A stretch of 64,000 nucleotides of DNA from Candidatus Poriferihabitaceae bacterium (GCA_965204165.1 OZ241969.1:888735-952734); one strand, 5' to 3'; counted from the first letter of the stretch, positions 1-64,000 are shown. Made by a program: numbers and translations. Notes: generated by a model not told the origin, from the sequence alone.

Positions 1-235
1 AGGCGGGCGGCAGAATATGAACCCGGTGGCCCAGCTGGCGGATCTCACGTGCCCAGTGGTGGGCCCCGCCGCAGGCCTCCAACGCAACCAGGCAGGGGGG
101 CTGCTTGCCCAGAAAGTACAGCAGCTTCCCCCGCGTGACCCGCTTGCGGAATGCCACCGAGCCGTCCTGGTAGGCCCCGTGGAGCTGGAATAGATTCTTT
201 GCCAGGTCAATACCGATGATGCTAATCTTTTTCAT
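1..235 (-). CDS. IS110-family transposase, N-terminal fragment (continues past window start)
   Basis: Absent from the ORF track because it runs off the edge. Reverse translation from ATG (cat 233-235) gives MKKISIIGIDLAKNLFQLHG...CLVALEACGGAHHWAREIRQLGH. This is the GIDxxK...EACG N-terminal signature also present in the complete gene at 45079-46152. Confidence 0.8.
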   Translation of the reverse strand, partial: MKKISIIGIDLAKNLFQLHGAYQDGSVAFRKRVTRGKLLYFLGKQPPCLVALEACGGAHHWAREIRQLGHRVHILPPA

Positions 236-687
236 GGATGTCGTCTCTCGTTGAAGGAGTGTTCAATGCCAGCCTGCTGGCACCTGCTTCACTATGAAGC
301 AGTAGAGAGGCGGCGTCCATTCCATCGCACAAGCGACCGCAGGGAGCGCGGAGCCACGGTCGCGTGGCGCGCCGGCCCTAGGCGAAGCCGTTGTCCCTGG
401 AGGCGCGGCCGGAACGGAGCGCAGCGCAGTGGAGGACCCCGCAGGGGTTGGCAATCGAGCACGGGGGTATCATGGGAATACGTAGGGAGTAGTACTGTCC
501 CCCCCAATCGGGTCGCGTCAGGCGTACAACGAGGAGAGCCGAGTGAAACGCCGTGGGTGCATGGACAGCACCAGCGACCAACAAGCCGCGCCGAAGGCGC
601 ACCATGTGGGCAGGACGCCCACCGGGCGGTGGGTGAATGGGGAAAGCGGTGGGAAGGGGACTGGCATTGCGGTGCTGGCCATGGCCA

Positions 688-921
688 TCAGAATCGCCAC
701 CCCTGTAGCGGGTGCGAGCGGAGCCGGTGCCTGATGGACTGGTGGACCTTGCTGCGATCATCGCAGCGCAGCCAACCCCGGCCGTCCTCGCTGAGAAGTA
801 TCAGATAGAACGGCTTCCCCGTGATCGGATCCTCATGGCGGTACAGGTCGCCGACGGCCTCGCCGTCGTAACGGATGATGGCTTCGTCGTCGCCGGTTTT
901 CTGGAAGGTGATTCGGGGCAT
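688..921 (-). CDS. hypothetical protein (77 aa)
   Basis: Internal Met of ORF 688..1014 (MPRITFQKTGDDEAIIRYDGEAVGDLY...) preceded by a GGAGAG Shine-Dalgarno sequence (SD). Lies just downstream of ssb on the same strand. No family recognised. Confidence 0.5.
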   Translation of the reverse strand: MPRITFQKTGDDEAIIRYDGEAVGDLYRHEDPITGKPFYLILLSEDGRGWLRCDDRSKVHQSIRHRLRSHPLQGWRF

Positions 922-1126
922 GGTTCTCTCCGGTCGGTGTGCTGGTTGACGTGACGCGCGAAGGCCCTCTCTCCGGCCGCCGCGCGGTTCACCACCCGCC
1001 CCCCTGACCTTCACTCGATGATCATGCGAGCAGGCGCGGCGAAGCCGGCCGTTGGGGTGGCTGCAAGAAAAAAGCCGCAGCCCCTGGGGACTGCGGCTGA
1101 AGCGGAGGAGACGGCGACGCGGATCG

Positions 1127-1576
1127 CTAAAACGGTATCGGATCGTCGAAATCCGTCATGTTCTCCCGGCCGCCGCCCTGGGGAGCGGCCGGTGCGTCCG
1201 CCGGGGCCTCGGCGGGCTGCGCCTTGGCGCCGGGCCTGTCCAGGAATTGAATCCTGGAACCGGGCACGAGCATGATCTCCGTGGAGAACCGGTCGGCGTC
1301 CTCGCCGTCCTTACGCCACCGGCGGGTCTGGAGCTTGCCGTCGACGTAGACCAGGCGGCCCTTCTTCGCGTGCTTCTCCAGCATGGTGATGAGGCCGTCC
1401 TGAAAGGTGACCAGGCGGTGCCACTCCGTGCGGTCGACCCGCTCCCCGTCCCGGATGTAGGACTCGTCGGTGGCGATGCTGAGGTTGGCGACGCGTCCGC
1501 CGGACGCGAGGTGGTTGACGGTGACGTCCTGTCCGATGCGGCCGATCAATGAGGCCTTGTTGAGTCCGAAAGGCAT
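1127..1576 (-). CDS. ssb: single-stranded DNA-binding protein
   Basis: MPFGLNKASLIGRIGQDVTVNHLASGGRVANLSIATDESY...HRLVTFQDGL...LQTRRWRKDGED..., with the acidic tail DFDDPIPF. GGAGG SD sits 7 nt upstream of ATG (cat 1574-1576). Confidence 0.95.
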   Translation of the reverse strand: MPFGLNKASLIGRIGQDVTVNHLASGGRVANLSIATDESYIRDGERVDRTEWHRLVTFQDGLITMLEKHAKKGRLVYVDGKLQTRRWRKDGEDADRFSTEIMLVPGSRIQFLDRPGAKAQPAEAPADAPAAPQGGGRENMTDFDDPIPF

Positions 1577-1721
1577 ATGTACCTCCTGAGGTAACGTTGG
1601 TTGATGAAACGGAAAAAACGGATAAAACGGAAAAACGATGGAACGAACCCCCGGGGGTCCGGGTTCTTCTTTCTCCCGGCCCCCCTTCGGTTCACCTTCT
1701 CCAGACCCCTCTTTCCCTCCG

Positions 1722-1889
1722 TCAGCCTTCGGGACGAAGGTCGAGGGCCGGCTCAGAGGAAACGTCGTCGAGGATCTCCCGGACAACCTGGCTGTCCAGG
1801 CCGATCTCGCCGAGCAGCTGGTCGGGGCTGGTGGGGATTTCGGATGCTTCGGGCATTTCGGAATTGCCCCCGATTTCGCGGATGTGCAT
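1722..1889 (-). CDS. small acidic hypothetical protein (55 aa) upstream of ssb
   Basis: MHIREIGGNSEMPEASEIPTSPDQLLGEIGLDSQVVREILDD..., with a GGGAGA SD. A diverged homologue sits in the same position beside the second ssb (63299-63433). Confidence 0.45.
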   Translation of the reverse strand: MHIREIGGNSEMPEASEIPTSPDQLLGEIGLDSQVVREILDDVSSEPALDLRPEG

Positions 1890-2543
1890 GATGGTTCTCC
1901 CGTGTCGGGTTGATGGAAAGTTCGATGAACCCCGGGGAGGCGGCCGGAGCCGAACTCCCTCCCGCCTACCCGGGTTCACTCTTTCCGTCTCTGCCCTCCG
2001 ACTCCGGAACGGGGCCTGGAAGGGCGGACAGGGGCGTGGGGAGCCAGGGTGGGGGGCCGGGCCGGAAAAAGCCGCTGCGGGGCCGTCAGGGGCTGCTGCC
2101 GACGGATGCGGGTGGGTTTCCGTTTCGGCGCAGACCGGCGCGGGCTCCGTCCCCGGCGCATCGCGTCCGGCGAGCCGTGGTCCCCGCCGGTTCCATGACC
2201 CCCGCCCGGCTGCCGCCCGTGCCACCGGGAGCGCCTTCCGTGGCCGCGTCCGTGTATACTGGCCCGGCACGCGCTCCCCCCTCCGTATCGGGTGAAATGC
2301 AGCCTGGCACTGCCCGATAGGGGGCGCGTGCTTCTTCCGGATTCTTCCGGGTTCTGCCGGACCGTTGATGATCATCCGCCGCCGCGGCCCACTCCACCGG
2401 GGCAGACGCCGGCGGGCCGGCAGCCGGCCGTCCGTGAAACAGGGGGCGGTGGCCCGGCGGTTACGGACATGGCCGTGCTGGATACGGGCCGGCGGTACGT
2501 ACCGCCGGCGGTCCCCCGGCTGGCTGCGGAGCCGATGGAGATG

Positions 2544-3566
2544 TCATGACCAGCCCACCGACCCCGCCAGCGGGTGGTTCTCGGCGACGACCTCGAAGCG
2601 CCCCGGGGGGAGCTTGAGAAACGCGGCGCCGGCGTCCGCGTCGGCCCGGCTGTCGAAGGGCCCGTGCTCTTCCCCGGTGTCCAGGTCCACCACGGTGTAT
2701 TCGGGTTCCCAGGCGGGCATCCCGCGGAAGTGTGCGGAGCGGGTGTAACTTTTTTCTGCGCAGGGAACACAGCGCGATGCTCCATTGCTGGGAGCTCCGC
2801 AATCGGTACAAATCCCGGCCCGGCGCCTTTCCATGTAGCGACGTCTGGAAGCGGCGTTTTTCCGTTCCTGCCGCCCGCTGTCCGCCTCCACGGCGGCGCA
2901 GGTGAAGCAAAGGGCGGCGCCGTCGAAGGTCGAGGCGGCACCGCAACGGACACAACATCCCGTAGACCGCCTTTTGGCGTATTTCGCCCGTTCACGCTCC
3001 TGCCTCCTGGTCCTGCACGGGGTGCACGTGGACCCGCCTTCGGCAGGTTCGGCCTTGCCGCATCTGCTGCACTTGCCGGCTTCGAGCCAGGCGAGCCGCT
3101 TGCGCTCGCTGCGGACCCTGGCGGACCGCCGGCGTGACTCGGCCGGCCGACCGCCGTATGGCTTCCCCAGCGCCTTGCCCCTGGCGTATCTCGCCCGGGA
3201 AAGTTCCCGGGTCTGTTCGTTGCAGCCGTCGCAGAGCCTCCGGCCGGGAGCGGGCGGGGCGTTGCCGCAGCGAGGGCAGATCCCGGCGGCGATCCGGGTT
3301 TCCACCTTCTTGCGGTAGTGCCGCCGTCCGGCTTCCCGGGCCCTGGCCGGATCGCGCCGGGGTTTACCCTCGGCCTTCAGCCGGGCGCTCCGTTCCTTCT
3401 CGCGCGCGCGTCTTTTCCCGGCACAGGGCTCGCAGTTCGTGCGGCCGGGCGCCGGCGAAACCAGTCCGCATGACAAGCATCGGCCGGCTGCTCTCCTCTC
3501 TGCCATGCGTTCCTGGAACCGTTCCCGATTCCGCCGCTTGCCGACTTCTGGGTCGGAATATGCCAC
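2544..3566 (-). CDS. hypothetical protein with five tandem CxxC...CxxC zinc-ribbon repeats
   Basis: 340-aa ORF. Five repeats of a basic helix followed by AG-x-C-x2-CG-x8-11-C-x2-C (e.g. AAGRCLSCG...NCEPC, AAGICPRCG...LCDGC, EAGKCSRCG...TCTPC). Confidence 0.6.
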   Translation of the reverse strand: MAYSDPEVGKRRNRERFQERMAERRAAGRCLSCGLVSPAPGRTNCEPCAGKRRAREKERSARLKAEGKPRRDPARAREAGRRHYRKKVETRIAAGICPRCGNAPPAPGRRLCDGCNEQTRELSRARYARGKALGKPYGGRPAESRRRSARVRSERKRLAWLEAGKCSRCGKAEPAEGGSTCTPCRTRRQERERAKYAKRRSTGCCVRCGAASTFDGAALCFTCAAVEADSGRQERKNAASRRRYMERRRAGICTDCGAPSNGASRCVPCAEKSYTRSAHFRGMPAWEPEYTVVDLDTGEEHGPFDSRADADAGAAFLKLPPGRFEVVAENHPLAGSVGWS

Positions 3567-3575
3567 GGTACCCGC

Positions 3576-3899
3576 TCAGCCCTTGAGGCGCCGGTCGTAG
3601 CCGATGCCGCTGGCGCGGATGCCCCAGGCCTGCATGCCGCAGTCCCGCCGCTCGATCCCGGTCGCGATGATGATCTCGTCCCGTCCCGGGCAGAGTTCCC
3701 GGACCTTGTCCAGGGTCATGATCGAGGGCCGGGGCCTGCCCTTGCCGGTGGAGCCCTCGGGATGGACGGGGACGATGTCGCCGTCGGCCCGGGAACGGAA
3801 ATGGGTGACCGCGTAGCGGATGTCGGCGAGGCCGCCGCCGAGTAGGTGGACGAGGAATGTCCGCGCGCCCTGGCCGGGCGCCCTGATGGAGTCGTGCAT
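3576..3899 (-). CDS. hypothetical protein (107 aa)
   Basis: Internal Met (MHDSIRAPGQGARTFLVHLLGGGLADIRY...) of ORF 3576..3998. Ends 10 nt before the zinc-ribbon gene start. Family not recognised. Confidence 0.45.
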   Translation of the reverse strand: MHDSIRAPGQGARTFLVHLLGGGLADIRYAVTHFRSRADGDIVPVHPEGSTGKGRPRPSIMTLDKVRELCPGRDEIIIATGIERRDCGMQAWGIRASGIGYDRRLKG

Positions 3900-4448
3900 G
3901 GTGATGAACCTCCTGCTGGGAATGGAAAATTGGAAGCGGGAAGCACGCGGCATGGAGGAAAAGCCGGAGGATTCTCCCTCCGGCCCCCCGCGCGCCAACC
4001 CGCTTCCGGCCTGCCCCGCCTCTTCGTGCCGCCGCCCGAAATCGCGGCTTGAAAAAGGCGGTTGCGCGGCAGGGAATCAGGGTGGATCGCAGCAGGAGCG
4101 GAAACGAATGGGGGGTGCCTCAACCGCGACCGGGCAGGCATTGCCGCGGGCAGGATCGAGGCATGTGCCGGACGGTATTAATGACCCTGGGAATCCCGGG
4201 CTCGGGGGCGCCGCTTGTCCCGCTGCCCGATCTGTTGCAATTCCTTGATCGGCATCACGGCGGACGCGGTTCCGCCGACCCGCCACGGGCTTTCCCCGAC
4301 CCGGGCTTTTGTGGCAAAGCAGGGGCAATCGTGATAATACTTCCCGGATCATCATTGATCTTCCACGTCAGCACCACGGTTATGGAGCACAACACCCCGC
4401 TTCCGGACGGCCTGGGCAACTTCTGACGGGCCGCCCACGATTTCAGCG

Positions 4449-4805
4449 ATGTCGGCAGACCCGTTCATGATCCGATGCTCGCGCGCTGTTTTCACGAAAG
4501 TGGAAATCAGGGTACTCGAGGACCATGGCGGGCGGCTCGAACGGCTCGCCGACGGACGCCAACTGCCCGTCAACGAAGCGGGGAAGCGTTTCGTGGAGGC
4601 TGTCAACGGCACACGCGAGGCCGAGACGATCTACGAGAGAACCTGGCTGAAGTACCAGTGGCGTCTGGAATGGGAGCGGGACCCCGCCAACCGCGATGCC
4701 ATGGGCCCGCCCCGCAAGATGCACGATGATCGGGAAGACTGGAAGCGCATGAGGTCCGCCAACTGGGGGGAGATGGCACGTCGGGCCAGGGGCCTGGACG
4801 ACTGA
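4449..4805 (+). CDS. DUF413 / MaoP(YifE)-like protein
   Basis: FTKVEIRVLEDHGGRLERLADGRQLPVNEAGKRFVEAVNGTREAETIYERTWLKY parallels the E. coli YifE core FTIKEAQLLERHG...[31 protein letters not shown] (recalled from memory). The start could instead be ATG 4467. Confidence 0.6.
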   Translation: MSADPFMIRCSRAVFTKVEIRVLEDHGGRLERLADGRQLPVNEAGKRFVEAVNGTREAETIYERTWLKYQWRLEWERDPANRDAMGPPRKMHDDREDWKRMRSANWGEMARRARGLDD

Positions 4806-5524
4806 AACGCCAGACATGCCGGCAACGCCGGAGGCCCTTGGGTCCATTGGAATCCCGGATCCGGACAGCGCCTGCAAAACCGTGTCCGGGGCACGTTGAA
4901 TTATTCAACCATATCGCCCGGGAATCGAACGGATTCTCGGAAAACCTGACGATTCGCTGACAGCGTCTGCCCCCGTGTTGTGTGAGCGTGGTTGCTATTC
5001 GATTACCGGTTTCCTGGGGATTCAAGGAGAGGCGGGGCAAGGCTGCGCATGCTCATGGATTTTTACCGCGATCACGTGATGCCAAATCAGCAATTCCCCC
5101 GCACCGAAATTGACGGCGATGCACGCCATCCGGTGCACGTCGAAAAGGATGGTTCCTGCCGGTTCCCGCCCACGAAACCCTCACAATCCGGGCCGGAACA
5201 AACACGATGAACTCACAGTCTTTTGGTTAACATCCGGTTATCCGTGGCGCCGCCCCGTCACCGCCATGGCGGATTGCGGGAACGGCGCTGCCGAAGTTCC
5301 CGTGCCGCGCGGCCCGGGTTCAATAGAATGAAGTGCTGATGCTGATGCTGATGCCTGCAACCTCCACACCGGGAGAAACCCGAATGACGGATCCAATGCA
5401 AGAAGAACGCGCCCGGGAACCGGGCTCCATGGCCGCGAGCCACCCGGCCCTGGCGGTGGTTTCCGCCGTCCCGGAAGACGGGAAGAATGAATCCGCGGGA
5501 ATTCTCCGGAGAAGCAGGAAAGAG

Positions 5525-5552
5525 TTGACAGCGCGGCCGGGGCCGATAAAAT
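5525..5552 (+). promoter_or_regulatory. sigma70-like promoter TTGACA-N16-TAAAAT (copy 1)
   Basis: TTGACA at 5525-5530 and TAAAAT at 5547-5552. The identical motif and spacing are conserved at 32883-32910. It stands out in GC-rich DNA. Confidence 0.55.
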
Positions 5553-5555
5553 GCC

Positions 5556-8500
5556 TTGCCAGCGGCCAGCGGCCAGCGGCCAGCGGCCAGCGGCCAGCGG
5601 CCAGCGGCCAGCGGCCAGCGGCCAGCGGCCAGCGGCCAGCGGCCAGCGGCCCGAACTGCGTCTCCCGGCGACCGGCTTCCTCGACTAGGCTCCCCGCGCA
5701 GGCCTGACGCCCGCACCGGGCGTTCCCGCGCCCGCCGCCTCTCCCTCCTCCTTCCCGTCCTGGCGCTGCTGGCCGGGGCGTTTTTTCTGTTCGTCCCCGT
5801 GTCCAGCGCTGTGGCGAACCATAAGTTTCCGGTGCCGTCAAATATCCAAGTAACTGGTGGGAACGCGAGCGTCACGATTAGCTGGGATGCGGTTCCGAAC
5901 GCTGGCAATTACTTCATTGAAGGGCGGCAAGAGGGGGTGACCAACACCATTTCGGAGACGATTCCTGCTACATCTCAAACTTGGGGTCCGAGCGACGTTT
6001 GGCCAACAGGAAATGGCAATCAAGCGCTCGGAACTAGAAACGGCGTGACGTATCAGATGCGAGTTCGCGTGCTTTCGAACGGCGCCCACAGTTTTAGCGA
6101 GTGGTCGCAATGGTTCGATTTCACGCCAGCGCCCCTACCGCCCCCGTCGACCCCCCCGGCCTCACCCACGAACCTGCGCGTCTCCCCGGGCAACGGCAAG
6201 CTGAGCCTCACCTGGACCGCGCGACGACAGTACTTGGACGCGGTGACGGGCTACGACGTTCACTACACCTCGCTTTCGGCGGGCTATGCCCCCGACACGT
6301 GGCCGGCCTTGGACGAGTCCGAGTTCTATCGCTACCGCCCCGGCAATGGCTGGGTGGCGGTCTCGCGCACTGGCGATACGGCCTCGCAGGCGATTTCCGG
6401 CCTCACCCCCGGCACCGCCTACCGGGTGCGGGTGCGCGCGAAGAACCGTGTCGGCGTCAGCGACTGGGTGGTCATCAAGGGCACGCCGTCGGGCACGGCG
6501 CCCGGGGTGGTCGTCCCCGCGCTGGCCTCCGCAGACGTTCTGGTGAGCAACATTGGGCAGACGACGCGCTCCGGGGCCAGCGGCCTACGCACCTTCGTGA
6601 CCGGTCAGACATTCACCACCGGCGGTCCCGCTCCGGGTTACTTCTTGCAGAGCATTGAGGTGCTGATGAATTTCAACTTCAGCAGTCTCACCTCTGCTCA
6701 GCGATCAAAGATCAGGGCGGAGTTGTGGTCCGCCGACAGCAACGGGAAGCCATCTGCCAAACTTTATGACTTGGTGTTGCCGACGAACTTCAAGACCGGC
6801 ATCAACGCATTCGCGGCGCCACCGAATGCCAAGCTGAACGCCAATACGGCCTATTCCGTAGTCTGGTACACGATTGACTCAGCGTTTGCGGGTCTGTCAG
6901 TTAGGGGAACGAACTCACACGGCCACGACACCTCCGGATCGGGCTGGAGCATTGCCGACGACGGCTTTTACAAGACGGCAAATACGCCAGCTGGGGGAGG
7001 ATATCTCACTGGCTTCCGCCTGAAAATCCGCGTCAACGGCACGTTGGTGCCCAACACGGTCTCGCTCTCGGCCTCTCCGAACCCGGTGCGGGAGGGATCG
7101 CCGGTCACGGTGACGGCGACGCTGGGAGGACCGCTGAGCGAGGATGTGAGTATCCCGATCGCGACAGCGAGCGTCGCGAACGAAATCACGATCCCGAAAG
7201 GACAAACGACCGGAACCTACGTACACACGGCGGGAGACGCACCCGACGGCGAAATCAAGCGCGAACAGATGGTGGTCCTCAATCGGCTCCTGAAGCAGAT
7301 GAGACCGGCAATCGGGCTCGGCGACCCGTACCTGGTCAACGTGCAGGTCCTCGACGAGAATGCCGACCCGCCCAGGGTGTCGGTGTCGGACGCCAAGGGC
7401 TGGGAGCAGCTCAACAACTACGGGAGGCTGTGCTTCGAGTTCACGCTGGACCGCGCGGCGTCGCATGAGGTCTCGGTGAACTACTGGACCGAGGACGGCA
7501 CGGCGAAGGCGGGGCAGGACTACACGGGGAAAAGCCCCTTGTCGCTCGGCTTCGCGCCCGGCGAGACGCGCAAGAGCAGGTGCATCAGCATCATCGACGA
7601 CGGTGTCGAGGATTCGGGCGAGACGTTCTACGTGGTGCTGGGCAATCCGCCGGAGGGCGCGATCCTGGGCAGGGACCGGGGGACCGGGACGATCTACAAC
7701 CACGAGCCGACGAGTCTTTCCGGCCTGACGGCGGAGGGCGCGTCCGGCGAGGACGGGCCGTTCACGGCGCTGGACATCGGCACGTTCGCGCCGGCCACGA
7801 CGGCCTACACGGCGACGGTCCCGCACGGGACGACGCATGTGCGGCTGGTGCCGGCATCGGCGACGAACCGATACCTCCAGCTCATGACCGGCCTCGAGGG
7901 GGCAAGAATGACGCAGGTGGCCTTCGGCGGCGGGACCGGACCGGCGGTTGCGCTGGCGGTCGGCGAGAACGTGCTGGTCGTGAAGACGCAGTTCAACGGC
8001 CAGCGTCAGACCTACCGGGTGACGGTAACGCGCCAGGAGGCCCCCGCCGCGGTCGCGGTGTCGCTCTCGGCCACCCCGAACCCGGTGGCCGAGGGCGCAG
8101 CCGTCACGGTGACGGCGACGCTGGCGGAAGCGCTGGACGAGGCGGTGACGGTGCCGCTGACGGTGACCCGGGGCACGTCGGAGGACGGGGACCACGGGTC
8201 GCTCGCGTCTATCACGATTCCCGTGGGCGGCACGTCGGCCACGGGCACGATCTCCACGACCGATGACGCGGACGGGGACGACGAGACGTTCACGGTGGCG
8301 CTGGGCAGCCTGCCTTCGGGCCTGGCCGCGGGCAGCGCGTCCTCGGTGGAGGTGACGATCACGGACAGCGGGGTGCAGGAGCAGCAACAGCAGCAGCAGC
8401 GCACGGCGCCGCTGACGCTGAGCGGGCTGTCGGGGAGCACGAGCACGGACGGCTCGGACTTCGGCGGCACGCTGGACATCGGCACGTTCGCGCCGGGCAC

Positions 8501-10802
8501 CACGGAATACGCGGCGACGGTCGGGAACGCGGTCACGCACGTGAAGCTGACGGCGACGGCGGGCGAGGCCGGCGCGACGCTGAAGGTCGGCAAGGGCTCG
8601 AGCCTCGCGGCGGCGGCGGACGGGTCGGCGAGCGCCGCGATCGCGCTCAACGTGGGCGCCAACGCGCTCAGGGTGGAGGTGACGGCCGGGGACGGCACGG
8701 TGCGGACGTACACGGTGACGGTGACGCGCCGGGCGGCGCCGCTGACGGCGCGGCTGCAGGCCGCGGTCCAGGAGCATGACGGGGAGACGCCGTTCATGGT
8801 CGAGCTGGTGCTGAGCGAGTCGCTGGATTCGGGAAGCGGGTGGCCTTCGGCTGCGTCGTTCGACGTGAAGGGCGGGAGCGTGGCGAGCGTGCGGCGGTTC
8901 CGGCCGTACCTGTACCAGGTCCACATCCAGCCGAAGTCGTGGCGCGACGTGACGGTGACGCTGGCGGGCGGGCGCGGCTGTGAAGAAGAGGGCGCGATCT
9001 GCACGGCGGACGGCAGGTCGGTGTCGAACACGTCGACGCTGGCCTTCGGCGGCCCGGTGCGGATCCGCATCGAGGGCGCGCGGGCGAAGGAGGGCAAGGA
9101 TGCAAACCTGGACTTCGCGGTGACGCTGAACCGCGCGGCGGCGCATGACGTGTCGGTGGACTACGCGACCAAGGACGAGACGGCGACGGCGGGGGCGGAC
9201 TACACGGCCACGTCGGGCACGTTGACCTTCGCGGCGGGCGAGACGGCGAAGACGATCCGCGTTCCGGTGCTGGACGACGCCATCGACGAGGGCAGGGAGG
9301 TCATGCGGATGATGCTGTCGAACCCGAAGGGCGCGTACCTCCGGGGCGTCCACACGAAGGCGCGGGGCATCATCGTGAACGACGACGCGCTGCAGCGGGC
9401 GTGGCTGTCGCGCTTCGGCCGCATGGCGGGAAGCCACGTGACGGACGCGGTGTCCGGCAGGCTCGAGGGCGACCTTGCGCCGGGCACCCACGCGACGCTT
9501 GCGGGCCAGGCGCTGGACCTGTCGGGCGGGGAGGACGGCGATCCGCTGATGGACGTGCTGACGGGCCTTGCCCAGCGTTCCGGTTCACCGGCGCCGGACG
9601 ACGGCGATCCGTTCGCGCGCCTCGGCGCCGGGGACCGCTGGAATGATTCCGGCCTTGCGGGAACAGCGGGAACAGCGGGAACAGCAGGAAACACGGGAAA
9701 AATCTCGATGACGGGCCGCGAGGTCCTGCTGGGGAGTTCGTTCCACACGGCGGGCCGGATGGACGGCTCTGGTCCGGGCCTCGCGGCCTGGGGCCGGGTG
9801 GCGCATGGCGGCTTCGACGGTGAGCAGGCTTCCGATACGGGCCGCCTCGGCATCGACGGCGAGGTGACGACGGGGACCCTGGGGACGGACGCCGACTGGG
9901 GCCGGATGCTGGCCGGGGTGGCGATCGGCCTGAGCGAGGGCGAGGGCACGTTCGAGGACTCCGGCGCGGAAACCGGTTCGAAGGGCAGCCTGGAGAGCAC
10001 GATGACCACGGTGAGCCCCTACGGCCGCTACGAGGTCACCGACCGGGTGTCGGCCTGGGGCCTGGTGGGCTGGGGCACCGGCGACATGACGGTCTCGTTC
10101 GACGACGGCACGGCCCAGGTGAGGACGGACCTGTCGCTGCGGATGGGCGCCCTGGGAGCCCGTGGGGTACTGCTGGAGCAAGGCGGGAAATACGGGAAAG
10201 ATGGCATGGACCTCGCGCTGAAGGCGGACGCGCTGTACGTGCGGACGGACTCCGACAAGGCCGCGAACTCCGTAGCGACTGAAGCGAAAACAAACCGGGT
10301 GCGGTTGCTGCTGGAGGGCGGGCGGACGTACGAACTGGATGAAGGCAGGACGCTCCGGCCCGTGCTGGAACTCGGCCTTCGCCATGACGGCGGGGACGCG
10401 GAGACGGGGACGGGCGTGGAGATCGGGGCGGGCGTGAGCTACGCCAACCCGCTGACGGGCCTGTCGCCGACCTTCGGGACGCCTTCGGGTTCGGCGGACC
10501 GTCTGTGGGGCGCGAGGGACGCCCGGGGGCTGGCGCCTGGAGGTAAGTTCGATGCCGGCCGGGGTCTCCGGGCCGAGGCGGGCTACGGGATTCCGGTGTA
10601 CGGCGGCCGGTACACGGGCACGCCGAACGTGGGCTATGGCGCGTCGGACGGCGGAGCGACCGACTGGCGCGTGGGCTGGCGGCTGGAGCCGGTCCGGACG
10701 GAAGGGCCGCGGATCGGTCTCAGCCTGGACGCGGTGCGGAGCGAGCCCGCGGATGGGGACGCGAGGCACGGCGTGCTGCTTCGGGGGGCGATCCGATGGT
10801 AG
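5556..10802 (+). CDS. giant autotransporter-like surface protein 1 (FN3, Calx-beta and cadherin-like passenger; C-terminal beta-barrel)
   Basis: 1748-aa ORF.
- Signal-peptide-like RRLSLLLPVLALLAGAFFLFVPVSSAVA.
- FN3-like segments (LSLTWTA...GYDVHY...GTAYRVRVRAKN).
- Calx-beta-like segments (VNYWTEDGTAKAGQDYTG...GETRKS..IIDDGVEDSGETF).
- Cadherin-like beta-sandwich segments (LSGL...FAPATTAYTATV...VRL...YRVTVTR).
- C-terminal glycine/aromatic beta-strand region ending RGAIRW.
The start is uncertain: TTG 5556 is the only in-frame start upstream of the signal peptide. Confidence 0.85.
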   Translation: MPAASGQRPAASGQRPAASGQRPAASGQRPAARTASPGDRLPRLGSPRRPDARTGRSRARRLSLLLPVLALLAGAFFLFVPVSSAVANHKFPVPSNIQVTGGNASVTISWDAVPNAGNYFIEGRQEGVTNTISETIPATSQTWGPSDVWPTGNGNQALGTRNGVTYQMRVRVLSNGAHSFSEWSQWFDFTPAPLPPPSTPPASPTNLRVSPGNGKLSLTWTARRQYLDAVTGYDVHYTSLSAGYAPDTWPALDESEFYRYRPGNGWVAVSRTGDTASQAISGLTPGTAYRVRVRAKNRVGVSDWVVIKGTPSGTAPGVVVPALASADVLVSNIGQTTRSGASGLRTFVTGQTFTTGGPAPGYFLQSIEVLMNFNFSSLTSAQRSKIRAELWSADSNGKPSAKLYDLVLPTNFKTGINAFAAPPNAKLNANTAYSVVWYTIDSAFAGLSVRGTNSHGHDTSGSGWSIADDGFYKTANTPAGGGYLTGFRLKIRVNGTLVPNTVSLSASPNPVREGSPVTVTATLGGPLSEDVSIPIATASVANEITIPKGQTTGTYVHTAGDAPDGEIKREQMVVLNRLLKQMRPAIGLGDPYLVNVQVLDENADPPRVSVSDAKGWEQLNNYGRLCFEFTLDRAASHEVSVNYWTEDGTAKAGQDYTGKSPLSLGFAPGETRKSRCISIIDDGVEDSGETFYVVLGNPPEGAILGRDRGTGTIYNHEPTSLSGLTAEGASGEDGPFTALDIGTFAPATTAYTATVPHGTTHVRLVPASATNRYLQLMTGLEGARMTQVAFGGGTGPAVALAVGENVLVVKTQFNGQRQTYRVTVTRQEAPAAVAVSLSATPNPVAEGAAVTVTATLAEALDEAVTVPLTVTRGTSEDGDHGSLASITIPVGGTSATGTISTTDDADGDDETFTVALGSLPSGLAAGSASSVEVTITDSGVQEQQQQQQRTAPLTLSGLSGSTSTDGSDFGGTLDIGTFAPGTTEYAATVGNAVTHVKLTATAGEAGATLKVGKGSSLAAAADGSASAAIALNVGANALRVEVTAGDGTVRTYTVTVTRRAAPLTARLQAAVQEHDGETPFMVELVLSESLDSGSGWPSAASFDVKGGSVASVRRFRPYLYQVHIQPKSWRDVTVTLAGGRGCEEEGAICTADGRSVSNTSTLAFGGPVRIRIEGARAKEGKDANLDFAVTLNRAAAHDVSVDYATKDETATAGADYTATSGTLTFAAGETAKTIRVPVLDDAIDEGREVMRMMLSNPKGAYLRGVHTKARGIIVNDDALQRAWLSRFGRMAGSHVTDAVSGRLEGDLAPGTHATLAGQALDLSGGEDGDPLMDVLTGLAQRSGSPAPDDGDPFARLGAGDRWNDSGLAGTAGTAGTAGNTGKISMTGREVLLGSSFHTAGRMDGSGPGLAAWGRVAHGGFDGEQASDTGRLGIDGEVTTGTLGTDADWGRMLAGVAIGLSEGEGTFEDSGAETGSKGSLESTMTTVSPYGRYEVTDRVSAWGLVGWGTGDMTVSFDDGTAQVRTDLSLRMGALGARGVLLEQGGKYGKDGMDLALKADALYVRTDSDKAANSVATEAKTNRVRLLLEGGRTYELDEGRTLRPVLELGLRHDGGDAETGTGVEIGAGVSYANPLTGLSPTFGTPSGSADRLWGARDARGLAPGGKFDAGRGLRAEAGYGIPVYGGRYTGTPNVGYGASDGGATDWRVGWRLEPVRTEGPRIGLSLDAVRSEPADGDARHGVLLRGAIRW
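5558..5651 (+). repeat. heptanucleotide tandem repeat (GCCAGCG) x13 plus partial unit
   Basis: Hand count gives perfect units starting at 5558 with 7-nt period through 5648, then GCC. In the ORF frame this reads (PAASGQR)n. Confidence 0.95.
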
Positions 10803-10973
10803 GAGTTACAGCGCCGCACCGCGGTGTCCATGGTCCGCGGTCACCGTGCTGCGGACGGAGGGACATCGCCGGACATCGGTTGCGTTCCGATGCCGGATAC
10901 CATGCGGCCGGGGACGATTCGCGGCCTGGATGCGAGCGGACGGAAGCGCCGCGGAAAACCTCTTTCCGCAGTC

Positions 10974-11034
10974 CCGGAATCCACATTGTTTCCGGGTGAT
11001 TCGAACACAATTTTCTCACAATCACTCTGCTATA
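10974..11034 (+). other. conserved 61-nt box (copy 1), 5' part of a repeated noncoding element, cut by an IS
   Basis: CCGGAATCCACAttGTTTCCgGGTGATTCGAACACAATTTTCTCAcaATcACTcTGCTATA closely matches 17774-17834. Confidence 0.6.
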
Positions 11035-12823
11035 TAGTGTCCGGCAGAAAACCCATAAATTGCTGATTGGAAAGGCGTAATCGGGAAATCGGCGTGATGA
11101 AGATGTCCCGGATTCATCGGCTGGATGGTAAAATCATGGGGAATTTGCTGGTTTTTCCCGAATCTTCGCCCTGGTCCCTACCCGATGAGACATACCCTCC
11201 ATCCCCAACTGGAGATCGGCGCATGCCAGATTGCCGATATCCGGATCGACCCGAAATCCCGGGACGATATCCCCGCGCTCCTGATCGGCCTGCAGCATCT
11301 GTATACCGACGAGTCATTGCGCAACCGTCTGTTCGACCTGCTGGAGCGCGAGGTTCTGCCGGATGTGGACCTGGACACTGGCAGGCCGGGGATGCACTTG
11401 TGGTCGATTCTGGTGATGGCGATCCTGAAGCAGGGACTGAACTGCGACTTCGACCGTCTTGAGGGACTGGTGAACCACTATGACGTGATCCGCCAGATGC
11501 TGGGGCACAGTGTGTACTCGGACGAGAGTTATTCGGTGCAGCAGATCAAGGACAACGTCAGCCTGCTGACGCCGGGGGTGCTGTCGAAGGTTGGAGAACT
11601 GGTGGTGGAATCGGGCCACCGGGTGTCAAAAAAAAAGCCTGGAGACTGGTTGCGCGGTCGGTGTGATTCCTTCGTGGTGGAAACGGATGTGCATTACCCG
11701 ACGGATACGGGTCTGTTGTGGGATGCGCTGCGCAAGTTGCTTGGCCTGATGCAGGAGGCGGCCCTGGAGGACGGGGTTTCGGGGTGGCGCCAGGCGAAGG
11801 ACCGGCGCAGGAAGCTGAAGCGCCTGTTCAACGGGGTTCGACGGGCGCGTGATGCGCACGGCCGCCCGGAGCGGGTGAAGGGTTTTCTCGATGCCGCCCG
11901 GCAATTGATTGCCCAGGCCGATGGCACTTTGGATGTTCTTGCCGGGATGGCAAGGGTGGAGTGCCGGCTGGTTCGGATGAACCGGATCCGGCAGTATCTG
12001 TGGTATGCCGCCCGGCTTTCGGACCAGGTGGACCGTCGGTTGCTGCGGGGGGAGACGATTCCCCAGGGCGAGAAGATCTACTCGATCTTCGAGCCCCATA
12101 CGCGCTGGATCTCGAAGGGGAAGGTGGGCCGGCCGGTGGAACTGGGGGTTCCGGTCTGCGTTCTGGAAGACCAGCACGGCCTGCTGCTGCACCATCGGGT
12201 GATGTGGAAGGAAAGCGATGTGGAGATCGCGGTGCCGATGGTGGAGGAGGCCAGGGGGAAGTATCCGGACCTGGGGCTTTGCAGTTTCGACAAGGGGTTT
12301 CACAGTCCGGAGAATCGCCGTTGCCTGGATGAATTGCTGGAGGACAATGTCCTGCCCCGCAAGGGCCGCTGGACGCGGGCTGACCGGGTGCGTGAGACGG
12401 GCTCCGTGTTCCGGGCGGCCCGGCAACAGCATCCGGCGATCGAGTCGGCGATCCACAATCTGGAGCACCGGGGTCTGGACCGTGTGCGCAGCCATGGCGT
12501 GGAGGGGTTCGAGCGGACGGTGGCGCTGTCGATACTGGCATGCAACGTGCATCGCGTCGGACGGATGATCCGGGACAGGGCCCGTGAGGCCGAGCGGCGA
12601 CGACGGGCGGCATGACGGATCGGCTTTCGTCAGCTGAAGTTGAAAGTCCCGCCCCGACAGGGTGGGCATGGAGCCCAATGTCCGGAATCAGGCCGAAACG
12701 CCCTGACAATCAATTCCCTCTACTGTTTCCCGGAAATCCATAGAGTCACTCAATGACTGGATGCTGGCGAAATATTTTCACGCCGGGAATCCGTCGGAAA
12801 TCGGGGTTTTCTGTCTGACACTA
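11035..12823 (+). mobile_element. IS element (IS5/ISNCY-like DDE transposase) with terminal inverted repeats and TATA flanks
   Basis: Left end TAGTGTCCGGCAGAAAACCC; reverse complement of right end TAGTGTCAGACAGAAAACCC. TATA lies on both flanks (11031-11034, 12824-12827). The exact boundary is ambiguous within the TATATA run. Confidence 0.8.
11185..12615 (+). CDS. DDE transposase (IS4/IS5-superfamily, possibly ISNCY group)
   Basis: 476 aa from MRHTLHPQLEIGACQIADIRIDPKSRDDIPALLIGLQHLY.... Sits inside the inverted-repeat-bounded element. Family assignment is from memory only. Confidence 0.7.
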   Translation: MRHTLHPQLEIGACQIADIRIDPKSRDDIPALLIGLQHLYTDESLRNRLFDLLEREVLPDVDLDTGRPGMHLWSILVMAILKQGLNCDFDRLEGLVNHYDVIRQMLGHSVYSDESYSVQQIKDNVSLLTPGVLSKVGELVVESGHRVSKKKPGDWLRGRCDSFVVETDVHYPTDTGLLWDALRKLLGLMQEAALEDGVSGWRQAKDRRRKLKRLFNGVRRARDAHGRPERVKGFLDAARQLIAQADGTLDVLAGMARVECRLVRMNRIRQYLWYAARLSDQVDRRLLRGETIPQGEKIYSIFEPHTRWISKGKVGRPVELGVPVCVLEDQHGLLLHHRVMWKESDVEIAVPMVEEARGKYPDLGLCSFDKGFHSPENRRCLDELLEDNVLPRKGRWTRADRVRETGSVFRAARQQHPAIESAIHNLEHRGLDRVRSHGVEGFERTVALSILACNVHRVGRMIRDRAREAERRRRAA

Positions 12824-12895
12824 TATATCACTTGCAAAAGAACATACGGATAACCTCACATGTTAGTTGGTCTCCTCCAGGAAATTAATCAGCAC

Positions 12896-12919
12896 CCGGA
12901 CTTCGGTCCGGATTCTTTT
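12896..12919 (+). terminator. C(UUCG)G-capped hairpin plus U tract (copy 1)
   Basis: CCGGAC-TTCG-GTCCGG followed by ATTCTTTT. Lies directly upstream of the GAGGGAG SD and ATG 12931. The same hairpin occurs at 17908-17933. Confidence 0.6.
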
Positions 12920-12930
12920 GAGGGAGAATC

Positions 12931-13506
12931 ATGCCTTCCGTAAATCCGGGAACGATCATTCTCAACGGTGAAAATCCGTTCATCTGGCTTAGCGAGACGG
13001 CTGACGGACCCCGAACGAGCGAGGCCAGTCTGTGGACCGTCACCTACTCGCCCGAAGGGGCCGGTCACGCCCTGTTCATCAAGAGCGAACTCACGGAAGA
13101 CCAGTGGCGAATCTATACCGACAATGTCGATATGACCCGCTGGCTGCAGGGGACCGTTCAGGGGATGCTGGTGCCTGAAACCGCGGACCGGTCCATCGTC
13201 ACGATTGCCGGCAGGTTCGGCCGGCAGGGCGACACCAGGGAAACGTGGATTCAGACGATCGGCAGCGAACACGATGAGATTGTGATGGCCTGGCATGACA
13301 TGGCCCAACCCCTTCTGGTCAGCGACGATCCCGTTACAGACCCGCCACAACGCCCCTATGGCGTCAGTGCGGTAATGATTCCGGCTTCCCGTGCGGAGCT
13401 GACCCTGAACGGGCAAAAGGCGGGCGGCAGGATCTGGCCTTTCGAGCTGGACGGGCATCCTTTCAGTACCGGAGCGCTCGCTTTCTCGGAAAGCTGGCGG
13501 AAATGA
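12931..13506 (+). CDS. hypothetical protein (191 aa)
   Basis: ORF with a GAGGGAG SD. Its stop overlaps the next ORF (ATGA at 13503-13506). No family recognised. Confidence 0.6.
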   Translation: MPSVNPGTIILNGENPFIWLSETADGPRTSEASLWTVTYSPEGAGHALFIKSELTEDQWRIYTDNVDMTRWLQGTVQGMLVPETADRSIVTIAGRFGRQGDTRETWIQTIGSEHDEIVMAWHDMAQPLLVSDDPVTDPPQRPYGVSAVMIPASRAELTLNGQKAGGRIWPFELDGHPFSTGALAFSESWRK

Positions 13507-13553
13507 GCATTCGACAGGAGACAACCGGGCCCGTTGGTTCAGGAAAGGAAGCG

Positions 13554-14471
13554 ATGACTGAAAAGATCACACGAAGACAGTTTTCGACAAGGGCCGCGGG
13601 AGCGGTGGTGGCGGCATACGCGGGGTTTCCGCTCCATGTCCTTGCGGAAGGAGTGACCTCTATGAAGATCGGAGACATTGACGTAACGACCATCTCGGAC
13701 GGACATTATGACCTTCCCAACAGTTGGTTCTTCAATGCGGACGCTGAAACATTGTCGGCCGCGGGTGACCCGATAACCATCGGCGCCAATCTCTGGATCG
13801 TGCGAACCGGCCGGCGGGTTGTCATGATCGACACGGGAGCCGGTCCGGTATTCGCCGACTCGGTTCCGACGTCAGGCAAGCTCGACTCCGTTCTGGCGGC
13901 GGGAAACATCGCCAAAGGGGATATCACCGACATCGTCATCACGCATATGCATCTGGATCACATTGGCGGACTCATGGGCAAGGATGCCGGCGGATTCGGC
14001 AATGCCAGAATCCATATGGCCGCTGCCGAATGGGCATACTGGATGAATCCCGAGTTGAATGACCAGGTCCCCGACGACTCAAGGCAGATGGTACAGGTTG
14101 CACAGTCCATCATGGCGCCGCTGGAAGGACGTATAGAGCAGTATCACGGTGAAACCGACCTGGGCGATGGCCTGACGCTTGTTCCGCTGTTTGGTCATAC
14201 GCCCGGTCACATGGGCGTAAGAATCAGGAGCAATGGGCAGGAGCTTCTGGTCGTCGCGGACGCGGTGGTATCCGAATTGCTCCAGTTCAGTCATCCGAAC
14301 ATTCACTATGTGCTGGATGTCGATCCAGTCGAGGCCGCCGAAACCAGGATCGCCATGTTCGACATGCTGGCCGACACCGGAACCCTGTTCTCTGCGACAC
14401 ACCTGAGCTATCCCGGCATTGGACGCGTTCGCCGGGATGGCGGTGCGTTCAAGTTCATACCATTGGATTAG
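13554..14471 (+). CDS. MBL-fold metallo-hydrolase with twin-arginine signal
   Basis: TRRQFSTRAAGAVVAAYAG Tat-type leader. HMHLDHIGG (HxHxDH) motif. Downstream His in GHTPGH. Start chosen at ATG 13554 behind AGGAAAGGAAG. Confidence 0.85.
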   Translation: MTEKITRRQFSTRAAGAVVAAYAGFPLHVLAEGVTSMKIGDIDVTTISDGHYDLPNSWFFNADAETLSAAGDPITIGANLWIVRTGRRVVMIDTGAGPVFADSVPTSGKLDSVLAAGNIAKGDITDIVITHMHLDHIGGLMGKDAGGFGNARIHMAAAEWAYWMNPELNDQVPDDSRQMVQVAQSIMAPLEGRIEQYHGETDLGDGLTLVPLFGHTPGHMGVRIRSNGQELLVVADAVVSELLQFSHPNIHYVLDVDPVEAAETRIAMFDMLADTGTLFSATHLSYPGIGRVRRDGGAFKFIPLD

Positions 14472-14765
14472 CGGGTCATCGACTCGCTGGCTGGAATTGG
14501 CCGATGCACCTGATCACCTGCCTGCGCAGCGGAAGCGGCGGGACACCTGCGCTACACGCAAAGGCGGCTGGCGGAGCCCGCTGGCAGTTGCGCAATTTGG
14601 AACCGGTGCCTGAATATGGCATGGATGGCAGGATTCTTGATCTGCTGATTCTGTTCATGGACGCGGCCGGACGGCCCGTGCACGATGGTATCCGACGAAT
14701 GGAATCCGGGCGTCGGGCCGGCCCCAGTTCCAGGCCGACAAAGGGGGCATTCCGGAGGGAATGCC

Positions 14766-15056
14766 ATGAGTGATCCGGCGAGAACGGACAGGTTCCTGTT
14801 GGCGTTCAGCCTGCTGGCGGCGGCCTGGTTCGGCTTCATCGCGCTCTTCAATGTCTTCCGGCTGGACTGGGTGGTGGCTGGCGCGCTGGTGGAACTGTTC
14901 ACCATACCACTGATCCTGGCTGTGGCGGCGGCGGCCGTCTTCGCAGTGGGGCGGCTGCTCCTGAATCCGCTTCTGAAAAGGCCTCCCGTCAACGCCTCCA
15001 ACATCGCCTCCGCGCTAATCCTCCTGGCGCTCAATGGACTTGTCTGGGGCCTGTGA
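14766..15056 (+). CDS. small integral membrane protein (96 aa)
   Basis: MSDPARTDRFLLAFSLLAAAWFGFIALF...LILAVAAAAVFAVG...ALILLALNGLVWGL. Three hydrophobic segments. Confidence 0.5.
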   Translation: MSDPARTDRFLLAFSLLAAAWFGFIALFNVFRLDWVVAGALVELFTIPLILAVAAAAVFAVGRLLLNPLLKRPPVNASNIASALILLALNGLVWGL

Positions 15057-15713
15057 TGGTCCTAGGCACGGGAACATGCCGGGACCCGTTGGACCGGCGG
15101 GTTTTCCTGGCGGCGCCGTTCCCCCGGATTCGACCGTACGATTGTTTGTTGCCGCTGCCGTCGACCCGTCGACGCCGCGAACTGCAGCAGGTACCTTTGT
15201 CTGGAATTCACCTGGGCGTTCGTGCCTTGACGTTTCCCATGCTCCGCAGCCGGTCGCGCCGGTCCATGGCATCCATCCCCGCCGCTACCTTCCCTTCCCT
15301 GGCCACTGCCGTACTTTTGCGGATGGGTGATGGTCAATCGGCGCTTCTTCCGATAATTTCCCACCGCCCCACTCTGGCCGCGGACCAAATCGACCCTTGC
15401 CGATCTGTCGCATAGGCGGCTTCCCGCGATGCCGAGGTCATTCTAAGGGACGCCCTTGTGCGAAATGTACAAGGCGACAATATTTTCCTCCATGGCCCCA
15501 AGGCAAATTTGTTCTGATTCGCCCGAAGAGATCGTTACTGCCGTGCTTGGGATTTATCACGGATTATTTTGGCCACTTTGGACTGAATTGGCCGCCATGG
15601 TGGTTACACCGGGCAGGTTGATGTTCCCGGAGGTGGATTTCCGTTCCGTTGAGGCATGACTGTTCCCGCCCCTGTGTGTTGAGGGGCTGAGGATTCGGGG
15701 CCTGGAGGGATGC

Positions 15714-17491
15714 TCAGCCGGTAGCCGGGTATGGCCTGGCGTTGTCGGTCATCTTGAGGAAGTCGAGCATGCGTCGGGGATTCCTGGCGAGGTGGCGCAT
15801 GGTTTCGGCGACGGCGAGGCCCCGGCTCTGTATGATGCCGATGGCGAATCGCCTGAGGCGGGACATGTTCTGGGGACCGTGTCCGGCCCGGATTCGGCTG
15901 CGGTCCTCGTCGAAGGTCCAGTCGAGGACATGATGCATGGCCTCGACGGACCAGTGCCCGCGGTTGAGGGAGAGGATTCGCTCGGGGGAGGCGTCATTTG
16001 GGGTCAGGCTGGTGATTCCGTAGGCGATCTCACGGCGTTTCCTGCCGGTTGCGGTTTCGGTGGTTTCACGCATCACGGCGAAGACCTGTCCGACGTTGGG
16101 GAACTGGAGGTAGTGGTTGAGCTTGTCCGAGACCCAGACGGAACGGCGCTCCCGGCGGCCATGGACGGGTTTGGGGGCCTGGTCGGTGAAGTCCGGCGGA
16201 CGGCGCTGGATGTGGCGGTCGAGGAGCAGTCGGATATCGGCGAGCAGGTTTTTCTGGTTGCCCTTGACGGTGAAGAGGTAGTGGGCGCGGCGTCCGTGGA
16301 GATAGTCGGCGAGCTTGCGTTGGGTGAGCATGGCATCGGTGGTGATGGTGCATCCTTCGATGTCGGAGAGGGTGTCGAGCAGCGGGATGACGATGCCGAT
16401 CTCGTTGGTGCGTTTGGTTTCGTCATCGGCCCCCGGTTTCAGGCCGACTTTTTTTGACTCCAGGGGATTCCGGTGTGGTGGCCGACGGCGCCGAGCACAT
16501 GGGGCCGGTTGCCCTGGTCATCGATGGCGCCCCGGATGGTCTTGCCGTCGACGGCAATGGCGGTGTCCTTTGGGCCATGGACCTGGTGCCACGCCCGCAG
16601 GGCGGCATCGAACTGGTCCGGGTCGATGCGGATGAGGACGCTGCGGATGGCGGACAGGCTGGGCACCTGGTGTCCGCTCCTGGAACGGCGTACGCGGAAA
16701 CGTTCCAGGACCCTGGGGCTGAGGTCGTCGATCCATTCGCTCATGGCCTTGTAGCCGCGCATGCCGCAGAGCGTGGCCGCTGCTGCCAATGCCAGCATGG
16801 TGGACAGGGCGTGGCGGCGGCCCTGGCGGCGTCGGGGATCGTCGATGTCGCGGAAGAAGTCGGGCAGGGATCGCATCTGTTCGGCGGTGAGAGTCATCCT
16901 GGGTACTCCATGTTGCAGTGTGGTGTCGAGGCAGGGGTCCCGGAGGCGGGCGCGGGCGGTGCGCGACAGGGGATGGACGAAGACGAGCTTGGGATTTGCG
17001 TGTTCGCTGTAGCCCGGGCCCTCGCGGCCGAAGCCCCGGGTATGCCCGACCTCGATCCAGTTGGCGGCGCGGTAGACGGTGCCGTGGAAGCGGGCGGGGT
17101 CGACGAAGGTCTCCACCAGCAGGAGGCCGTGACCGAAGCGGAGCGGCCAGTCGCGGGCGAGGCGGCGGGTGCACAGGGAAAGCACGCGCGAGCCGAGGTT
17201 GCGCGGTGCGCCGGGCAGGATCAGGAAGCGCGAGTTGTTGGTGATCAGGTGCAGGCGGCCGAACCGGATGCCGTACTCCCAGCCGATCCACCGGTCCCGG
17301 GCGCCGCATTTCAGCGCCGATGCCGAGAACATGGCCAGTGCCAGCCAGCGCCCCCGGTGATGGGCCACATAGCGCAGCGTCTCGCCCCGCGCCGGCACCG
17401 CGCCGAGATAGTGATGCGCCTGCATCAGATCCCGGAACCGGGATTCATCTCTCGCCGGTATGATGTCTACCGACACCTCTGAAAGGTCCAC
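15714..17491 (-). CDS. DUF4338-ISAs1 family transposase, two frames joined at a -1 slippery site
   Basis: ORF 16439..17491 carries a DUF4338-like N-terminus (HHYLGAVPARGETLRYVA...NNSRFLILP...TFVD..RF.GT.YRAANW) and a DDE_Tnp_1_assoc-like segment (FFRDIDDPRRRQGRRHALSTML). The -1 frame continues ...KTNEIGIVIPLLDTLSDIEGCTITTDAMLTQRKLADYL...NRGHWSVEAMHHVLDWTFDEDRSR, the ISAs1 catalytic core. Confidence 0.8.
16448..16454 (-). promoter_or_regulatory. A_AAA_AAG heptamer in the zero frame (candidate programmed -1 frameshift site)
   Basis: On the minus strand ORF1 reads caA AAA AAG tcg gcc tga. A -1 slip gives ...K K V G L K P G A D D E T K R T N E I, which joins ORF2. Confidence 0.5.
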
Positions 17492-17773
17492 CTTGCGTAT
17501 GTCCGTCTGATGGTCTTGTGACGGGATTTATACCAGTACCCGGGGGAAAAGTCCAGTGTTTGGGGTAAGTCCTTTGACCGGAAGAAAAAACTCTGCAGAA
17601 AAGAATTACCCTGTCCATGGCCCGCCGTGAACTGGAAAGGCCATGTTATACAAGGCGTTGGCTGGGTCTGTGGGCATGCGCCTGTTCAACGTGGGCGAGA
17701 GCGATGGTCGGGGACAGGAGTTGACGTGTCACGAGCTGCTCGGAGAACTTCGCTTCGCCCAAAAGCGGAATCC

Positions 17774-17933
17774 CCGGAATCCACACTATTTTCCAGTGAT
17801 TCGAACACAATTTTCTCATGATAACTTTGCTATAAATCCGGCTAATGGTCATATAAGTACCCTGTAGCTCGGTGGTTCCTTCTCATGACACCGAGCCATT
17901 GATAACACCCGGACTTCGGTCCGGGCATTTTTT
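17774..17933 (+). other. repeated noncoding element, intact copy (61-nt box, about 75-nt variable middle, UUCG hairpin terminator); candidate sRNA or leader
   Basis: The 5' box matches 10974-11034. The 3' hairpin CCCGGAC-TTCG-GTCCGGG followed by CATTTTTTG matches 12896-12919. The middle is alignable but diverged. No ORF spans it. Confidence 0.4.
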
Positions 17934-18723
17934 GTGCTGAGCATGGATGACAGATTGGAAGTGAGGTTCTCTATCCAGCCCTGTGGCGGCGAATGGACAG
18001 TGAAGCGAAAGGACGCGTCGCGACGCATCGTCTGAAGTAAGCGTGTAACAAAGCTGCGATTCGATGAACAGGCACAGGATACGAGGCCTGCCCGGCAGGA
18101 CGAGCGGGCATATGGCCGCGAAGTTCACGGCCATGAAGGGCCAGGGCGTTAGATTCGGTGGTTGTGCAGCGAAGGCGGCCAGTCTTGCCTCGGGAGGTCT
18201 GTGTCGTGTCCGGGAACCCCGGACTGATCGGGTGGTAAGGTTTGTGATCGCGGCATGGATGCCGACGGAGGGCATAGTAACCGGATATCCGGCGAAGGCT
18301 CGAACGGCGGAGAGGGTCATCAGGGCGGCAGGCTCGTGAGTGCAGAGCGGCGGAATATCCATCTGGAGTTGGCTTTGGGACCGGTGGCGATGGTTGAAGC
18401 CCGGAGCGACGGTGGCCAAGGGAGCGGAGTACGCATGGCGCGTACCGACACCGAACGCCTTCTTTCATTGCCAGTTCGGGTTCGTCTCTTGAAAAGCCTC
18501 GGGTCGCTAAATCCGTCAACCGCCGTGTACGGATCCGTATTCGTATACGGTGGTGTAGGGGGGCGGAAAGAATAGGGCCAGGAAGTATGGGACCGGTAAT
18601 TAAGGAGCCGGTAAGTATGGAGCTGGAAAAAACCAGATTCGCACTTGCCGGAGGGGGGAATGATGTCTCTGCGGGACATGCCAATATCCAACAGACCCCG
18701 GAATCCGATGGAGGATGGGATCT

Positions 18724-19443
18724 ATGACCCCTTGGTTGGCCCAGCCCTGGTTTCAGCCGGACGGTTCCAGTGAGGAGGTGATGCGCGGGCTCCGCCGCAT
18801 GGCATGGGACCTTGGCGTGGATCATTTCTTCTTCGTCATGCCGCGGGGGGCTGATGGCCTGCCCCGGAACGGGGACGAGCCGGTTTCCCTGTCGAATCTT
18901 CCCCGCCGGTGGCGGGACCGGTACGCGGAACGGGAGTACCACCGGCTTGACCCGGTACTCCAGCTGGCGTCGCGGAAGGTCCGGCCCTTCTACTGGTGGT
19001 GGGAGGAATTTCCGCGCTCCCTGCCGAAGGCGCAGCGCCGGGTGCTGGTGGAAGCCGGACAATACGGCCTTCTCAACGGCCTGGCGATCCCGGTGCGTGG
19101 GACGCACGGCTCGTTCGGCGTGCTCGGCCTCGTGGATGCCGACGCCGCGCGGCTGCGCTCGGCGACCCTGAATGAGCACGGGCGTCTCTGGGCGGTGGCG
19201 CTGGACGTGCACGACTTCCTGCTCGGGCAAGCTACAGGCCCGAATCCGGTCCCGAATCTCAGTGAGCGGGAGCGGGTGTGTCTTGCGCTGACCCTGGAGG
19301 GTTATGAAGCGTCCCGGGTATCCGCCGAAATTGGCTTGTCGAAATTTTCGGTGAATAAGTACGTGTCCAGCGCGCAGCGCAAGCTGGGTTGTGGGAACAA
19401 GTTCGAGGCGGCGATGCAGGCCATGCGCCTGGGATTGTTGTGA
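18724..19443 (+). CDS. LuxR-family regulator (autoinducer-binding-type N domain plus HTH)
   Basis: The C-terminal LSERERVCLALTLEGYEASRVSAEIGLSKFSVNKYVSSAQRKLGCGNKFEAAMQA is a LuxR/GerE HTH. The N domain has the Y..DP... and W motifs of AHL-type receptors. GGAGGA SD sits 8 nt before ATG 18724 (alternative start 18715). No luxI is visible. Confidence 0.8.
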   Translation: MTPWLAQPWFQPDGSSEEVMRGLRRMAWDLGVDHFFFVMPRGADGLPRNGDEPVSLSNLPRRWRDRYAEREYHRLDPVLQLASRKVRPFYWWWEEFPRSLPKAQRRVLVEAGQYGLLNGLAIPVRGTHGSFGVLGLVDADAARLRSATLNEHGRLWAVALDVHDFLLGQATGPNPVPNLSERERVCLALTLEGYEASRVSAEIGLSKFSVNKYVSSAQRKLGCGNKFEAAMQAMRLGLL

Positions 19444-19637
19444 GGACGGCCCCGGGAAGTTCCCGGGACAATCCGGGAACGTGGTCCTTCCGGATTGCCA
19501 CCGCTTTCAATGTTGCAGGGGCAAAGTCCGACCCATGCGGCGCAATAGTGAAGCAAGGAGCCCGGATTGTCGGGGCCGAATTCGATCAGCATGGCTGGTC
19601 CAGAGTTGTTACAGGCATTTTGCCGACTGTGATCTTC

Positions 19638-19667
19638 ATCAGGCAACGTCCAATGAACGTGCCTGAT
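19638..19667. promoter_or_regulatory. imperfect palindrome upstream of autotransporter 3 (candidate LuxR-type box)
   Basis: ATCAGGCAACGT-N7-ACGTGCCTGAT, one base short of perfect dyad symmetry, about 30 nt upstream of the AAGGAG SD and ATG 19700. Confidence 0.3.
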
Positions 19668-19699
19668 ATACAGCAAACGAAAACATGATAAAGGAGACT

Positions 19700-22600
19700 A
19701 TGGAAAACGAACCTGAAAGTCGATTTGTTACCGGGCGTGATATAAATTTCTTGAAGGCCAGAGGTGTGACGTGTGCCCGGCGCCTGGCCGGCGCGCAACG
19801 GACGGCCCCACCAGCTTCGTCAGACCCCTCCCGGTTTGACAGGCGCCCCAGGCGCTCGCGCAGCCGTTTTCCCGGTTTCTCCCGTCTCCTCACCGCTCTT
19901 GCGGCACTGGCCGGTGCGCTCACCCTGTTTGCCGCCGCACCGGAGCCGGCGCAGGCGCAATTCGTCCCGCCGCCGGACACCCCGCAAAACGTGAAAGTGA
20001 CAGTGGGAAACGCAAAACTGACGCTGACATGGCAGGCGCCGTCGTCCTGGGGCAGCGGATCGGCGATCGGCTACCAGGTCGACTGGTTTTCCGGTCCTGC
20101 AGCTCCGGCTCATACATCGGCCGAATGGCAAAGGGTCGTCTATAACCAGCAGTTCGAGGCCTCTGCCACCGAGACCAGCTTCACCTTTTCCGGCAACGTT
20201 TACTCCCGCGTCCACGATGGCACGAATTGGGAGCGCGGTCATCACTCGGTCGCCAACGGGAACCAGTATCACCTGCGGTTGCGGGCGGCCAGCACGAAAC
20301 CCGGTGACAACACGGATATTTTGGTAAGCGACTGGGTGACGGTCAGCGGCACGCCGCAGGGGACGCAGCAGACCTGGTCCACGAACGCGAACCTGAGCGC
20401 ACTCACGGTGGGCAGCGCCACGAGTTCGGGCGACCAATACACGGATTTCAGCATCGGGACCTTCGGGGCGACGGTGGCGAGCTACACGGCGTCGGTGGCG
20501 AACGACCAGACGCATGTGAAGGTGACGCCGACGGTTGCGGACACCGGCGCCACGGTGGGGGTGCGCAAGGGGACGTCGGGGAATTTCGATTCGGTGACGA
20601 GCGGCCAGGCGAGCGGCGCCATCGCGCTCGACGTGGGGGCGAACACGCTCGTGGTGCGGGTGACGGCCGAGGACGGGTCGACCAAGGACTACACGGTCAC
20701 GGTGACGCGGCGGCAGGCGCAGCAGACCTGGTCCACGAACGCGAACCTGAGCGCGCTCACGACGGGCAGCGCCACGAGTTCGGGCGGCCAATACACGGAT
20801 TTCAGCATCGGGACCTTCGGGGCGACGGTGACGAGCTACACGGCGTCGGTGGCGAACGACCAGACGCATGTGAAGGTGACGCCGACGGTTGCGGACACCG
20901 GCGCCACGGTGGGGGTGCGCAAGGGGACGTCGGGGAATTTCGATTCGGTGACGAGCGGCCAGGCGAGCGCGGCGATCGCGCTCGACGTGGGGGCGAACAC
21001 GCTCGTGGTGCGGGTGACGGCCGAGGACGGGTCGACCAAGGACTACACGGTCACGGTGACGCGGCGGCAGGCGCAGCAGGCTCGGTCCACGAACGCAAAC
21101 CTGAGCGCGCTCACGGCGAGCACGTCCACGAGTTCCGGAGGCACGTTCAACGGGTTGACGCTGACGCCGTCGAGCTTCTCGGCTTCGAGGACGAGCTACA
21201 CGGCATCGGTTTCGAACACGCAGACATATTTGAAGCTGACGCCGACGGTTGCGGACACGGGCAAGGCTACCGTGACCGTGCAGGGCACTTCGGTGACAAG
21301 CGGCACGGAGAGCGGAGAGATCCTGCTCAGCGTTGGGTCGAACACGCTCACGGTTCGGGTGATGGCCGAGGACGGGTCGACGGTGAAGGACTACACGGTC
21401 ACCGTCACGCGGAGAGCGGCGCAGCAGGCCCGGTCCACGAACGCAAACCTGAGCGCGCTCACGGCGAGCACGTCCACGAGTTCCGGAGGCACGTTCAACG
21501 GGTTGACGCTGACGCCGTCGAGCTTCTCGGCTTCGAGGACGAGCTACACGGCGTCGGTTTCGAACACGCAGACATATTTGAAGCTGACGCCGACGGTTGC
21601 GGACACGGGCAAGGCGACGGTTGGGGTGCGCAAGGGGAGCGGGGGCAGTTTCATGCCGGTAACGAGCGGCAGCGCGAGCGGAGCGTTCGCGCTGGACGTG
21701 GGCGCGAACCCGATCACGGTGCGGGTGACGGCCGAGGACGGGTCGACGACGAAGGACTACTCTGTCGCCGTCACGCGGCAGGCGCAGCAGGGCCCCGCCC
21801 CCACGGTGATGCTGTCGGCCGCGCCGAACCCGGTAGACGAAGGTTCCTCGGTGACGGTGACTGCGACGTTGTCCGCGGCCCTTTCGAGCCAGGTGACGAT
21901 ACCGCTGACGATCGCCGACGATACGGCCGAGCCCGAGGATCACGGGACGCTGACGGGCATCGCGATTGCCTCCGGCGCGACCAGCGGCACGGGGACGATC
22001 ACCACGGCGCAGGACGCCGACACCGAGGACGAGACCTTCACGGTGGCGCTGGACGCGGCGAACCTGCCGGCGGGGCTGCGTGCGGGCGTTCCGGCCTCGG
22101 TGGAGGTGACGATCCGCGAGGGCGAGGTTCCTGCGGACACGTCCACGAACGGCGTTGCGCCGGATCCACGACGCGGGGCGGTTCAGGACGCGGTGAAGCG
22201 TGCGCTGGCGGCGTCGGCCAGGCGTGCGATGTCGAGCGCGCTGGAGAACATCGGTGCGCGGTTCGGCGACATTGGCGCGAGCGGGCTATCGCTGGCGGGC
22301 CGGTGGGTGCCTCTGGAGGGCGGCGCCGCGAAGGCGGCCCTGTATGGAGGCGGCGGGTCCGGGTTCTGCGCGGCAGCGGGGTCCCCCGGCTGCGCGGCGG
22401 GATGGAGCCGTTCGATGACGGCGGGCGAGCTGTTGGGGGCGAGCGCGTTCTCGCTGCACCTGGGCGCGTCGGAGGGTGCGGAAAACGCGAATGGCGCCGT
22501 TCCGCCGGGGCCGCTGTGGTCGGTGTGGGGCCGCGGGGATCTCGGGACCTTCGAGGGCCGTGGGGACCCCGGCCTTGGCTACGACGGGAAGCTGCGCACG

Positions 22601-23605
22601 GGCTGGGTCGGGTTTGACGCGCGGGCCGGGACCTGGGTGGCGGGCCTGGCGGTGAGCCACGGGGCGGGGGAGGCGGACTATGCATTCGCCGATGACGGCC
22701 TGCCGGGGGGTCGCCTGGAGACGGAGCTGACGTCGTTCTATCCCTACGGGCGGTGGACGCTGGGCGACGGCCTGGAGTTGCGCACGGTGGCGGGCGCGGG
22801 CTGGGGCGAGGCGGAGCACGGGCCGGCGGGCGCGGCGCGGGAGTCCGGGGACCTGACGATGCGGATGGCGTCGCTGGGGGTCAGGCGTGCGCTTGCGGAT
22901 GTCGGCGGGATGGAGATCGCGCTGCGCGCGGACGGGAGCGTGACGCGGATCGGGACCGACGGCGGTCCGGACGCGATCCACGGCCTGACGGCGGACGGCT
23001 GGCGGCTGCGCGCGGGCGTGGAGGCGTCGCGGCGCCTTGCGCTGAGGGGCGGGCGGATCCTGGAGCCGTTCCTGGAGGCGGCGGTCCGGCGTGACGGCGG
23101 CGACGGTCTTGAGGGCAGCGGGGTGGAGCTTGCCGGCGGGGTGCGCTATGTGGCGCCGGGTGTGTCGGTGGAGGCGCGCGGGCGCTGGCTTGCGGCGCAC
23201 AGCGAAGACGGGGCGGAGGAGACGGGGGTGAGCGTGACGGCCCGGGCCGGTCCGGGTTCGGACGGGCGGGGGCTGTTCGTGGCGCTGAGTCCGCGCTGGG
23301 GCGCGGGGACGGGCGGCGCCGTGGCGCTGTGGGGCGCCGGGCTGCCGCGGCCGTCGGGTTCGGGCGGCGGGGGCGTCCTGGACGCGCGGGTGGGCTACGG
23401 GATCGCGTTGCGCGACGGGGCGGGTCTGCTGACGCCGTTCGCGGAGGCGGGTCTCGGGGACGGCGAGAGCCGTCGCCTGCGTCTCGGGACGGGGTTCGAG
23501 AGGCGGCGCACGGGCCTTCGGCTGGAGGTTGCGGGCGAGCGCCGCGAGGACGCGTCGGCGGAGCCGGAGCATGCGCTCCGGCTGGACCTGGGGCTGCGGT
23601 TCTGA
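19700..23605 (+). CDS. giant autotransporter-like surface protein 3 (FN3, 4 tandem cadherin-like domains, Calx-like domain, beta-barrel)
   Basis: ATG 19700 follows AAGGAG. The leader RFPGFSRLLTALAALAGALTLFAAAPEPAQA is signal-peptide-like. FN3-like KLTLTWQAPSSWGSGSAIGYQVDW. Four 116-118 aa repeats. C-terminal beta-domain ending LDLGLRF. Confidence 0.85.
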   Translation: MENEPESRFVTGRDINFLKARGVTCARRLAGAQRTAPPASSDPSRFDRRPRRSRSRFPGFSRLLTALAALAGALTLFAAAPEPAQAQFVPPPDTPQNVKVTVGNAKLTLTWQAPSSWGSGSAIGYQVDWFSGPAAPAHTSAEWQRVVYNQQFEASATETSFTFSGNVYSRVHDGTNWERGHHSVANGNQYHLRLRAASTKPGDNTDILVSDWVTVSGTPQGTQQTWSTNANLSALTVGSATSSGDQYTDFSIGTFGATVASYTASVANDQTHVKVTPTVADTGATVGVRKGTSGNFDSVTSGQASGAIALDVGANTLVVRVTAEDGSTKDYTVTVTRRQAQQTWSTNANLSALTTGSATSSGGQYTDFSIGTFGATVTSYTASVANDQTHVKVTPTVADTGATVGVRKGTSGNFDSVTSGQASAAIALDVGANTLVVRVTAEDGSTKDYTVTVTRRQAQQARSTNANLSALTASTSTSSGGTFNGLTLTPSSFSASRTSYTASVSNTQTYLKLTPTVADTGKATVTVQGTSVTSGTESGEILLSVGSNTLTVRVMAEDGSTVKDYTVTVTRRAAQQARSTNANLSALTASTSTSSGGTFNGLTLTPSSFSASRTSYTASVSNTQTYLKLTPTVADTGKATVGVRKGSGGSFMPVTSGSASGAFALDVGANPITVRVTAEDGSTTKDYSVAVTRQAQQGPAPTVMLSAAPNPVDEGSSVTVTATLSAALSSQVTIPLTIADDTAEPEDHGTLTGIAIASGATSGTGTITTAQDADTEDETFTVALDAANLPAGLRAGVPASVEVTIREGEVPADTSTNGVAPDPRRGAVQDAVKRALAASARRAMSSALENIGARFGDIGASGLSLAGRWVPLEGGAAKAALYGGGGSGFCAAAGSPGCAAGWSRSMTAGELLGASAFSLHLGASEGAENANGAVPPGPLWSVWGRGDLGTFEGRGDPGLGYDGKLRTGWVGFDARAGTWVAGLAVSHGAGEADYAFADDGLPGGRLETELTSFYPYGRWTLGDGLELRTVAGAGWGEAEHGPAGAARESGDLTMRMASLGVRRALADVGGMEIALRADGSVTRIGTDGGPDAIHGLTADGWRLRAGVEASRRLALRGGRILEPFLEAAVRRDGGDGLEGSGVELAGGVRYVAPGVSVEARGRWLAAHSEDGAEETGVSVTARAGPGSDGRGLFVALSPRWGAGTGGAVALWGAGLPRPSGSGGGGVLDARVGYGIALRDGAGLLTPFAEAGLGDGESRRLRLGTGFERRRTGLRLEVAGERREDASAEPEHALRLDLGLRF
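20366..21790 (+). repeat. four tandem 348-354 bp coding repeats (cadherin-like beta-sandwich units)
   Basis: Unit starts (CAGCAG) at 20366, 20720, 21074 and 21422. Units 1 and 2 are nearly identical. Units 3 and 4 are nearly identical in the first half. The second half of unit 4 resembles units 1 and 2. Confidence 0.9.
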
Positions 23606-23615
23606 GGAGGTCGAG

Positions 23616-24545
23616 ATGGAGATGACGATGAAGATGACGATGAAGATGACGATGAAGATGAAAATGACGGCGGTCCCGGACGGGTTCCTGAAAGCGGTTT
23701 GGGTTGGGTGGATGCTGGCGCTGCTGTCGGCCTGCGGCGGAGGCGGGGGAGGCGGCACGCCGCCGCCCGTCGTCCCGGGCGATCCGCCGCCCGGCGACCC
23801 CCCTGCGCCGGTCGCCGCGGCGCCGCTGGCGACGGGGCTGTATTTCGATTACACGCTCGAGCGGGGCGGCGGGGAGCCGATCGAAGAGGCCGGGTCGGTG
23901 GGTCTCGGCTGTCCCGGCGCGGGCTGCCCGGCGGAGGACCTGCGGGAACTCGCGGGCCGGGAGGGCACGGGCATGCGGGGCGGGTTCGCGACGGCGGCCG
24001 GCACGACCGGCGGGCCGCCGCTGACGCGGGCCTTCGCCGGTGCGTCGGCGACGGTCTCCGATGCGGTGTTCAGGCGCTACGGTTTCTGGGGCGAACACGG
24101 CTACGCGGCGGTGGAGATCGGCGCGGGAGACCTGTCGGCCACGGCCGAAGGGCGGACGTGGAGCGGCACGTTCGAGGCAGCGCACGCCTGGACGGCGGGC
24201 GAGGCGTCGGGAACGAACCCGGCGGGCACGGGGGGCGCGGTGTGGCGCGGCATTGCCGAGGCGGCGGAGACCGGCACGTTCGAACGCCTCGGGGGCACCG
24301 CGGAACTCGGCATCGCGGACCTGTCGCGGCCCCTGGTGGACGTCGACATCGATCTCGACGACGGCGGCGACGGCGTGGCGCTGCGGTGGGAAGGCATCGA
24401 GCCCGCGGCCGGGGCCTTCGGTTCCGGCGCCGCGGGCACGGATCGCATCGACGGCCGGTTCCACGGTCCGGGCCACGAGGAGGCCTTCGGCACCTTCGAC
24501 ACCGGGGCGTATGTCGGCGCCTTCGGCGCGAAGCGGGTACCGTAG
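23616..24545 (+). CDS. lipoprotein with TbpB/fHbp-like C-terminal beta-barrel motif
   Basis: GAGGAGG SD, with ATG 10 nt after the autotransporter stop. Lipobox LLSAC followed by a poly-Gly/Pro linker. The C-terminus RIDGRFHGPGHEEAFGTFDTGAYVGAFGAKR resembles the G.F.G..a.E..G.F....GAFGA.R ending of transferrin-binding-protein-B-type lipoproteins (from memory). Confidence 0.7.
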   Translation: MEMTMKMTMKMTMKMKMTAVPDGFLKAVWVGWMLALLSACGGGGGGGTPPPVVPGDPPPGDPPAPVAAAPLATGLYFDYTLERGGGEPIEEAGSVGLGCPGAGCPAEDLRELAGREGTGMRGGFATAAGTTGGPPLTRAFAGASATVSDAVFRRYGFWGEHGYAAVEIGAGDLSATAEGRTWSGTFEAAHAWTAGEASGTNPAGTGGAVWRGIAEAAETGTFERLGGTAELGIADLSRPLVDVDIDLDDGGDGVALRWEGIEPAAGAFGSGAAGTDRIDGRFHGPGHEEAFGTFDTGAYVGAFGAKRVP

Positions 24546-24764
24546 CAGAACCGGGCTGTGGATCTGAAGTGGCTGCGGCCATTGTATGGGTTTTCTCCAG
24601 CGAATGGGGGGAGCAATCGTGCCGGAAGTCCTGGACGTCCGTCGTCCGTCACGGCAGACTGGGTGACGGGATATCGGAACCGACTCCGGCGGCGACCTCG
24701 ACCGGGGATGGCCGGCGTCATGCCGGTGTTGCGGACCGCATTATCCGGGCGAGGGAGTAAGAGC

Positions 24765-24974
24765 ATGAGAAACGTGGCAGTCCCGTCGCTCGCAGCATTC
24801 GTCCTGCTGGTGAGTTCGTCGGTTTGTGCGGACGACCGGAACACCGCAATCGAGGTGACGGACCGTCCCACGCTGAGGGAATTTGTCGAAGGCGCGAAAG
24901 ACTATCTGGAAGGTGTCACGACGCTCTCGGAGACGGCGCGGCTGCGCGGTATCTTTCGAACCGAGATCACGTGA
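24765..24974 (+). pseudogene. short secreted-protein ORF ending at the RIT insertion point (possible N-terminal gene fragment)
   Basis: MRNVAVPSLAAFVLLVSSSVCADD... signal-peptide-like start. The reading frame ends exactly where the RIT terminal repeat begins. Confidence 0.35.
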
Positions 24975-25122
24975 TGCCAAATAATGCAGCGGACCAAATA
25001 ATGCAGCGGACGGATCCTGAAACCCCGAAAGACAAGGCGATCCGGAATTTGTCCGCTGCATAATTTTCTGAACGGCCCTGGTTTGGGATAGTCGTGTTTC
25101 CACTTGATTTGGAGAAACGACC

Positions 25123-26349
25123 ATGTTCGAGAATCTATTCGTTCGTCCCGAAACCCTGAAACGTTACCGCGCCGCCCCCCTTCTTGAGGAACGGCTGGGT
25201 TACCTCCGTCATTACGCGGAAACGGGAGCCCGTCCGGACACACTGCGCCATATCGCCGGTGAGCAGATCACCCTGGTTCGCCTGCTGGACCTGCGTCAGG
25301 GAGATCAGGTGACCGCAGCCAAGGTCGGGGATGCGGTTGACCGGTCAGGGCTGGAGCCCGCCAGGCGTCAGAGCCTGCTCTGCCGCGCAATGCGATGGCT
25401 GCGTTTCGCCGACATGCTGGAGGAGGAGGAAGCCCAGGAGGTGCCAGGGCATGCGCACACGGAGGAAGTCGCGACCTACGAGGCGTGGATGCGCAATGAG
25501 CGCGGATGGTCGGCAAAGACGATCGAGAAGTACCTCTTTACGGTCAACCGGTTTTTCGACAGGCTGGATGAGCGCGGAGGCGGCCTGGCTTCGGTCGGGT
25601 TCGAAGACATCGACCGGGAGATCGCCTGCTGGCACGCCCGGGGCTGCCGCCGGGTGACGGTTCGTTCATACGCCAATGCACTCCGTCGATTCTTCCGGTT
25701 CGCGGAAAGCCGGGGCTGGTGCCCACAGGGACTGTCCGACGGGATCATGCCGCCGTGCTTCCGTCCCGACGAGAAGATCCCGAAGGGGCTGAAGCGGGAA
25801 GAGGTGGTGCGGCTGCTGGCCTCCACCGAGGGCGACCGGCCGGCAGACGTCCGGGACCGCTCCATCCTGATGCTGCTGGTGGCCTATGGCCTGTGTGCCG
25901 GTGAGGTCGCCGGCCTGCGGCTCGACAATTTCGACTGGAAAAACGAGACGCTCGACGTCCGCTGTCCGAAGGTCGGACGGACACACCGCTATCCGCTGTC
26001 GCGCGGCGTCGGGCAGGCGGTCCTGCGTTATCTGCGGGAGGTTCGGCCCCCGCGCCCGGAGCGAACGGTATACTTCACATTGCAGGCGCCGATCCGTCCG
26101 CTGTGCACCAGAGCCGTATCACATCTCGTGAGAAAGCGCCTCCAACGGCTTGGCATCACCGGCAAACCCTGCGGCCCGCATGCACTGCGCCATGGCGCGG
26201 CACAGCACCTGCTCGACCACGGCCTGTCGTTGAAGGAGGTCGGCGATTATCTCGGCCACCGCAGCACTTCGGCGACGTTGGTTTATGCCAAGGTACAGCT
26301 CAGCGCCCTGCGCGAGGTCGCCGACATCGACCTGGAGGGCCTGGCATGA
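25123..26349 (+). CDS. tyrosine recombinase, RIT subunit A
   Basis: 408 aa. C-terminal HALRHGAAQHLLDHGLSLKEVGDYLGHRSTSATLVYAK (R-H-R-Y family box II). Confidence 0.85.
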   Translation: MFENLFVRPETLKRYRAAPLLEERLGYLRHYAETGARPDTLRHIAGEQITLVRLLDLRQGDQVTAAKVGDAVDRSGLEPARRQSLLCRAMRWLRFADMLEEEEAQEVPGHAHTEEVATYEAWMRNERGWSAKTIEKYLFTVNRFFDRLDERGGGLASVGFEDIDREIACWHARGCRRVTVRSYANALRRFFRFAESRGWCPQGLSDGIMPPCFRPDEKIPKGLKREEVVRLLASTEGDRPADVRDRSILMLLVAYGLCAGEVAGLRLDNFDWKNETLDVRCPKVGRTHRYPLSRGVGQAVLRYLREVRPPRPERTVYFTLQAPIRPLCTRAVSHLVRKRLQRLGITGKPCGPHALRHGAAQHLLDHGLSLKEVGDYLGHRSTSATLVYAKVQLSALREVADIDLEGLA

Positions 26350-27299
26350 TTCTCCGGAAAGCAATCGACGAGTATGTCGCCTGGCGCCGGCATCATGGCG
26401 CGAAGTTCCATACCCAGGCAGGGCGACTGAACTGGTTCGCCAAACATGCCGGCAAGGACATCCATTGTGACGCCGTCGACAGCGCCGACGTGCTCCGCTT
26501 TCTTGCAGGCCGGGGCTCGCTCACCAGGACCCGGGATGGAAAGTACAGCACCCTGGCCGGATTCTACCGGTACGCCATCAGCCGCGGCCATGCCACACGG
26601 TCGCCGTTGCCCCCGCGGGACAGCGAGCCGAGGCCGCCGAAACCGGCATTGCCATACGTCTACTCGCGCGAGGAACTGCTGCGCCTGTTCGGCGCCATCG
26701 AACGTATCTGTGAACACGCACGCAAGCTCGATGCCGCCACCATGCGGGCACTGCTTCTGGTTCTCTATGGCGCGGGCCTGCGGTTTCGCGAGGCGCAGGC
26801 GCTGACGCTTGACGATGTCAACCTGCCGAACGCGGTGCTGACCATACGCGACTCCAAGTTCTACAAATCCCGCCTCGTCCCGATCGGGCCGCAGCTCGTC
26901 GATGCCCTCGGGACCTATGCCGTCAGGCGGGCGGAACGTCCCTTGCCGCATGGCAGGGCCTCGACCTTCCTTGCCTACCCCGATGGCATGCCGGTGCAAT
27001 GGCATGCCGCCAGACTCGCGTTCACCAAAATTCTCCGGGAGGCCGGAATCCATCACGACAGGGGCAGCGGCCGGCAGACGCCGCGCATGCATGCGCTGCG
27101 ACACGCCGCAGCCGTCCACCGCCTGATAGACTGGTACCGTCAGGGCGCCGACGTGCAGCGGTTGCTGCCGGCGCTCTCCACCTGGCTCGGCCATGTCGAT
27201 CTCCACCGCACCCAGGTGTACCTGGCGATGACGCCGGATCTGTTGTACGAGGCCTCGATCCGCTTCGACCGCCATGTCAACGGAGGCCGCGATGAGTAG
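26346..27299 (+). CDS. tyrosine recombinase, RIT subunit B
   Basis: ATGA overlap with the upstream gene. MILRKAIDEYVAWRRHHG...HALRHAAAVHRLIDWYRQGADVQRLLPALSTWLGHVDLHRTQVYL. Confidence 0.85.
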   Translation: MILRKAIDEYVAWRRHHGAKFHTQAGRLNWFAKHAGKDIHCDAVDSADVLRFLAGRGSLTRTRDGKYSTLAGFYRYAISRGHATRSPLPPRDSEPRPPKPALPYVYSREELLRLFGAIERICEHARKLDAATMRALLLVLYGAGLRFREAQALTLDDVNLPNAVLTIRDSKFYKSRLVPIGPQLVDALGTYAVRRAERPLPHGRASTFLAYPDGMPVQWHAARLAFTKILREAGIHHDRGSGRQTPRMHALRHAAAVHRLIDWYRQGADVQRLLPALSTWLGHVDLHRTQVYLAMTPDLLYEASIRFDRHVNGGRDE

Positions 27300-28047
27300 A
27301 TCCGCCACATTCGGCCACTGGCTCAGGCGTTTCCTGGCCGAGCATGTCGTCACCGAGCGCAGCCTCGCCCGCAACACGCAACTGGGCTACCGGGACACCT
27401 TCAAACTCCTGCTGCCCTTCGTCGCGATGAAGGCCCGGAAACCCGTCGATCGTCTCGTGTTGGACGATCTCACCGCCAGGCGCGTGCTGCAGTTCCTCGA
27501 CCATCTCGAGCAAGACCGCGGCTGCACCCCCCAGACCCGCAACCAGCGCCTGACGGCCATACGCGCGTTTACCAGGTACGTCGCAAGCCGCGACCCGGCG
27601 CGGGTGGAATGGAGCGGCCATATCCGCGCGATCACGCAGAAAAAGGCAACGCCGAAACCCATCGAATGGCTTGACAGGGAAGAAATGGCGGCGCTGCTGG
27701 AGGTGCCCGACCGGCGTACGCCGAGAGGCAGGATGGAATACGCGCTGCTCCTGTTCCTGTTCAACTCCGGCGCCCGCGTGTCGGAAGCCGCGGCACTGGT
27801 GGTGAAGGACCTGCAGGTCGAATGTCGCGACGGGCGGCATGCGCTCGTTTCCATCTGCGGGAAGGGCGGGAAGCACCGCCAGTGCCCGCTCTGGCCCAGG
27901 ACCGGGCGGTCTCCCGATGATGCCGTCTTCATCAGCCGGCAGAACAGGCCGTATACCCGATCCGGAATCTCCCGGCTGGTCGAGCGCTGCGCCGGGAAGG
28001 TGCCGGCATTGTCAGGCAGAAAGGTAACTCCGCATTCGATTCGACAC
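27292..28047 (+). pseudogene. tyrosine recombinase, RIT subunit C, N-terminal part (interrupted after ...TPHSIRH)
   Basis: ATG overlaps the subunit B stop (gATGAGTAG). Homology ends at the RH codons at 28042-28047. The C-terminal part resumes at 32118. Confidence 0.8.
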
Positions 28048-28160
28048 TATATCGACCACCTGACTATGTCGGGCACCACAGAGCCAAGCACGTATGTGGT
28101 CCACAATGAAAGGCTTGTTGGAAATGACTTGCCGTGAGTACCCGACATAGTCCTGCCGGC
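28048..28160. repeat. terminal repeat region of the nested second RIT, with internal hairpin
   Basis: GACTATGTCGGGCAC...GTACCCGACATAGTC inverted pair (about 28062-28152). Lies immediately downstream of the minus-strand recombinase stop at 28161. Confidence 0.5.
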
Positions 28161-28372
28161 CTACAGGCTCTCGAGGAAGCCGAGCAACCGGTCACCGGGC
28201 TGATACCGGACGGGCTTGCCGGCGTGTGGTGAGGTTCTGGCCAGTGCCTGCTCCTTGATTGCCAGTGTTGCCTCCAGATAGATCTGCGTGGTCTCGACCG
28301 ACTCATGCCCGAGCCACAACGCGATCACCGCACGGTCGACGCCGGCCTGGAGAAGGTCCATGGCCGCCGTGT
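28161..28372 (-). pseudogene. second RIT subunit C, C-terminal part (separated from its N-terminal part by IS66)
   Basis: ...AMDLLQAGVDRAVIALWLGHESVETTQIYLEATLAIKEQAL...LGFLESL*. Joins in frame to 30911-31705 once the IS66 and one TSD copy are removed. Confidence 0.85.
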
Positions 28373-28513
28373 GTAAGCGGCCATTCTGGGGCGTCTTTCC
28401 CCTTGTCCCCGTCCCTGGATACTCTTGACCGGGTTTTCCCGGGCAAGCACCAGGACATCCACATTCAGGGCGAGGTGTAAGGCCGACGGCGAATTGAAGC
28501 CGCGGACGGCAGG

Positions 28514-30103
28514 TCAGTGCAGGGTGCTCCCGACCCTGTCCAGGTCGCCCTTCAGCGGATCGTCCCCGAACTTCTCCTTCCAGACCCGGGGCGTCAGGTC
28601 GATCACGTCCTTCGCCGGGTGCCGCCCGATCCGCTGCAGCACGTCCACCAGGTACACATGGGGGTCGATTCCCTGCATCCTGCAGGTCACCAACAGGCTC
28701 TGGATCACGGCTACCCGATGCGCTCCCACCTCCGTCCAGCAAAACATCCAGTTCTTCCGGCCCACGGCAATCGGCCGCACCGCCCTCTCGACGTGGTTCG
28801 TGTCCAGCGGTACGTCCGGATCCGCCAGAAACACCTGCAGGGGGCCCTTACGGGCCATCGCATACTTCAGCGCCTTCGACAGCGGATTCGACGGCAGCAG
28901 GTCGTGGCGGCGGCACTGTCGATCACACCAATCCCAGAACGCCCCGGCCACCGGCAGACTGTGGCGGGTCCGGTACGCCAGCTTCGCCTCCCCGGACAAC
29001 GCCTTCTTCCGGATCCATTTCTCGTGGGCGTACAGAAGCCCGATCAGGGCCAGGGCATGATCCGCCGCCTCCGGCTCCGCATCCAGCGCCGCCTCGAACT
29101 TCCTCCGGGCATGACTCCAGCAACACGCATGGGTCACCGCGGCCATCATCTCCGCAAACCGGGTATAGCCGTCGAACCCGTCCGTCAGCAACGTCCCCGT
29201 GAAGTCGTCTCCCAGGATCTCCCGCACATGGCGGTGCGCCCGGGACTCCGTATACTTGAACACCATCTCGTCCCTGTCGCCGTACACCGGCCACAACTGG
29301 CCCCGGCGCATCTTCCCCTTCGCTTGCCGCCCGGCCCTGATCGGGGTCTCGTCCATCCCCACCACGGCGCTTTCCAGCACGCTCCGGTACTGCGCCTCCC
29401 GGATCGGCTCGAGCAGGTCGATTGCCCTGCCCACCAGCACCGACAGCGTGCTCCGGGACAACTGCACCCCGCAGTCCGCCATCCGCTGGTGCTGGCGATG
29501 CAGCGGAAGGTGGTACACGAACTTGTCCACCAGCATCCCCGCCAGCAGGCTCACGTCCGCGATGCTCCGGTCCAGCACGTTCGCCGGCGCCGGCGCCGTG
29601 TGCAGCTTCGCCTTCCCGACGGCGTCCTTCTCTCGGATCACCGGGCGGACGTACTTCAGGATCACGTAGCTTCCGGGACGCTGCGCCAGACGGTGGGTCA
29701 CCTTCTCCCCGACCACCTCACGCCGGTCCTCCGGAATCCCATCGGCTTCCGGCGGCATCAGGACGATGGTTTCCACCGGAACCGTCTCGTCGAACCGGAG
29801 CCCCGATTCGTTGACGGCCCCCTCCCTGTTCTTGGGACCCCGCTTGCGGCGCTCGTAGCTGATCTTCTCCATGGCCGGCGGGGGCGCGGCGTCCGGCTTC
29901 AGGCCGAGGGACGCCAACAGGTCCGCCTGGTCCGGCGGCGGGTCCGGCAGATGCCGCTTCTCGGACTTGTCCCCGAACAGCTGGCGGTTGAACCAGGCCA
30001 CCTGCCGCCTCAGCTCCGTCAGCTCCTCCTTCAGGGTCAGAATCTCCGCCCGAAGCGCGGCGTTGATATCGGATTCAGGGACTGCGGAAGCGGCCTGCAA
30101 CAT
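28514..30103 (-). CDS. tnpC: IS66 family transposase TnpC
   Basis: 529 aa. N-terminal leucine-zipper-like EILTLKEELTELRRQVAWFNRQLFG. Core ...VGMDETPIRAG...CWSHARRKF. Confidence 0.9.
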   Translation of the reverse strand: MLQAASAVPESDINAALRAEILTLKEELTELRRQVAWFNRQLFGDKSEKRHLPDPPPDQADLLASLGLKPDAAPPPAMEKISYERRKRGPKNREGAVNESGLRFDETVPVETIVLMPPEADGIPEDRREVVGEKVTHRLAQRPGSYVILKYVRPVIREKDAVGKAKLHTAPAPANVLDRSIADVSLLAGMLVDKFVYHLPLHRQHQRMADCGVQLSRSTLSVLVGRAIDLLEPIREAQYRSVLESAVVGMDETPIRAGRQAKGKMRRGQLWPVYGDRDEMVFKYTESRAHRHVREILGDDFTGTLLTDGFDGYTRFAEMMAAVTHACCWSHARRKFEAALDAEPEAADHALALIGLLYAHEKWIRKKALSGEAKLAYRTRHSLPVAGAFWDWCDRQCRRHDLLPSNPLSKALKYAMARKGPLQVFLADPDVPLDTNHVERAVRPIAVGRKNWMFCWTEVGAHRVAVIQSLLVTCRMQGIDPHVYLVDVLQRIGRHPAKDVIDLTPRVWKEKFGDDPLKGDLDRVGSTLH

Positions 30104-30497
30104 GGCGCTGGATTATAACATCAGCGCCCCTTTCCGTGGCCGTCCGGGGCTCCGCGGAATGCCGGTATCGCTTGTGCCGGCGGATGTTTCCCACCGAGAT
30201 CCCCTCCAGGATCAGCTTCAGGCCGGTCCAGTCCAGGGACAACTTGTCGTCGGCGCCCCCGCGGTAATGGAACCGGCCCCGCTCCAGGCGCTTCGACCAG
30301 ATGCAGTATCCGCCCCGGTCGAAGTACAGGACCTTCATCATGCTCCGGCGGCGGTTGATGAAGACGAACAGGTGCCCGCTGGCCGGATCCTCCTTCAGCA
30401 CGTTCCGGACCAGCGCCGACAGGCCGTCGAAGGACTTCCTCATGTCCGTGGGCCGGGCGTACAGCCAAACCCGCACACGGTCTTCCGGAAAGAACAT
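30075..30497 (-). CDS. tnpB: IS66 accessory protein TnpB
   Basis: MFFPEDRVRVWLYARPTDMRKSFDGLSALVRNVLKEDPASGHLFVFINRRRSMMKVLYFDRGGYCIWSKRLERGRF. Confidence 0.9.
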   Translation of the reverse strand: MFFPEDRVRVWLYARPTDMRKSFDGLSALVRNVLKEDPASGHLFVFINRRRSMMKVLYFDRGGYCIWSKRLERGRFHYRGGADDKLSLDWTGLKLILEGISVGNIRRHKRYRHSAEPRTATERGADVIIQRHVAGRFRSP

Positions 30498-30502
30498 CCC
30501 CG

Positions 30503-30823
30503 CTACCTCAGGCGAAGGACCATGCCTCCTCCAAGGTCCAGCTCCACGCGCCACTCGCCGTCACCGGCAGCGGCCGGTGTCGGCGCCGGCGCCGCCTTCG
30601 GAGACACCGCGGGCAATTCCATAAATTCAACCAGCGGTCCGGCAGAGCCATTGCCCGCCGCGGCCTCCTCGCCACGGAACCGCTTCCGCCACTTGTAGAG
30701 CTGGGTGCTGGACAGCCGCCGCTTCCGGCAAAACTCCTTCGGCCCCTGATCCCCGGCCTCGAATTCCGTTACCAGGCGTCGCCACTGCCTGGGGGTGCGG
30801 ACCACCTTCTTGCGTTGCGTCAT
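30503..30823 (-). CDS. tnpA: IS66 accessory protein TnpA
   Basis: MTQRKKVVRTPRQWRRLVTEFEAGDQGPKEFCRKRRLSSTQLYKWRKRF, an HTH-type ORF1 of IS66. Confidence 0.85.
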   Translation of the reverse strand: MTQRKKVVRTPRQWRRLVTEFEAGDQGPKEFCRKRRLSSTQLYKWRKRFRGEEAAAGNGSAGPLVEFMELPAVSPKAAPAPTPAAAGDGEWRVELDLGGGMVLRLR

Positions 30824-30910
30824 CGTTTTGAGTCTCCGGTTTCGAAATGGAAGACGCACGATAAGACCCTGACTTCGTCAGTGGAACAACGCCTCAGAAT
30901 GGCCGGTTAC

Positions 30911-31705
30911 CGCCGTGTGACGCAGGCGGTGGACGGTGACCCGTTCATGCTCAAGCGAGGGGCATTTCCGGGAAGCCGCGATGCGGTGCTTGTTCAGCAG
31001 GTACTGCACCCCATGCACGGTCAGCCGTTCGCCTCTGGCGTTTGGAAACAGCACCCCGTGGACACCCCGCGGCCGCTCGCGCAGCCACGCCTTCAGCGTG
31101 GCCCGGGTAGGCTTGGCCAGCGGCGTACAGCGTTCCTTGCGGCCCTTCCCGACAACACGCAGATGCGCGCCGCCACCCGAGACGAAGTCATCCTGCTGGA
31201 GTCCGGTCATCTCGGAGAGCCGCAGCCCCGTTTGCACGGCGGTGAGAATAAAGGCGTGGTCGCGCCGTCCCGACCAGGTGCTCCGGTCCGGCGCCGCAAG
31301 CAGCGCGTCGACCTCCGGCCGGCCGAGGAAGCCAACCAGCTTGCGGGTGTATCGCTTGCTTGGGATGGCGAGCACTCTCTGGATCTGCGCTGCGTGGGTC
31401 GGCAACTCGAACGCCGCGTAGCGAAAGAAGGAGTGGATCGCCGTCAGCCGCAGATTACGGGTCCGGACACTGACGCCCCGCCGGGACTCGAGTTCCTCCA
31501 GGAAGGAGAAGATCAACGGCGCGTCGATCTGCTCGAAGGCGAGGTTCGAGGGAGGCCGGCCGAGGCGTTGCTGCGCGAACTTGAGGAACTGCCGGAAGGT
31601 GTCGCTATAGGAGTCGATGGTATGCTGGCTCGCTTGGCGTTGCTGTATCAGCCGCTCGGTGAAGTAGCGCTCCAGCAGGGGAGCGAGGTTGGTGATACGG
31701 GTCAT
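30911..31705 (-). pseudogene. second RIT subunit C, N-terminal part
   Basis: MTRITNLAPLLERYFTERLIQQRQASQHTIDSYSDTFRQFL...VTVHRLRHTA, then the IS66 end. Confidence 0.85.
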
Positions 31706-31876
31706 GGCTGCACCTCCCAGCGGCTTTCCAGGCGGCGCATGGCCTCGCCCATCAGTTCCGGCGAGCCCTCCAGATACCAAGCATAATGCCGACGAATCAG
31801 TAATGCCAAGCGGGGCGTGACAGAGCCTTGATTCAACTGGATTCAGGACCGTTTTCACTCGGCATTACTGTTGACC

Positions 31877-32096
31877 TTATTTACCGTTCAGCAACTCCAT
31901 CAGACTGTCGCGGACGCCGGGGAAGTTCCCTGGTCTGATCGACGGCGGCACGGTGGCCTTGAGGATGTCCAGTTTCTCGGCCGGGCTCGCATGGAGGTAC
32001 ATTTCTGTGCTCGCGAGGGTTGCATGACCCAGCCAGAGCGAGACCTTTCGGATGTCCCCGGTAGCATGCAGGACCGCCATGGCCGAGGAATGACGC
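31877..32096 (-). pseudogene. C-terminal fragment of a tyrosine recombinase (second RIT, subunit B-like)
   Basis: RRHSSAMAVLHATGDIRKVSLWLGHATLASTEMYLHASPAEKLDIL.... No N-terminal part is present. Confidence 0.7.
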
Positions 32097-32124
32097 CTAC
32101 CTCTTGCAAGAGGTAGTCGTCATT
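32089..32124. repeat. 36-bp near-perfect palindrome at the head-to-head junction of two recombinase fragments
   Basis: GAATGACGCCTACCTCTTG|CAAGAGGTAGTCGTCATTC with one mismatch. Each arm contains the R-H-S codons of a recombinase fragment. Confidence 0.85.
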
Positions 32125-32336
32125 CGACGGCCTGCAGTCTGCTTCAGGCGGAGGTCGACCTCAACACGATCAGGGCCTGGCTCGGCCATGCGAAACTGGA
32201 CACCACCAACATCTACGCTGAAATCGACATTGAGCGGAAGGCGAAGGCGATGGGACTGTGCGACGCATCGGAACCCGGGCCAACCCGGCCGTGGAAGGAG
32301 AACAGGGGGCTGATGGCCTTCCTCGAAACACTGTGA
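32118..32336 (+). pseudogene. RIT subunit C, C-terminal part (continuation of 27292-28047)
   Basis: RHSTACSLLQAEVDLNTIRAWLGHAKLDTTNIYAEIDIERKAKAM...LMAFLETL*. The stop lies directly before the right RIT terminal repeat. Confidence 0.8.
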
Positions 32337-32882
32337 TTGCAGAAAATTATGCAGCGGACAAATTCCGGATCGCCTTGTCTTTCGGGGCTTCAGGATCCGT
32401 CCGCTGCATTTTTTGGTCCGCTGCATTATTTTCCATGACGCATTGCACATCTGCCAAAGTCGGTGTCCCCACTCGGCCAGTATTGGCGGCGCCGCCGGTC
32501 CTGCCGACCATCGGCTGGATTGCTGCCGCCGGGTTTTCCACCCGGAAACCTCACTATTCGGGCCAAAACAAACACAACTAACTCATAATCATTCGGTTAT
32601 GGTCCGGTCCCGCCGCCATGGGTTGCGGGAACGGCGCCGCTGAAGTTCCCGTGCCGCGCGGCCCGGGTTCAATAGAATGAAGTGCTGATGCAGATGCCCG
32701 CAACGATGCCTGCAACCTCCACACCGGGAGAAACCGAAATGACGGATCCAATGCCAGAAGAACGCGCCCGGGAACCGGGCTCCATGGCCGCGAGCCACCC
32801 GGCCCTGGCGGTGGTTTCCGCTGTCCCGGAAGACGGGAAGAATGAATCCGCGGGAAGTTTCGGGAGAAACTGCAGGAAAGAG

Positions 32883-32910
32883 TTGACAGCGCGGTCGGGG
32901 CCGATAAAAT
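32883..32910 (+). promoter_or_regulatory. sigma70-like promoter TTGACA-N16-TAAAAT (copy 2)
   Basis: TTGACA at 32883-32888 and TAAAAT at 32905-32910, the same arrangement as 5525-5552. Confidence 0.55.
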
Positions 32911-32915
32911 GCCTT

Positions 32916-33029
32916 GCCAGCGGCCAGCGGCCAGCGGCCAGCGGCCAGCGGCCAGCGGCCAGCGGCCAGCGGCCAGCGGCCAGCGGCCAGCGGCCAGCGG
33001 CCAGCGGCCAGCGGCCAGCGGCCAGCGGC
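32916..33029 (+). repeat. heptanucleotide tandem repeat (GCCAGCG) x16 plus GC
   Basis: Hand count gives perfect units from 32916 through 33027. ATG 33030 follows immediately. Confidence 0.95.
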
Positions 33030-35753
33030 ATGACGTGTGCCCGGGGCCCGGCGCCCGGCTGGCGTATCCCATCCCATCCGGCATCATCGGCCTCGGCAGG
33101 TTCCCCGCGGCCTGACCCCCATCCCGGGCGCGCCCGCGTCCGCCGCTTCCCGCTGATCCTCCCCGTCCTGGCGCTGCTGGCCGGGACGCTCTCCCTGTTC
33201 GCGCCGGTGGAGGCGCAGGCCACTCCGGGCATCCCGGGGAACGTCCAGGTGACCGCGGGGGATGCGGCGCTGACGCTGACCTGGCAGGCGCCGTCGACCT
33301 GGGGCAGCACATCGGCGCGGGGCTACGAGATTGACTGGTACGCCGGCGCCACCGCCCCGGACAGCGATTCGCACGATTGGAAACAGGCGAATTCCGTTGG
33401 TTCTCCGATTTCGGCCAGCGCGACCAGCTATACGTTTACCGGCGCCTATGGCAGCCATACGGTAGCCAACGGCACCAAATACTGGTTGCGGATCAGGGCG
33501 ACGAGCGTCCATCCCACGGATAGCGACGACTACCTGGCCGGACATTACGCGACGCCTGTGAGCGGCACGCCGCAGGCGCAGACCGCGCCCGCGGCGCCCA
33601 CGAGCCTGACCGTCACCGCGGGCGACACCCGGCTGTCCCTGAGCTGGACCGCGCCTTCGGGCACGCTGACGGGCTACGACGTGCACTACACCTCGGCGGC
33701 CGCGACCGGCAGCAATTCGGTCGCGAACGACGCGGCTGTGCAGACCGGCGCTGCGTCGGCGGGCTGGGTGGCGGTCTCGCGCGGCACCGAGACCTCGCCC
33801 CCGACGGCTTCGCAGACGATTTCGTCGCTGACCAACGGCACCGCCTACCGGGTGCGGGTGCGGGCGAAGAACGCCGCCGGCGGCGGCGCCTGGGTGTTCG
33901 GCACGGGTACGCCGAAGACCCCCACCATGGAGTTCGAACTGGACACCTTTCTGGTGGTGGAGAGCGACACGGACCCCGAGGCCGCCAAGGTGCTGATCAG
34001 CCCGGCCCCGGCGGAGCAGACGACGGTGCAGATCCGGGTGCGCTCGTACGGCAACGCGTCGCCGGCGGACTTCACCCTGACCACGACGACGCTCACCTTC
34101 GCCGCGGGCGACACGGAGAAGTCCTTCGGGGTGCTTGCGGCCGCGGACATGTTGACCGAGGGCAACGAGGTCGTCACGCTGGAACTGGTTGCGGTGGCCA
34201 GCGCCCCCTACACGCTGGGGACGCAGGACAGCATAGAGTTCGTCATCGTCGACGACTCTTTCGAGCCGGGCGAGCCGGGTCTGACGTCGCTCACAGCGGT
34301 GGAGTCGGGCGCCAACAAGCCGACGGCGACGACGCTGAGCTTCACGGTGGCATGCGCGACGGCAGACTCCGGCTTTCCGCTCACCGATTACCACGTGCAT
34401 GCCGTGGCCCAGGGCGTCGCGGGGCTGGAGCGCACCTATTTTTTCCCGGAGAGCAAGTGCGGTTCCAACGGTCCGGTGACGCTGACGGGCCTGCCGCTGC
34501 GCCCGACGGCGACGACCTGGCGGGTCCGGGCGCGGGCGCGGGCCATCCGCGGACACAAAGGGGTTTGGTCGAGTACGGTCGACCTGGCGACGCTGGCCGA
34601 CCCCGCGCAGCAGAATGCCGCGGCGCTGACGGCGACGTTTGCGGGCGTGCCTTCGGCGCATACGGGCAACGACCGGAGGTTCAGCTTCACGGTGAACTTC
34701 AACGTTTCGGTGGACGGCGGCCAGGCGCCGACCAGGCGGTCGTTCGAGACCTCCGAAGGCTCGGTCATGCAAGTGGTGCGGGTCTCGGGGAAGAAGTGGA
34801 CGGTGCATGTCCGGCCGCATTCGTGGCGCAAGGTCGGGATAGCGCTCCGGGGCGGTCGGAGCTGCGACGACCCGCACGCGGTGTGCGCGACGGGCGGGCG
34901 GGCGCTGACGACCAGCCCGCAGGCGAGCGTCGGCGGCGCGGCGCGCATCCGGGTGAGCAGCCACTGGGCCAGGGAGGGCACGGAAAAGCCGGTCCGCTTC
35001 ATCGTGAAGCTCAACCGCGCGGTGTCGCACGAAGTGCGGGTGGACTACGCGACGAAGGACGGCGTGGGCATGCTCGGGGGGAACGCGCCGGCGACGGCGG
35101 GGTCGGACTACACCGCGACCTCCGGCACGCTGGTGTTCGAGGAGGGCGAGCGGCGCAAGATGGTCGACGTCGCGGTGCTCGACGACAGCATCGACGAGGG
35201 CTCGGAGTATTTCCTGCTGGCGCTGTCGAACCCGCAGGGCGCCCATCTGCCGCACCGGCAGGTCGAGAGGGTGGGTCTCATCCGGAACGACGACGCGCTG
35301 CAGCGGGCGTGGCTCTCGCGCTTCGGCCGCACGGTGGGAAGCCACGTGACGGACGCGGTGTCCGGCAGGCTCGAGGGCGACCTTGCGCCGGGCACCCACG
35401 CGACGCTTGCGGGCCAGGCGCTGGACCTGTCGGGCGGGGAGGACGGCGATCCGCTGATGGACGTGCTGACGGGCCTTGCCCAGCGTTCCGGTTCACCGGC
35501 GCCGGACGACGGCGATCCGTTCGCGCGCCTCGGCGCCGGGGACCGCTGGAATGATTCCGGCCTTGCGGGAACAGCGGGAACAGCGGGAACAGCAGGAAAC
35601 ACGGGAAAAATCTCGATGACGGGCCGTGAGGTCCTGCTCGGGAGTTCGTTCCACACGGCGGGCCGGATGGACGGCTCGGGCCCCGGCCTCGCGGCCTGGG
35701 GCCGGGTGGCGCATGGCGGCTTCGACGGCGAGCGGGTGTTAGGACTCACATAA
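33030..35753 (+). pseudogene. autotransporter-like surface protein 2, truncated in the beta-domain by transposon insertion
   Basis: MTCARGPAPG...RRFPLILPVLALLAGTLSLFAPVEAQA leader, with FN3 and Calx-like domains. Sequence 35288-35736 is nearly identical to 9378-9833 of protein 1. Homology then stops at ...HGGFDGE and the frame ends RVLGLT* inside foreign DNA. Confidence 0.85.
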
Positions 35754-35922
35754 TTTGAACCTGGCTGTCCCGGATTATCTGGAAGGCAAGTGGGACGGTT
35801 TGGCCTGGATTGTGCCAACTTTATTTCTGGCCCGGATTATTTCGGGATTTCTTCCCGGCAGTTTTCAGGAAGCCTGAGGAGAAGCGCGCCAGGGCCGGGA
35901 AGGCCGCGGTCCCGCCCGGGAT

Positions 35923-36771
35923 TCAGAAGACGGTGGCCCGGAGCAGGTCGTTCCAGTCCTTGACGCCCTCGGGGCGGATTCGCACGACGCGTGGGTCCGT
36001 CCGGAGGGATTCGGCGCACCGGTCCCCGGTGGGGTCGGCGTCGTACCCGCACAGGATGGTGCGGACGCGGGGGTCATGGAGCCACGGGGGCAGTCTGGCG
36101 GTGGCCCCGGCGGTGGACAGGATGCAGTCGGGTTTGCGGGACAGGGGCAGGAGCCATGCGGACAGGGCGTCGATGGCGGACTCGACGATGAGGACGGTTC
36201 CGCCGACGGGTTCCCGGTTGTCGGGCCGCGTCGGGCAGGTGATCCGGAAGGCGCCGCGTTTCCGGCTGGAGCCCCTGGCGAGGCCCCGGAAGACGGTTTT
36301 TCCGGATCGGCTGTCGAACCCCACGAGTTCGGCGCCCACGGTGCCGCCGTCGGTGCCGCGCATGACGAACACGGCGTTCCCGCGGCGGTCGGCGGAGACG
36401 ATGCCCTCCTGGCGGCAGCGCTCGACGAGGTTTTCGTCGATGGACCGATGATCCTGCAGGTACTTCCGCACGGCGGCCCAGCGATCCCCGTCGGCGGGTT
36501 CCACGGTTCCCGGGGGCGCGATCCGCTCGAGGACGTCGATGGCACGGGGGAACTGGCACCGGCAGGCGTGCATGACCAGGTCGATGGCGCCGCCGCCGCC
36601 CTGCTGGAGGAGGTGGTCGTAGAACCGGGTTCCGTCGATGCCGATGACGCTGCCGGTCTTCTTCCAGCGGGTCCGGTCGCGGGGATCCCGGCGGTAGCCG
36701 ACGGCGGCGGCGACGGTGTCGAGCGGGAGGTCGCGCAGGCGGCGCAGCCGCTCCGGATGGTAGCGGTTCAT
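35923..36771 (-). CDS. Toprim domain protein (primase-like)
   Basis: MNRYHPERLRRLRDLPLDTVAAAVGY.... Toprim Glu in LIVESAIDALS and DxD in CGYDADPTGD. The ATG overlaps the upstream stop. Confidence 0.7.
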   Translation of the reverse strand: MNRYHPERLRRLRDLPLDTVAAAVGYRRDPRDRTRWKKTGSVIGIDGTRFYDHLLQQGGGGAIDLVMHACRCQFPRAIDVLERIAPPGTVEPADGDRWAAVRKYLQDHRSIDENLVERCRQEGIVSADRRGNAVFVMRGTDGGTVGAELVGFDSRSGKTVFRGLARGSSRKRGAFRITCPTRPDNREPVGGTVLIVESAIDALSAWLLPLSRKPDCILSTAGATARLPPWLHDPRVRTILCGYDADPTGDRCAESLRTDPRVVRIRPEGVKDWNDLLRATVF

Positions 36772-37568
36772 GTCCCGGTGTCGTCGACGGCCTTCTGGAC
36801 GTCGCTGGTGTCCACCAGGTCGCGCTTGCCGATGGCGGCGGCGCACAGGGCGAGGTGGGCGACGCGGTCGATGCGCCGGGGGACGCCGTTGGTGGCCTGT
36901 GCGATGGCCTCGACGGCCTCGTCCCGGAACAGGGGGACGGCGGCGCCGGCGAGCTTCAGGCGGTGCTCGAGGTATCCGGTGACCTCCTCGCGTTCGAGGC
37001 CGTCGAGATGGCAGCGCACGACGACGCGCTGGCTGAGGGACTCGTAGACGGCCATGGCGAGGCGCTTTCGCAGCTCGGTGTGGCCGGCGAGGAGGAGGCA
37101 CAGGCGGTTGTCGGAGTCCATGCGGTAGTTGGTGAGCAGGCGGAGTTCCTCGAGCAGGCCGGCGGCGAGGAGATGGGCCTCGTCGATGACGAGGAAGGGC
37201 ATCTGGCGGCCGTCCTTGACCTGGCGGGAGACTTCCTCGCGGATGGCGTGGAAGGCCTGGGCGCGCTGCTTCGTCAGGGGCAGCCCGAAGGCCTGCAGGA
37301 TGGCGGTGTAGAGGTCGACGACGCTGCCGGTGGTCAGGGAGATGTACCGGTGGCGGTAGAGGCCGGGATGGAGGTTGCCTGCGATCCGGCGGCAGACGGT
37401 GGACTTGCCGCAGCCGGGCTCGCCGGTGAGCAGGCCGATGCCGCGCAGTTCCAGGAGGTGGCGGATCCGTGCGTCGGCCTCCTCCTGCCCCCTGGTCGGG
37501 AACAGTTCGTCGATCCCGATGGAGGGCTCGAAGGGGTAGCGGGTGAGTGCGAAGTGGGTCCTGTACAT
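36768..37568 (-). CDS. AAA+ ATPase (ExeA/TniB-like transposition partner)
   Basis: Walker A GEPGCGKS and Walker B FLVIDEAHLL. Sits directly after the DDE transposase. Confidence 0.85.
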   Translation of the reverse strand: MYRTHFALTRYPFEPSIGIDELFPTRGQEEADARIRHLLELRGIGLLTGEPGCGKSTVCRRIAGNLHPGLYRHRYISLTTGSVVDLYTAILQAFGLPLTKQRAQAFHAIREEVSRQVKDGRQMPFLVIDEAHLLAAGLLEELRLLTNYRMDSDNRLCLLLAGHTELRKRLAMAVYESLSQRVVVRCHLDGLEREEVTGYLEHRLKLAGAAVPLFRDEAVEAIAQATNGVPRRIDRVAHLALCAAAIGKRDLVDTSDVQKAVDDTGT

Positions 37569-37569
37569 G

Positions 37570-38892
37570 TCATTCCTCCGTGTCGGATGATTCGGGATGA
37601 TCGGGACCGGAACCGGCGTTCCGGAAGGACAGGCCGTCCGACGCGGGGCGGCGCCGGATGCGGGCGTTGGCGTGGATGTCGACCAGCGTGGCGATGCCGG
37701 CGCCCTTGCCCTGGTGGACCACGGCCAGGGGCCGGGACGGCGGGGCCGCGGGGTCGTACCGCAGGATCACGTACTCCCCGATCAGCCAGGCATCGACCTC
37801 GTAGACGCGGGCCTCGAAGTGCACGGTGCGGTCCTTCCTGACCTTGCGCCGCTTCTCGAGCAGGAACAGGTCGGCGAGGTCCATGCCGGGGTCCACGAGG
37901 CGAACCCCGGAGGCGCACAGGGCCCACTGCTCCAGCGGGGTCCGGCCGCCCAGGCCCTGGTGGGGATTGCGGTGGTACTCCCCCTCGATCCAGGCCTGCA
38001 GCTTGCCGTTGAGGGCATCGAGGCTCCGGAGGTCCTCCGGGACCAGCCCGGAGAGGAACTGCTGGCGAACCGTCCTGAGCCATCTCTCCATCTTTCCCTT
38101 CCCCGCCGGCTGGAAGGGCTTGGCGTGGATCAGTGCGGTCCCCAGCCGCGCGCAGACGATCTCCAGGGCCTTGGAGCGGTAATTGGCCCCGTTGTCGCAA
38201 TAGAGCCTGTCCGGGATGCAACGCCTCTCGATGGCCAGGCGGAACACCGGCAGGAAGGCCGCCACGCTCTCGGAGAAGGCGAAGGCCGCATGGGGGATCA
38301 CCCGGGTGGCGTCGTCCAGGAACGCGATCAGGTAGACCTTGCGGGCATGGCCCCGGCGGTCCCGGACCCGGGGGCCGTGGAGCACGTCCGACTGCCACAG
38401 CTCCCCCGCCCACTCGTAGGCGAAGCGCCGACGGTCGACGCCCCCGGGACCGTTCCCCGGCGGCGGGTCCATCAGGCCCAGCGACTTCAGCATCCGGCCC
38501 ACCGTGGACCGCGGCAGCCGGACCGACCGCGGCACCAGCCCCCGGTCATGGGCCTGCGCGATCAGCCTGCGCACGCTCAGGTGCGGCTCGGCCCGCTTCA
38601 GCCCCGCCAGCGCCTCCACCGTCTCCGGGGACAGGCGGCGCTGCCCGTGGCGATCGGCCCGCGCCTTCGGAACCAGGGCGTCGAACCCGTCCCTGCGGTA
38701 GTCCTGCAGCCAGCCCCGGATGGTCTCCGACGCCACCCGGGTGCGATCCGATCCCGGGATGTCCCACGTCCGCTCCGACAGCTCCCGGGCCTTCGGCGCC
38801 ACCTTGCCATGGGGCTCCGGCAACAGGGTCGCTATGACGCGGTACCGGAACAGCGCGATTTCGTTGGGTTCGGGGGGATTCTTGCGGCTCAT
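37570..38892 (-). CDS. DDE (rve) transposase with N-terminal HTH
   Basis: MSRKNPPEPNEIALFRYRVIATLL.... Catalytic D in WQSDVLHG, D in YCDNGANYRS, E in GKGKMERW. GGAGG SD. Confidence 0.9.
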   Translation of the reverse strand: MSRKNPPEPNEIALFRYRVIATLLPEPHGKVAPKARELSERTWDIPGSDRTRVASETIRGWLQDYRRDGFDALVPKARADRHGQRRLSPETVEALAGLKRAEPHLSVRRLIAQAHDRGLVPRSVRLPRSTVGRMLKSLGLMDPPPGNGPGGVDRRRFAYEWAGELWQSDVLHGPRVRDRRGHARKVYLIAFLDDATRVIPHAAFAFSESVAAFLPVFRLAIERRCIPDRLYCDNGANYRSKALEIVCARLGTALIHAKPFQPAGKGKMERWLRTVRQQFLSGLVPEDLRSLDALNGKLQAWIEGEYHRNPHQGLGGRTPLEQWALCASGVRLVDPGMDLADLFLLEKRRKVRKDRTVHFEARVYEVDAWLIGEYVILRYDPAAPPSRPLAVVHQGKGAGIATLVDIHANARIRRRPASDGLSFRNAGSGPDHPESSDTEE

Positions 38893-39566
38893 GGCGGTCC
38901 TCCATGGGGTCCGGATGGTTGTGGGACCGATTCTGATCCCCCAGCCGACCCCGAACCATGGCCGTTTCCTGTTGGCGGCCCCCTCGATGGATTCCAGCGC
39001 CGCGGCGGCAGACGGAATCCAACAGGAAACGTGATCGAGCCCAGCTGCCCGTGACAGTGCGCCCGAAGGTCCCGGAGCGCCGTCTGCGAATCCAGCCGGG
39101 CGCGCAGGTCCGCCAGCGTCGGCTTCATGCCGAAGAACCGCGGATGAAGGCCGGGCAGCATCCGCAGCAGGTCCTCCATCCACCCGCACCGCCGGCGCAC
39201 CAGCCGCCATGGAATCACCGGATCCACATGGGAGTCAAAAAAGAAACGGACCGCCGCCATCTTCCCGGACGCCTCGGCCACCACCGCGATCTCCTCGATC
39301 GCCTCCAGGGTCCCGCGCACCCCGCACGCCAGACAGTCGGGCAGCGCGCTGAACGTGGTGTGGCAGAACGCGCAGTACCACCGCCTCACCCGCATCCCCG
39401 CCGGCTCCACCCGTTCGTAGGTCCCGTGCCCGCACATCCCGCATCCCGCCCCCAGGCCCAGAAGGCACGGCGGGGGGCTTGCCTCCCGCCAGCCCTCCCG
39501 GATAACATACTCCTCAGCGGTCAGTCCCGTTTTATGTCGAAGTTGAATGGGCCCTCCACCGCTCAC
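38889..39566 (-). CDS. hypothetical Cys-rich (zinc-ribbon) protein, first gene of the transposon operon
   Basis: GTG start. CGMCGHG...RRWYCAFCHTTFSALPDCLA. The stop overlaps the transposase ATG (ATGA). Confidence 0.5.
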   Translation of the reverse strand: MSGGGPIQLRHKTGLTAEEYVIREGWREASPPPCLLGLGAGCGMCGHGTYERVEPAGMRVRRWYCAFCHTTFSALPDCLACGVRGTLEAIEEIAVVAEASGKMAAVRFFFDSHVDPVIPWRLVRRRCGWMEDLLRMLPGLHPRFFGMKPTLADLRARLDSQTALRDLRAHCHGQLGSITFPVGFRLPPRRWNPSRGPPTGNGHGSGSAGGSESVPQPSGPHGGPP

Positions 39567-40084
39567 GGCCCGGCGATCGCCATCGCGCGGGCCACTTTCT
39601 TTTTTGATTCACCCGAAACCCACGGCGGTCACCGCCGGCCGGGATGAACAGGGGAAAACCGTCACGGCGCCAACGTCGGCACCATGACGGCTGCTCGAAT
39701 CCCGCTGCTCGAAAGGGGCTGCCGGAAAACAGCTGCCCGGAAGAAAAGCGTCCCGCTTTATATCAGATAGTGCACCACCCCGGCACGGAACAGTCCGGGT
39801 CAAAAACCATCATCCATGACGGTTTAATCAGGGACGTAACAACAGCCAGCGTTCCGGATCGTCCAGCCGCCGCGGTATCACATGTCTTTCCTGCTCGTTC
39901 ATTTTTTTTGTGCATCGGTTGTTGGCGCAAAGGGTCCCCCTGGAGCCGGACGGCTCCCTTGCCGAAGCAATGGTCAGGGGGGTTAGTCGGGATCGGACGG
40001 TTCCGGATTCCGGTGGGAGCCCGGAAGGCGCCGATCCCGTTTCTTCAGAACATCAGAATTTCCCGAAACGCCGAATCTGACGCT

Positions 40085-40486
40085 TTAAATAATTGCGGTG
40101 CCGACCAGGCCGGTGACGATGCCTACGCCCGCGCCCGCGGCGACGCCCACGCCCACGGCGCCCATGAGCTGCATGGCGTTGAACCTGAGCACCGAGCCCA
40201 CCAGGGCGGCGCCCACCGCCAGGGCCGCGGCAAGCTGCCCGCCGGTGCCCTCCACGATGTCCTCCACCGTATTGAGCGGACCCTGGAAGGTCGTGTCACT
40301 GGATGCACCCGCCATTTCCGGGACAGCCGTCGCAGCCATCAGGGCCGCCAGGGCAACGGACATGGTTCTGGCAGTCGTTACGATACCGACCCTTGCCGTA
40401 TCGGCCGTTACCGCGTACCCGATCCGCCTTCTGGCTGACCGATCCCCCAGACTCATGCCCAGACCGCGTGATTCGACGATCTCCAT
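40085..40486 (-). CDS. small membrane protein, pilin- or coat-like (long leader plus two hydrophobic segments)
   Basis: GGGAGGA SD before ATG 40486. ...MSVALAALMAATAVPEMA|GASSDTTFQGPLNTVEDIVEGTGGQLAAALAVGAALVGSVL...GAVGVGVAAGAGVGIVTGLVGTAII. An alternative start at 40363 gives 92 aa. Confidence 0.5.
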   Translation of the reverse strand: MEIVESRGLGMSLGDRSARRRIGYAVTADTARVGIVTTARTMSVALAALMAATAVPEMAGASSDTTFQGPLNTVEDIVEGTGGQLAAALAVGAALVGSVLRFNAMQLMGAVGVGVAAGAGVGIVTGLVGTAII

Positions 40487-40491
40487 CCCAG

Positions 40492-41313
40492 TCAGTCCTC
40501 CCGCCTGGAAGCGGAAGAGGAGGGATGGCGGTCGTCGGAGGTCGAGCGCATCCGGCGCGCCGCCGCCCAAGTCTCCAGGTCCTCCCGCCGGTACCGGATG
40601 CGGCTGCCGAAACGGTAGAACTCCGGACCCTCCCCCGTCACCCGGTAGCGGTCCAGGGTCCGGGGCGAAAGCCCCAGGAAGGCCGCCGCCAGCGTCGTGC
40701 TGAGGTACTCGGTCCCGTGCGGCCCCGTCCCGTTTCCGTTCAGGTTGCCGTTCATCCGGTCATGCGTGTTTTCTTTCATCTTCATGTTGTTGAGTTGGTT
40801 GCTGTTGGTATTGATCGGTTTGCAGGCGGTCCCGCCTCCCTTGCCGGCGAAACCCTCCGCCGGCGTCCCGTTCCGGGTCCCGCAGGCCCCGACCTCCTTC
40901 CCGTCCATGTTCCCGGCCAGGGCCCGGACGGCTTCCCGCTCGGCCTCGCTGGCATGGGCCGTCATCCACGACAGGACCCTCTCCACCGTGGTCAGCTTCG
41001 GCGCGCTTCCGCCGTTCAGCCGCGTCACGAAGGACGGGTTCGCCATCGCGTATTCGCCGAGGACGTAGGGCTTCATCCCCGTCACCGCCACGAACGCCTC
41101 CATCTGGCTGCGGAAGGCCGGGCCGATGGGGCGCTCCCCCATGAAGGCCAGCAGCCTGTCCGCCGTGTCCAGCCGGGGCACGCGCCCGCCTTTCAGCCTG
41201 TGCACGAACGAAGGGTCGCCGAGGACCCGCCGCCCGAGGCTCGTGGGGGCCATCCCGGTCCGTGCCAGGAATCGCTCCACGGCGCGGAGGAGGTATGTCG
41301 TGGGGTCGTTCAT
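40492..41313 (-). CDS. DNA-binding protein with C-terminal excisionase/MerR-type HTH
   Basis: Two internal repeats (G..P..LG......PSFV.RL.GG..P.L.T..R.L..M). C-terminal YLSTTLAAAFLGLSPRTLDRYRVTGEGPEFYRFGSRIRYRREDLETWAAARR. Confidence 0.65.
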   Translation of the reverse strand: MNDPTTYLLRAVERFLARTGMAPTSLGRRVLGDPSFVHRLKGGRVPRLDTADRLLAFMGERPIGPAFRSQMEAFVAVTGMKPYVLGEYAMANPSFVTRLNGGSAPKLTTVERVLSWMTAHASEAEREAVRALAGNMDGKEVGACGTRNGTPAEGFAGKGGGTACKPINTNSNQLNNMKMKENTHDRMNGNLNGNGTGPHGTEYLSTTLAAAFLGLSPRTLDRYRVTGEGPEFYRFGSRIRYRREDLETWAAARRMRSTSDDRHPSSSASRRED

Positions 41314-41406
41314 GGCGGCGTAACATATCGAAAGAAATAATCGTTGACAATAGTAATATTTAGTCAATACACTACATCCAACGTCAATCATGCGAATGCG
41401 CCTCCC
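41314..41406. promoter_or_regulatory. divergent promoter/operator region
   Basis: AT-rich 93 bp between divergent genes. Palindrome TTGAC-N14-GTCAA at 41344-41367. TTGACA (41344-41349) with TACACT 18 nt downstream. Confidence 0.5.
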
Positions 41407-42240
41407 ATGAACGGAAACGACAGCGGAAAGCACCCCGTGGCAGTCACGGCAACGGACGGGAAACGGAATCCCGGCATGCCCGGAAAGGCCGGCGGCGGCG
41501 ATGGAAAGCCGGACGACCCGGTGCGGGCGCGGATTCCGGCCCTGCTCTGGAAGAACGGGCTCAGCATGAAGAAGGCCTCCACGGCGATGGGGCGCCACGG
41601 CAGCTTCCTGCACCAGTTCATCTCGAAGGGGACGCCCAAGGTGCTCGCCTACCGGGACGCGGAGAGGCTGGCCGCACTCCTCGGCTGCCAGCCGACGGAC
41701 CTGCACCATGACGAGCTTCCCCCGCGGCGAAAGCCGGTCTCGGCGCAGACGGTGGCCGGCGCCCGTGCGCCGGGCGGAACGAAGGCGGGGATGCCCGAAT
41801 ACCCGGATAACCCGGAAAACCTGGTCGGAGTCCCCGAGATGGCCATCGAGGCCTCGGCTGGCCCCGGGGCCTTCATCGACCATTACCTGCCGGAGACGGC
41901 CCGGTGGTTCCTGCCGGACAGCATGGTTCGCCACGAGGGGAACGCCGACCCGGCGTCCCTGCGCATCCTTCGCGTGCGGGGCGAGTCCATGGAACCGGAG
42001 CTGTCGGACGGGGACCGCCTGGTGGTGGAAATCTCCCGCACCGTGCCGGTGACCGGCGAGCTCTGCGTCCTGTGGGACGGCAACGGCCTAGTGGTCAAGC
42101 GGATCGAGCATCTGCCGGGCGCGGACGGGCCCCCGGCCGTGAGGCTCAAGTCCGCGAATCCCGACTACGCCGACTACGAATGCCTGGCGCAGGATCTCCA
42201 TGTCTCCGGACGCGTGCTCTGGAGCATCCGGAAAATGTGA
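41407..42240 (+). CDS. CI/LexA-like repressor (HTH plus S24 peptidase domain)
   Basis: C-terminal RVRGESMEPELSDGDRLVV...LVVKRI carries the Ser/Lys dyad motifs of S24 peptidases. The N-terminal part LSMKKASTAMGRHGSFLHQFI is HTH-like. Confidence 0.85.
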   Translation: MNGNDSGKHPVAVTATDGKRNPGMPGKAGGGDGKPDDPVRARIPALLWKNGLSMKKASTAMGRHGSFLHQFISKGTPKVLAYRDAERLAALLGCQPTDLHHDELPPRRKPVSAQTVAGARAPGGTKAGMPEYPDNPENLVGVPEMAIEASAGPGAFIDHYLPETARWFLPDSMVRHEGNADPASLRILRVRGESMEPELSDGDRLVVEISRTVPVTGELCVLWDGNGLVVKRIEHLPGADGPPAVRLKSANPDYADYECLAQDLHVSGRVLWSIRKM

Positions 42241-42927
42241 GCGCGGACCCGGCGGCTGGTTGCAGCTGGGTCCACGTCAATATTGCCGCCCCCGGAGGCC
42301 CGCCTGAACGGCCCGGCGGGGCTTGCGGGAACCTCGTGCCGGTTCAGCGGTTATCCAGGCTGCTGAAGTGCGTTGGGGTCGCCTTCACACCCCGTTCGTG
42401 GCTTTCCTGGAGTATTCCTTATTTTTCAATAAGATAAATTTGTCATTGTCTGAGGGCGCAATCAAAATGAAACCGACTTGCTTCAATTCTGCGACATCGG
42501 CAGCGTATTGGCGTCGCAATCGTTCCCAACTTGATGCCGAAATTATTAAAACTGGATTTTCAACTGAAAATTGATATCAATCCCGCTGAATTGATTGACT
42601 CGTCACTGTCATATCTTCATGAAAACCTGTAGCAACTATCGCATCAAACACTCCAGTTCAATCTAGAAGAACTACCCCTGACACACCGATTGACTGCCAA
42701 GAAAATCTTCCACCAACACCCCCCACGGGTATGTTGCTCAAACTGGCTCTTTCCATGATGTGAATCTGGCATGGCCCCTGAACAGTCTTGAACAAAGTAG
42801 GTGAATTGTCACAAGGCATGAATTGAATTTCACCGATGACAGTTATTGTGCGTACGGTGGAGGAAACCACCACCAGGTTCACTGGAGTTACGCTAAAATT
42901 ACCTATTCTGGTGAATAGCCTGTGATC

Positions 42928-44115
42928 ATGACATCCTCAGTTGTTTACTCCATCTCTGCTGATATGAGCCGGCTCTCGAAAGCCTTAAACGCATCGCCTG
43001 TCGTTGCCGACATGGCCCGGCTGTCAAAAACCTTGAACGCATCACCTTTCTTTGACGACCTGAGCCGGGCCTCGAAAGCCCTATATTCATCGTCTGCTGT
43101 TGCTAACATGGCCCGGTTGTCAAAAACCTTGAACACATCGCCTTTCTTTGACGACCTGAGCCGGGCCTCAAGAGCCCTATATTCATCGTCTGTTGTTGCT
43201 GACATGGCCCGGTTGTCAAAAGCCTTAGATACATCACCTCTCTTTGACGGCCTGAACCGGGCCTCGAAAGCCCTATACGCATCGTCTGTTGTTGCTGACA
43301 TGACCCGGTTGTCAAAAACCTTGAGCACATCGCCTTTCACCGCTGAATTAAATCGAGTCTCGCGCGCCACCACCGCCTTAGAACAAGTCTCCAAGCTTGA
43401 ATTTCCTACGTATGGCTTGATTGGTGAAACTACTCAGCACTTTGATGCGAACATCAGAACCAGAGCACACCGCCCTGCCATCCATTCACGATCGGTCAAA
43501 ACGATTAATGAAACACCAGATTATGGAGACAATCCTGAGTCAAATCATTTTGTACAGAATGACCGTGGCACCACTGGTCTCTTGATCACACCTGATTCAG
43601 GTAATTCCCTGTCAATCCAGGTCGGTTTCTCCGTTTCTCTTGGTTCAATACCAATTCCCCAGGCTATCGAGGCCATAAACCCTGAAGTCACTTCTGATCC
43701 TCAATACTGGCGGATTTTGGTCACACTGGAACAACATCTCCGTTCTTTTGTACAACGAAGTCTGAAAAAATCAGTCGGTAACAATTGGATCCGACAAAGA
43801 GTACCGGAAGATGTACGAAAAAATTGGGCAACTCGGCAAAATGAAGATCGTGTTTTAAGTAAACCGGTTTACGAACTTATTCAGTATGCTGATTTCATGG
43901 ACTTGGAAAAAATAATAAACCGAAATGACAACTGGCAAGAAGTTTTCAAACATGTCTTTCGAAACCGCGATGACATTAGAGTAACTTTTGCCCGTCTCCA
44001 TCCCATACGAAATGCCATTGCCCATGGCCGACCCTTAGATTCTGACGACACTCTATCGTTGATCAATGAAGCCGCCCGGATATTTCATTCATTGTGTTTG
44101 AAAGAATTGCATTGA
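42928..44115 (+). CDS. repeat-containing protein with C-terminal Swt1-like HEPN domain
   Basis: The N-terminus has about 9 tandem 16-17 aa units (D[ML][AS]R[LA]SK[AT]L[NY].S...). The C-terminus WRILVTLEQHLRSFV...NNWIRQRVP...FMDLEKII...ARLHPIRNAIAHGRPL contains an R-x4-H HEPN motif. Low-GC codon usage. Confidence 0.75.
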   Translation: MTSSVVYSISADMSRLSKALNASPVVADMARLSKTLNASPFFDDLSRASKALYSSSAVANMARLSKTLNTSPFFDDLSRASRALYSSSVVADMARLSKALDTSPLFDGLNRASKALYASSVVADMTRLSKTLSTSPFTAELNRVSRATTALEQVSKLEFPTYGLIGETTQHFDANIRTRAHRPAIHSRSVKTINETPDYGDNPESNHFVQNDRGTTGLLITPDSGNSLSIQVGFSVSLGSIPIPQAIEAINPEVTSDPQYWRILVTLEQHLRSFVQRSLKKSVGNNWIRQRVPEDVRKNWATRQNEDRVLSKPVYELIQYADFMDLEKIINRNDNWQEVFKHVFRNRDDIRVTFARLHPIRNAIAHGRPLDSDDTLSLINEAARIFHSLCLKELH

Positions 44116-44476
44116 CGCATTGTTTCTACCGGCATCTGTCTACTACAGTTGAAATAACTGACATGGACGTGCCAGCTCCAGGCATTTTATCCACCGACAC
44201 TTCGCACTAACGCTAAGTCCAGACTCTAAATTCTGAAACAGAGTAGTTCATCGCGTGGCTACCTCTACAAAATGTGCGAAAGAAAATTGACGTATTCCCC
44301 CGCACGTCGTTTCCAGAATTTTTTTGATTGGCTCTTCCCCAAATCGAGTGGGTAGATTCTTCGTTGACGGGTTCGGAATGGAGGTTCAATTCGCTGAGGA
44401 GGAAGTAGATCGCGAATTTCAATGTAAATTTGCTGTCACCTCCAAGCTCTGAAAGTAAATCGCCCAGCTGCTTAAG

Positions 44477-44689
44477 ATGTCCGATAACAGTCCTGTGACA
44501 CCGCGAATGCTGTTGGAGTGGCTCGTCGAAAACGCCATGGATTTCGTCACCCGCTCCATCAATGAATTCGATGATGACCCCAAGTATTCCGTCATTCATT
44601 TCTATTCGGCCGTGGAACTCTTTCTGAAGGCCCGTCTCCTGGCAGAGCATTGGTCGTTGGTTGTATCAACTGGGAAAACTCCTGATTAA
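44477..44689 (+). pseudogene. HEPN/zinc-ribbon protein, N-terminal part (interrupted by IS110-type element)
   Basis: MSDNSPVTPRMLLEWLVENAMDFVTRSINEFDDDPKYSVIHFYSAVELFLKARLLAEHWSLVVS, then the frame runs into high-GC foreign DNA and stops. Confidence 0.65.
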
Positions 44690-46489
44690 TGGTATGACCC
44701 GCCTCACCCTCGGGGGGTAGCAAACTGCAACCAACTCCGATCGACGATGAGCCATACAGCAACACCACCGGCATCCCGCACACGCCTGTCAGGCGGGACC
44801 GCGGAACGGAATGCAGCCGGATCGCGGAGGCGCGCGATGCCGGGACAGCGCAGCCCGTCGGGTTGCCGGTCTGCAAGCAAAGCGGTGATCAGGGGGTATC
44901 CTTCCAGGGGCGGTTTTCTCTTCACCCCGAAACCCGCTACAGTGAGCGCTCCGTTGCGTTGTGGCGCCGGGGGACGGGTGATCCGGAAGAGAAGAGAGGC
45001 CATGGTCCATCCCTGTCGGATACGGCTTCTGGGAGCCCCAATGATCTGTACATCATTCACACACTCGAGGAATGAACCATGACCAAGACGAAACATACCA
45101 CGAAACCCCGATCCGTTCCCGCCTTCATTGGCATCGACCTGGCGAAGAACTCGGTCCATGTCCACGGCGTCGACGCATCGGGCCGCAGCTGCGTTGACCG
45201 GAAGCTGAAGCCGGCGAAGCTGAAGGAATACCTGGCCAACCTGGCACCCTGCGTGGTGGGCATGGAGGCCTGCGGCCGGGCCCACCAGTGGGGCCGGGAC
45301 GTTCTGGCCATGGGGCATGAGGCGAAGCTCATGGCCCCTCAGTTCGTCAAGCCTTACGTCAAGACCAACAAGAACGACCGGGCGGACGCCGCGGCGATCT
45401 GCGAGGCGGTCCAGCGCCCGAACATGCGCTTCGTGGGGATCAAGAGCGCGGACCGTCAGGCGCAGCAGGCCATCCACCGGGTCCGGTCCCGGGCGGTTGG
45501 CAACCGGACGGCCCACGCGAACGCGGTCCGCGGCCTGCTGGCCGAATTCGGCATCGAGATTCCCCTGGGCATCTGGAAGGTCCGGCCGGCGGTGGCGGAG
45601 ATCCTGGGGAACGGCGGTACTTCTGACATCACCCTGCCTCCCCGGTTTCTGGACGTGCTGGCCGAGCTGTACGACGAGTTGGTGCACATGGACGGGCGGG
45701 TGGAGAAATACAACCGGATGATCGAGGAGATTGCCCAGTCGGACGAGCAGGCACAACTGCTGATGACGATCCCCGGAGTGGGTCCGATGACGGCCACTGC
45801 GCTGCTGTCCACCATGGGCGACCCAGGTATGTTCCGGAACGGTCGGGAATGCGCGGCCTGGCTCGGCCTGGTGCCGGGGCAGCGTTCGACCGGCGGCAAG
45901 GACCGGCTGCTGGGGATATCGAAACGGGGCGACCGGTATCTGCGCTGCCTGGTGGTCCATGGGGCGCGGACGATGGTCAATCAGCTTTCCCGGAAGGAGA
46001 AGACGGATCGTCGAAGCCAGTGGCTGAAGGGTTTGCTGGAGCGGCGTCACCGGAACGTGGCGACGGTGGCGCTGGCGAACCGGATGGTGCGGACCGCGTG
46101 GGCGGTGCTGACGTCCGGCATGCCGTACGAAGAGAATCATGTGCCTGCCTGAGGGCAGGCCAGTGGAGGATCGGGAACCTGGTTCCGGATTCCAAATATC
46201 AACCTGACATTAGAGTAGAACAGTTACCCACCAGGGTTGCTTGAGAGCAATTGATCGTGATGGCAGAAAAGGCAAATCGCCGGCGTGAGAACCTGTGTTT
46301 TCCAAAGACCCGATCCATAGAGCACCTGACGGTGTACTGTGTAGAGGTCGCTAGATTGATAAGGACACGCCGGCGCGCATTCCATCAGGGCCAGGGGCAT
46401 AGAGATCCCCATCGAAAGGTCGGATATATGGCAGCAGCCCGTCACTTCCGGATCGACGATTGTTCTTGCATACCGGGGCGGGTCATATA
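44672..46489 (+). mobile_element. IS110-family element inserted in the HEPN gene (boundaries approximate)
   Basis: Abrupt GC rise near 44695. Transposase at 45079-46152. TGGGAAAA is present at 44671-44678 and 46490-46497, flanking the insert. About 400 nt of noncoding DNA lies 5' of the gene and about 340 nt lies 3'. Confidence 0.7.
45079..46152 (+). CDS. IS110 family transposase
   Basis: 357 aa. FIGIDLAKNSVHVHG...GMEACGRAHQWGR N-terminal DEDD domain. C-terminal TIPGVGPMTATALLSTMGDPGMFRNGRECAAWLGLVPGQRSTGGKDRLLGISKRGDRYLR. Confidence 0.95.
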   Translation: MTKTKHTTKPRSVPAFIGIDLAKNSVHVHGVDASGRSCVDRKLKPAKLKEYLANLAPCVVGMEACGRAHQWGRDVLAMGHEAKLMAPQFVKPYVKTNKNDRADAAAICEAVQRPNMRFVGIKSADRQAQQAIHRVRSRAVGNRTAHANAVRGLLAEFGIEIPLGIWKVRPAVAEILGNGGTSDITLPPRFLDVLAELYDELVHMDGRVEKYNRMIEEIAQSDEQAQLLMTIPGVGPMTATALLSTMGDPGMFRNGRECAAWLGLVPGQRSTGGKDRLLGISKRGDRYLRCLVVHGARTMVNQLSRKEKTDRRSQWLKGLLERRHRNVATVALANRMVRTAWAVLTSGMPYEENHVPA

Positions 46490-47389
46490 TGGGAAAAGTT
46501 TGTGGAAGGGGATTTTATTTCTGTAAACCTGGAACAGGCCGCCGACAGGCTGGATAAGACAGTTCGAAGTCCCCTGCAGAAAGAAGCACTCAAAGCCTTT
46601 CAAAAACTCGCAAGCCATCGCAACAAGACGGTCCATTTCTTCCATGAGGGTCTCTCGAACGAAGCGAGTCAAGAAATGCGGAAAGACCTTGCAAGAGAAC
46701 GACTCAATGCCTGGTATTTCTTGCACAGAATACTGGTAAACCAGTGGACTGAATTGTTTTCTTACTGGTCGGGTCAGCTTGAAGATCTAAACGACAGGAT
46801 GCTTGGCCTTAGTGACTACCTTAGGATCATATTTGACCAATTGAAGCCTGAAATTGATCAGGCAAGAGAAAACGGGAAGATATGGGAAAAGTGTCCATCC
46901 TGCACATTTCCTGCTCTTGGCTGCGAACCCGAATTGGGAGTGCCCGAGTGGACGATATGTTCCGTTTGCCGTTTCGCTGCAAGATACCTGATGATCAATT
47001 GCCCCGATTGCCATAGCGACTGCGGCAAGCCAGTTTTTTTTATGGAGGAAGGATGGGGCCAGTGTACTTGCTGTGGACGTGATTTCGATCCCGAACAACT
47101 GGCAGAGGCTTTGATCGATCCGGTCGCCGCGCGTGAGGCAAAAAAAGGCGGCGACAACCTACTTGCCAATTGTGATTTTTGTGACGCAAGCCATACGGTT
47201 GTTCACGTTGATCAAATCGAAGGGCAGTACTTCTGCACATCCTGCTTCAATTATTCTGAAGCAATCGAAAATTGTCTAAGGTGCGGCGAGCCCAACACCG
47301 GCGATATGACAAACAGTGCCTGGGCAGGGTGTAATGTCTGTGGTATCGGACTTAGTATTTATCAATCAAATCAAGGCGGCAATCCGTAA
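46460..47389 (+). pseudogene. HEPN/zinc-ribbon protein, C-terminal part
   Basis: WEKFVEGDFISVNLEQAADRL...LASHRNKTVHFFH (R-x4-H), followed by at least four CxxC pairs (CPSC, CSVC, CPDC, CTCC, CDFC, CTSC, CLRC, CNVC). Confidence 0.65.
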
Positions 47390-47796
47390 TGAAGTGAGAT
47401 TCTTTCTCGTCAAGATTTCTCACCCGCAATAGGCTCTCACTACTTTCCCAGCATCAGGGTATCTTCGCGATAATTTCACCTTTCTGTTTATCGCCTGACG
47501 GTTTCTTACTTCCCATTCCGCAACCGGTATCCGGTCTGTAGTCCCCTGATCTCCGAGGGCAGGCAACCAGAACTTGCTCCATCAGTGAGGCACTGCTGAA
47601 GACGGTCACTGTTCGGCACTGCGCCTTATCTGAACTTGCGGCGACGCCCCACAAATTCACCAGTCATGCAGTAACGCCGGTGACATGGTTCCACTCAGAA
47701 TCCTGTCCCTAATCAACAGGTGTGAAGGGTTTGGTCAGGCTTGGGCAAAGGCCCGGTCCCTGAGAGAGGACAGGGCTCCCGTCCACTTACCGGAGC

Positions 47797-48822
47797 ATGC
47801 CCATGACCGAACCCATTTCGGCCGACTACACCCTGCGGCCGTCCGCACTCGCCGGAATCCTCGCCCTGCTGATCGAGGCCCGCCAACCGGCTATGGTCTG
47901 GGGTCCGCCCGGGGCGGCCAAGTCACAAATCGCCCAACAGGTCGCAAGGGACACAGGACGCCACTACGTCGACGTGCGCGCCCTCCTCCTCGATCCCGTG
48001 GACCTCCGCGGCGTCCCCTGGCGCGATTCGTCCGACCGCACCCGCTGGGCGCCGCCCGCGTTCCTGCCGCCCACGGACGATGCCGGCCAGTGGCTCATCA
48101 ACCTGGAGGAACTGCCCTCCGCTGTCCCCATGGTCCAGGCGGCCCTGTACCAGCTCGTCCTCGACCGTGCGGTCGGCGAGTATCGATTGCCCGAGGGCGC
48201 CGCCGTCATCGCCTGCGGCAACCGCGAGACCGACCGCGGGGTCGTCCACCGCATGCCGACGCCCCTCGCCTCCCGTTTCGTTCATCTGGAGATCCGGGTG
48301 GATGCGGCGGACTGGACCGCCTGGGGCGCCGCCAACGGAATCTCCCCGGAAGTTCTCTTTTTCATTCAGCTCAGGCCTGAACTGCTGCACCAGTTCGATC
48401 CGCAGTCGAAGGAGAAGGCGTTCCCCTGCCCACGCACCTGGGAATTCGTCTCGAACATCATGCGGAACCGCAGCGGCCTCGATCCTGAAGCTGAAAAATC
48501 ACTGTTCCGGGGCACCGTCGGCGAGGCCGCCGCCATCGAGTTCGCCGCCTTCCTCAACGTCTGGCGAGAGTTGCCCCATCCTCGGGCGGTCATCAACGAC
48601 CCGGAAAACGCCGACATCCCCGACAACCAGAGCGCGCTCATCGCATTGTGCGGCAGCCTCTACCGGCTCGCCAGCGACGTCAACCTGGACGCCATCGTCG
48701 CCTACGCCACGCGCCTGCGTCGCGAGGTCGGCGAATTCCTGGTCGGCTCCTGCATCCGCCGGGACCCGGGCCTTCAGCGCACCCCGGCCTTCATCCGCTG
48801 GGCCGCCACGAAGACAGCCTGA
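47797..48822 (+). CDS. MoxR/AAA_5-type ATPase
   Basis: Walker A GPPGAAKS, Walker B-like WLINLEEL, sensor region ACGNRETDRG. Confidence 0.85.
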   Translation: MPMTEPISADYTLRPSALAGILALLIEARQPAMVWGPPGAAKSQIAQQVARDTGRHYVDVRALLLDPVDLRGVPWRDSSDRTRWAPPAFLPPTDDAGQWLINLEELPSAVPMVQAALYQLVLDRAVGEYRLPEGAAVIACGNRETDRGVVHRMPTPLASRFVHLEIRVDAADWTAWGAANGISPEVLFFIQLRPELLHQFDPQSKEKAFPCPRTWEFVSNIMRNRSGLDPEAEKSLFRGTVGEAAAIEFAAFLNVWRELPHPRAVINDPENADIPDNQSALIALCGSLYRLASDVNLDAIVAYATRLRREVGEFLVGSCIRRDPGLQRTPAFIRWAATKTA

Positions 48823-48883
48823 TTTTCTGAACATCCGGTTCAGCCCCTATCACCTATCCAACCAACTTCCCCGGAGGTAACCG

Positions 48884-49783
48884 ATGGAACTCGAAAAAGA
48901 CGCGATGCTGGTCAGCCTGCGGATCAGCGCATGGTCCGGCCGGCTCTACGACCGCCAGGCGAGCGACCATGTCGCCGTCCACCACGACGCCGCCACCAAT
49001 GCAGGGCGGTACAACAAGCGCCTGCTCCCCAAGTCCGCCTTCGCCGTGCTGAACGCGGTCATGGGCAAGGCGAGGGCATTGCACTACGCCAACACGCTGG
49101 CCTGGGACGACCAGGGATACCGGCTGCTCACCGTGTCCAACTACGACCGCTACACGGAACTCATGGACGAGATGCAGGAGAAGGTGGTCAAGGAAAGGAC
49201 CCGGTTCATCCGGGACTACGACGACAACGTCGAGCAGGCCAGGACCGACCTCGGAAAGCTCTTCCGCATGGAGGACTATCCCTCGAAGGATTCGCTCCAG
49301 GGCCGGTTCGCCATCCGCTACCGCGTCGTCCCGGTGCCCCATGCCGACCATTTCATGGCAAGGCTCGCCTCGGACGATCTTGTTAAAGTCAGAAAAGACA
49401 TGGAGAGCCAGATCGGAGAGCGGATCCACGACGCCGTGGGCGACCTGTACCGACGGCTGGGAGAGGCCGTGGAGCGTGTCTCGAAGCGGCTCGGGAACGA
49501 CGAGAACGGCAAGCCATTGGTGTTCCGGAACTCCATGATCGAGAACATCCGGGAACTGGTCGATATCGTTCCCCGCCTCAACATCTTCGGCAACCATGAA
49601 CTGGCGCAGCTGTGTGAGCAGGTGAAGGACCGGATCGCGAGCGTGGACCCCGATACCCTGCGTCCCTCGCAGTCCTACGACCCGGTGGTCCGCAGGCAGG
49701 TCAAGCGGGACGCCGACGCACTGATGGAACAGTTCGCGGGGTATTTTCAGGTTCCCGCCGAACCTGCGCGGGAGGCAGCGTGA
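48884..49783 (+). CDS. DUF3150-like protein
   Basis: LVSLRISAWSGRLYDRQAS...LFRMEDYPSKDSLQGRFAIRYRVVPVPHADHF matches my recollection of the DUF3150 pattern. Typical partner of MoxR and VWA genes on conjugative elements. Confidence 0.65.
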   Translation: MELEKDAMLVSLRISAWSGRLYDRQASDHVAVHHDAATNAGRYNKRLLPKSAFAVLNAVMGKARALHYANTLAWDDQGYRLLTVSNYDRYTELMDEMQEKVVKERTRFIRDYDDNVEQARTDLGKLFRMEDYPSKDSLQGRFAIRYRVVPVPHADHFMARLASDDLVKVRKDMESQIGERIHDAVGDLYRRLGEAVERVSKRLGNDENGKPLVFRNSMIENIRELVDIVPRLNIFGNHELAQLCEQVKDRIASVDPDTLRPSQSYDPVVRRQVKRDADALMEQFAGYFQVPAEPAREAA

Positions 49784-51339
49784 GCAACCGCGCCGCCGCG
49801 GAGTCCGCCAGGCGCGTCAGCGGCTGCGTAGGGGAACTGCTCCGTACGCAACCCTTCTTCGGCAGCCTGGCCCTCAGGCTGCCGCTTGTTCCCGACTCCA
49901 CGAGAAAGACGCTTGGATGCGATGGACAGAACATCCGGTATTCGCCGCAGTGGATTGCGGAGACCGATGCCCACCTGGTGGCGACCGCCATCGCCAGGGT
50001 GGTTCTCGCCTGTGCCCTGAAACATCACACACGGCGCGATGAACGGGATCTGGAGCGCTGGCAGCGCGCCTCCCAGCTCGTGACCCACGGAATGCTGCGG
50101 GACGCGGGGTTCACCCTGCCGGACGATGCCGAGGCGTGGGAGGAGATGAGCGTGGAAGAGGCCTACAACCGGTTGCCGGATCCCGAACCGGAAGAAGGCG
50201 GTTCCGGCCAGTCCCCGCCGGATACGGGCATGGAAATGCCTGAATCAGCCGGGGGCGGTGACGATTCCGATGAAACGGAAGATCCGGAATCGGATCCATC
50301 CGGCAATTCCGATCAATCGGATGATTCGGACCAATCAGGCCAGTCAGATAACCCGGATGATTCCGGCGGGCAGGACGATTCCGGGGATCAGAATAACTCC
50401 GGTGACCCGGACGATGCCAACGATCGGGACGATTCCGGAAATTCGAATGATTCCGGCGATTCAGGAAACACGGATAACCATGATCAGCAGGATGATACTG
50501 ACCAGCAAGACGATACTGGCCCGCAGAATGACCCGAACCCGGATGGTTCAGATGACAACGCCGAACCTGAAGCCCAAAAAAGCCACGACCCCGCCGGCAC
50601 TGGCGAAGTCATGGACTCTTTTCGGCCTCAGGATCAAACGTCAGACCAGCCGGGAAGTTCGGCCACGGACGAGACCCTGAAGAACGAGGAAGAGAAGAAA
50701 TGGGACGAGGCCATGCACCAGGCGCTCAGCATCGCCAGTGCCGAGGGCAAGGCGCCGGGGCAGGTCAGCGAGACCATCCGGGACGCCCATGCGGGCACGC
50801 TGGACTGGAAGACCCTGCTCCGCCAGTACATGGTCGACGCGGTCAAGCGGGACTACAGTTGGAGCGTGCCCAACCGGCGCTTCATCGACGGCGGGCTCTA
50901 CCTGCCCTCGATCCGGACGGACGGGATCGAAAGCATCGCCGTCATCATCGACACCTCCGCTTCGATCTGGTGCCGGCCGCAGATCCTCGAGATGTTCTGG
51001 TCCGAGGTGCGCCAGGTGGTGCTGGATATCCAGCCCGAGGAGTTGATCGTGCTGCAGGTGGACGAAATCCTCCGGGAGGCCACCGAATATTCCATGGACA
51101 ACCTGCCTGACGAGATTGAACTCAAGGGCCGGAGGGGAACCGATTTCCGGCCGGGGTTCGCCTGGCTGGAGGAACAGGGGAAACAGCCGGGGGTCTGCCT
51201 CTACCTCACCGACATGGAGTGCACCTCTTATCCCGATACAGAACCCGATTTTTCCGTGGCGTGGATCAACTGGTCGAAACCGCCAGCCGACTGGCACCGG
51301 GAGCCCTGGGGTGAGCGGATCGACATGGCTGGAATCTGA
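49780..51339 (+). CDS. VWA-domain protein with DUF2201-like N domain and a long acidic low-complexity linker
   Basis: N-terminal LLRTQPFFGSLALRLPLVPD...CDGQNIRYSPQW. A D/S/G/N/Q-rich linker of about 110 aa. C-terminal IAVIIDTSASI (a VWA/MIDAS-like DxSxS variant). GTGA overlap with the upstream gene. Confidence 0.75.
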   Translation: MSNRAAAESARRVSGCVGELLRTQPFFGSLALRLPLVPDSTRKTLGCDGQNIRYSPQWIAETDAHLVATAIARVVLACALKHHTRRDERDLERWQRASQLVTHGMLRDAGFTLPDDAEAWEEMSVEEAYNRLPDPEPEEGGSGQSPPDTGMEMPESAGGGDDSDETEDPESDPSGNSDQSDDSDQSGQSDNPDDSGGQDDSGDQNNSGDPDDANDRDDSGNSNDSGDSGNTDNHDQQDDTDQQDDTGPQNDPNPDGSDDNAEPEAQKSHDPAGTGEVMDSFRPQDQTSDQPGSSATDETLKNEEEKKWDEAMHQALSIASAEGKAPGQVSETIRDAHAGTLDWKTLLRQYMVDAVKRDYSWSVPNRRFIDGGLYLPSIRTDGIESIAVIIDTSASIWCRPQILEMFWSEVRQVVLDIQPEELIVLQVDEILREATEYSMDNLPDEIELKGRRGTDFRPGFAWLEEQGKQPGVCLYLTDMECTSYPDTEPDFSVAWINWSKPPADWHREPWGERIDMAGI

Positions 51340-51547
51340 AACCGGTGTATCATTCGCTCGTCCACGCAACCCCAAAGGAAAAGGGCGCCACGCTCACGAT
51401 CCGCTACCGGGTGCCGGGAAACTCCTGGGTCATCCATCTTTCGCGGCCGCCGGTTCGGACCGTTGCGAACCGTCGCAAAAAATTTCATGGCGGCATGCCC
51501 GGCTGAAAAATGCCGGATCGCTTCCATCGAATAACTGAAAAACCACG

Positions 51548-51772
51548 ATGTCCGACCTCACGCTCCACGAGGAAATCCGCAACATACTCATCGCCAACGA
51601 CAACGCCTGGCTGACCACTGGCGAGATCGCCGAACAGGTGAACCGCCGGGGCAGGTACCGGAAGAAGGACCGCAGCGAGGTCACCGACTACCAGATACAC
51701 GGGCGCACGAAGAACTATCCCGACCTGTTCGAGCGTAAAGGCAGCCTGGTGCGCTGCCTGAAGCTTCCGTAA
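51548..51772 (+). CDS. small winged-helix-like hypothetical protein (74 aa)
   Basis: MSDLTLHEEIRNILIANDNAWLTTGEIAEQVNRRGRYRKKDRSEV.... No family assigned. Confidence 0.5.
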   Translation: MSDLTLHEEIRNILIANDNAWLTTGEIAEQVNRRGRYRKKDRSEVTDYQIHGRTKNYPDLFERKGSLVRCLKLP

Positions 51773-51995
51773 CCCACCCCTCCCACCATACCCGATCGTT
51801 CCCCTCCCGGGCGGTTATCCGCCCGCGGAACATTCCCCAGTATTCAACACCGCTTCGCCGATGACGGCCCACCGCCGGGCGAGCCGCCCATGGAGGCGGA
51901 GGCGGGGGGTTTGGAGGCGGTCGCGGCCGGCCGGAGAGAGCGGTCCCGCGATTTCATTCAATCTTTCCTTCAACCCTCCCAACCAAGGAGACTCC

Positions 51996-54344
51996 ATGAA
52001 CCAGATCACAGCACCGCCCGAACTCCTCGTTCGGCAAATCCCCCTCGACCGGCTCGTCCTCGCCCCCGAGAACGTCCGGAAGACCCCGCCCGACAAGACC
52101 GCCCAGGCCGAACTCGAGGCATCCATCCAGGCCCACGGCCTGCTGGAGAACCTCGTCGTCCGCGCCGACGATTCCGGGAATTCGGGAAAGTCCGGGAAAT
52201 CCAAAAGCGCCAAGACCAAGGCGGGCGAGAAATTCGCCGTGGTAGCCGGCGGCCGCCGCCTCCTCGCCCTGGAAGCGCTGGCAAAGGCCGGAGTCCTGTC
52301 TTCCGACCACCCGATCCCCTGCCGGATCGCCCAGCATGAGAACCTGGAAGAACTGTCGCTGGCCGAAAACGTCGTCCGGATCGCCATGCACCCAGCCGAC
52401 CAGGTGGTGTCGTTCGCAAGGCTGATGCGGGAGGGGGCCACCGTGGGAACCATCGCCGCCCGCTTCGGCGTATCCGAGCGCACCGTTGAACAACGCCTCC
52501 GGCTCGGCAATGCCGCCCCGGAACTGCTCGACGCCTACCGCGCCGGGGAGATGGACCTTGCGGCGCTCAAGGCTTTCTCCATGACCGCCGACCACGAGCG
52601 GCAGCGCACGGTCTGGGAGCAGCTTTCCAACGAGCGGTATCAGCCCACCGAATGGCAGATACGCCGCCTGCTCACCGAGGAACGGGTTTCTTCAGCCTCA
52701 TCCGTGGCGCGTTTCGTCGGCGTCGATGAATACGTCGCCGCAGGCGGCCCGGTCATGCGGGATCTGTTCGCCGACGAAGGCGAAAGCGGCGAATGGTTCG
52801 AGGATCCCGCGCTGCTCAATGACCTGGCCATGAAGAAGCTCCAGGCGGCGGCCGACGAACTGTCCACCCGCTGGAAATGGGCATTGCCGGTGCTGGAGAT
52901 GAACTGGACCTCGGCCTACGAGTTCGGACAGATCAATCCCCAGCCGGGCAAGCCCACTCCGAAGGAGACGATCGACCTTGCGAACATCAACGCCCGCATG
53001 GACGAACTCGCCGAGATCCCCGACGACCAATGGACCGACAAGCTGGAGGCCGAGGCCGAGAAGCTGGAGGGCCGTATGAACGCCATCATGGAGAAGGTCG
53101 GGAAGCGCGCCAAGTTCCGCAGGGAAGATTTCGCCATCGGCGGCTGCATCGTCACCATCGATCGCGAAGGCAAGCTGCAGGTCGTCCAGGGCTTGGTGAA
53201 GATTGAGGATCTGCCGGTTCCGGAAGAGAACAAGGATGGTGAGAAGGGTGGGAACGATCCCGATGCCGCGGATGAAGACGACAACCACATCACGCCGCCT
53301 TCCGCGTCACCGAAGAGCGCCAATCCGAGCGCCAGGGCACGGGAGGAAGCCGGGGTCGGCATCGGCCTCGCCGACGACCTGCGCGCCATCCGGGCGGGGA
53401 TCGTCAAGGTCCATCTCGCCGAGGACTTCGAGGCGGCCTTCGACCTCGCGGTGTTCCAGGCGGCGAGGGCCGTGTTCGACCGTAGCCACGCCGGTGGCTG
53501 GGATTCCCTGGACATTTCCTTCCGGCCCACGGCCAAACGTCCGCCCGTCCGGATGAACCACGAGGACTTCGGGTTCTGGAGCCCGGCGGAGGATTCCCTG
53601 GACGACTGGTCTTCCCTGCCTCTACGCTGGATGGAGGAGGAAGACGACGGAGCCCGCTTCGCCGCCCTCAGGAAACTGCCCCGCGAGAAGAAGGAAAGGT
53701 TGTTCGCCGCCGCCGTCGCGCGGACCTTGAGGGGCCAGCTGTCCTTCGAGTACTACGCCCGCCCGGAACTGGAGGCCACCGTGGCCCGGCTGGACATCGA
53801 CTTCGCGAAGGAGGTGCGGCCCACCGCCGATCTCCTGTGGTCGCGCCTGCGCAAGGACCATCTCCTCGCGATCGCCGGCAAGACCCTCGGCGGCACCTGG
53901 GCCCAGGACCGCTCGAAGTACCGCAAGGCGGATCTGGCGATGGCGATGGAGAAGGCGTTCTCCAACAGCGTCGACGGAGACGCGCCCAGTGGCGTCACGC
54001 CCGCCCAGCACGCCGCCGCGCTGGCATGGTCCATGCCGGGTTTCGCGCCCTTCGAGACCGGCGGCCTGGATCCCACTGAATCCGTGACGGATGGTAAGTC
54101 TGTAACAGACGGTAAATCCGTGACGGACGGCAAGTCAGAAACGGACGGCCAGCCGGAGACGCAAGAAAAATCCGGAACGGACGCCGCCACGGAGGGATCC
54201 CCAGCCGCCACGGATGACGCAGGAAAAACCCTGCGGGTGGTGAACGGAAGCGGCCCGGCGGAGCAGGACGATGCCGGTTCGGCCGACACGGACGGGGACG
54301 GGGCCGAGGAAGCCGTGCCAGGTTTCCTGCAGGCCGTCCATTGA
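51996..54344 (+). CDS. ParB/Srx-domain protein (large, conjugative-element type)
   Basis: AAGGAG SD. IPLDRLVLAPENVRKT...HGLLENLVV...VAGGRRLLAL are ParB box motifs. HTH-like IAARFGVSERTVEQRLRL. C-terminal (SVTDGK)3 repeat. Confidence 0.85.
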   Translation: MNQITAPPELLVRQIPLDRLVLAPENVRKTPPDKTAQAELEASIQAHGLLENLVVRADDSGNSGKSGKSKSAKTKAGEKFAVVAGGRRLLALEALAKAGVLSSDHPIPCRIAQHENLEELSLAENVVRIAMHPADQVVSFARLMREGATVGTIAARFGVSERTVEQRLRLGNAAPELLDAYRAGEMDLAALKAFSMTADHERQRTVWEQLSNERYQPTEWQIRRLLTEERVSSASSVARFVGVDEYVAAGGPVMRDLFADEGESGEWFEDPALLNDLAMKKLQAAADELSTRWKWALPVLEMNWTSAYEFGQINPQPGKPTPKETIDLANINARMDELAEIPDDQWTDKLEAEAEKLEGRMNAIMEKVGKRAKFRREDFAIGGCIVTIDREGKLQVVQGLVKIEDLPVPEENKDGEKGGNDPDAADEDDNHITPPSASPKSANPSARAREEAGVGIGLADDLRAIRAGIVKVHLAEDFEAAFDLAVFQAARAVFDRSHAGGWDSLDISFRPTAKRPPVRMNHEDFGFWSPAEDSLDDWSSLPLRWMEEEDDGARFAALRKLPREKKERLFAAAVARTLRGQLSFEYYARPELEATVARLDIDFAKEVRPTADLLWSRLRKDHLLAIAGKTLGGTWAQDRSKYRKADLAMAMEKAFSNSVDGDAPSGVTPAQHAAALAWSMPGFAPFETGGLDPTESVTDGKSVTDGKSVTDGKSETDGQPETQEKSGTDAATEGSPAATDDAGKTLRVVNGSGPAEQDDAGSADTDGDGAEEAVPGFLQAVH

Positions 54345-54456
54345 CCGGGGAATTCGGAATTTTCCGCAAGTTCCCGGCATCCCAACGAACCCCGGCTCCG
54401 GCCGGGGTTTTTCATCTTCAGTCTCAACCTTCCACACAGATCACCAGGGAGTTCCC

Positions 54457-56244
54457 ATGATCAACCCCAAAGACATCCCCACCGCCGATTCTGATGCACA
54501 AAAAATCCGGGCGGGGGTGCATGAGAGTGCGCTTCGACGGGTGACGAGAATGTTCGCTGGCATCGGCGACATCTGCACCGAACTGCTCCAGAACGCCCGC
54601 AGGGCCGGCGCGATACGAGTGTCCTTTACCCTGTCCCCTTCTTCCGAAGACGGTGTCATCGACGTCACCGTGACCGATGATGGAACCGGCATACGGGACC
54701 CCGCCGTCCTCCTGTCGTTCGGCGAAAACGGCTGGGACGGGGACCTGGTGCGCCGGGAGGACGCCGCCGGCATGGGTTTTCTCAGCCTCGCCCGCCGCGG
54801 TTGTCTGATATCTTCAAGGACCAGGGCCGAAGACGGGGCCGCGAGGTCCGGTTGGCGCGTCAGTATCGATCCGGAGCATTTCCTTGGCGAGTCCGAGGCG
54901 ACGGTGTATCCGGACGACACCGCCCCCTACCCCCACGGCACGTCCGTCCGGTTCCGGGCGTCGGCAGCCCAGGAAGGGGAACATCCCGGGGTCATCCGCA
55001 ACGCCGTCCAGACCGCCGCTCTTCATTACCCGCTTCCGGTCACGTTCACTGATCAGGTCACCCCGACCGAAGCGGAACCGATGCACAGAAAAGCCTTCCT
55101 GGACGGGGCGGTGCATGCGGAACCGTGGAAGGGGCTGGTGTTCGGCGTCTTCCGGAATCCCCGGCGCTTCGGCCTGGGGCTGGAGGACGTGAATTTCCAT
55201 GGGCTCACGATCCCGGTGCGGTTGCCGGGCGTGGAATCGGTGAACGGCGTCCACTGGAAGGCCGCAGCGGACATCGACAGCTGCCCAGACCTCGAACTGG
55301 TGCTGCCCGCACGCAAGGAAGCCGTGGAGACCCCCTTCCTCGGGAACATGAGGGAAACGGCGCGCCTTGCCATCTACCGGGCGATGGCCGCAGACGACGA
55401 CCCGAGACCCTCCTTTCTGGACTGGGAACAGGCGAGGGATGCGGGCATCGACATCAAACCCGCACCGCCCGAGCTCCGGCCCTGGCGTCCCGGCATCGCC
55501 GACATCGACGACTGGCGGGAGATTCCGAAGCTGCAGGCCATCGGGCCGGACGCGCTGCTCATGGACTGTGACCCGGAACCGCCCGAGGCACAGGCGATCT
55601 GGCGCGCGGCGAAGACGGGCGGTCTTGCCGGGCAGATCTTCGAGGCCGACGGCCGGCTCGAGGGATATCCGTGGTACGACCGCATCCCCCGGATCACCGG
55701 CGCCCGGTTCGAGGTCATCGGGAACGGCCGGACATGCCTGCCTGAGGATTACCCGGTGCCGGCGCCCCCGCGCCCGTACGAGGCGCCCCTGCCGGAGCGG
55801 CCGGACGCTATCTGCATCGGGCTCACGGTCAGGGCGAACACCAAGTTGGGCAGGAATCCCAATCCCGCCCTCTTCCTCGCCACCGACCTGGCCTTCGCCG
55901 GGGAGGCGTGGTCTTCCGTGGACCGTTCCCTGCCGCTGGTGACCGCCGACAGCGATATTTCGTCGCAGGAACTCGCCGACATTCTTCGGGATGCATTTTT
56001 TTCTCCCTCGGATGACATCGACGCGGACTCCCGGGAGACGCAGGAAACCCGGTTCGAGCAGGAAGCACGGCACATCGCCACCAGGCTCCTCGAGTCGGAC
56101 GAAGAGGCCATCCGGAATTCCATCGCCGGCGTGGTGGCGGAGGAACTTTTCTGGCTGATCCCCAGGGATCGGGGCGTGGACATCTCCGTGCGGGGACGGA
56201 AGGTGACGGTGGCGCTTCAGGAATCTGCGGGGAATGCCGGGTGA
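54457..56244 (+). CDS. GHKL-type (histidine kinase/HSP90-like) ATPase domain protein
   Basis: ELLQNARRAGA (N box), VTDDGTGIRDP (G1 box), EDAAGMGFLSLA (G2-like). Confidence 0.7.
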   Translation: MINPKDIPTADSDAQKIRAGVHESALRRVTRMFAGIGDICTELLQNARRAGAIRVSFTLSPSSEDGVIDVTVTDDGTGIRDPAVLLSFGENGWDGDLVRREDAAGMGFLSLARRGCLISSRTRAEDGAARSGWRVSIDPEHFLGESEATVYPDDTAPYPHGTSVRFRASAAQEGEHPGVIRNAVQTAALHYPLPVTFTDQVTPTEAEPMHRKAFLDGAVHAEPWKGLVFGVFRNPRRFGLGLEDVNFHGLTIPVRLPGVESVNGVHWKAAADIDSCPDLELVLPARKEAVETPFLGNMRETARLAIYRAMAADDDPRPSFLDWEQARDAGIDIKPAPPELRPWRPGIADIDDWREIPKLQAIGPDALLMDCDPEPPEAQAIWRAAKTGGLAGQIFEADGRLEGYPWYDRIPRITGARFEVIGNGRTCLPEDYPVPAPPRPYEAPLPERPDAICIGLTVRANTKLGRNPNPALFLATDLAFAGEAWSSVDRSLPLVTADSDISSQELADILRDAFFSPSDDIDADSRETQETRFEQEARHIATRLLESDEEAIRNSIAGVVAEELFWLIPRDRGVDISVRGRKVTVALQESAGNAG

Positions 56245-56484
56245 ATTCGTCGGCCGCGAATATCCGCGACACGTCTGCCGGGGCAGCATGCCTCCTGTCC
56301 GGTTGCCGCAACGGATGCGGCAACCGGGCCGGCGCCGCCTGGAGCCGGAGTCCTGACCGGGCCCTGGCGAAGGACTGAGGGCCGCGGGAGCCCCCGCGGT
56401 TTCCAACCCCCCATCGTCCGGCAACCATGCCCCACGCATGGCCGCCCGCTCCCTTTCAACTCCCCATCCGCCTCCGGAGGCCCC

Positions 56485-56868
56485 ATGAAACTGTTCACCA
56501 AGGAGCAGCGCAACAGGCTGCTCGACAACGGCCGGAAACGCCCCGAGAACCCGAAGCCCGTGGTCAAGCTGTTTGATCCCACGGGCGCGTCAACCTGGCT
56601 CTTCACCGAACTCGACGAGAACGGCGACACTCTTTTCGGCCTCGCCGACCTCGGCTTCGGTTTCCCGGAGCTTGGCTACTGCAGCCTCAACGAGATCGCC
56701 GCCCACCGCGGCCGCTTCGGTCTCGGCATCGAGCGCGATCTTTACTTCGAGGCGAAGCATCCGATCTCCGTCTACGCCGAGGCGGCGCGCAACGCCCGCC
56801 GCATCGTCGAAACCGGCGCCGAACTGGACGCCGCTGCCGAACGCCACACGGTCAAGGCAGAAGCCTGA
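56485..56868 (+). CDS. DUF2958 protein
   Basis: MKLFTKEQRNRLLDNGRK...PVVKLFDPTGASTWLFTELDENGDTLFGLADLGFGFPELGYCSLNEI is the characteristic DUF2958 N-terminal pattern. Confidence 0.8.
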   Translation: MKLFTKEQRNRLLDNGRKRPENPKPVVKLFDPTGASTWLFTELDENGDTLFGLADLGFGFPELGYCSLNEIAAHRGRFGLGIERDLYFEAKHPISVYAEAARNARRIVETGAELDAAAERHTVKAEA

Positions 56869-57049
56869 ACGCCTGACCCTTCCAACCCCGACCTTCCCCG
56901 CCTCCCGCCGTCAGGAGGCAGGGCGGAGTCGGTCCGGCCGATCCGCCCGGCCCCCGTGGGAGTTTCCTTCAAGCTCATCCACGGAGACCGGGTCTTTTCG
57001 AATTCCGCTGGTTCCCCCTCCGGAACCGCCAACCACTGAAGAGGAAAAC

Positions 57050-60000
57050 ATGCTCGACGCCACACAGGCGGCGGACGCCTCCGCACGCCCAGCCCCAGCC
57101 ATCGCTCCCGCACCCTCGACTACGCAGCCGTCCGGCGCGGGTCCGATCGTCGCCGCCGCCCGCATCCTGGCGCCCGTCCTCGAAGCCGGCCGGCCCATCG
57201 ACGCCGGAACCCTTCGCGATGCCATGACCCGGGCCTTCGGCGCGAACGACACCGAGGGCGCATGGGTCTGGAAGGACGCCTACGAAGCCGCCGAGGCTTC
57301 CGTTGTCCTTTTCATCAAGCGCTACGGACGTGCCATGCGGAAGCAGGCGGGCCCAGGTCAGGAAGGTCCCGCCAGGGTGCTGAGGATGCTGGAGGCCGTG
57401 GCGGCACTCGAACCCTCCCACACCAGGAGGTCCGACGAGCAGATCCGCCTCCAGCAGTTCTCCACCCCGCTTCCCCTCGCCTATGCCGCCCTGCAGGCCG
57501 CGGCCGTCCGTCCGGGGGACATCGTGCTGGAGCCCTCCGCCGGCACCGGCATGCTGGCCGTCATGGCCGAGTGCGCCCTCGGGGGCCGCACCCGGGATTG
57601 CCTCGTCCTGAACGAGCTCGCCCCGGTCCGCGCCGGGGTTCTCTCAAGCCTGTTTCCGGAGGCGTCCGTCACCCGGCACAATGCCGAGGCCATCGCGGAC
57701 TACCTGCCGTGCGTCCGGCCGTCCGTGGTGCTGATGAACCCTCCCTTCTCCGCCACCCCGGGGGTGTCGGGCAAGCGTCCCGACGCCGACCTCCGCCATA
57801 TCCGTTCCGCCTTCTCCACGCTGAAGCCCGGCGGCCGGCTCGTCGCCATCACCTCCGCGAACTGCATCCCCAACACCCCTTCCTGGCCTTTTTCGGCCTC
57901 AGTAGCGAGCGGCAAGGTAACCGCGAAGGTGGTGTTCACCATGGCCATCGACGGGAAGGCCTACGCAAGAAGGGGCACCAGCTTCGAAACTCGCCTGACC
58001 ATCCTGGATCATTCAAGCGCCAGAATTGAAGGGACCGGAACCCTTGACGTGAAGGCCCGCGCAGCGGACGCCGGGGAGCTGCTGGAGACGATCATCGCCA
58101 ATGTCCCGCCCCGGCTGCCGGTGGAGACGGAAACCACGGATCTGTTCGGCGCAGGGAGCCACATCCGTGCACCGGCGGGCAGGTCGGCAGGAACCGCAAG
58201 GCCATCCAAACCCCGGACCCCACGGCCGTCGACTGAAAGAAACTGGGGAGAGGTTGCTGAGCTTGCATACGATTCCAGCGCTCCCCCCACGGGCGAGGAT
58301 GAAGCCAGAACCTCAAGCATGGAAAAGGGGAATTATGAGGCCTGGCGGCCTACCGTCGTTCGGCTCCCGGGGGCCGTCCGGCATCCGACCCCGCTGGTGC
58401 AGTCCGCCGCCATGGCCGCGGTGTCCCACCCCGTACCATCCTGGCGCCCCATGCTGCCCGAGCGGGTGGTGAAGGAGGGACTGCTATCCGACGCCCAGCT
58501 CGAAAGCGTGGTCCTCGCCGGCGAGGCGTTTTCAAGTCACCTCGGCGGTCAGTACCGAATCGGCTCCGGCTGGGAGACCGTGGCCCGCTGCGACGGTATT
58601 CATGACGAAAGCCGCAACAGTGTAAGCTACACCGAGACAGTATACAGCCGGGACGGGAACAGCCCTGCCGATGACGCCGAAAAAATGTCGGGGCCGGTGC
58701 GGTTTCGGAGGGGATGGATGCTGGGCGACGGCACCGGCTGCGGCAAGGGCCGCCAGGTATCCGGCATCCTGCTCGACGGCTGGCTGCGCGGCAGGCGGAA
58801 GGCACTCTGGCTCTCCCAGTCCGACAAGCTCCTCGAGGACGCGCGCAGGGACTGGATGTCGCTCGGCGGCAGGGCGGAAGACGTGATCCCGGTGGGACGG
58901 TTCCGCCAGGGCGACCTCATCCCCTACGACGAGGGGATCCTCTTCGCCACATACGCCACCCTCCGTTCCCCCGCCCGCATGAACAGACCCTCGCGGCTGG
59001 AGCAGATTGTCGCGTGGCTCGCCGGAAGCCTGGAGGAGAAGGACCGCCACGCCTTCGACGGCCTTGTGATCTTCGACGAGGCCCACGCGATGGCGAACGC
59101 CGGGGGATCGAAGGGAGAACGGGGGGACGTCGCGCCCTCCCAGCAGGGGCGCGCCGGCCTCCGGCTCCAGAACGCCCTGCCGGACGCCCGGATCGCCTAC
59201 GTCTCGGCCACCGGCGCCACCACTGTGCCGGGCCTGGCATATGCGGGGCGGTTGGGCCTCTGGGCTTCCGGGGACACCCCCTTCGAGGACCGGTCGGATT
59301 TCATCGCCGCCATGGAGGCCGGCGGTGTTGCGGCGCTGGAGGTGGTCGCAAGGGACCTGCAGGCATTGGGCCTCTACCAGGCCCGCGCCCTCAGCTACGA
59401 CGGCATCGAGGTCGATATTCTCGAACACCCTCTTTCGGACGCGCAGCGCGGGATCTACGACGACTTTGCCAATGCCTTCCGGATCATTCACCAGAACTTG
59501 GAAGAAGCGCTGCGGGCCACGGGGATCATGGACGGGGAGTCGACGCTGAACAGGCGGGCCAGGGCGGCCGCCCTGTCCGCCTTCGAGTCCGCCAAGCAGC
59601 GGTTCTTCGGCTATCTGCTGACCGGCATGAAGTGTCCCTCCCTGATCCGCTCCGTGGAGTCCGATCTTGAAGATGAAAAAAGCGTGGTGATTCAGCTGGT
59701 CTCGACAGGGGAGGCGCTCATGGAGCGCAGGGTCGCGGAAATACCGCCTTCGGAGTGGGACGACCTCAACGTCGACCTGACGCCCCGGGAACTGGTCATC
59801 GAGTACCTGTCCCACGCCTTTCCGGTCCAGTTGCAGGAACCCTTCACAGACGAGGAAGGGAATCTTCTCTCGAAACCCGTATTCGACGAGGACGGGAATC
59901 CGGTGCTCTGCCGGCAGGCGGTCGCCGCCCGGGACGCGCTGATCGAACAGCTCGCATCCCTCCCCCCGGTGCCGTCGGCCCTGGACCGGATCGTCCAGCA

Positions 60001-61627
60001 CTTCGGCCACGACGCCGTGGCGGAAGTCACGGGGCGTTCCCGCCGCGTTCTGAAAATAACCGACTCGAGCGGCGAGCGCCTTGCCCTCCGCAGCCGTCCG
60101 GCCTCCGCCAACCTCGCCGAGGCTGCCGCCTTCATGAACGGCGAGAAGAGGATCCTCGTCTTCAGCATGGCGGGGGGGACCGGCCGCAGCTACCACGCGG
60201 ATCTTTCCTGCGCCAACACCAGGCGCCGGGTCCATTACCTGCTGGAGCCCGGCTGGCGGGCGGACCAGGCGATCCAGGGCCTGGGGCGCACCCACCGCAC
60301 CCACCAGGCCTCGGCGCCCCTGTTCCGTCCCGTGACCACGGACGTGAAGGGCGAGCGGAGATTCATCGCCACGATCGCGAGGCGCCTCGATTCCCTGGGG
60401 GCCATCACCCGGGGCCAGCGGAACTCCCAGACCGCCATGGGCGGGGGGCGTTCCCTCTTCCGGTCCAGCGACAACCTCGAGAGCCCCTACGCGCTGGCCG
60501 CCCTGCGCATGTTCTACTCGTCGCTCTGGCTGGGCAGGATATCCGGATGGTCGGTGGAGAAGTTCGAAAACGCCACGGGGCTCAAACTGGTCCACGAGGG
60601 CTCCCTGCGGGAGAACCTGCCGCCGATGCCGCAGTTCCTCAACCGCCTGCTGGCACTGCCCATCGACGAGCAGAACCTGCTGTTCGACGAACTGGAGACG
60701 CGCATCGATTCCAACATCGAACAGGCGAAGGAGGCGGGCACCTACGAGGTCGGCGTCGAGGTCCTCCGCGCCGATTCTCTTTCAATCGTCAGTCGCGAGG
60801 TTCTTTCGCGCCATCCCGGCACGGGGGCGGTCACCGAGCTGGTCGGCATTCTCCGGCGGGACCGGATGAGGCCCACTACCGCCGACGGCGCCCTCGACAT
60901 GGTTTCACATGCGGCAGGATCCTGCGGCATAAGGAAAACCGGGGTGCCGTGTATCGCAATCAACACCCGGTCCATGCGCGCCGCCACCGTCCTGCCGGCG
61001 CCCGCCCATGTCTTCGACGACGGGGGGATGCAGGAACGCGTGCGCCTCTACCGGCCGTCTACCCGCGACACCATGGCCAGGGACGAGCTGAACGCCTCGA
61101 ACTGGCGGCGCGTGGACATGGACGACGAGGCCGAACTGGCGAATTGGCGCTCTCTATGGGAGCAGGAAATCAGTACGCTGCCGAAGCACAGGGAATCCCG
61201 GCTGTGGCTCGCCGCCGGACTGCTGCTGCCGGTCTGGGACAGGCTGCCGGAAGAAAACATGCGCGTCCGCCGGCTCACCGCCGACACGGGGGAGACCCTC
61301 ATCGGCCGGGTGCTCGAAGCCGGTCAGGTCGGCGCCGTGCGCGCGGCCTTCGGCCTGGACGGGGGGTTCGCCATGACCGGCAGGGAGGCCTTCGACGCCG
61401 TCATGGGACAGGGGACGCCGCTCTCCCTTGCGGGAGGCTGGCGCCTCGCCCGGCGGCGCATCATGGGCGCCGACCGCATCGAGGTCGAGGGGGCCTCGGG
61501 GAGCGACCTGCAGCTGCTCAAGCGGCTCGGCTGCACCACGGAGATTATTTCCTGGCGCACCCGGGCATTCGCCCCCGACGCCGACACGGTCGGCCGCATC
61601 CTGGAACGCCGGCCCCTCGCCGGCTGA
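57050..61627 (+). CDS. fused N6-DNA methyltransferase / SNF2-like helicase (strawberry-notch-type)
   Basis: SAM-binding LEPSAGTGML and catalytic NPPF. Helicase motif I DGTGCGKGRQ and motif II VIFDEAHAMAN. About 1525 aa from ATG 57050. Confidence 0.85.
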   Translation: MLDATQAADASARPAPAIAPAPSTTQPSGAGPIVAAARILAPVLEAGRPIDAGTLRDAMTRAFGANDTEGAWVWKDAYEAAEASVVLFIKRYGRAMRKQAGPGQEGPARVLRMLEAVAALEPSHTRRSDEQIRLQQFSTPLPLAYAALQAAAVRPGDIVLEPSAGTGMLAVMAECALGGRTRDCLVLNELAPVRAGVLSSLFPEASVTRHNAEAIADYLPCVRPSVVLMNPPFSATPGVSGKRPDADLRHIRSAFSTLKPGGRLVAITSANCIPNTPSWPFSASVASGKVTAKVVFTMAIDGKAYARRGTSFETRLTILDHSSARIEGTGTLDVKARAADAGELLETIIANVPPRLPVETETTDLFGAGSHIRAPAGRSAGTARPSKPRTPRPSTERNWGEVAELAYDSSAPPTGEDEARTSSMEKGNYEAWRPTVVRLPGAVRHPTPLVQSAAMAAVSHPVPSWRPMLPERVVKEGLLSDAQLESVVLAGEAFSSHLGGQYRIGSGWETVARCDGIHDESRNSVSYTETVYSRDGNSPADDAEKMSGPVRFRRGWMLGDGTGCGKGRQVSGILLDGWLRGRRKALWLSQSDKLLEDARRDWMSLGGRAEDVIPVGRFRQGDLIPYDEGILFATYATLRSPARMNRPSRLEQIVAWLAGSLEEKDRHAFDGLVIFDEAHAMANAGGSKGERGDVAPSQQGRAGLRLQNALPDARIAYVSATGATTVPGLAYAGRLGLWASGDTPFEDRSDFIAAMEAGGVAALEVVARDLQALGLYQARALSYDGIEVDILEHPLSDAQRGIYDDFANAFRIIHQNLEEALRATGIMDGESTLNRRARAAALSAFESAKQRFFGYLLTGMKCPSLIRSVESDLEDEKSVVIQLVSTGEALMERRVAEIPPSEWDDLNVDLTPRELVIEYLSHAFPVQLQEPFTDEEGNLLSKPVFDEDGNPVLCRQAVAARDALIEQLASLPPVPSALDRIVQHFGHDAVAEVTGRSRRVLKITDSSGERLALRSRPASANLAEAAAFMNGEKRILVFSMAGGTGRSYHADLSCANTRRRVHYLLEPGWRADQAIQGLGRTHRTHQASAPLFRPVTTDVKGERRFIATIARRLDSLGAITRGQRNSQTAMGGGRSLFRSSDNLESPYALAALRMFYSSLWLGRISGWSVEKFENATGLKLVHEGSLRENLPPMPQFLNRLLALPIDEQNLLFDELETRIDSNIEQAKEAGTYEVGVEVLRADSLSIVSREVLSRHPGTGAVTELVGILRRDRMRPTTADGALDMVSHAAGSCGIRKTGVPCIAINTRSMRAATVLPAPAHVFDDGGMQERVRLYRPSTRDTMARDELNASNWRRVDMDDEAELANWRSLWEQEISTLPKHRESRLWLAAGLLLPVWDRLPEENMRVRRLTADTGETLIGRVLEAGQVGAVRAAFGLDGGFAMTGREAFDAVMGQGTPLSLAGGWRLARRRIMGADRIEVEGASGSDLQLLKRLGCTTEIISWRTRAFAPDADTVGRILERRPLAG

Positions 61628-61666
61628 TTTCCCCAGGGCCTGCATACATCGCCGGAGGACCGGATC

Positions 61667-61966
61667 ATGCTTTGCCCGCTTTGCCGGAAAACACCGACGC
61701 CGCTTCCGGGCGACCCCGTGCAGTGGCGGTTCTGCCCCGAGTGCGAGCCGAAGATCAACCCGGAGCAATGGGCCCGGATCGGGGAATCGGATCGCAGGGT
61801 TTGGGATGCCGTTCGCAGCGACGCATCGAGCCATGAACGATGGCTGGAGCGAATCTATTACGCCATGGCGATCGGAGAGATCGGGCGAATGACGGGGAGA
61901 ACCATCGCGCCGCGGGACCGCACCGGGAAGCCGGAGTCTCGGCAAATGAGGATTCCGAATGTGTAG
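61667..61966 (+). CDS. small zinc-ribbon hypothetical protein
   Basis: MLCPLCRK...RFCPECEPK (CxxC...CxxC). Confidence 0.45.
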   Translation: MLCPLCRKTPTPLPGDPVQWRFCPECEPKINPEQWARIGESDRRVWDAVRSDASSHERWLERIYYAMAIGEIGRMTGRTIAPRDRTGKPESRQMRIPNV

Positions 61967-62224
61967 CAATGACGCATGCCTCATTTTTTTGTTCTCCAGT
62001 CACGCCGCTAGGTACGTACTGCCGTCCCGCCGTCCGCTGATTTATCCAGCGTAACCATCCGACCCTTGTACGTACAGCCGTCCCTCCACCCTTCGGTTTC
62101 TTCTGCGCCGGAATCTGGCGCTTGAAAAAAGTTATTATTTGTCGGTGTGCGGCTTCCCGAAGCCGCTGCCATCTTCCGCGCCGCCCTTCATTGGCGGCCC
62201 CACCATCTTCAGGGAGACAACTCC

Positions 62225-62494
62225 ATGACCGCCCAGACCCTGCCCGACAACCCCAACTACTGCTTCTGCCCCTCCTACGACGTCGGGGACGAGGTGCAGC
62301 AGATCCGCATCGTGGTCGAAGGCATGACCGGCTTCATCCCCACCGCCCTGGTGGCGCTGACCATGGAGGATGCGGAGAACATCTGCGACAAGCTGAACTC
62401 CCGCCTCGGCCTGGACCGGGAGGCATGGGTCCGGCTGGCGGCGCAGTCCATGGACGAAGAGCACGACGAACCCGGCGACCCTGCTGTGCACTGA
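62225..62494 (+). CDS. hypothetical protein (89 aa)
   Basis: AGGGAGA SD 7 nt before the ATG. MTAQTLPDNPNYCFCPSYDVGDEVQQIRIVVEGMTGF.... Confidence 0.5.
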   Translation: MTAQTLPDNPNYCFCPSYDVGDEVQQIRIVVEGMTGFIPTALVALTMEDAENICDKLNSRLGLDREAWVRLAAQSMDEEHDEPGDPAVH

Positions 62495-62635
62495 TTTTTT
62501 CATGCTTCAGGTTCAGGCGCCGGGGTTTACGGACAGGCGGAGGTGGAGTGTGGCCGGAAGGAGGGCGAAGGCCGTGGGCGGAAGTGGGGCCCATGACGTT
62601 CTTCCCTTCCCGACCACCGACCCGGAGACCGTGAC

Positions 62636-63172
62636 ATGAGCGATATGAAGAACCTGATCTATGCGGGCATCGGCTCCCGCGCCACCCCGCCTGAAACCCT
62701 CGACGACATGACGAAAATCGCCGGCTGGCTGGCGCGGAACGGCTGGCACCTCTCCACCGGCGGCGCCGACGGGGCGGATACCGCGTTTGCCGGGGGCGCG
62801 CCGGCCGGTCGCCGGACCATCCATCTCCCCTGGCGCGGGTACAACGGCCACGGGGGGGCGGACTGCCACGTGCCCTCCGACGAACAGATGGCCGCCTGCA
62901 TGCGGATCGCATCGCGCCTCCACCCCGCCTGGTCCCGCTGTTCCGCCGCCGCACGGAAGCTGCATGCCAGGAACTGTTCTATCTTGCTCGGCGCCCAGCT
63001 CGACCGGCCCGTGGACGCGGTGGTCGCATGGACTCCGGAAGGACGCGAACAGGGCGGTACCGGGATGGGAATCCGGATCGCGGCGAAACACGGAATTCCC
63101 GTGCTGAATCTCGGCGTCCTCGACCCCCGTACCGTCTGCGAACGCCTCCAGGCCATCCGCCGCGGCGCCTGA
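62636..63172 (+). CDS. DprA/Smf-like (SLOG-fold) protein
   Basis: IYAGIGSRATPPETLDDMTKIAGWLARNGWHLSTGGADGADTAFAGGA resembles the DprA Rossmann core GSR..t.....a..la..L...g..vvSGlA.GiD. Confidence 0.65.
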   Translation: MSDMKNLIYAGIGSRATPPETLDDMTKIAGWLARNGWHLSTGGADGADTAFAGGAPAGRRTIHLPWRGYNGHGGADCHVPSDEQMAACMRIASRLHPAWSRCSAAARKLHARNCSILLGAQLDRPVDAVVAWTPEGREQGGTGMGIRIAAKHGIPVLNLGVLDPRTVCERLQAIRRGA

Positions 63173-63298
63173 CTTTTTTCTCCCTCCCTGGAAAGAGCCG
63201 GGGCCGAGGCTGGAAAGAAATGAACGCTCCGCGGGGGAGAGGGAGAACGGCTTCCCTCCCGGCGCAGGGCGGAACCTTCAGTACGGGAGATTCTTTCC

Positions 63299-63433
63299 AT
63301 ATTCATTCTCGACCAGCCGGTGCAATCCGGTCCGGACCTGCTCGTTGAAATCGGGTTCGATCCACAGGCCATCCAGCAGATCCTCGACGAACCCGCCACG
63401 TTCGACGTCCGTGGCGAAGACGAAGAGAGGTAA
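63299..63433 (+). CDS. homologue of the small acidic ORF 1722-1889, without a canonical start
   Basis: ...GPDLLVEIGFDPQAIQQILDEPATFDVRGEDEER* aligns with SPDQLLGEIGLDSQVVREILDD. The position equivalent to the ATG reads ATA, behind the conserved GGGAGA. Confidence 0.3.
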   Translation: MFILDQPVQSGPDLLVEIGFDPQAIQQILDEPATFDVRGEDEER

Positions 63434-63562
63434 GGAGGGTTTGGAGAAGATGAACCGAAGGGGGGCCGGAGAGAGATGAATCCGGTCCCCCGGGGGTTCG
63501 TTCCATCGTTTTTTTCCGTTTTTTTCCGTTTTACCAACCAACGTTACCTCAGGAGGTACATC

Positions 63563-64000
63563 ATGGCTTTTGGTCTGAACAAGGTCTCCCTCATCGGGAG
63601 AATCGGCGCGGACGTCACCGTCAACCACCTCACCAGCGGCGGGCGGGTCGCCAACCTCAGCGTCGCAACCGACGAATCCTACGTCAACAAGCAGACCGGC
63701 GAGCGGGTCGACCGCACCGAGTGGCACCGCCTGGTCACCTTCCAGGACGGCCTGATCACCATGCTGGAGAAGCACGCGAAGAAGGGCCGCCTGGTCTACG
63801 TCGACGGCAAGCTCCAGACCCGCCGCTGGCGCAAGGACGGCGAGGAATCCGACCGGTTCTCCACCGAGATCATGCTCGTGCCCGGTTGCCGCGTGCAGTT
63901 CCTCGAGAAGCCGAGCCACGGCGCCCAGCCACCGGCCGCCGAGGCCGCGCCGCAGGATGCCGCACCGGCCAGCCCGGTCGACATGGACGACGATATCCCG
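63563..64000 (+). CDS. ssb: single-stranded DNA-binding protein, second copy (runs off window end)
   Basis: Absent from the ORF track because no stop falls in the window. GGAGG SD. MAFGLNKVSLIGRIGADVTVNHLTSGGRVANLSVATDESY...LQTRRWRKDGEESDRFSTEIML...VDMDDDIP. Confidence 0.95.
   Translation, partial: MAFGLNKVSLIGRIGADVTVNHLTSGGRVANLSVATDESYVNKQTGERVDRTEWHRLVTFQDGLITMLEKHAKKGRLVYVDGKLQTRRWRKDGEESDRFSTEIMLVPGCRVQFLEKPSHGAQPPAAEAAPQDAAPASPVDMDDDIP

Follow-up and report, generated by a model that had tools for sequence, protein, structure and literature searches.

Two adjacent HEPN-domain genes as probably independent cargo in a variable slot of an integrated mobile element

We examined a low-GC island in a 64,000-nucleotide stretch of DNA (hereafter the window) from Candidatus Poriferihabitaceae bacterium (GCA_965204165.1, OZ241969.1:888735-952734), in which two genes for HEPN-domain proteins, here called A and B, lie side by side. 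Our results suggest that these genes are neighbours through a shared hotspot and not through joint function. In the explanation we favour, to which we assign a probability of about 75%, the island is a defence-cargo hotspot of an integrated plasmid- or ICE-like element: a slot between an S24-peptidase repressor gene and a MoxR-like/DUF3150/VWA/ParB module would have been filled by lateral transfer, and would have received two independent single-gene HEPN modules, a Swt1-family HEPN gene (A) and a homologue of HEC-08 (B). A sequence-only reading of the window had proposed that the two genes form a cassette without a described counterpart. That proposal was not supported: gene B matches the named single-gene system HEC-08, and the A-B pair otherwise recurs in just two elements, both closely related to this one. 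The reading had itself listed three outcomes that would count against it, and two of these were observed, namely the match to a named system (found with PADLOC) and the lack of co-occurrence beyond close relatives; as for the third, the R-x4-H motif is indeed conserved in homologues of both proteins (17 for A, 24 for B).

Gene B is present in the window as two parts, the N-terminal 70 codons (44477..44686, + strand) and the C-terminal 299 codons, which encode the rest of the HEPN domain and a zinc-ribbon array (46490..47389, + strand). Rebuilt without the 1803-bp insertion sequence (IS) that separates these parts, the protein has 369 amino acids, and not the roughly 380 first estimated; the SHRNKTVH motif of the HEPN domain and the CxxC zinc ribbons, by contrast, are present as had been described. 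The two parts match the PADLOC model of HEC-08 at 1.4e-21 (profile positions 14-71) and 6.5e-61 (positions 74-350 of 358), and the PADLOC DUF3644 model at 6e-24 and 2e-24. As judged by these matches, which span the full length of the profile, gene B belongs to the HEC-08 family. HEC-08 has been validated in E. coli as a single-gene phage defence, and mutation of its H128 abolished defence (Payne et al. 2024, bioRxiv 10.1101/2024.01.29.577857); it corresponds to the EC042_2821/DUF3644 family of HEPN proteins with zinc ribbons (Anantharaman et al. 2013, PMC3710099).

Gene B and HEC-08 share their length and their layout, an N-terminal DUF3644-type HEPN domain with the motif HRNxxVH followed by the zinc-ribbon array. 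An alignment of gene B with WP_001313577.1, the E. coli protein that was tested, runs from end to end (E 5e-44). In this alignment the HRNKTVH of gene B faces HRNRVVH, such that the catalytic histidine is conserved, with H119 opposite H128. R114-x4-H119 is encoded at 46619-46636, and R114, N115, H119 and 16 cysteines are invariant among 24 homologues. The AlphaFold2 model (pLDDT 82) contains a beta-hairpin region at residues 201-326; its top PDB neighbours in Foldseek were HEPN proteins, all below significance, and a PDB sequence search returned weak zinc-ribbon matches only. Identity between gene B and the tested protein, however, is only 31% over the full length; gene B is also inactivated by an IS, and it lies in the cargo slot of a mobile element and not within an operon of the Hma or type I R-M kind. 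We infer that an uninterrupted gene B would encode an RNase that infection switches on to cleave RNA, with an outcome of the abortive-infection type.

In the rival reading, A and B would work together as one two-gene system, for example with a repeat-sensor HEPN protein that partners or heterodimerises with a zinc-ribbon HEPN protein. Such a system would fit their arrangement: they lie on the same strand 361 bp apart, each with a conserved R-x4-H, and the pair is retained, co-oriented, in the window and in both relatives that carry it, L001 and L002. Furthermore, the stretch 43343-44687, which includes the A-B intergenic region (44116..44476), is 90.9% identical between the window and L001, as conserved as coding sequence. 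However, the pair is confined to these near relatives of one element, and its retention therefore reflects shared descent. The sister element L003 carries gene B at the same site (81-86% DNA identity) without gene A; in place of A it holds a 160-aa gene, PDC-S31 (5e-76) and a DEDDh exonuclease gene. Moreover, recombination breakpoints, as read from blastn, fall between the two genes: homology to L003 begins at 44415 and homology to L002 is broken at 44324-44455, which puts the left edge of the B module at about 44415-44456.

Gene A was likewise missing from 88 other B loci. No A-like ORF was detected, by tblastn and with a profile of 17 A homologues, at 80 genome loci with B homologues, for which flanks of up to 10 kb were covered (shorter where a contig ended), nor was one present at four viral B loci, at the E. 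coli locus or beside B relatives of 64% and 74% identity. With 68 metagenome loci and others also scanned, an A-like gene was found near B nowhere outside L001 and L002. The neighbours of gene B vary, both in L003 and three further loci (L163, L164 and L165) and across the 80 genome loci. Conversely, gene B was absent from six A-homologue loci (L084-L089, representing four distinct contexts), and no HEC-08-like gene is annotated at four plasmid loci where A relatives occur. Downstream of the A homologues in L086 and L088 lie genes of about 315 aa that show no relationship to B or to one another. Together with the activity of HEC-08 as a single gene, these data make a joint A-B system very unlikely, and argue for two independent modules that share a slot. 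Since the genes lie side by side in one orientation in all three elements, a facultative interaction between them is nevertheless conceivable.

The slot itself is delimited by its composition and by comparison with L003. GC content is 0.42-0.52 at 42250-44750 and 46250-47750, as opposed to 0.62-0.72 in the flanks, and third-position GC is 0.45 in gene A and 0.50 in the C-terminal part of gene B, compared with 0.75-0.87 in neighbouring genes; the inserted IS has a host-like GC content of 0.59-0.67. We found by blastn that the backbone of L003 follows the window at 96% identity as far as 42519 and is taken up again at 47743, with different cargo in between. These breakpoints and the GC profile define a variable cargo slot at about 42520..47742. 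On its left lies the S24-peptidase (CI/LexA-like) repressor gene (41344..42240, + strand; Pfam Peptidase_S24 7.6e-15), which is kept in L001 and L003, and on its right the gene for a MoxR/CobS-like AAA ATPase (47797..48822, + strand), followed by genes for DUF3150, DUF2201/VWA, ParB-like and Strawberry-notch-like helicase proteins. The GC profile thus bears out the description of a low-GC island between the repressor and MoxR genes with two same-strand HEPN genes, and the island has the appearance of horizontally acquired DNA in a defence-related setting.

Variable cargo at this position extends beyond the closest relatives. In 19 related loci, 95 ORFs lie upstream of the MoxR-like gene, and 93 of these are unique. 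In distant relatives the slot holds CBASS genes (cyclase 1e-135, E1-E2 3e-199, JAB 2e-62), a DrmD DISARM helicase (4.5e-301), a type II restriction enzyme, and the PADLOC candidates PDC-M30/M41 and PDC-M70A, on contigs from which the S24 repressor side is missing, such that some of this variability could reflect the element's boundary. Variable cargo loci that serve as defence hotspots are known from P2/P4-like prophages and satellites and from SXT-family ICEs. The slot described here resembles these in its fixed position between backbone genes and its varied defence cargo, and differs in its backbone, which consists of the S24 repressor, MoxR-like, DUF3150, VWA, ParB and Strawberry-notch helicase genes; we know of no earlier description of this S24 repressor-MoxR hotspot. 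The element family is apparently alphaproteobacterial; composition and the closest relatives of the IS and of the backbone point to an alphaproteobacterium as well. A prophage context was considered and rejected: the backbone module is also known from plasmids, and in the window it comes without phage structural genes. The MoxR-like ATPase, taken alone, has distant relatives in jumbo phages.

Upstream of gene A lies a non-coding stretch (42241..42921) that had been singled out as about 680 bp of unexplained DNA. This description is partly upheld. We found no ORF with a family match in it, no Rfam match at E<=1 either here or at the IS ends, and promoter-like and terminator-like sites at a frequency not above that in shuffled sequence. 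However, its first 280 bp or so (42241-42519) are element backbone, 96% identical in L003. A segment of about 420 bp (42393-42813) is absent from L002, as judged by blastn breakpoints, and is therefore dispensable there. No inverted repeats were found at the module boundaries, and the other ORFs of at least 50 aa in the island (42323..42574, 42658..42882 and 44213..44650) had no match in Pfam or PADLOC.

Alignment with the intact genes of L001 and L002 placed the IS in gene B at 44687..46489 (+ strand, 1803 bp; 1-nt ambiguity at the junctions), in agreement with the earlier description of a gene interrupted by an IS110 element. The gene B frame is stopped after codon 70 by a TAA formed by the first bases of the IS, and gene B would consequently be inactive in this genome. 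The IS encodes a 357-aa IS110-family RNA-guided transposase (45079..46152, + strand) with the Pfam domains DEDD_Tnp_IS110 and Transposase_20, which matches the NCBIfam equivalog NF033542 at 3e-105 (352 bits, cut-off 140). An 11-bp perfect subterminal inverted repeat, TATGACCCGCC, is located at 44693-44703 and 46477-46487, 6 nt in from the left end and 2 nt in from the right end, and there is no target duplication beyond 1 nt. The DEDD and Transposase_20 domains, the short subterminal inverted repeats and the lack of target duplication are shared with IS110/IS1111 elements, most of which are shorter than the present IS; following the ISfinder classification, we take it to belong to the IS1111 subgroup of the IS110 family. 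For a bridge RNA at the IS ends, neither a structure nor guide-target complementarity was detected: matches to the target are only 7 nt long, in a number near chance expectation, and Rfam gave no match. The sequence-only reading had taken the insertion as consistent with a costly or toxic function of gene B; IS110-family elements pick their targets by sequence, and the insertion is therefore uninformative about selection.

A broken gene B could be taken to mean that the whole island is foreign DNA in decay and no longer serves a function, with B defunct and A a remnant ORF that has stayed open by chance. The codon composition far from that of the host, the promoter signal not above chance and the dispensability of 420 bp of the upstream region in L002 would be consistent with such decay. 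Apart from the IS, however, gene B is free of frameshifts and stops and shares 95% identity with the intact P0001; since it is otherwise undamaged, the insertion is recent. Likewise, gene A is open over 397 codons and keeps all of the family's invariant residues, and two diverged relatives match its C-terminal domain at 85-92% identity, compared with about 70-80% for flanking non-coding DNA, which indicates purifying selection. We therefore regard decay of the whole island as scarcely credible, and retain the reading of two independent modules, of which one has been silenced.

The module that remains is gene A (42922..44115, + strand), a solo Swt1-family HEPN gene that encodes 397 aa if read from its GTG codon and 395 aa if begun at the ATG at 42928, the start used in a public record (P0121); the length given earlier was 396 aa, and the architecture given with it, a tandem-repeat N-terminus joined to a Swt1-like HEPN C-terminus, proved correct. 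Tandem Repeats Finder (TRF) detected an array of 3.9 copies of a 96-nt (32-aa) unit at 42965..43338 (+ strand), with 86% matches between copies and a 48-nt sub-period, which is predicted to form short helices. The HEPN domain (aa 264-389; 43711..44088, + strand) matches Pfam HEPN_Swt1 at 6.4e-15, with 55.9 bits against a gathering cut-off of 27.5. Within its motif IRNAIAHG, R363-x4-H368 is encoded at 44008-44025, and R363, H368, R370 and P371 are invariant in 17 homologues; the pattern P[IVLM]Rx4H was found in 132 of 149 representatives of gene A's relatives. The AlphaFold2 model contains helices at residues 5-157 at low confidence and helices at 260-390 with pLDDT 87-96. Foldseek returned nothing at E<=0.001 for this model (the C-terminal domain of yeast Swt1, 4pqz, ranked eighth at E 2.7), a PDB sequence search with gene A gave no match, and NCBIfam holds no model that matches either gene A or gene B.

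From its domain match, we conclude that gene A is a Swt1-family HEPN protein with an intact R-x4-H, and it is most likely a self-contained predicted HEPN RNase. Like members of the bacterial Swt1/Abi2 assemblage, it exceeds the HEPN_Swt1 cut-off and keeps the R-x4-H, and at NCBI its relatives on plasmids are called 'Swt1 family HEPN domain-containing protein'. In that assemblage, HEPN domains are described in fusions to AAA+ (DUF499), helicase, REase or PIN domains (Anantharaman et al. 2013, PMC3710099); in gene A, by contrast, the N-terminus is helical and made up of tandem repeats, and the linker is disordered. In PADLOC, aa 263-376 of gene A match PDC-M34B at 1.7e-18, over the HEPN part only (profile positions 62-175 of 192), and PDC-M34B is a much shorter protein. 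PDC-M34B is one component of a two-gene candidate (PDC-M34, FAM_01148>>FAM_01657) whose partner, PDC-M34A, had no match among the island's ORFs; the assignment of gene A to PDC-M34 was accordingly rejected. A HEPN-MNT toxin-antitoxin system was rejected as well: Pfam and PADLOC revealed no MNT antitoxin gene beside A or B among the island's ORFs, and the earlier statement that the island contains no MNT or antitoxin gene stands.

The family to which gene A belongs, of proteins with roughly 400 aa, is large, comprising at least 1792 clusters at 50% identity (counted by representatives that match at E<=1e-3), and almost all of these matches align to aa 225-397 only. Even closely related orthologues have N-terminal arrays that differ in their sequence and their period: gene A and its orthologue in L001 are 92% identical in the C-terminus and 25% in the repeat region. 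Among the top relatives of gene A, 39% of N-termini contain tandem repeats that exceed every shuffled control. We searched the literature and found no experimental study of any member with this architecture. These observations allow the tentative proposal, which we hold to be possible but by no means probable, that gene A typifies a widespread group of predicted self-contained HEPN RNases in which the N-terminal repeat arrays act as a specificity or sensor module. In the reading of gene A that we consider most likely, the fast-evolving array of this intact gene would restrain the nuclease or sense a trigger, and the protein may serve in defence or in protection of the mobile element.

The contexts in which gene A's relatives occur bear on a role other than phage defence, that of a mobile-element toxin for addiction, stabilisation or competition, whereby a HEPN RNase would penalise loss of the element or hinder rival elements. 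Relatives were found on 20 alphaproteobacterial plasmids, in none of 50,697 phage records and in none of the viral contigs of IMG/VR, and they often directly adjoin site-specific recombinases, lie inside or beside transposons, or neighbour dcm methyltransferases, which would be consistent with such a toxin. This plasmid and transposon context is non-discriminating, however, since defence genes ride there too. No antitoxin-like partner is visible beside gene A, either here or in the examined homologue loci; homologues occur in defence islands as well as on plasmids, several of them among recognised defence genes (nSTAND3, Schlafen-like, Prok-E2/ThiF and HNH); and the HEPN part of gene A resembles a PADLOC defence candidate. 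We therefore consider an addiction-type toxin unlikely, and continue to favour gene A as an independent, single-gene cargo module.

Our findings remove a false lead: the apparent pairing of two HEPN proteins represents two cargo genes in one slot, one of them from an already named and validated defence. They also point to the S24 repressor-MoxR slot as a place from which to harvest defence genes, having yielded CBASS, parts of DISARM, restriction enzymes and PADLOC candidates, and they provide a natural case in which an IS110-family element has silenced a defence gene; precise excision of the element would restore gene B. The remaining novelty of the island resides in the gene A family, with its Swt1-type HEPN domain and hypervariable repeat N-termini, which is sizeable and would be cheap to test. 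If the proposal made for it is true, this family would represent a new single-gene system for abortive infection or for the protection of mobile elements, with recognition based on repeats.

The low-GC island that holds the two HEPN genes is bounded on the left by an S24-peptidase repressor gene (41344..42240), itself preceded by a divergent HTH_17 gene, and on the right by a MoxR/CobS-like AAA ATPase gene (47797..48822). Inside the GC-rich window, GC content is 0.42-0.52 at 42250-44750 and 46250-47750, and host-like (0.59-0.67) in the block between these stretches. Third-position GC is 0.45 in the Swt1-family HEPN gene (gene A), 0.50 in the large fragment of the interrupted second HEPN gene (gene B) and 0.75-0.87 in the flanking genes. 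Downstream of the MoxR/CobS-like gene lie, in order, genes for DUF3150, a DUF2201 metallopeptidase/VWA protein, a ParB-like protein, a protein that matches HATPase_c weakly and below threshold, and a 1684-aa helicase of the Strawberry-notch type. The AAA-DUF3150-VWA-ParB module also occurs on a Rhodovastum (Acetobacteraceae) plasmid, which argues that the backbone of the element is plasmid- or ICE-like rather than phage-like. Midway, the DUF2201/VWA gene (49780..51339) carries an acidic Asp/Ser/Asn-rich low-complexity insert (50344-50532) made of 18-nt and 54-nt repeats.

Joining 44477-44686 to 46490-47389 rebuilds gene B with no other defect, and the protein is 95% identical to an intact relative (P0001). 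The sequence-only reading of gene B as a HEPN protein with a CxxC array stands, with its length corrected from about 380 aa to 369 aa. We found that the two fragments match positions 14-71 (1.4e-21) and 74-350 (6.5e-61) of the 358-position PADLOC profile for HEC-08, and that both also match the PADLOC DUF3644 model. HEC-08 confers anti-phage activity as a single gene, and mutation of His128 in its Rx4-6H motif abolishes this activity (10.1101/2024.01.29.577857). We recovered the tested E. coli protein as WP_001313577.1, which 342 of the 5426 complete E. coli genomes encode, Nissle 1917 among them. Gene B shares with HEC-08 both the profile and the HEPN histidine (H113-R114-N115-K116-T117-V118-H119 aligns with E. 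coli H122-R123-N124-R125-V126-V127-H128), although its end-to-end alignment with the tested protein shows 31% identity (E 5e-44). Conservation of the R-x4-H motif is confirmed: R114 and H119, together with N115 and 16 cysteines, are invariant across 24 homologues from many phyla. In the AF2 model (pLDDT 82, pTM 0.76), the N-domain is helical and the C-region rich in beta-hairpins; the HEPN proteins 2hsb and 1ufb rank first among its PDB matches, with AbiV and Csm6 lower and all below formal significance. The group to which gene B belongs was already in the 2013 HEPN survey as EC042_2821, which overlaps DUF3644; fusions to ZnR, among other domains, and a setting in R-M operons are described there (PMC3710099). 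Together, these comparisons make it almost certain that gene B is a HEC-08 family member, a named system rather than part of an undescribed one. Two HEC-08 homologues that share 64% and 74% identity with gene B are each followed by a DUF6602 gene on the opposite strand (L164 6517-7401 and L165 8680-9564), which may recur as a neighbour or merely reflect the same island.

Alignment with L001 and L002, two close relatives of the window's mobile element in which gene B is intact, gives the uninterrupted site as ...ACTCC(C/T)GA(T/C)|TGGGAAAAG... and thereby places an IS110-family insertion sequence of 1803 bp at 44687..46489, with one T ambiguous at the junctions and no target duplication. Its first three bases, TAA, form a stop after gene B codon 70; the knockout of gene B by an IS110 element was thus correctly recognized. 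The 357-aa transposase has DEDD_Tnp_IS110 and Transposase_20 domains and is an equivalog-level match to the NCBIfam 'IS110 family RNA-guided transposase' (3e-105). The ends carry TATGACCCGCC as an inverted repeat of 11 bp without mismatch, set 6 nt inside the left end and 2 nt inside the right one, a subterminal layout that is the hallmark of the IS1111 subgroup in the ISfinder classification. The element is host-like in composition, and among plasmid-borne sequences it is closest, at 66-69% DNA identity, to IS110-family elements from Skermanella and further alphaproteobacteria. A bridge RNA search at the IS returned no Rfam match and target complementarity at chance level. IS110-family elements select targets by sequence, and the hit in gene B is therefore no evidence that gene B is costly. 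The octamer TGGGAAAA occurs on either side of the IS (44671-44678 and 46490-46497); we rejected the copies as a target duplication, as both belong to intact gene B, 10 nt apart in L001 and L002. They stand in different reading-frame phases. A second, diverged IS110-family transposase gene fragment lies at the very start of the window (45-134), in inverted orientation and 74% identical to 45210-45299.

The proposal that genes A and B form a two-gene HEPN cassette was not borne out. L001 and L002, metagenome contigs from one study, both have the order repressor-A-B-MoxR-DUF3150-VWA. In a third sister element, L003, the backbone matches the window at 96% identity left of the island (40190-42519) and at 90% to its right (47743-48119); this element carries gene B (81-86% DNA identity) without gene A. 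The gene A position is taken by an unrelated gene of 160 aa on the opposite strand, and gene B is followed by a PDC-S31 homologue of full length (5e-76) and by a DEDDh exonuclease. Homology also breaks between the two genes, beginning at 44415 in L003 and being interrupted at 44324-44455 in L002. We found no A-like ORF near gene B homologues in 80 genome loci from many phyla (at most 10 kb of flank each, less where contigs end; tblastn E<=1, profile HMM E<=10), nor in four IMG/VR loci, the E. coli locus and the 64%- and 74%-identity relatives (tblastn and profile HMM E<=1). Conversely, gene B is absent from all four gene A homologue contexts examined, namely a Prok-E2/ThiF operon, HNH nucleases with a VWA-PP2C-kinase set, nSTAND3 with Schlafen-like genes, and a transposon-rich element; annotation likewise lists no HEC-08-like gene near plasmid-borne gene A relatives. 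Three kinds of evidence, namely the sister elements, B without A and A without B, thus argue that the genes are not one system, as does the fact that HEC-08 acts alone in the published assay.

Gene A (42922..44115, + strand) encodes 397 aa from a GTG start, rather than the 396 first read, and 395 aa in the public record of the same genome (P0121); the tandem-repeat N-terminus and Swt1-like HEPN C-terminus ascribed to it hold. Residues 15-139 (nt 42965-43338) form 3.9 copies of a 96-nt (32-aa) unit with a 16-aa sub-period and 86% matches. AlphaFold2, with 17 homologues, predicted low-confidence short helices for the repeats, a disordered linker (158-258) and a confident helical domain (260-390, pLDDT 87-96), which matches Pfam HEPN_Swt1 (6.4e-15, 55.9 bits, cut-off 27.5). 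R363, A365, H368, R370 and P371 of LHPIRNAIAHGRP are invariant in homologues, so that R-x4-H is conserved here too. The sole PADLOC match is PDC-M34B (1.7e-18), confined to the HEPN part; PDC-M34 is a candidate of two families, and no PDC-M34A partner was found among the island ORFs. Active bacterial Swt1/Abi2-type HEPN domains are in the 2013 survey, but within other fusions (PMC3710099): gene A shares the active-type HEPN and differs in fusion architecture. We found no experimental work on this architecture in the searched literature.

Scanned in full with HMMER, 1.84 billion cluster representatives yielded 1792 gene A relatives at E<=1e-3 (921 at E<=1e-10), nearly always aligned to residues 225-397 alone. 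Among the top 149 (median length 397 aa), the HEPN module lies at the extreme C-terminus in 98%, and P-[IVLM]-R-x4-H is kept in 132. Tandem repeats scoring above every shuffled control are present in 39% of 137 N-termini, often with periods of 16, 24, 32 or 48 residues and with unrelated sequences. Between the window and L001, identity falls from 92% over residues 226-397 to 55% across the linker and to 25% across the repeat region, with an indel of 32 residues. The gene A repeat region (aa 13-140) is matched in 10 separate stretches by a giant 2840-aa protein without a Pfam domain (P0141), so the motif is not confined to HEPN proteins. Plasmid-borne relatives (among them L167 3038-5616, L168 3092-5670 and L166 2667-4594) adjoin recombinase genes of the serine or tyrosine type, a Tn3 transposase gene or dcm genes. 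A tyrosine recombinase gene follows directly 3' (5-bp gap or 4-bp overlap), one such pair lying beside the Tn3 transposase; at another locus a serine recombinase precedes the gene, and at two a dcm methyltransferase adjoins it. This HEPN family may thus be linked to recombinase modules.

Of the roughly 680 bp upstream of gene A (42241-42927) described as unexplained noncoding DNA, 42241-42519 proved to be backbone; the rest keeps that description, as the stretch has no family-matching ORF, no Rfam family and no excess of promoter- or terminator-like sites. L001 keeps most of it at 69-78% identity, below that of coding regions, and L002 lacks 42393-42813. It looks like leader or junction DNA under loose constraint that belongs to the gene A module, and if L002 gene A has its own promoter, we infer that this lies within the 108 bp immediately upstream of the start codon.

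The two genes share a cargo slot at 42520..47742. We examined 19 metagenome loci with a MoxR-like protein that shares 70-83% identity with that of the window; the 6 kb upstream of its gene hold 95 ORFs in 93 clusters, with defence genes 1-3 kb away in four loci: a complete CBASS (L104; cyclase 1.1e-135, E1-E2 2.7e-199, JAB 1.6e-62), a DrmD helicase (L101; 4.5e-301), a type II restriction enzyme (L131), and PDC-M30/M41 A and B with PDC-M70A (L110). This varied content is why the island is best read as a defence-cargo hotspot. Part of the variability may instead mark the element boundary, since the 19 distant loci lack the S24 repressor; the four close relatives (the window and L001-L003), however, do show an internal slot. 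We put the probability that genes A and B are independent modules in a hotspot at about three in four; they would be two tenants of one slot, acquired separately.

Elsewhere in the window, inverted copies of about 600 bp at its ends (1127-1817 and 63338-63997; 80-89% complementary) represent a pair of diverged, oppositely oriented SSB genes (Pfam SSB 1e-21 and 4e-23), and may stem from two related mobile elements or an inverted duplication. Mobile-element genes pile up at 25123-31858, with at least two consecutive genes for tyrosine recombinases (25123..26349 and 27274..28137, an overlapping ORF between them) and, on the minus strand, an IS66 transposase (28514..30103) and a further tyrosine recombinase (30878..31858), and at 36768-39210, with an AAA_22/TniB-like ATPase (36768..37568) and a Mu/Tn552-like rve transposase (37570..39210), both on the minus strand. 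Long direct repeats, internal and mutual, are shared by three very large ORFs (5556-10802, 19685-23605 and 32682-35753), which look like paralogous giant surface or adhesin-like proteins; the domain search, run on the last of them, found Calx-beta and fibronectin type III domains.

As posed, the A+B finding is not novel biology: a named system accounts for one gene, and the two are paired only circumstantially. Gene B would be an RNase activated by infection, its zinc-ribbon array sensing or binding the trigger, and is probably non-functional at present in this strain. Gene A would be an autonomous HEPN RNase that its variable repeat array regulates or targets, serving defence or, alternatively, mobile-element maintenance; the odds of a specifically anti-phage role seem even. 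What remains of interest is the gene A family, the undescribed hotspot upstream of the MoxR-like gene and a defence gene silenced by an IS.
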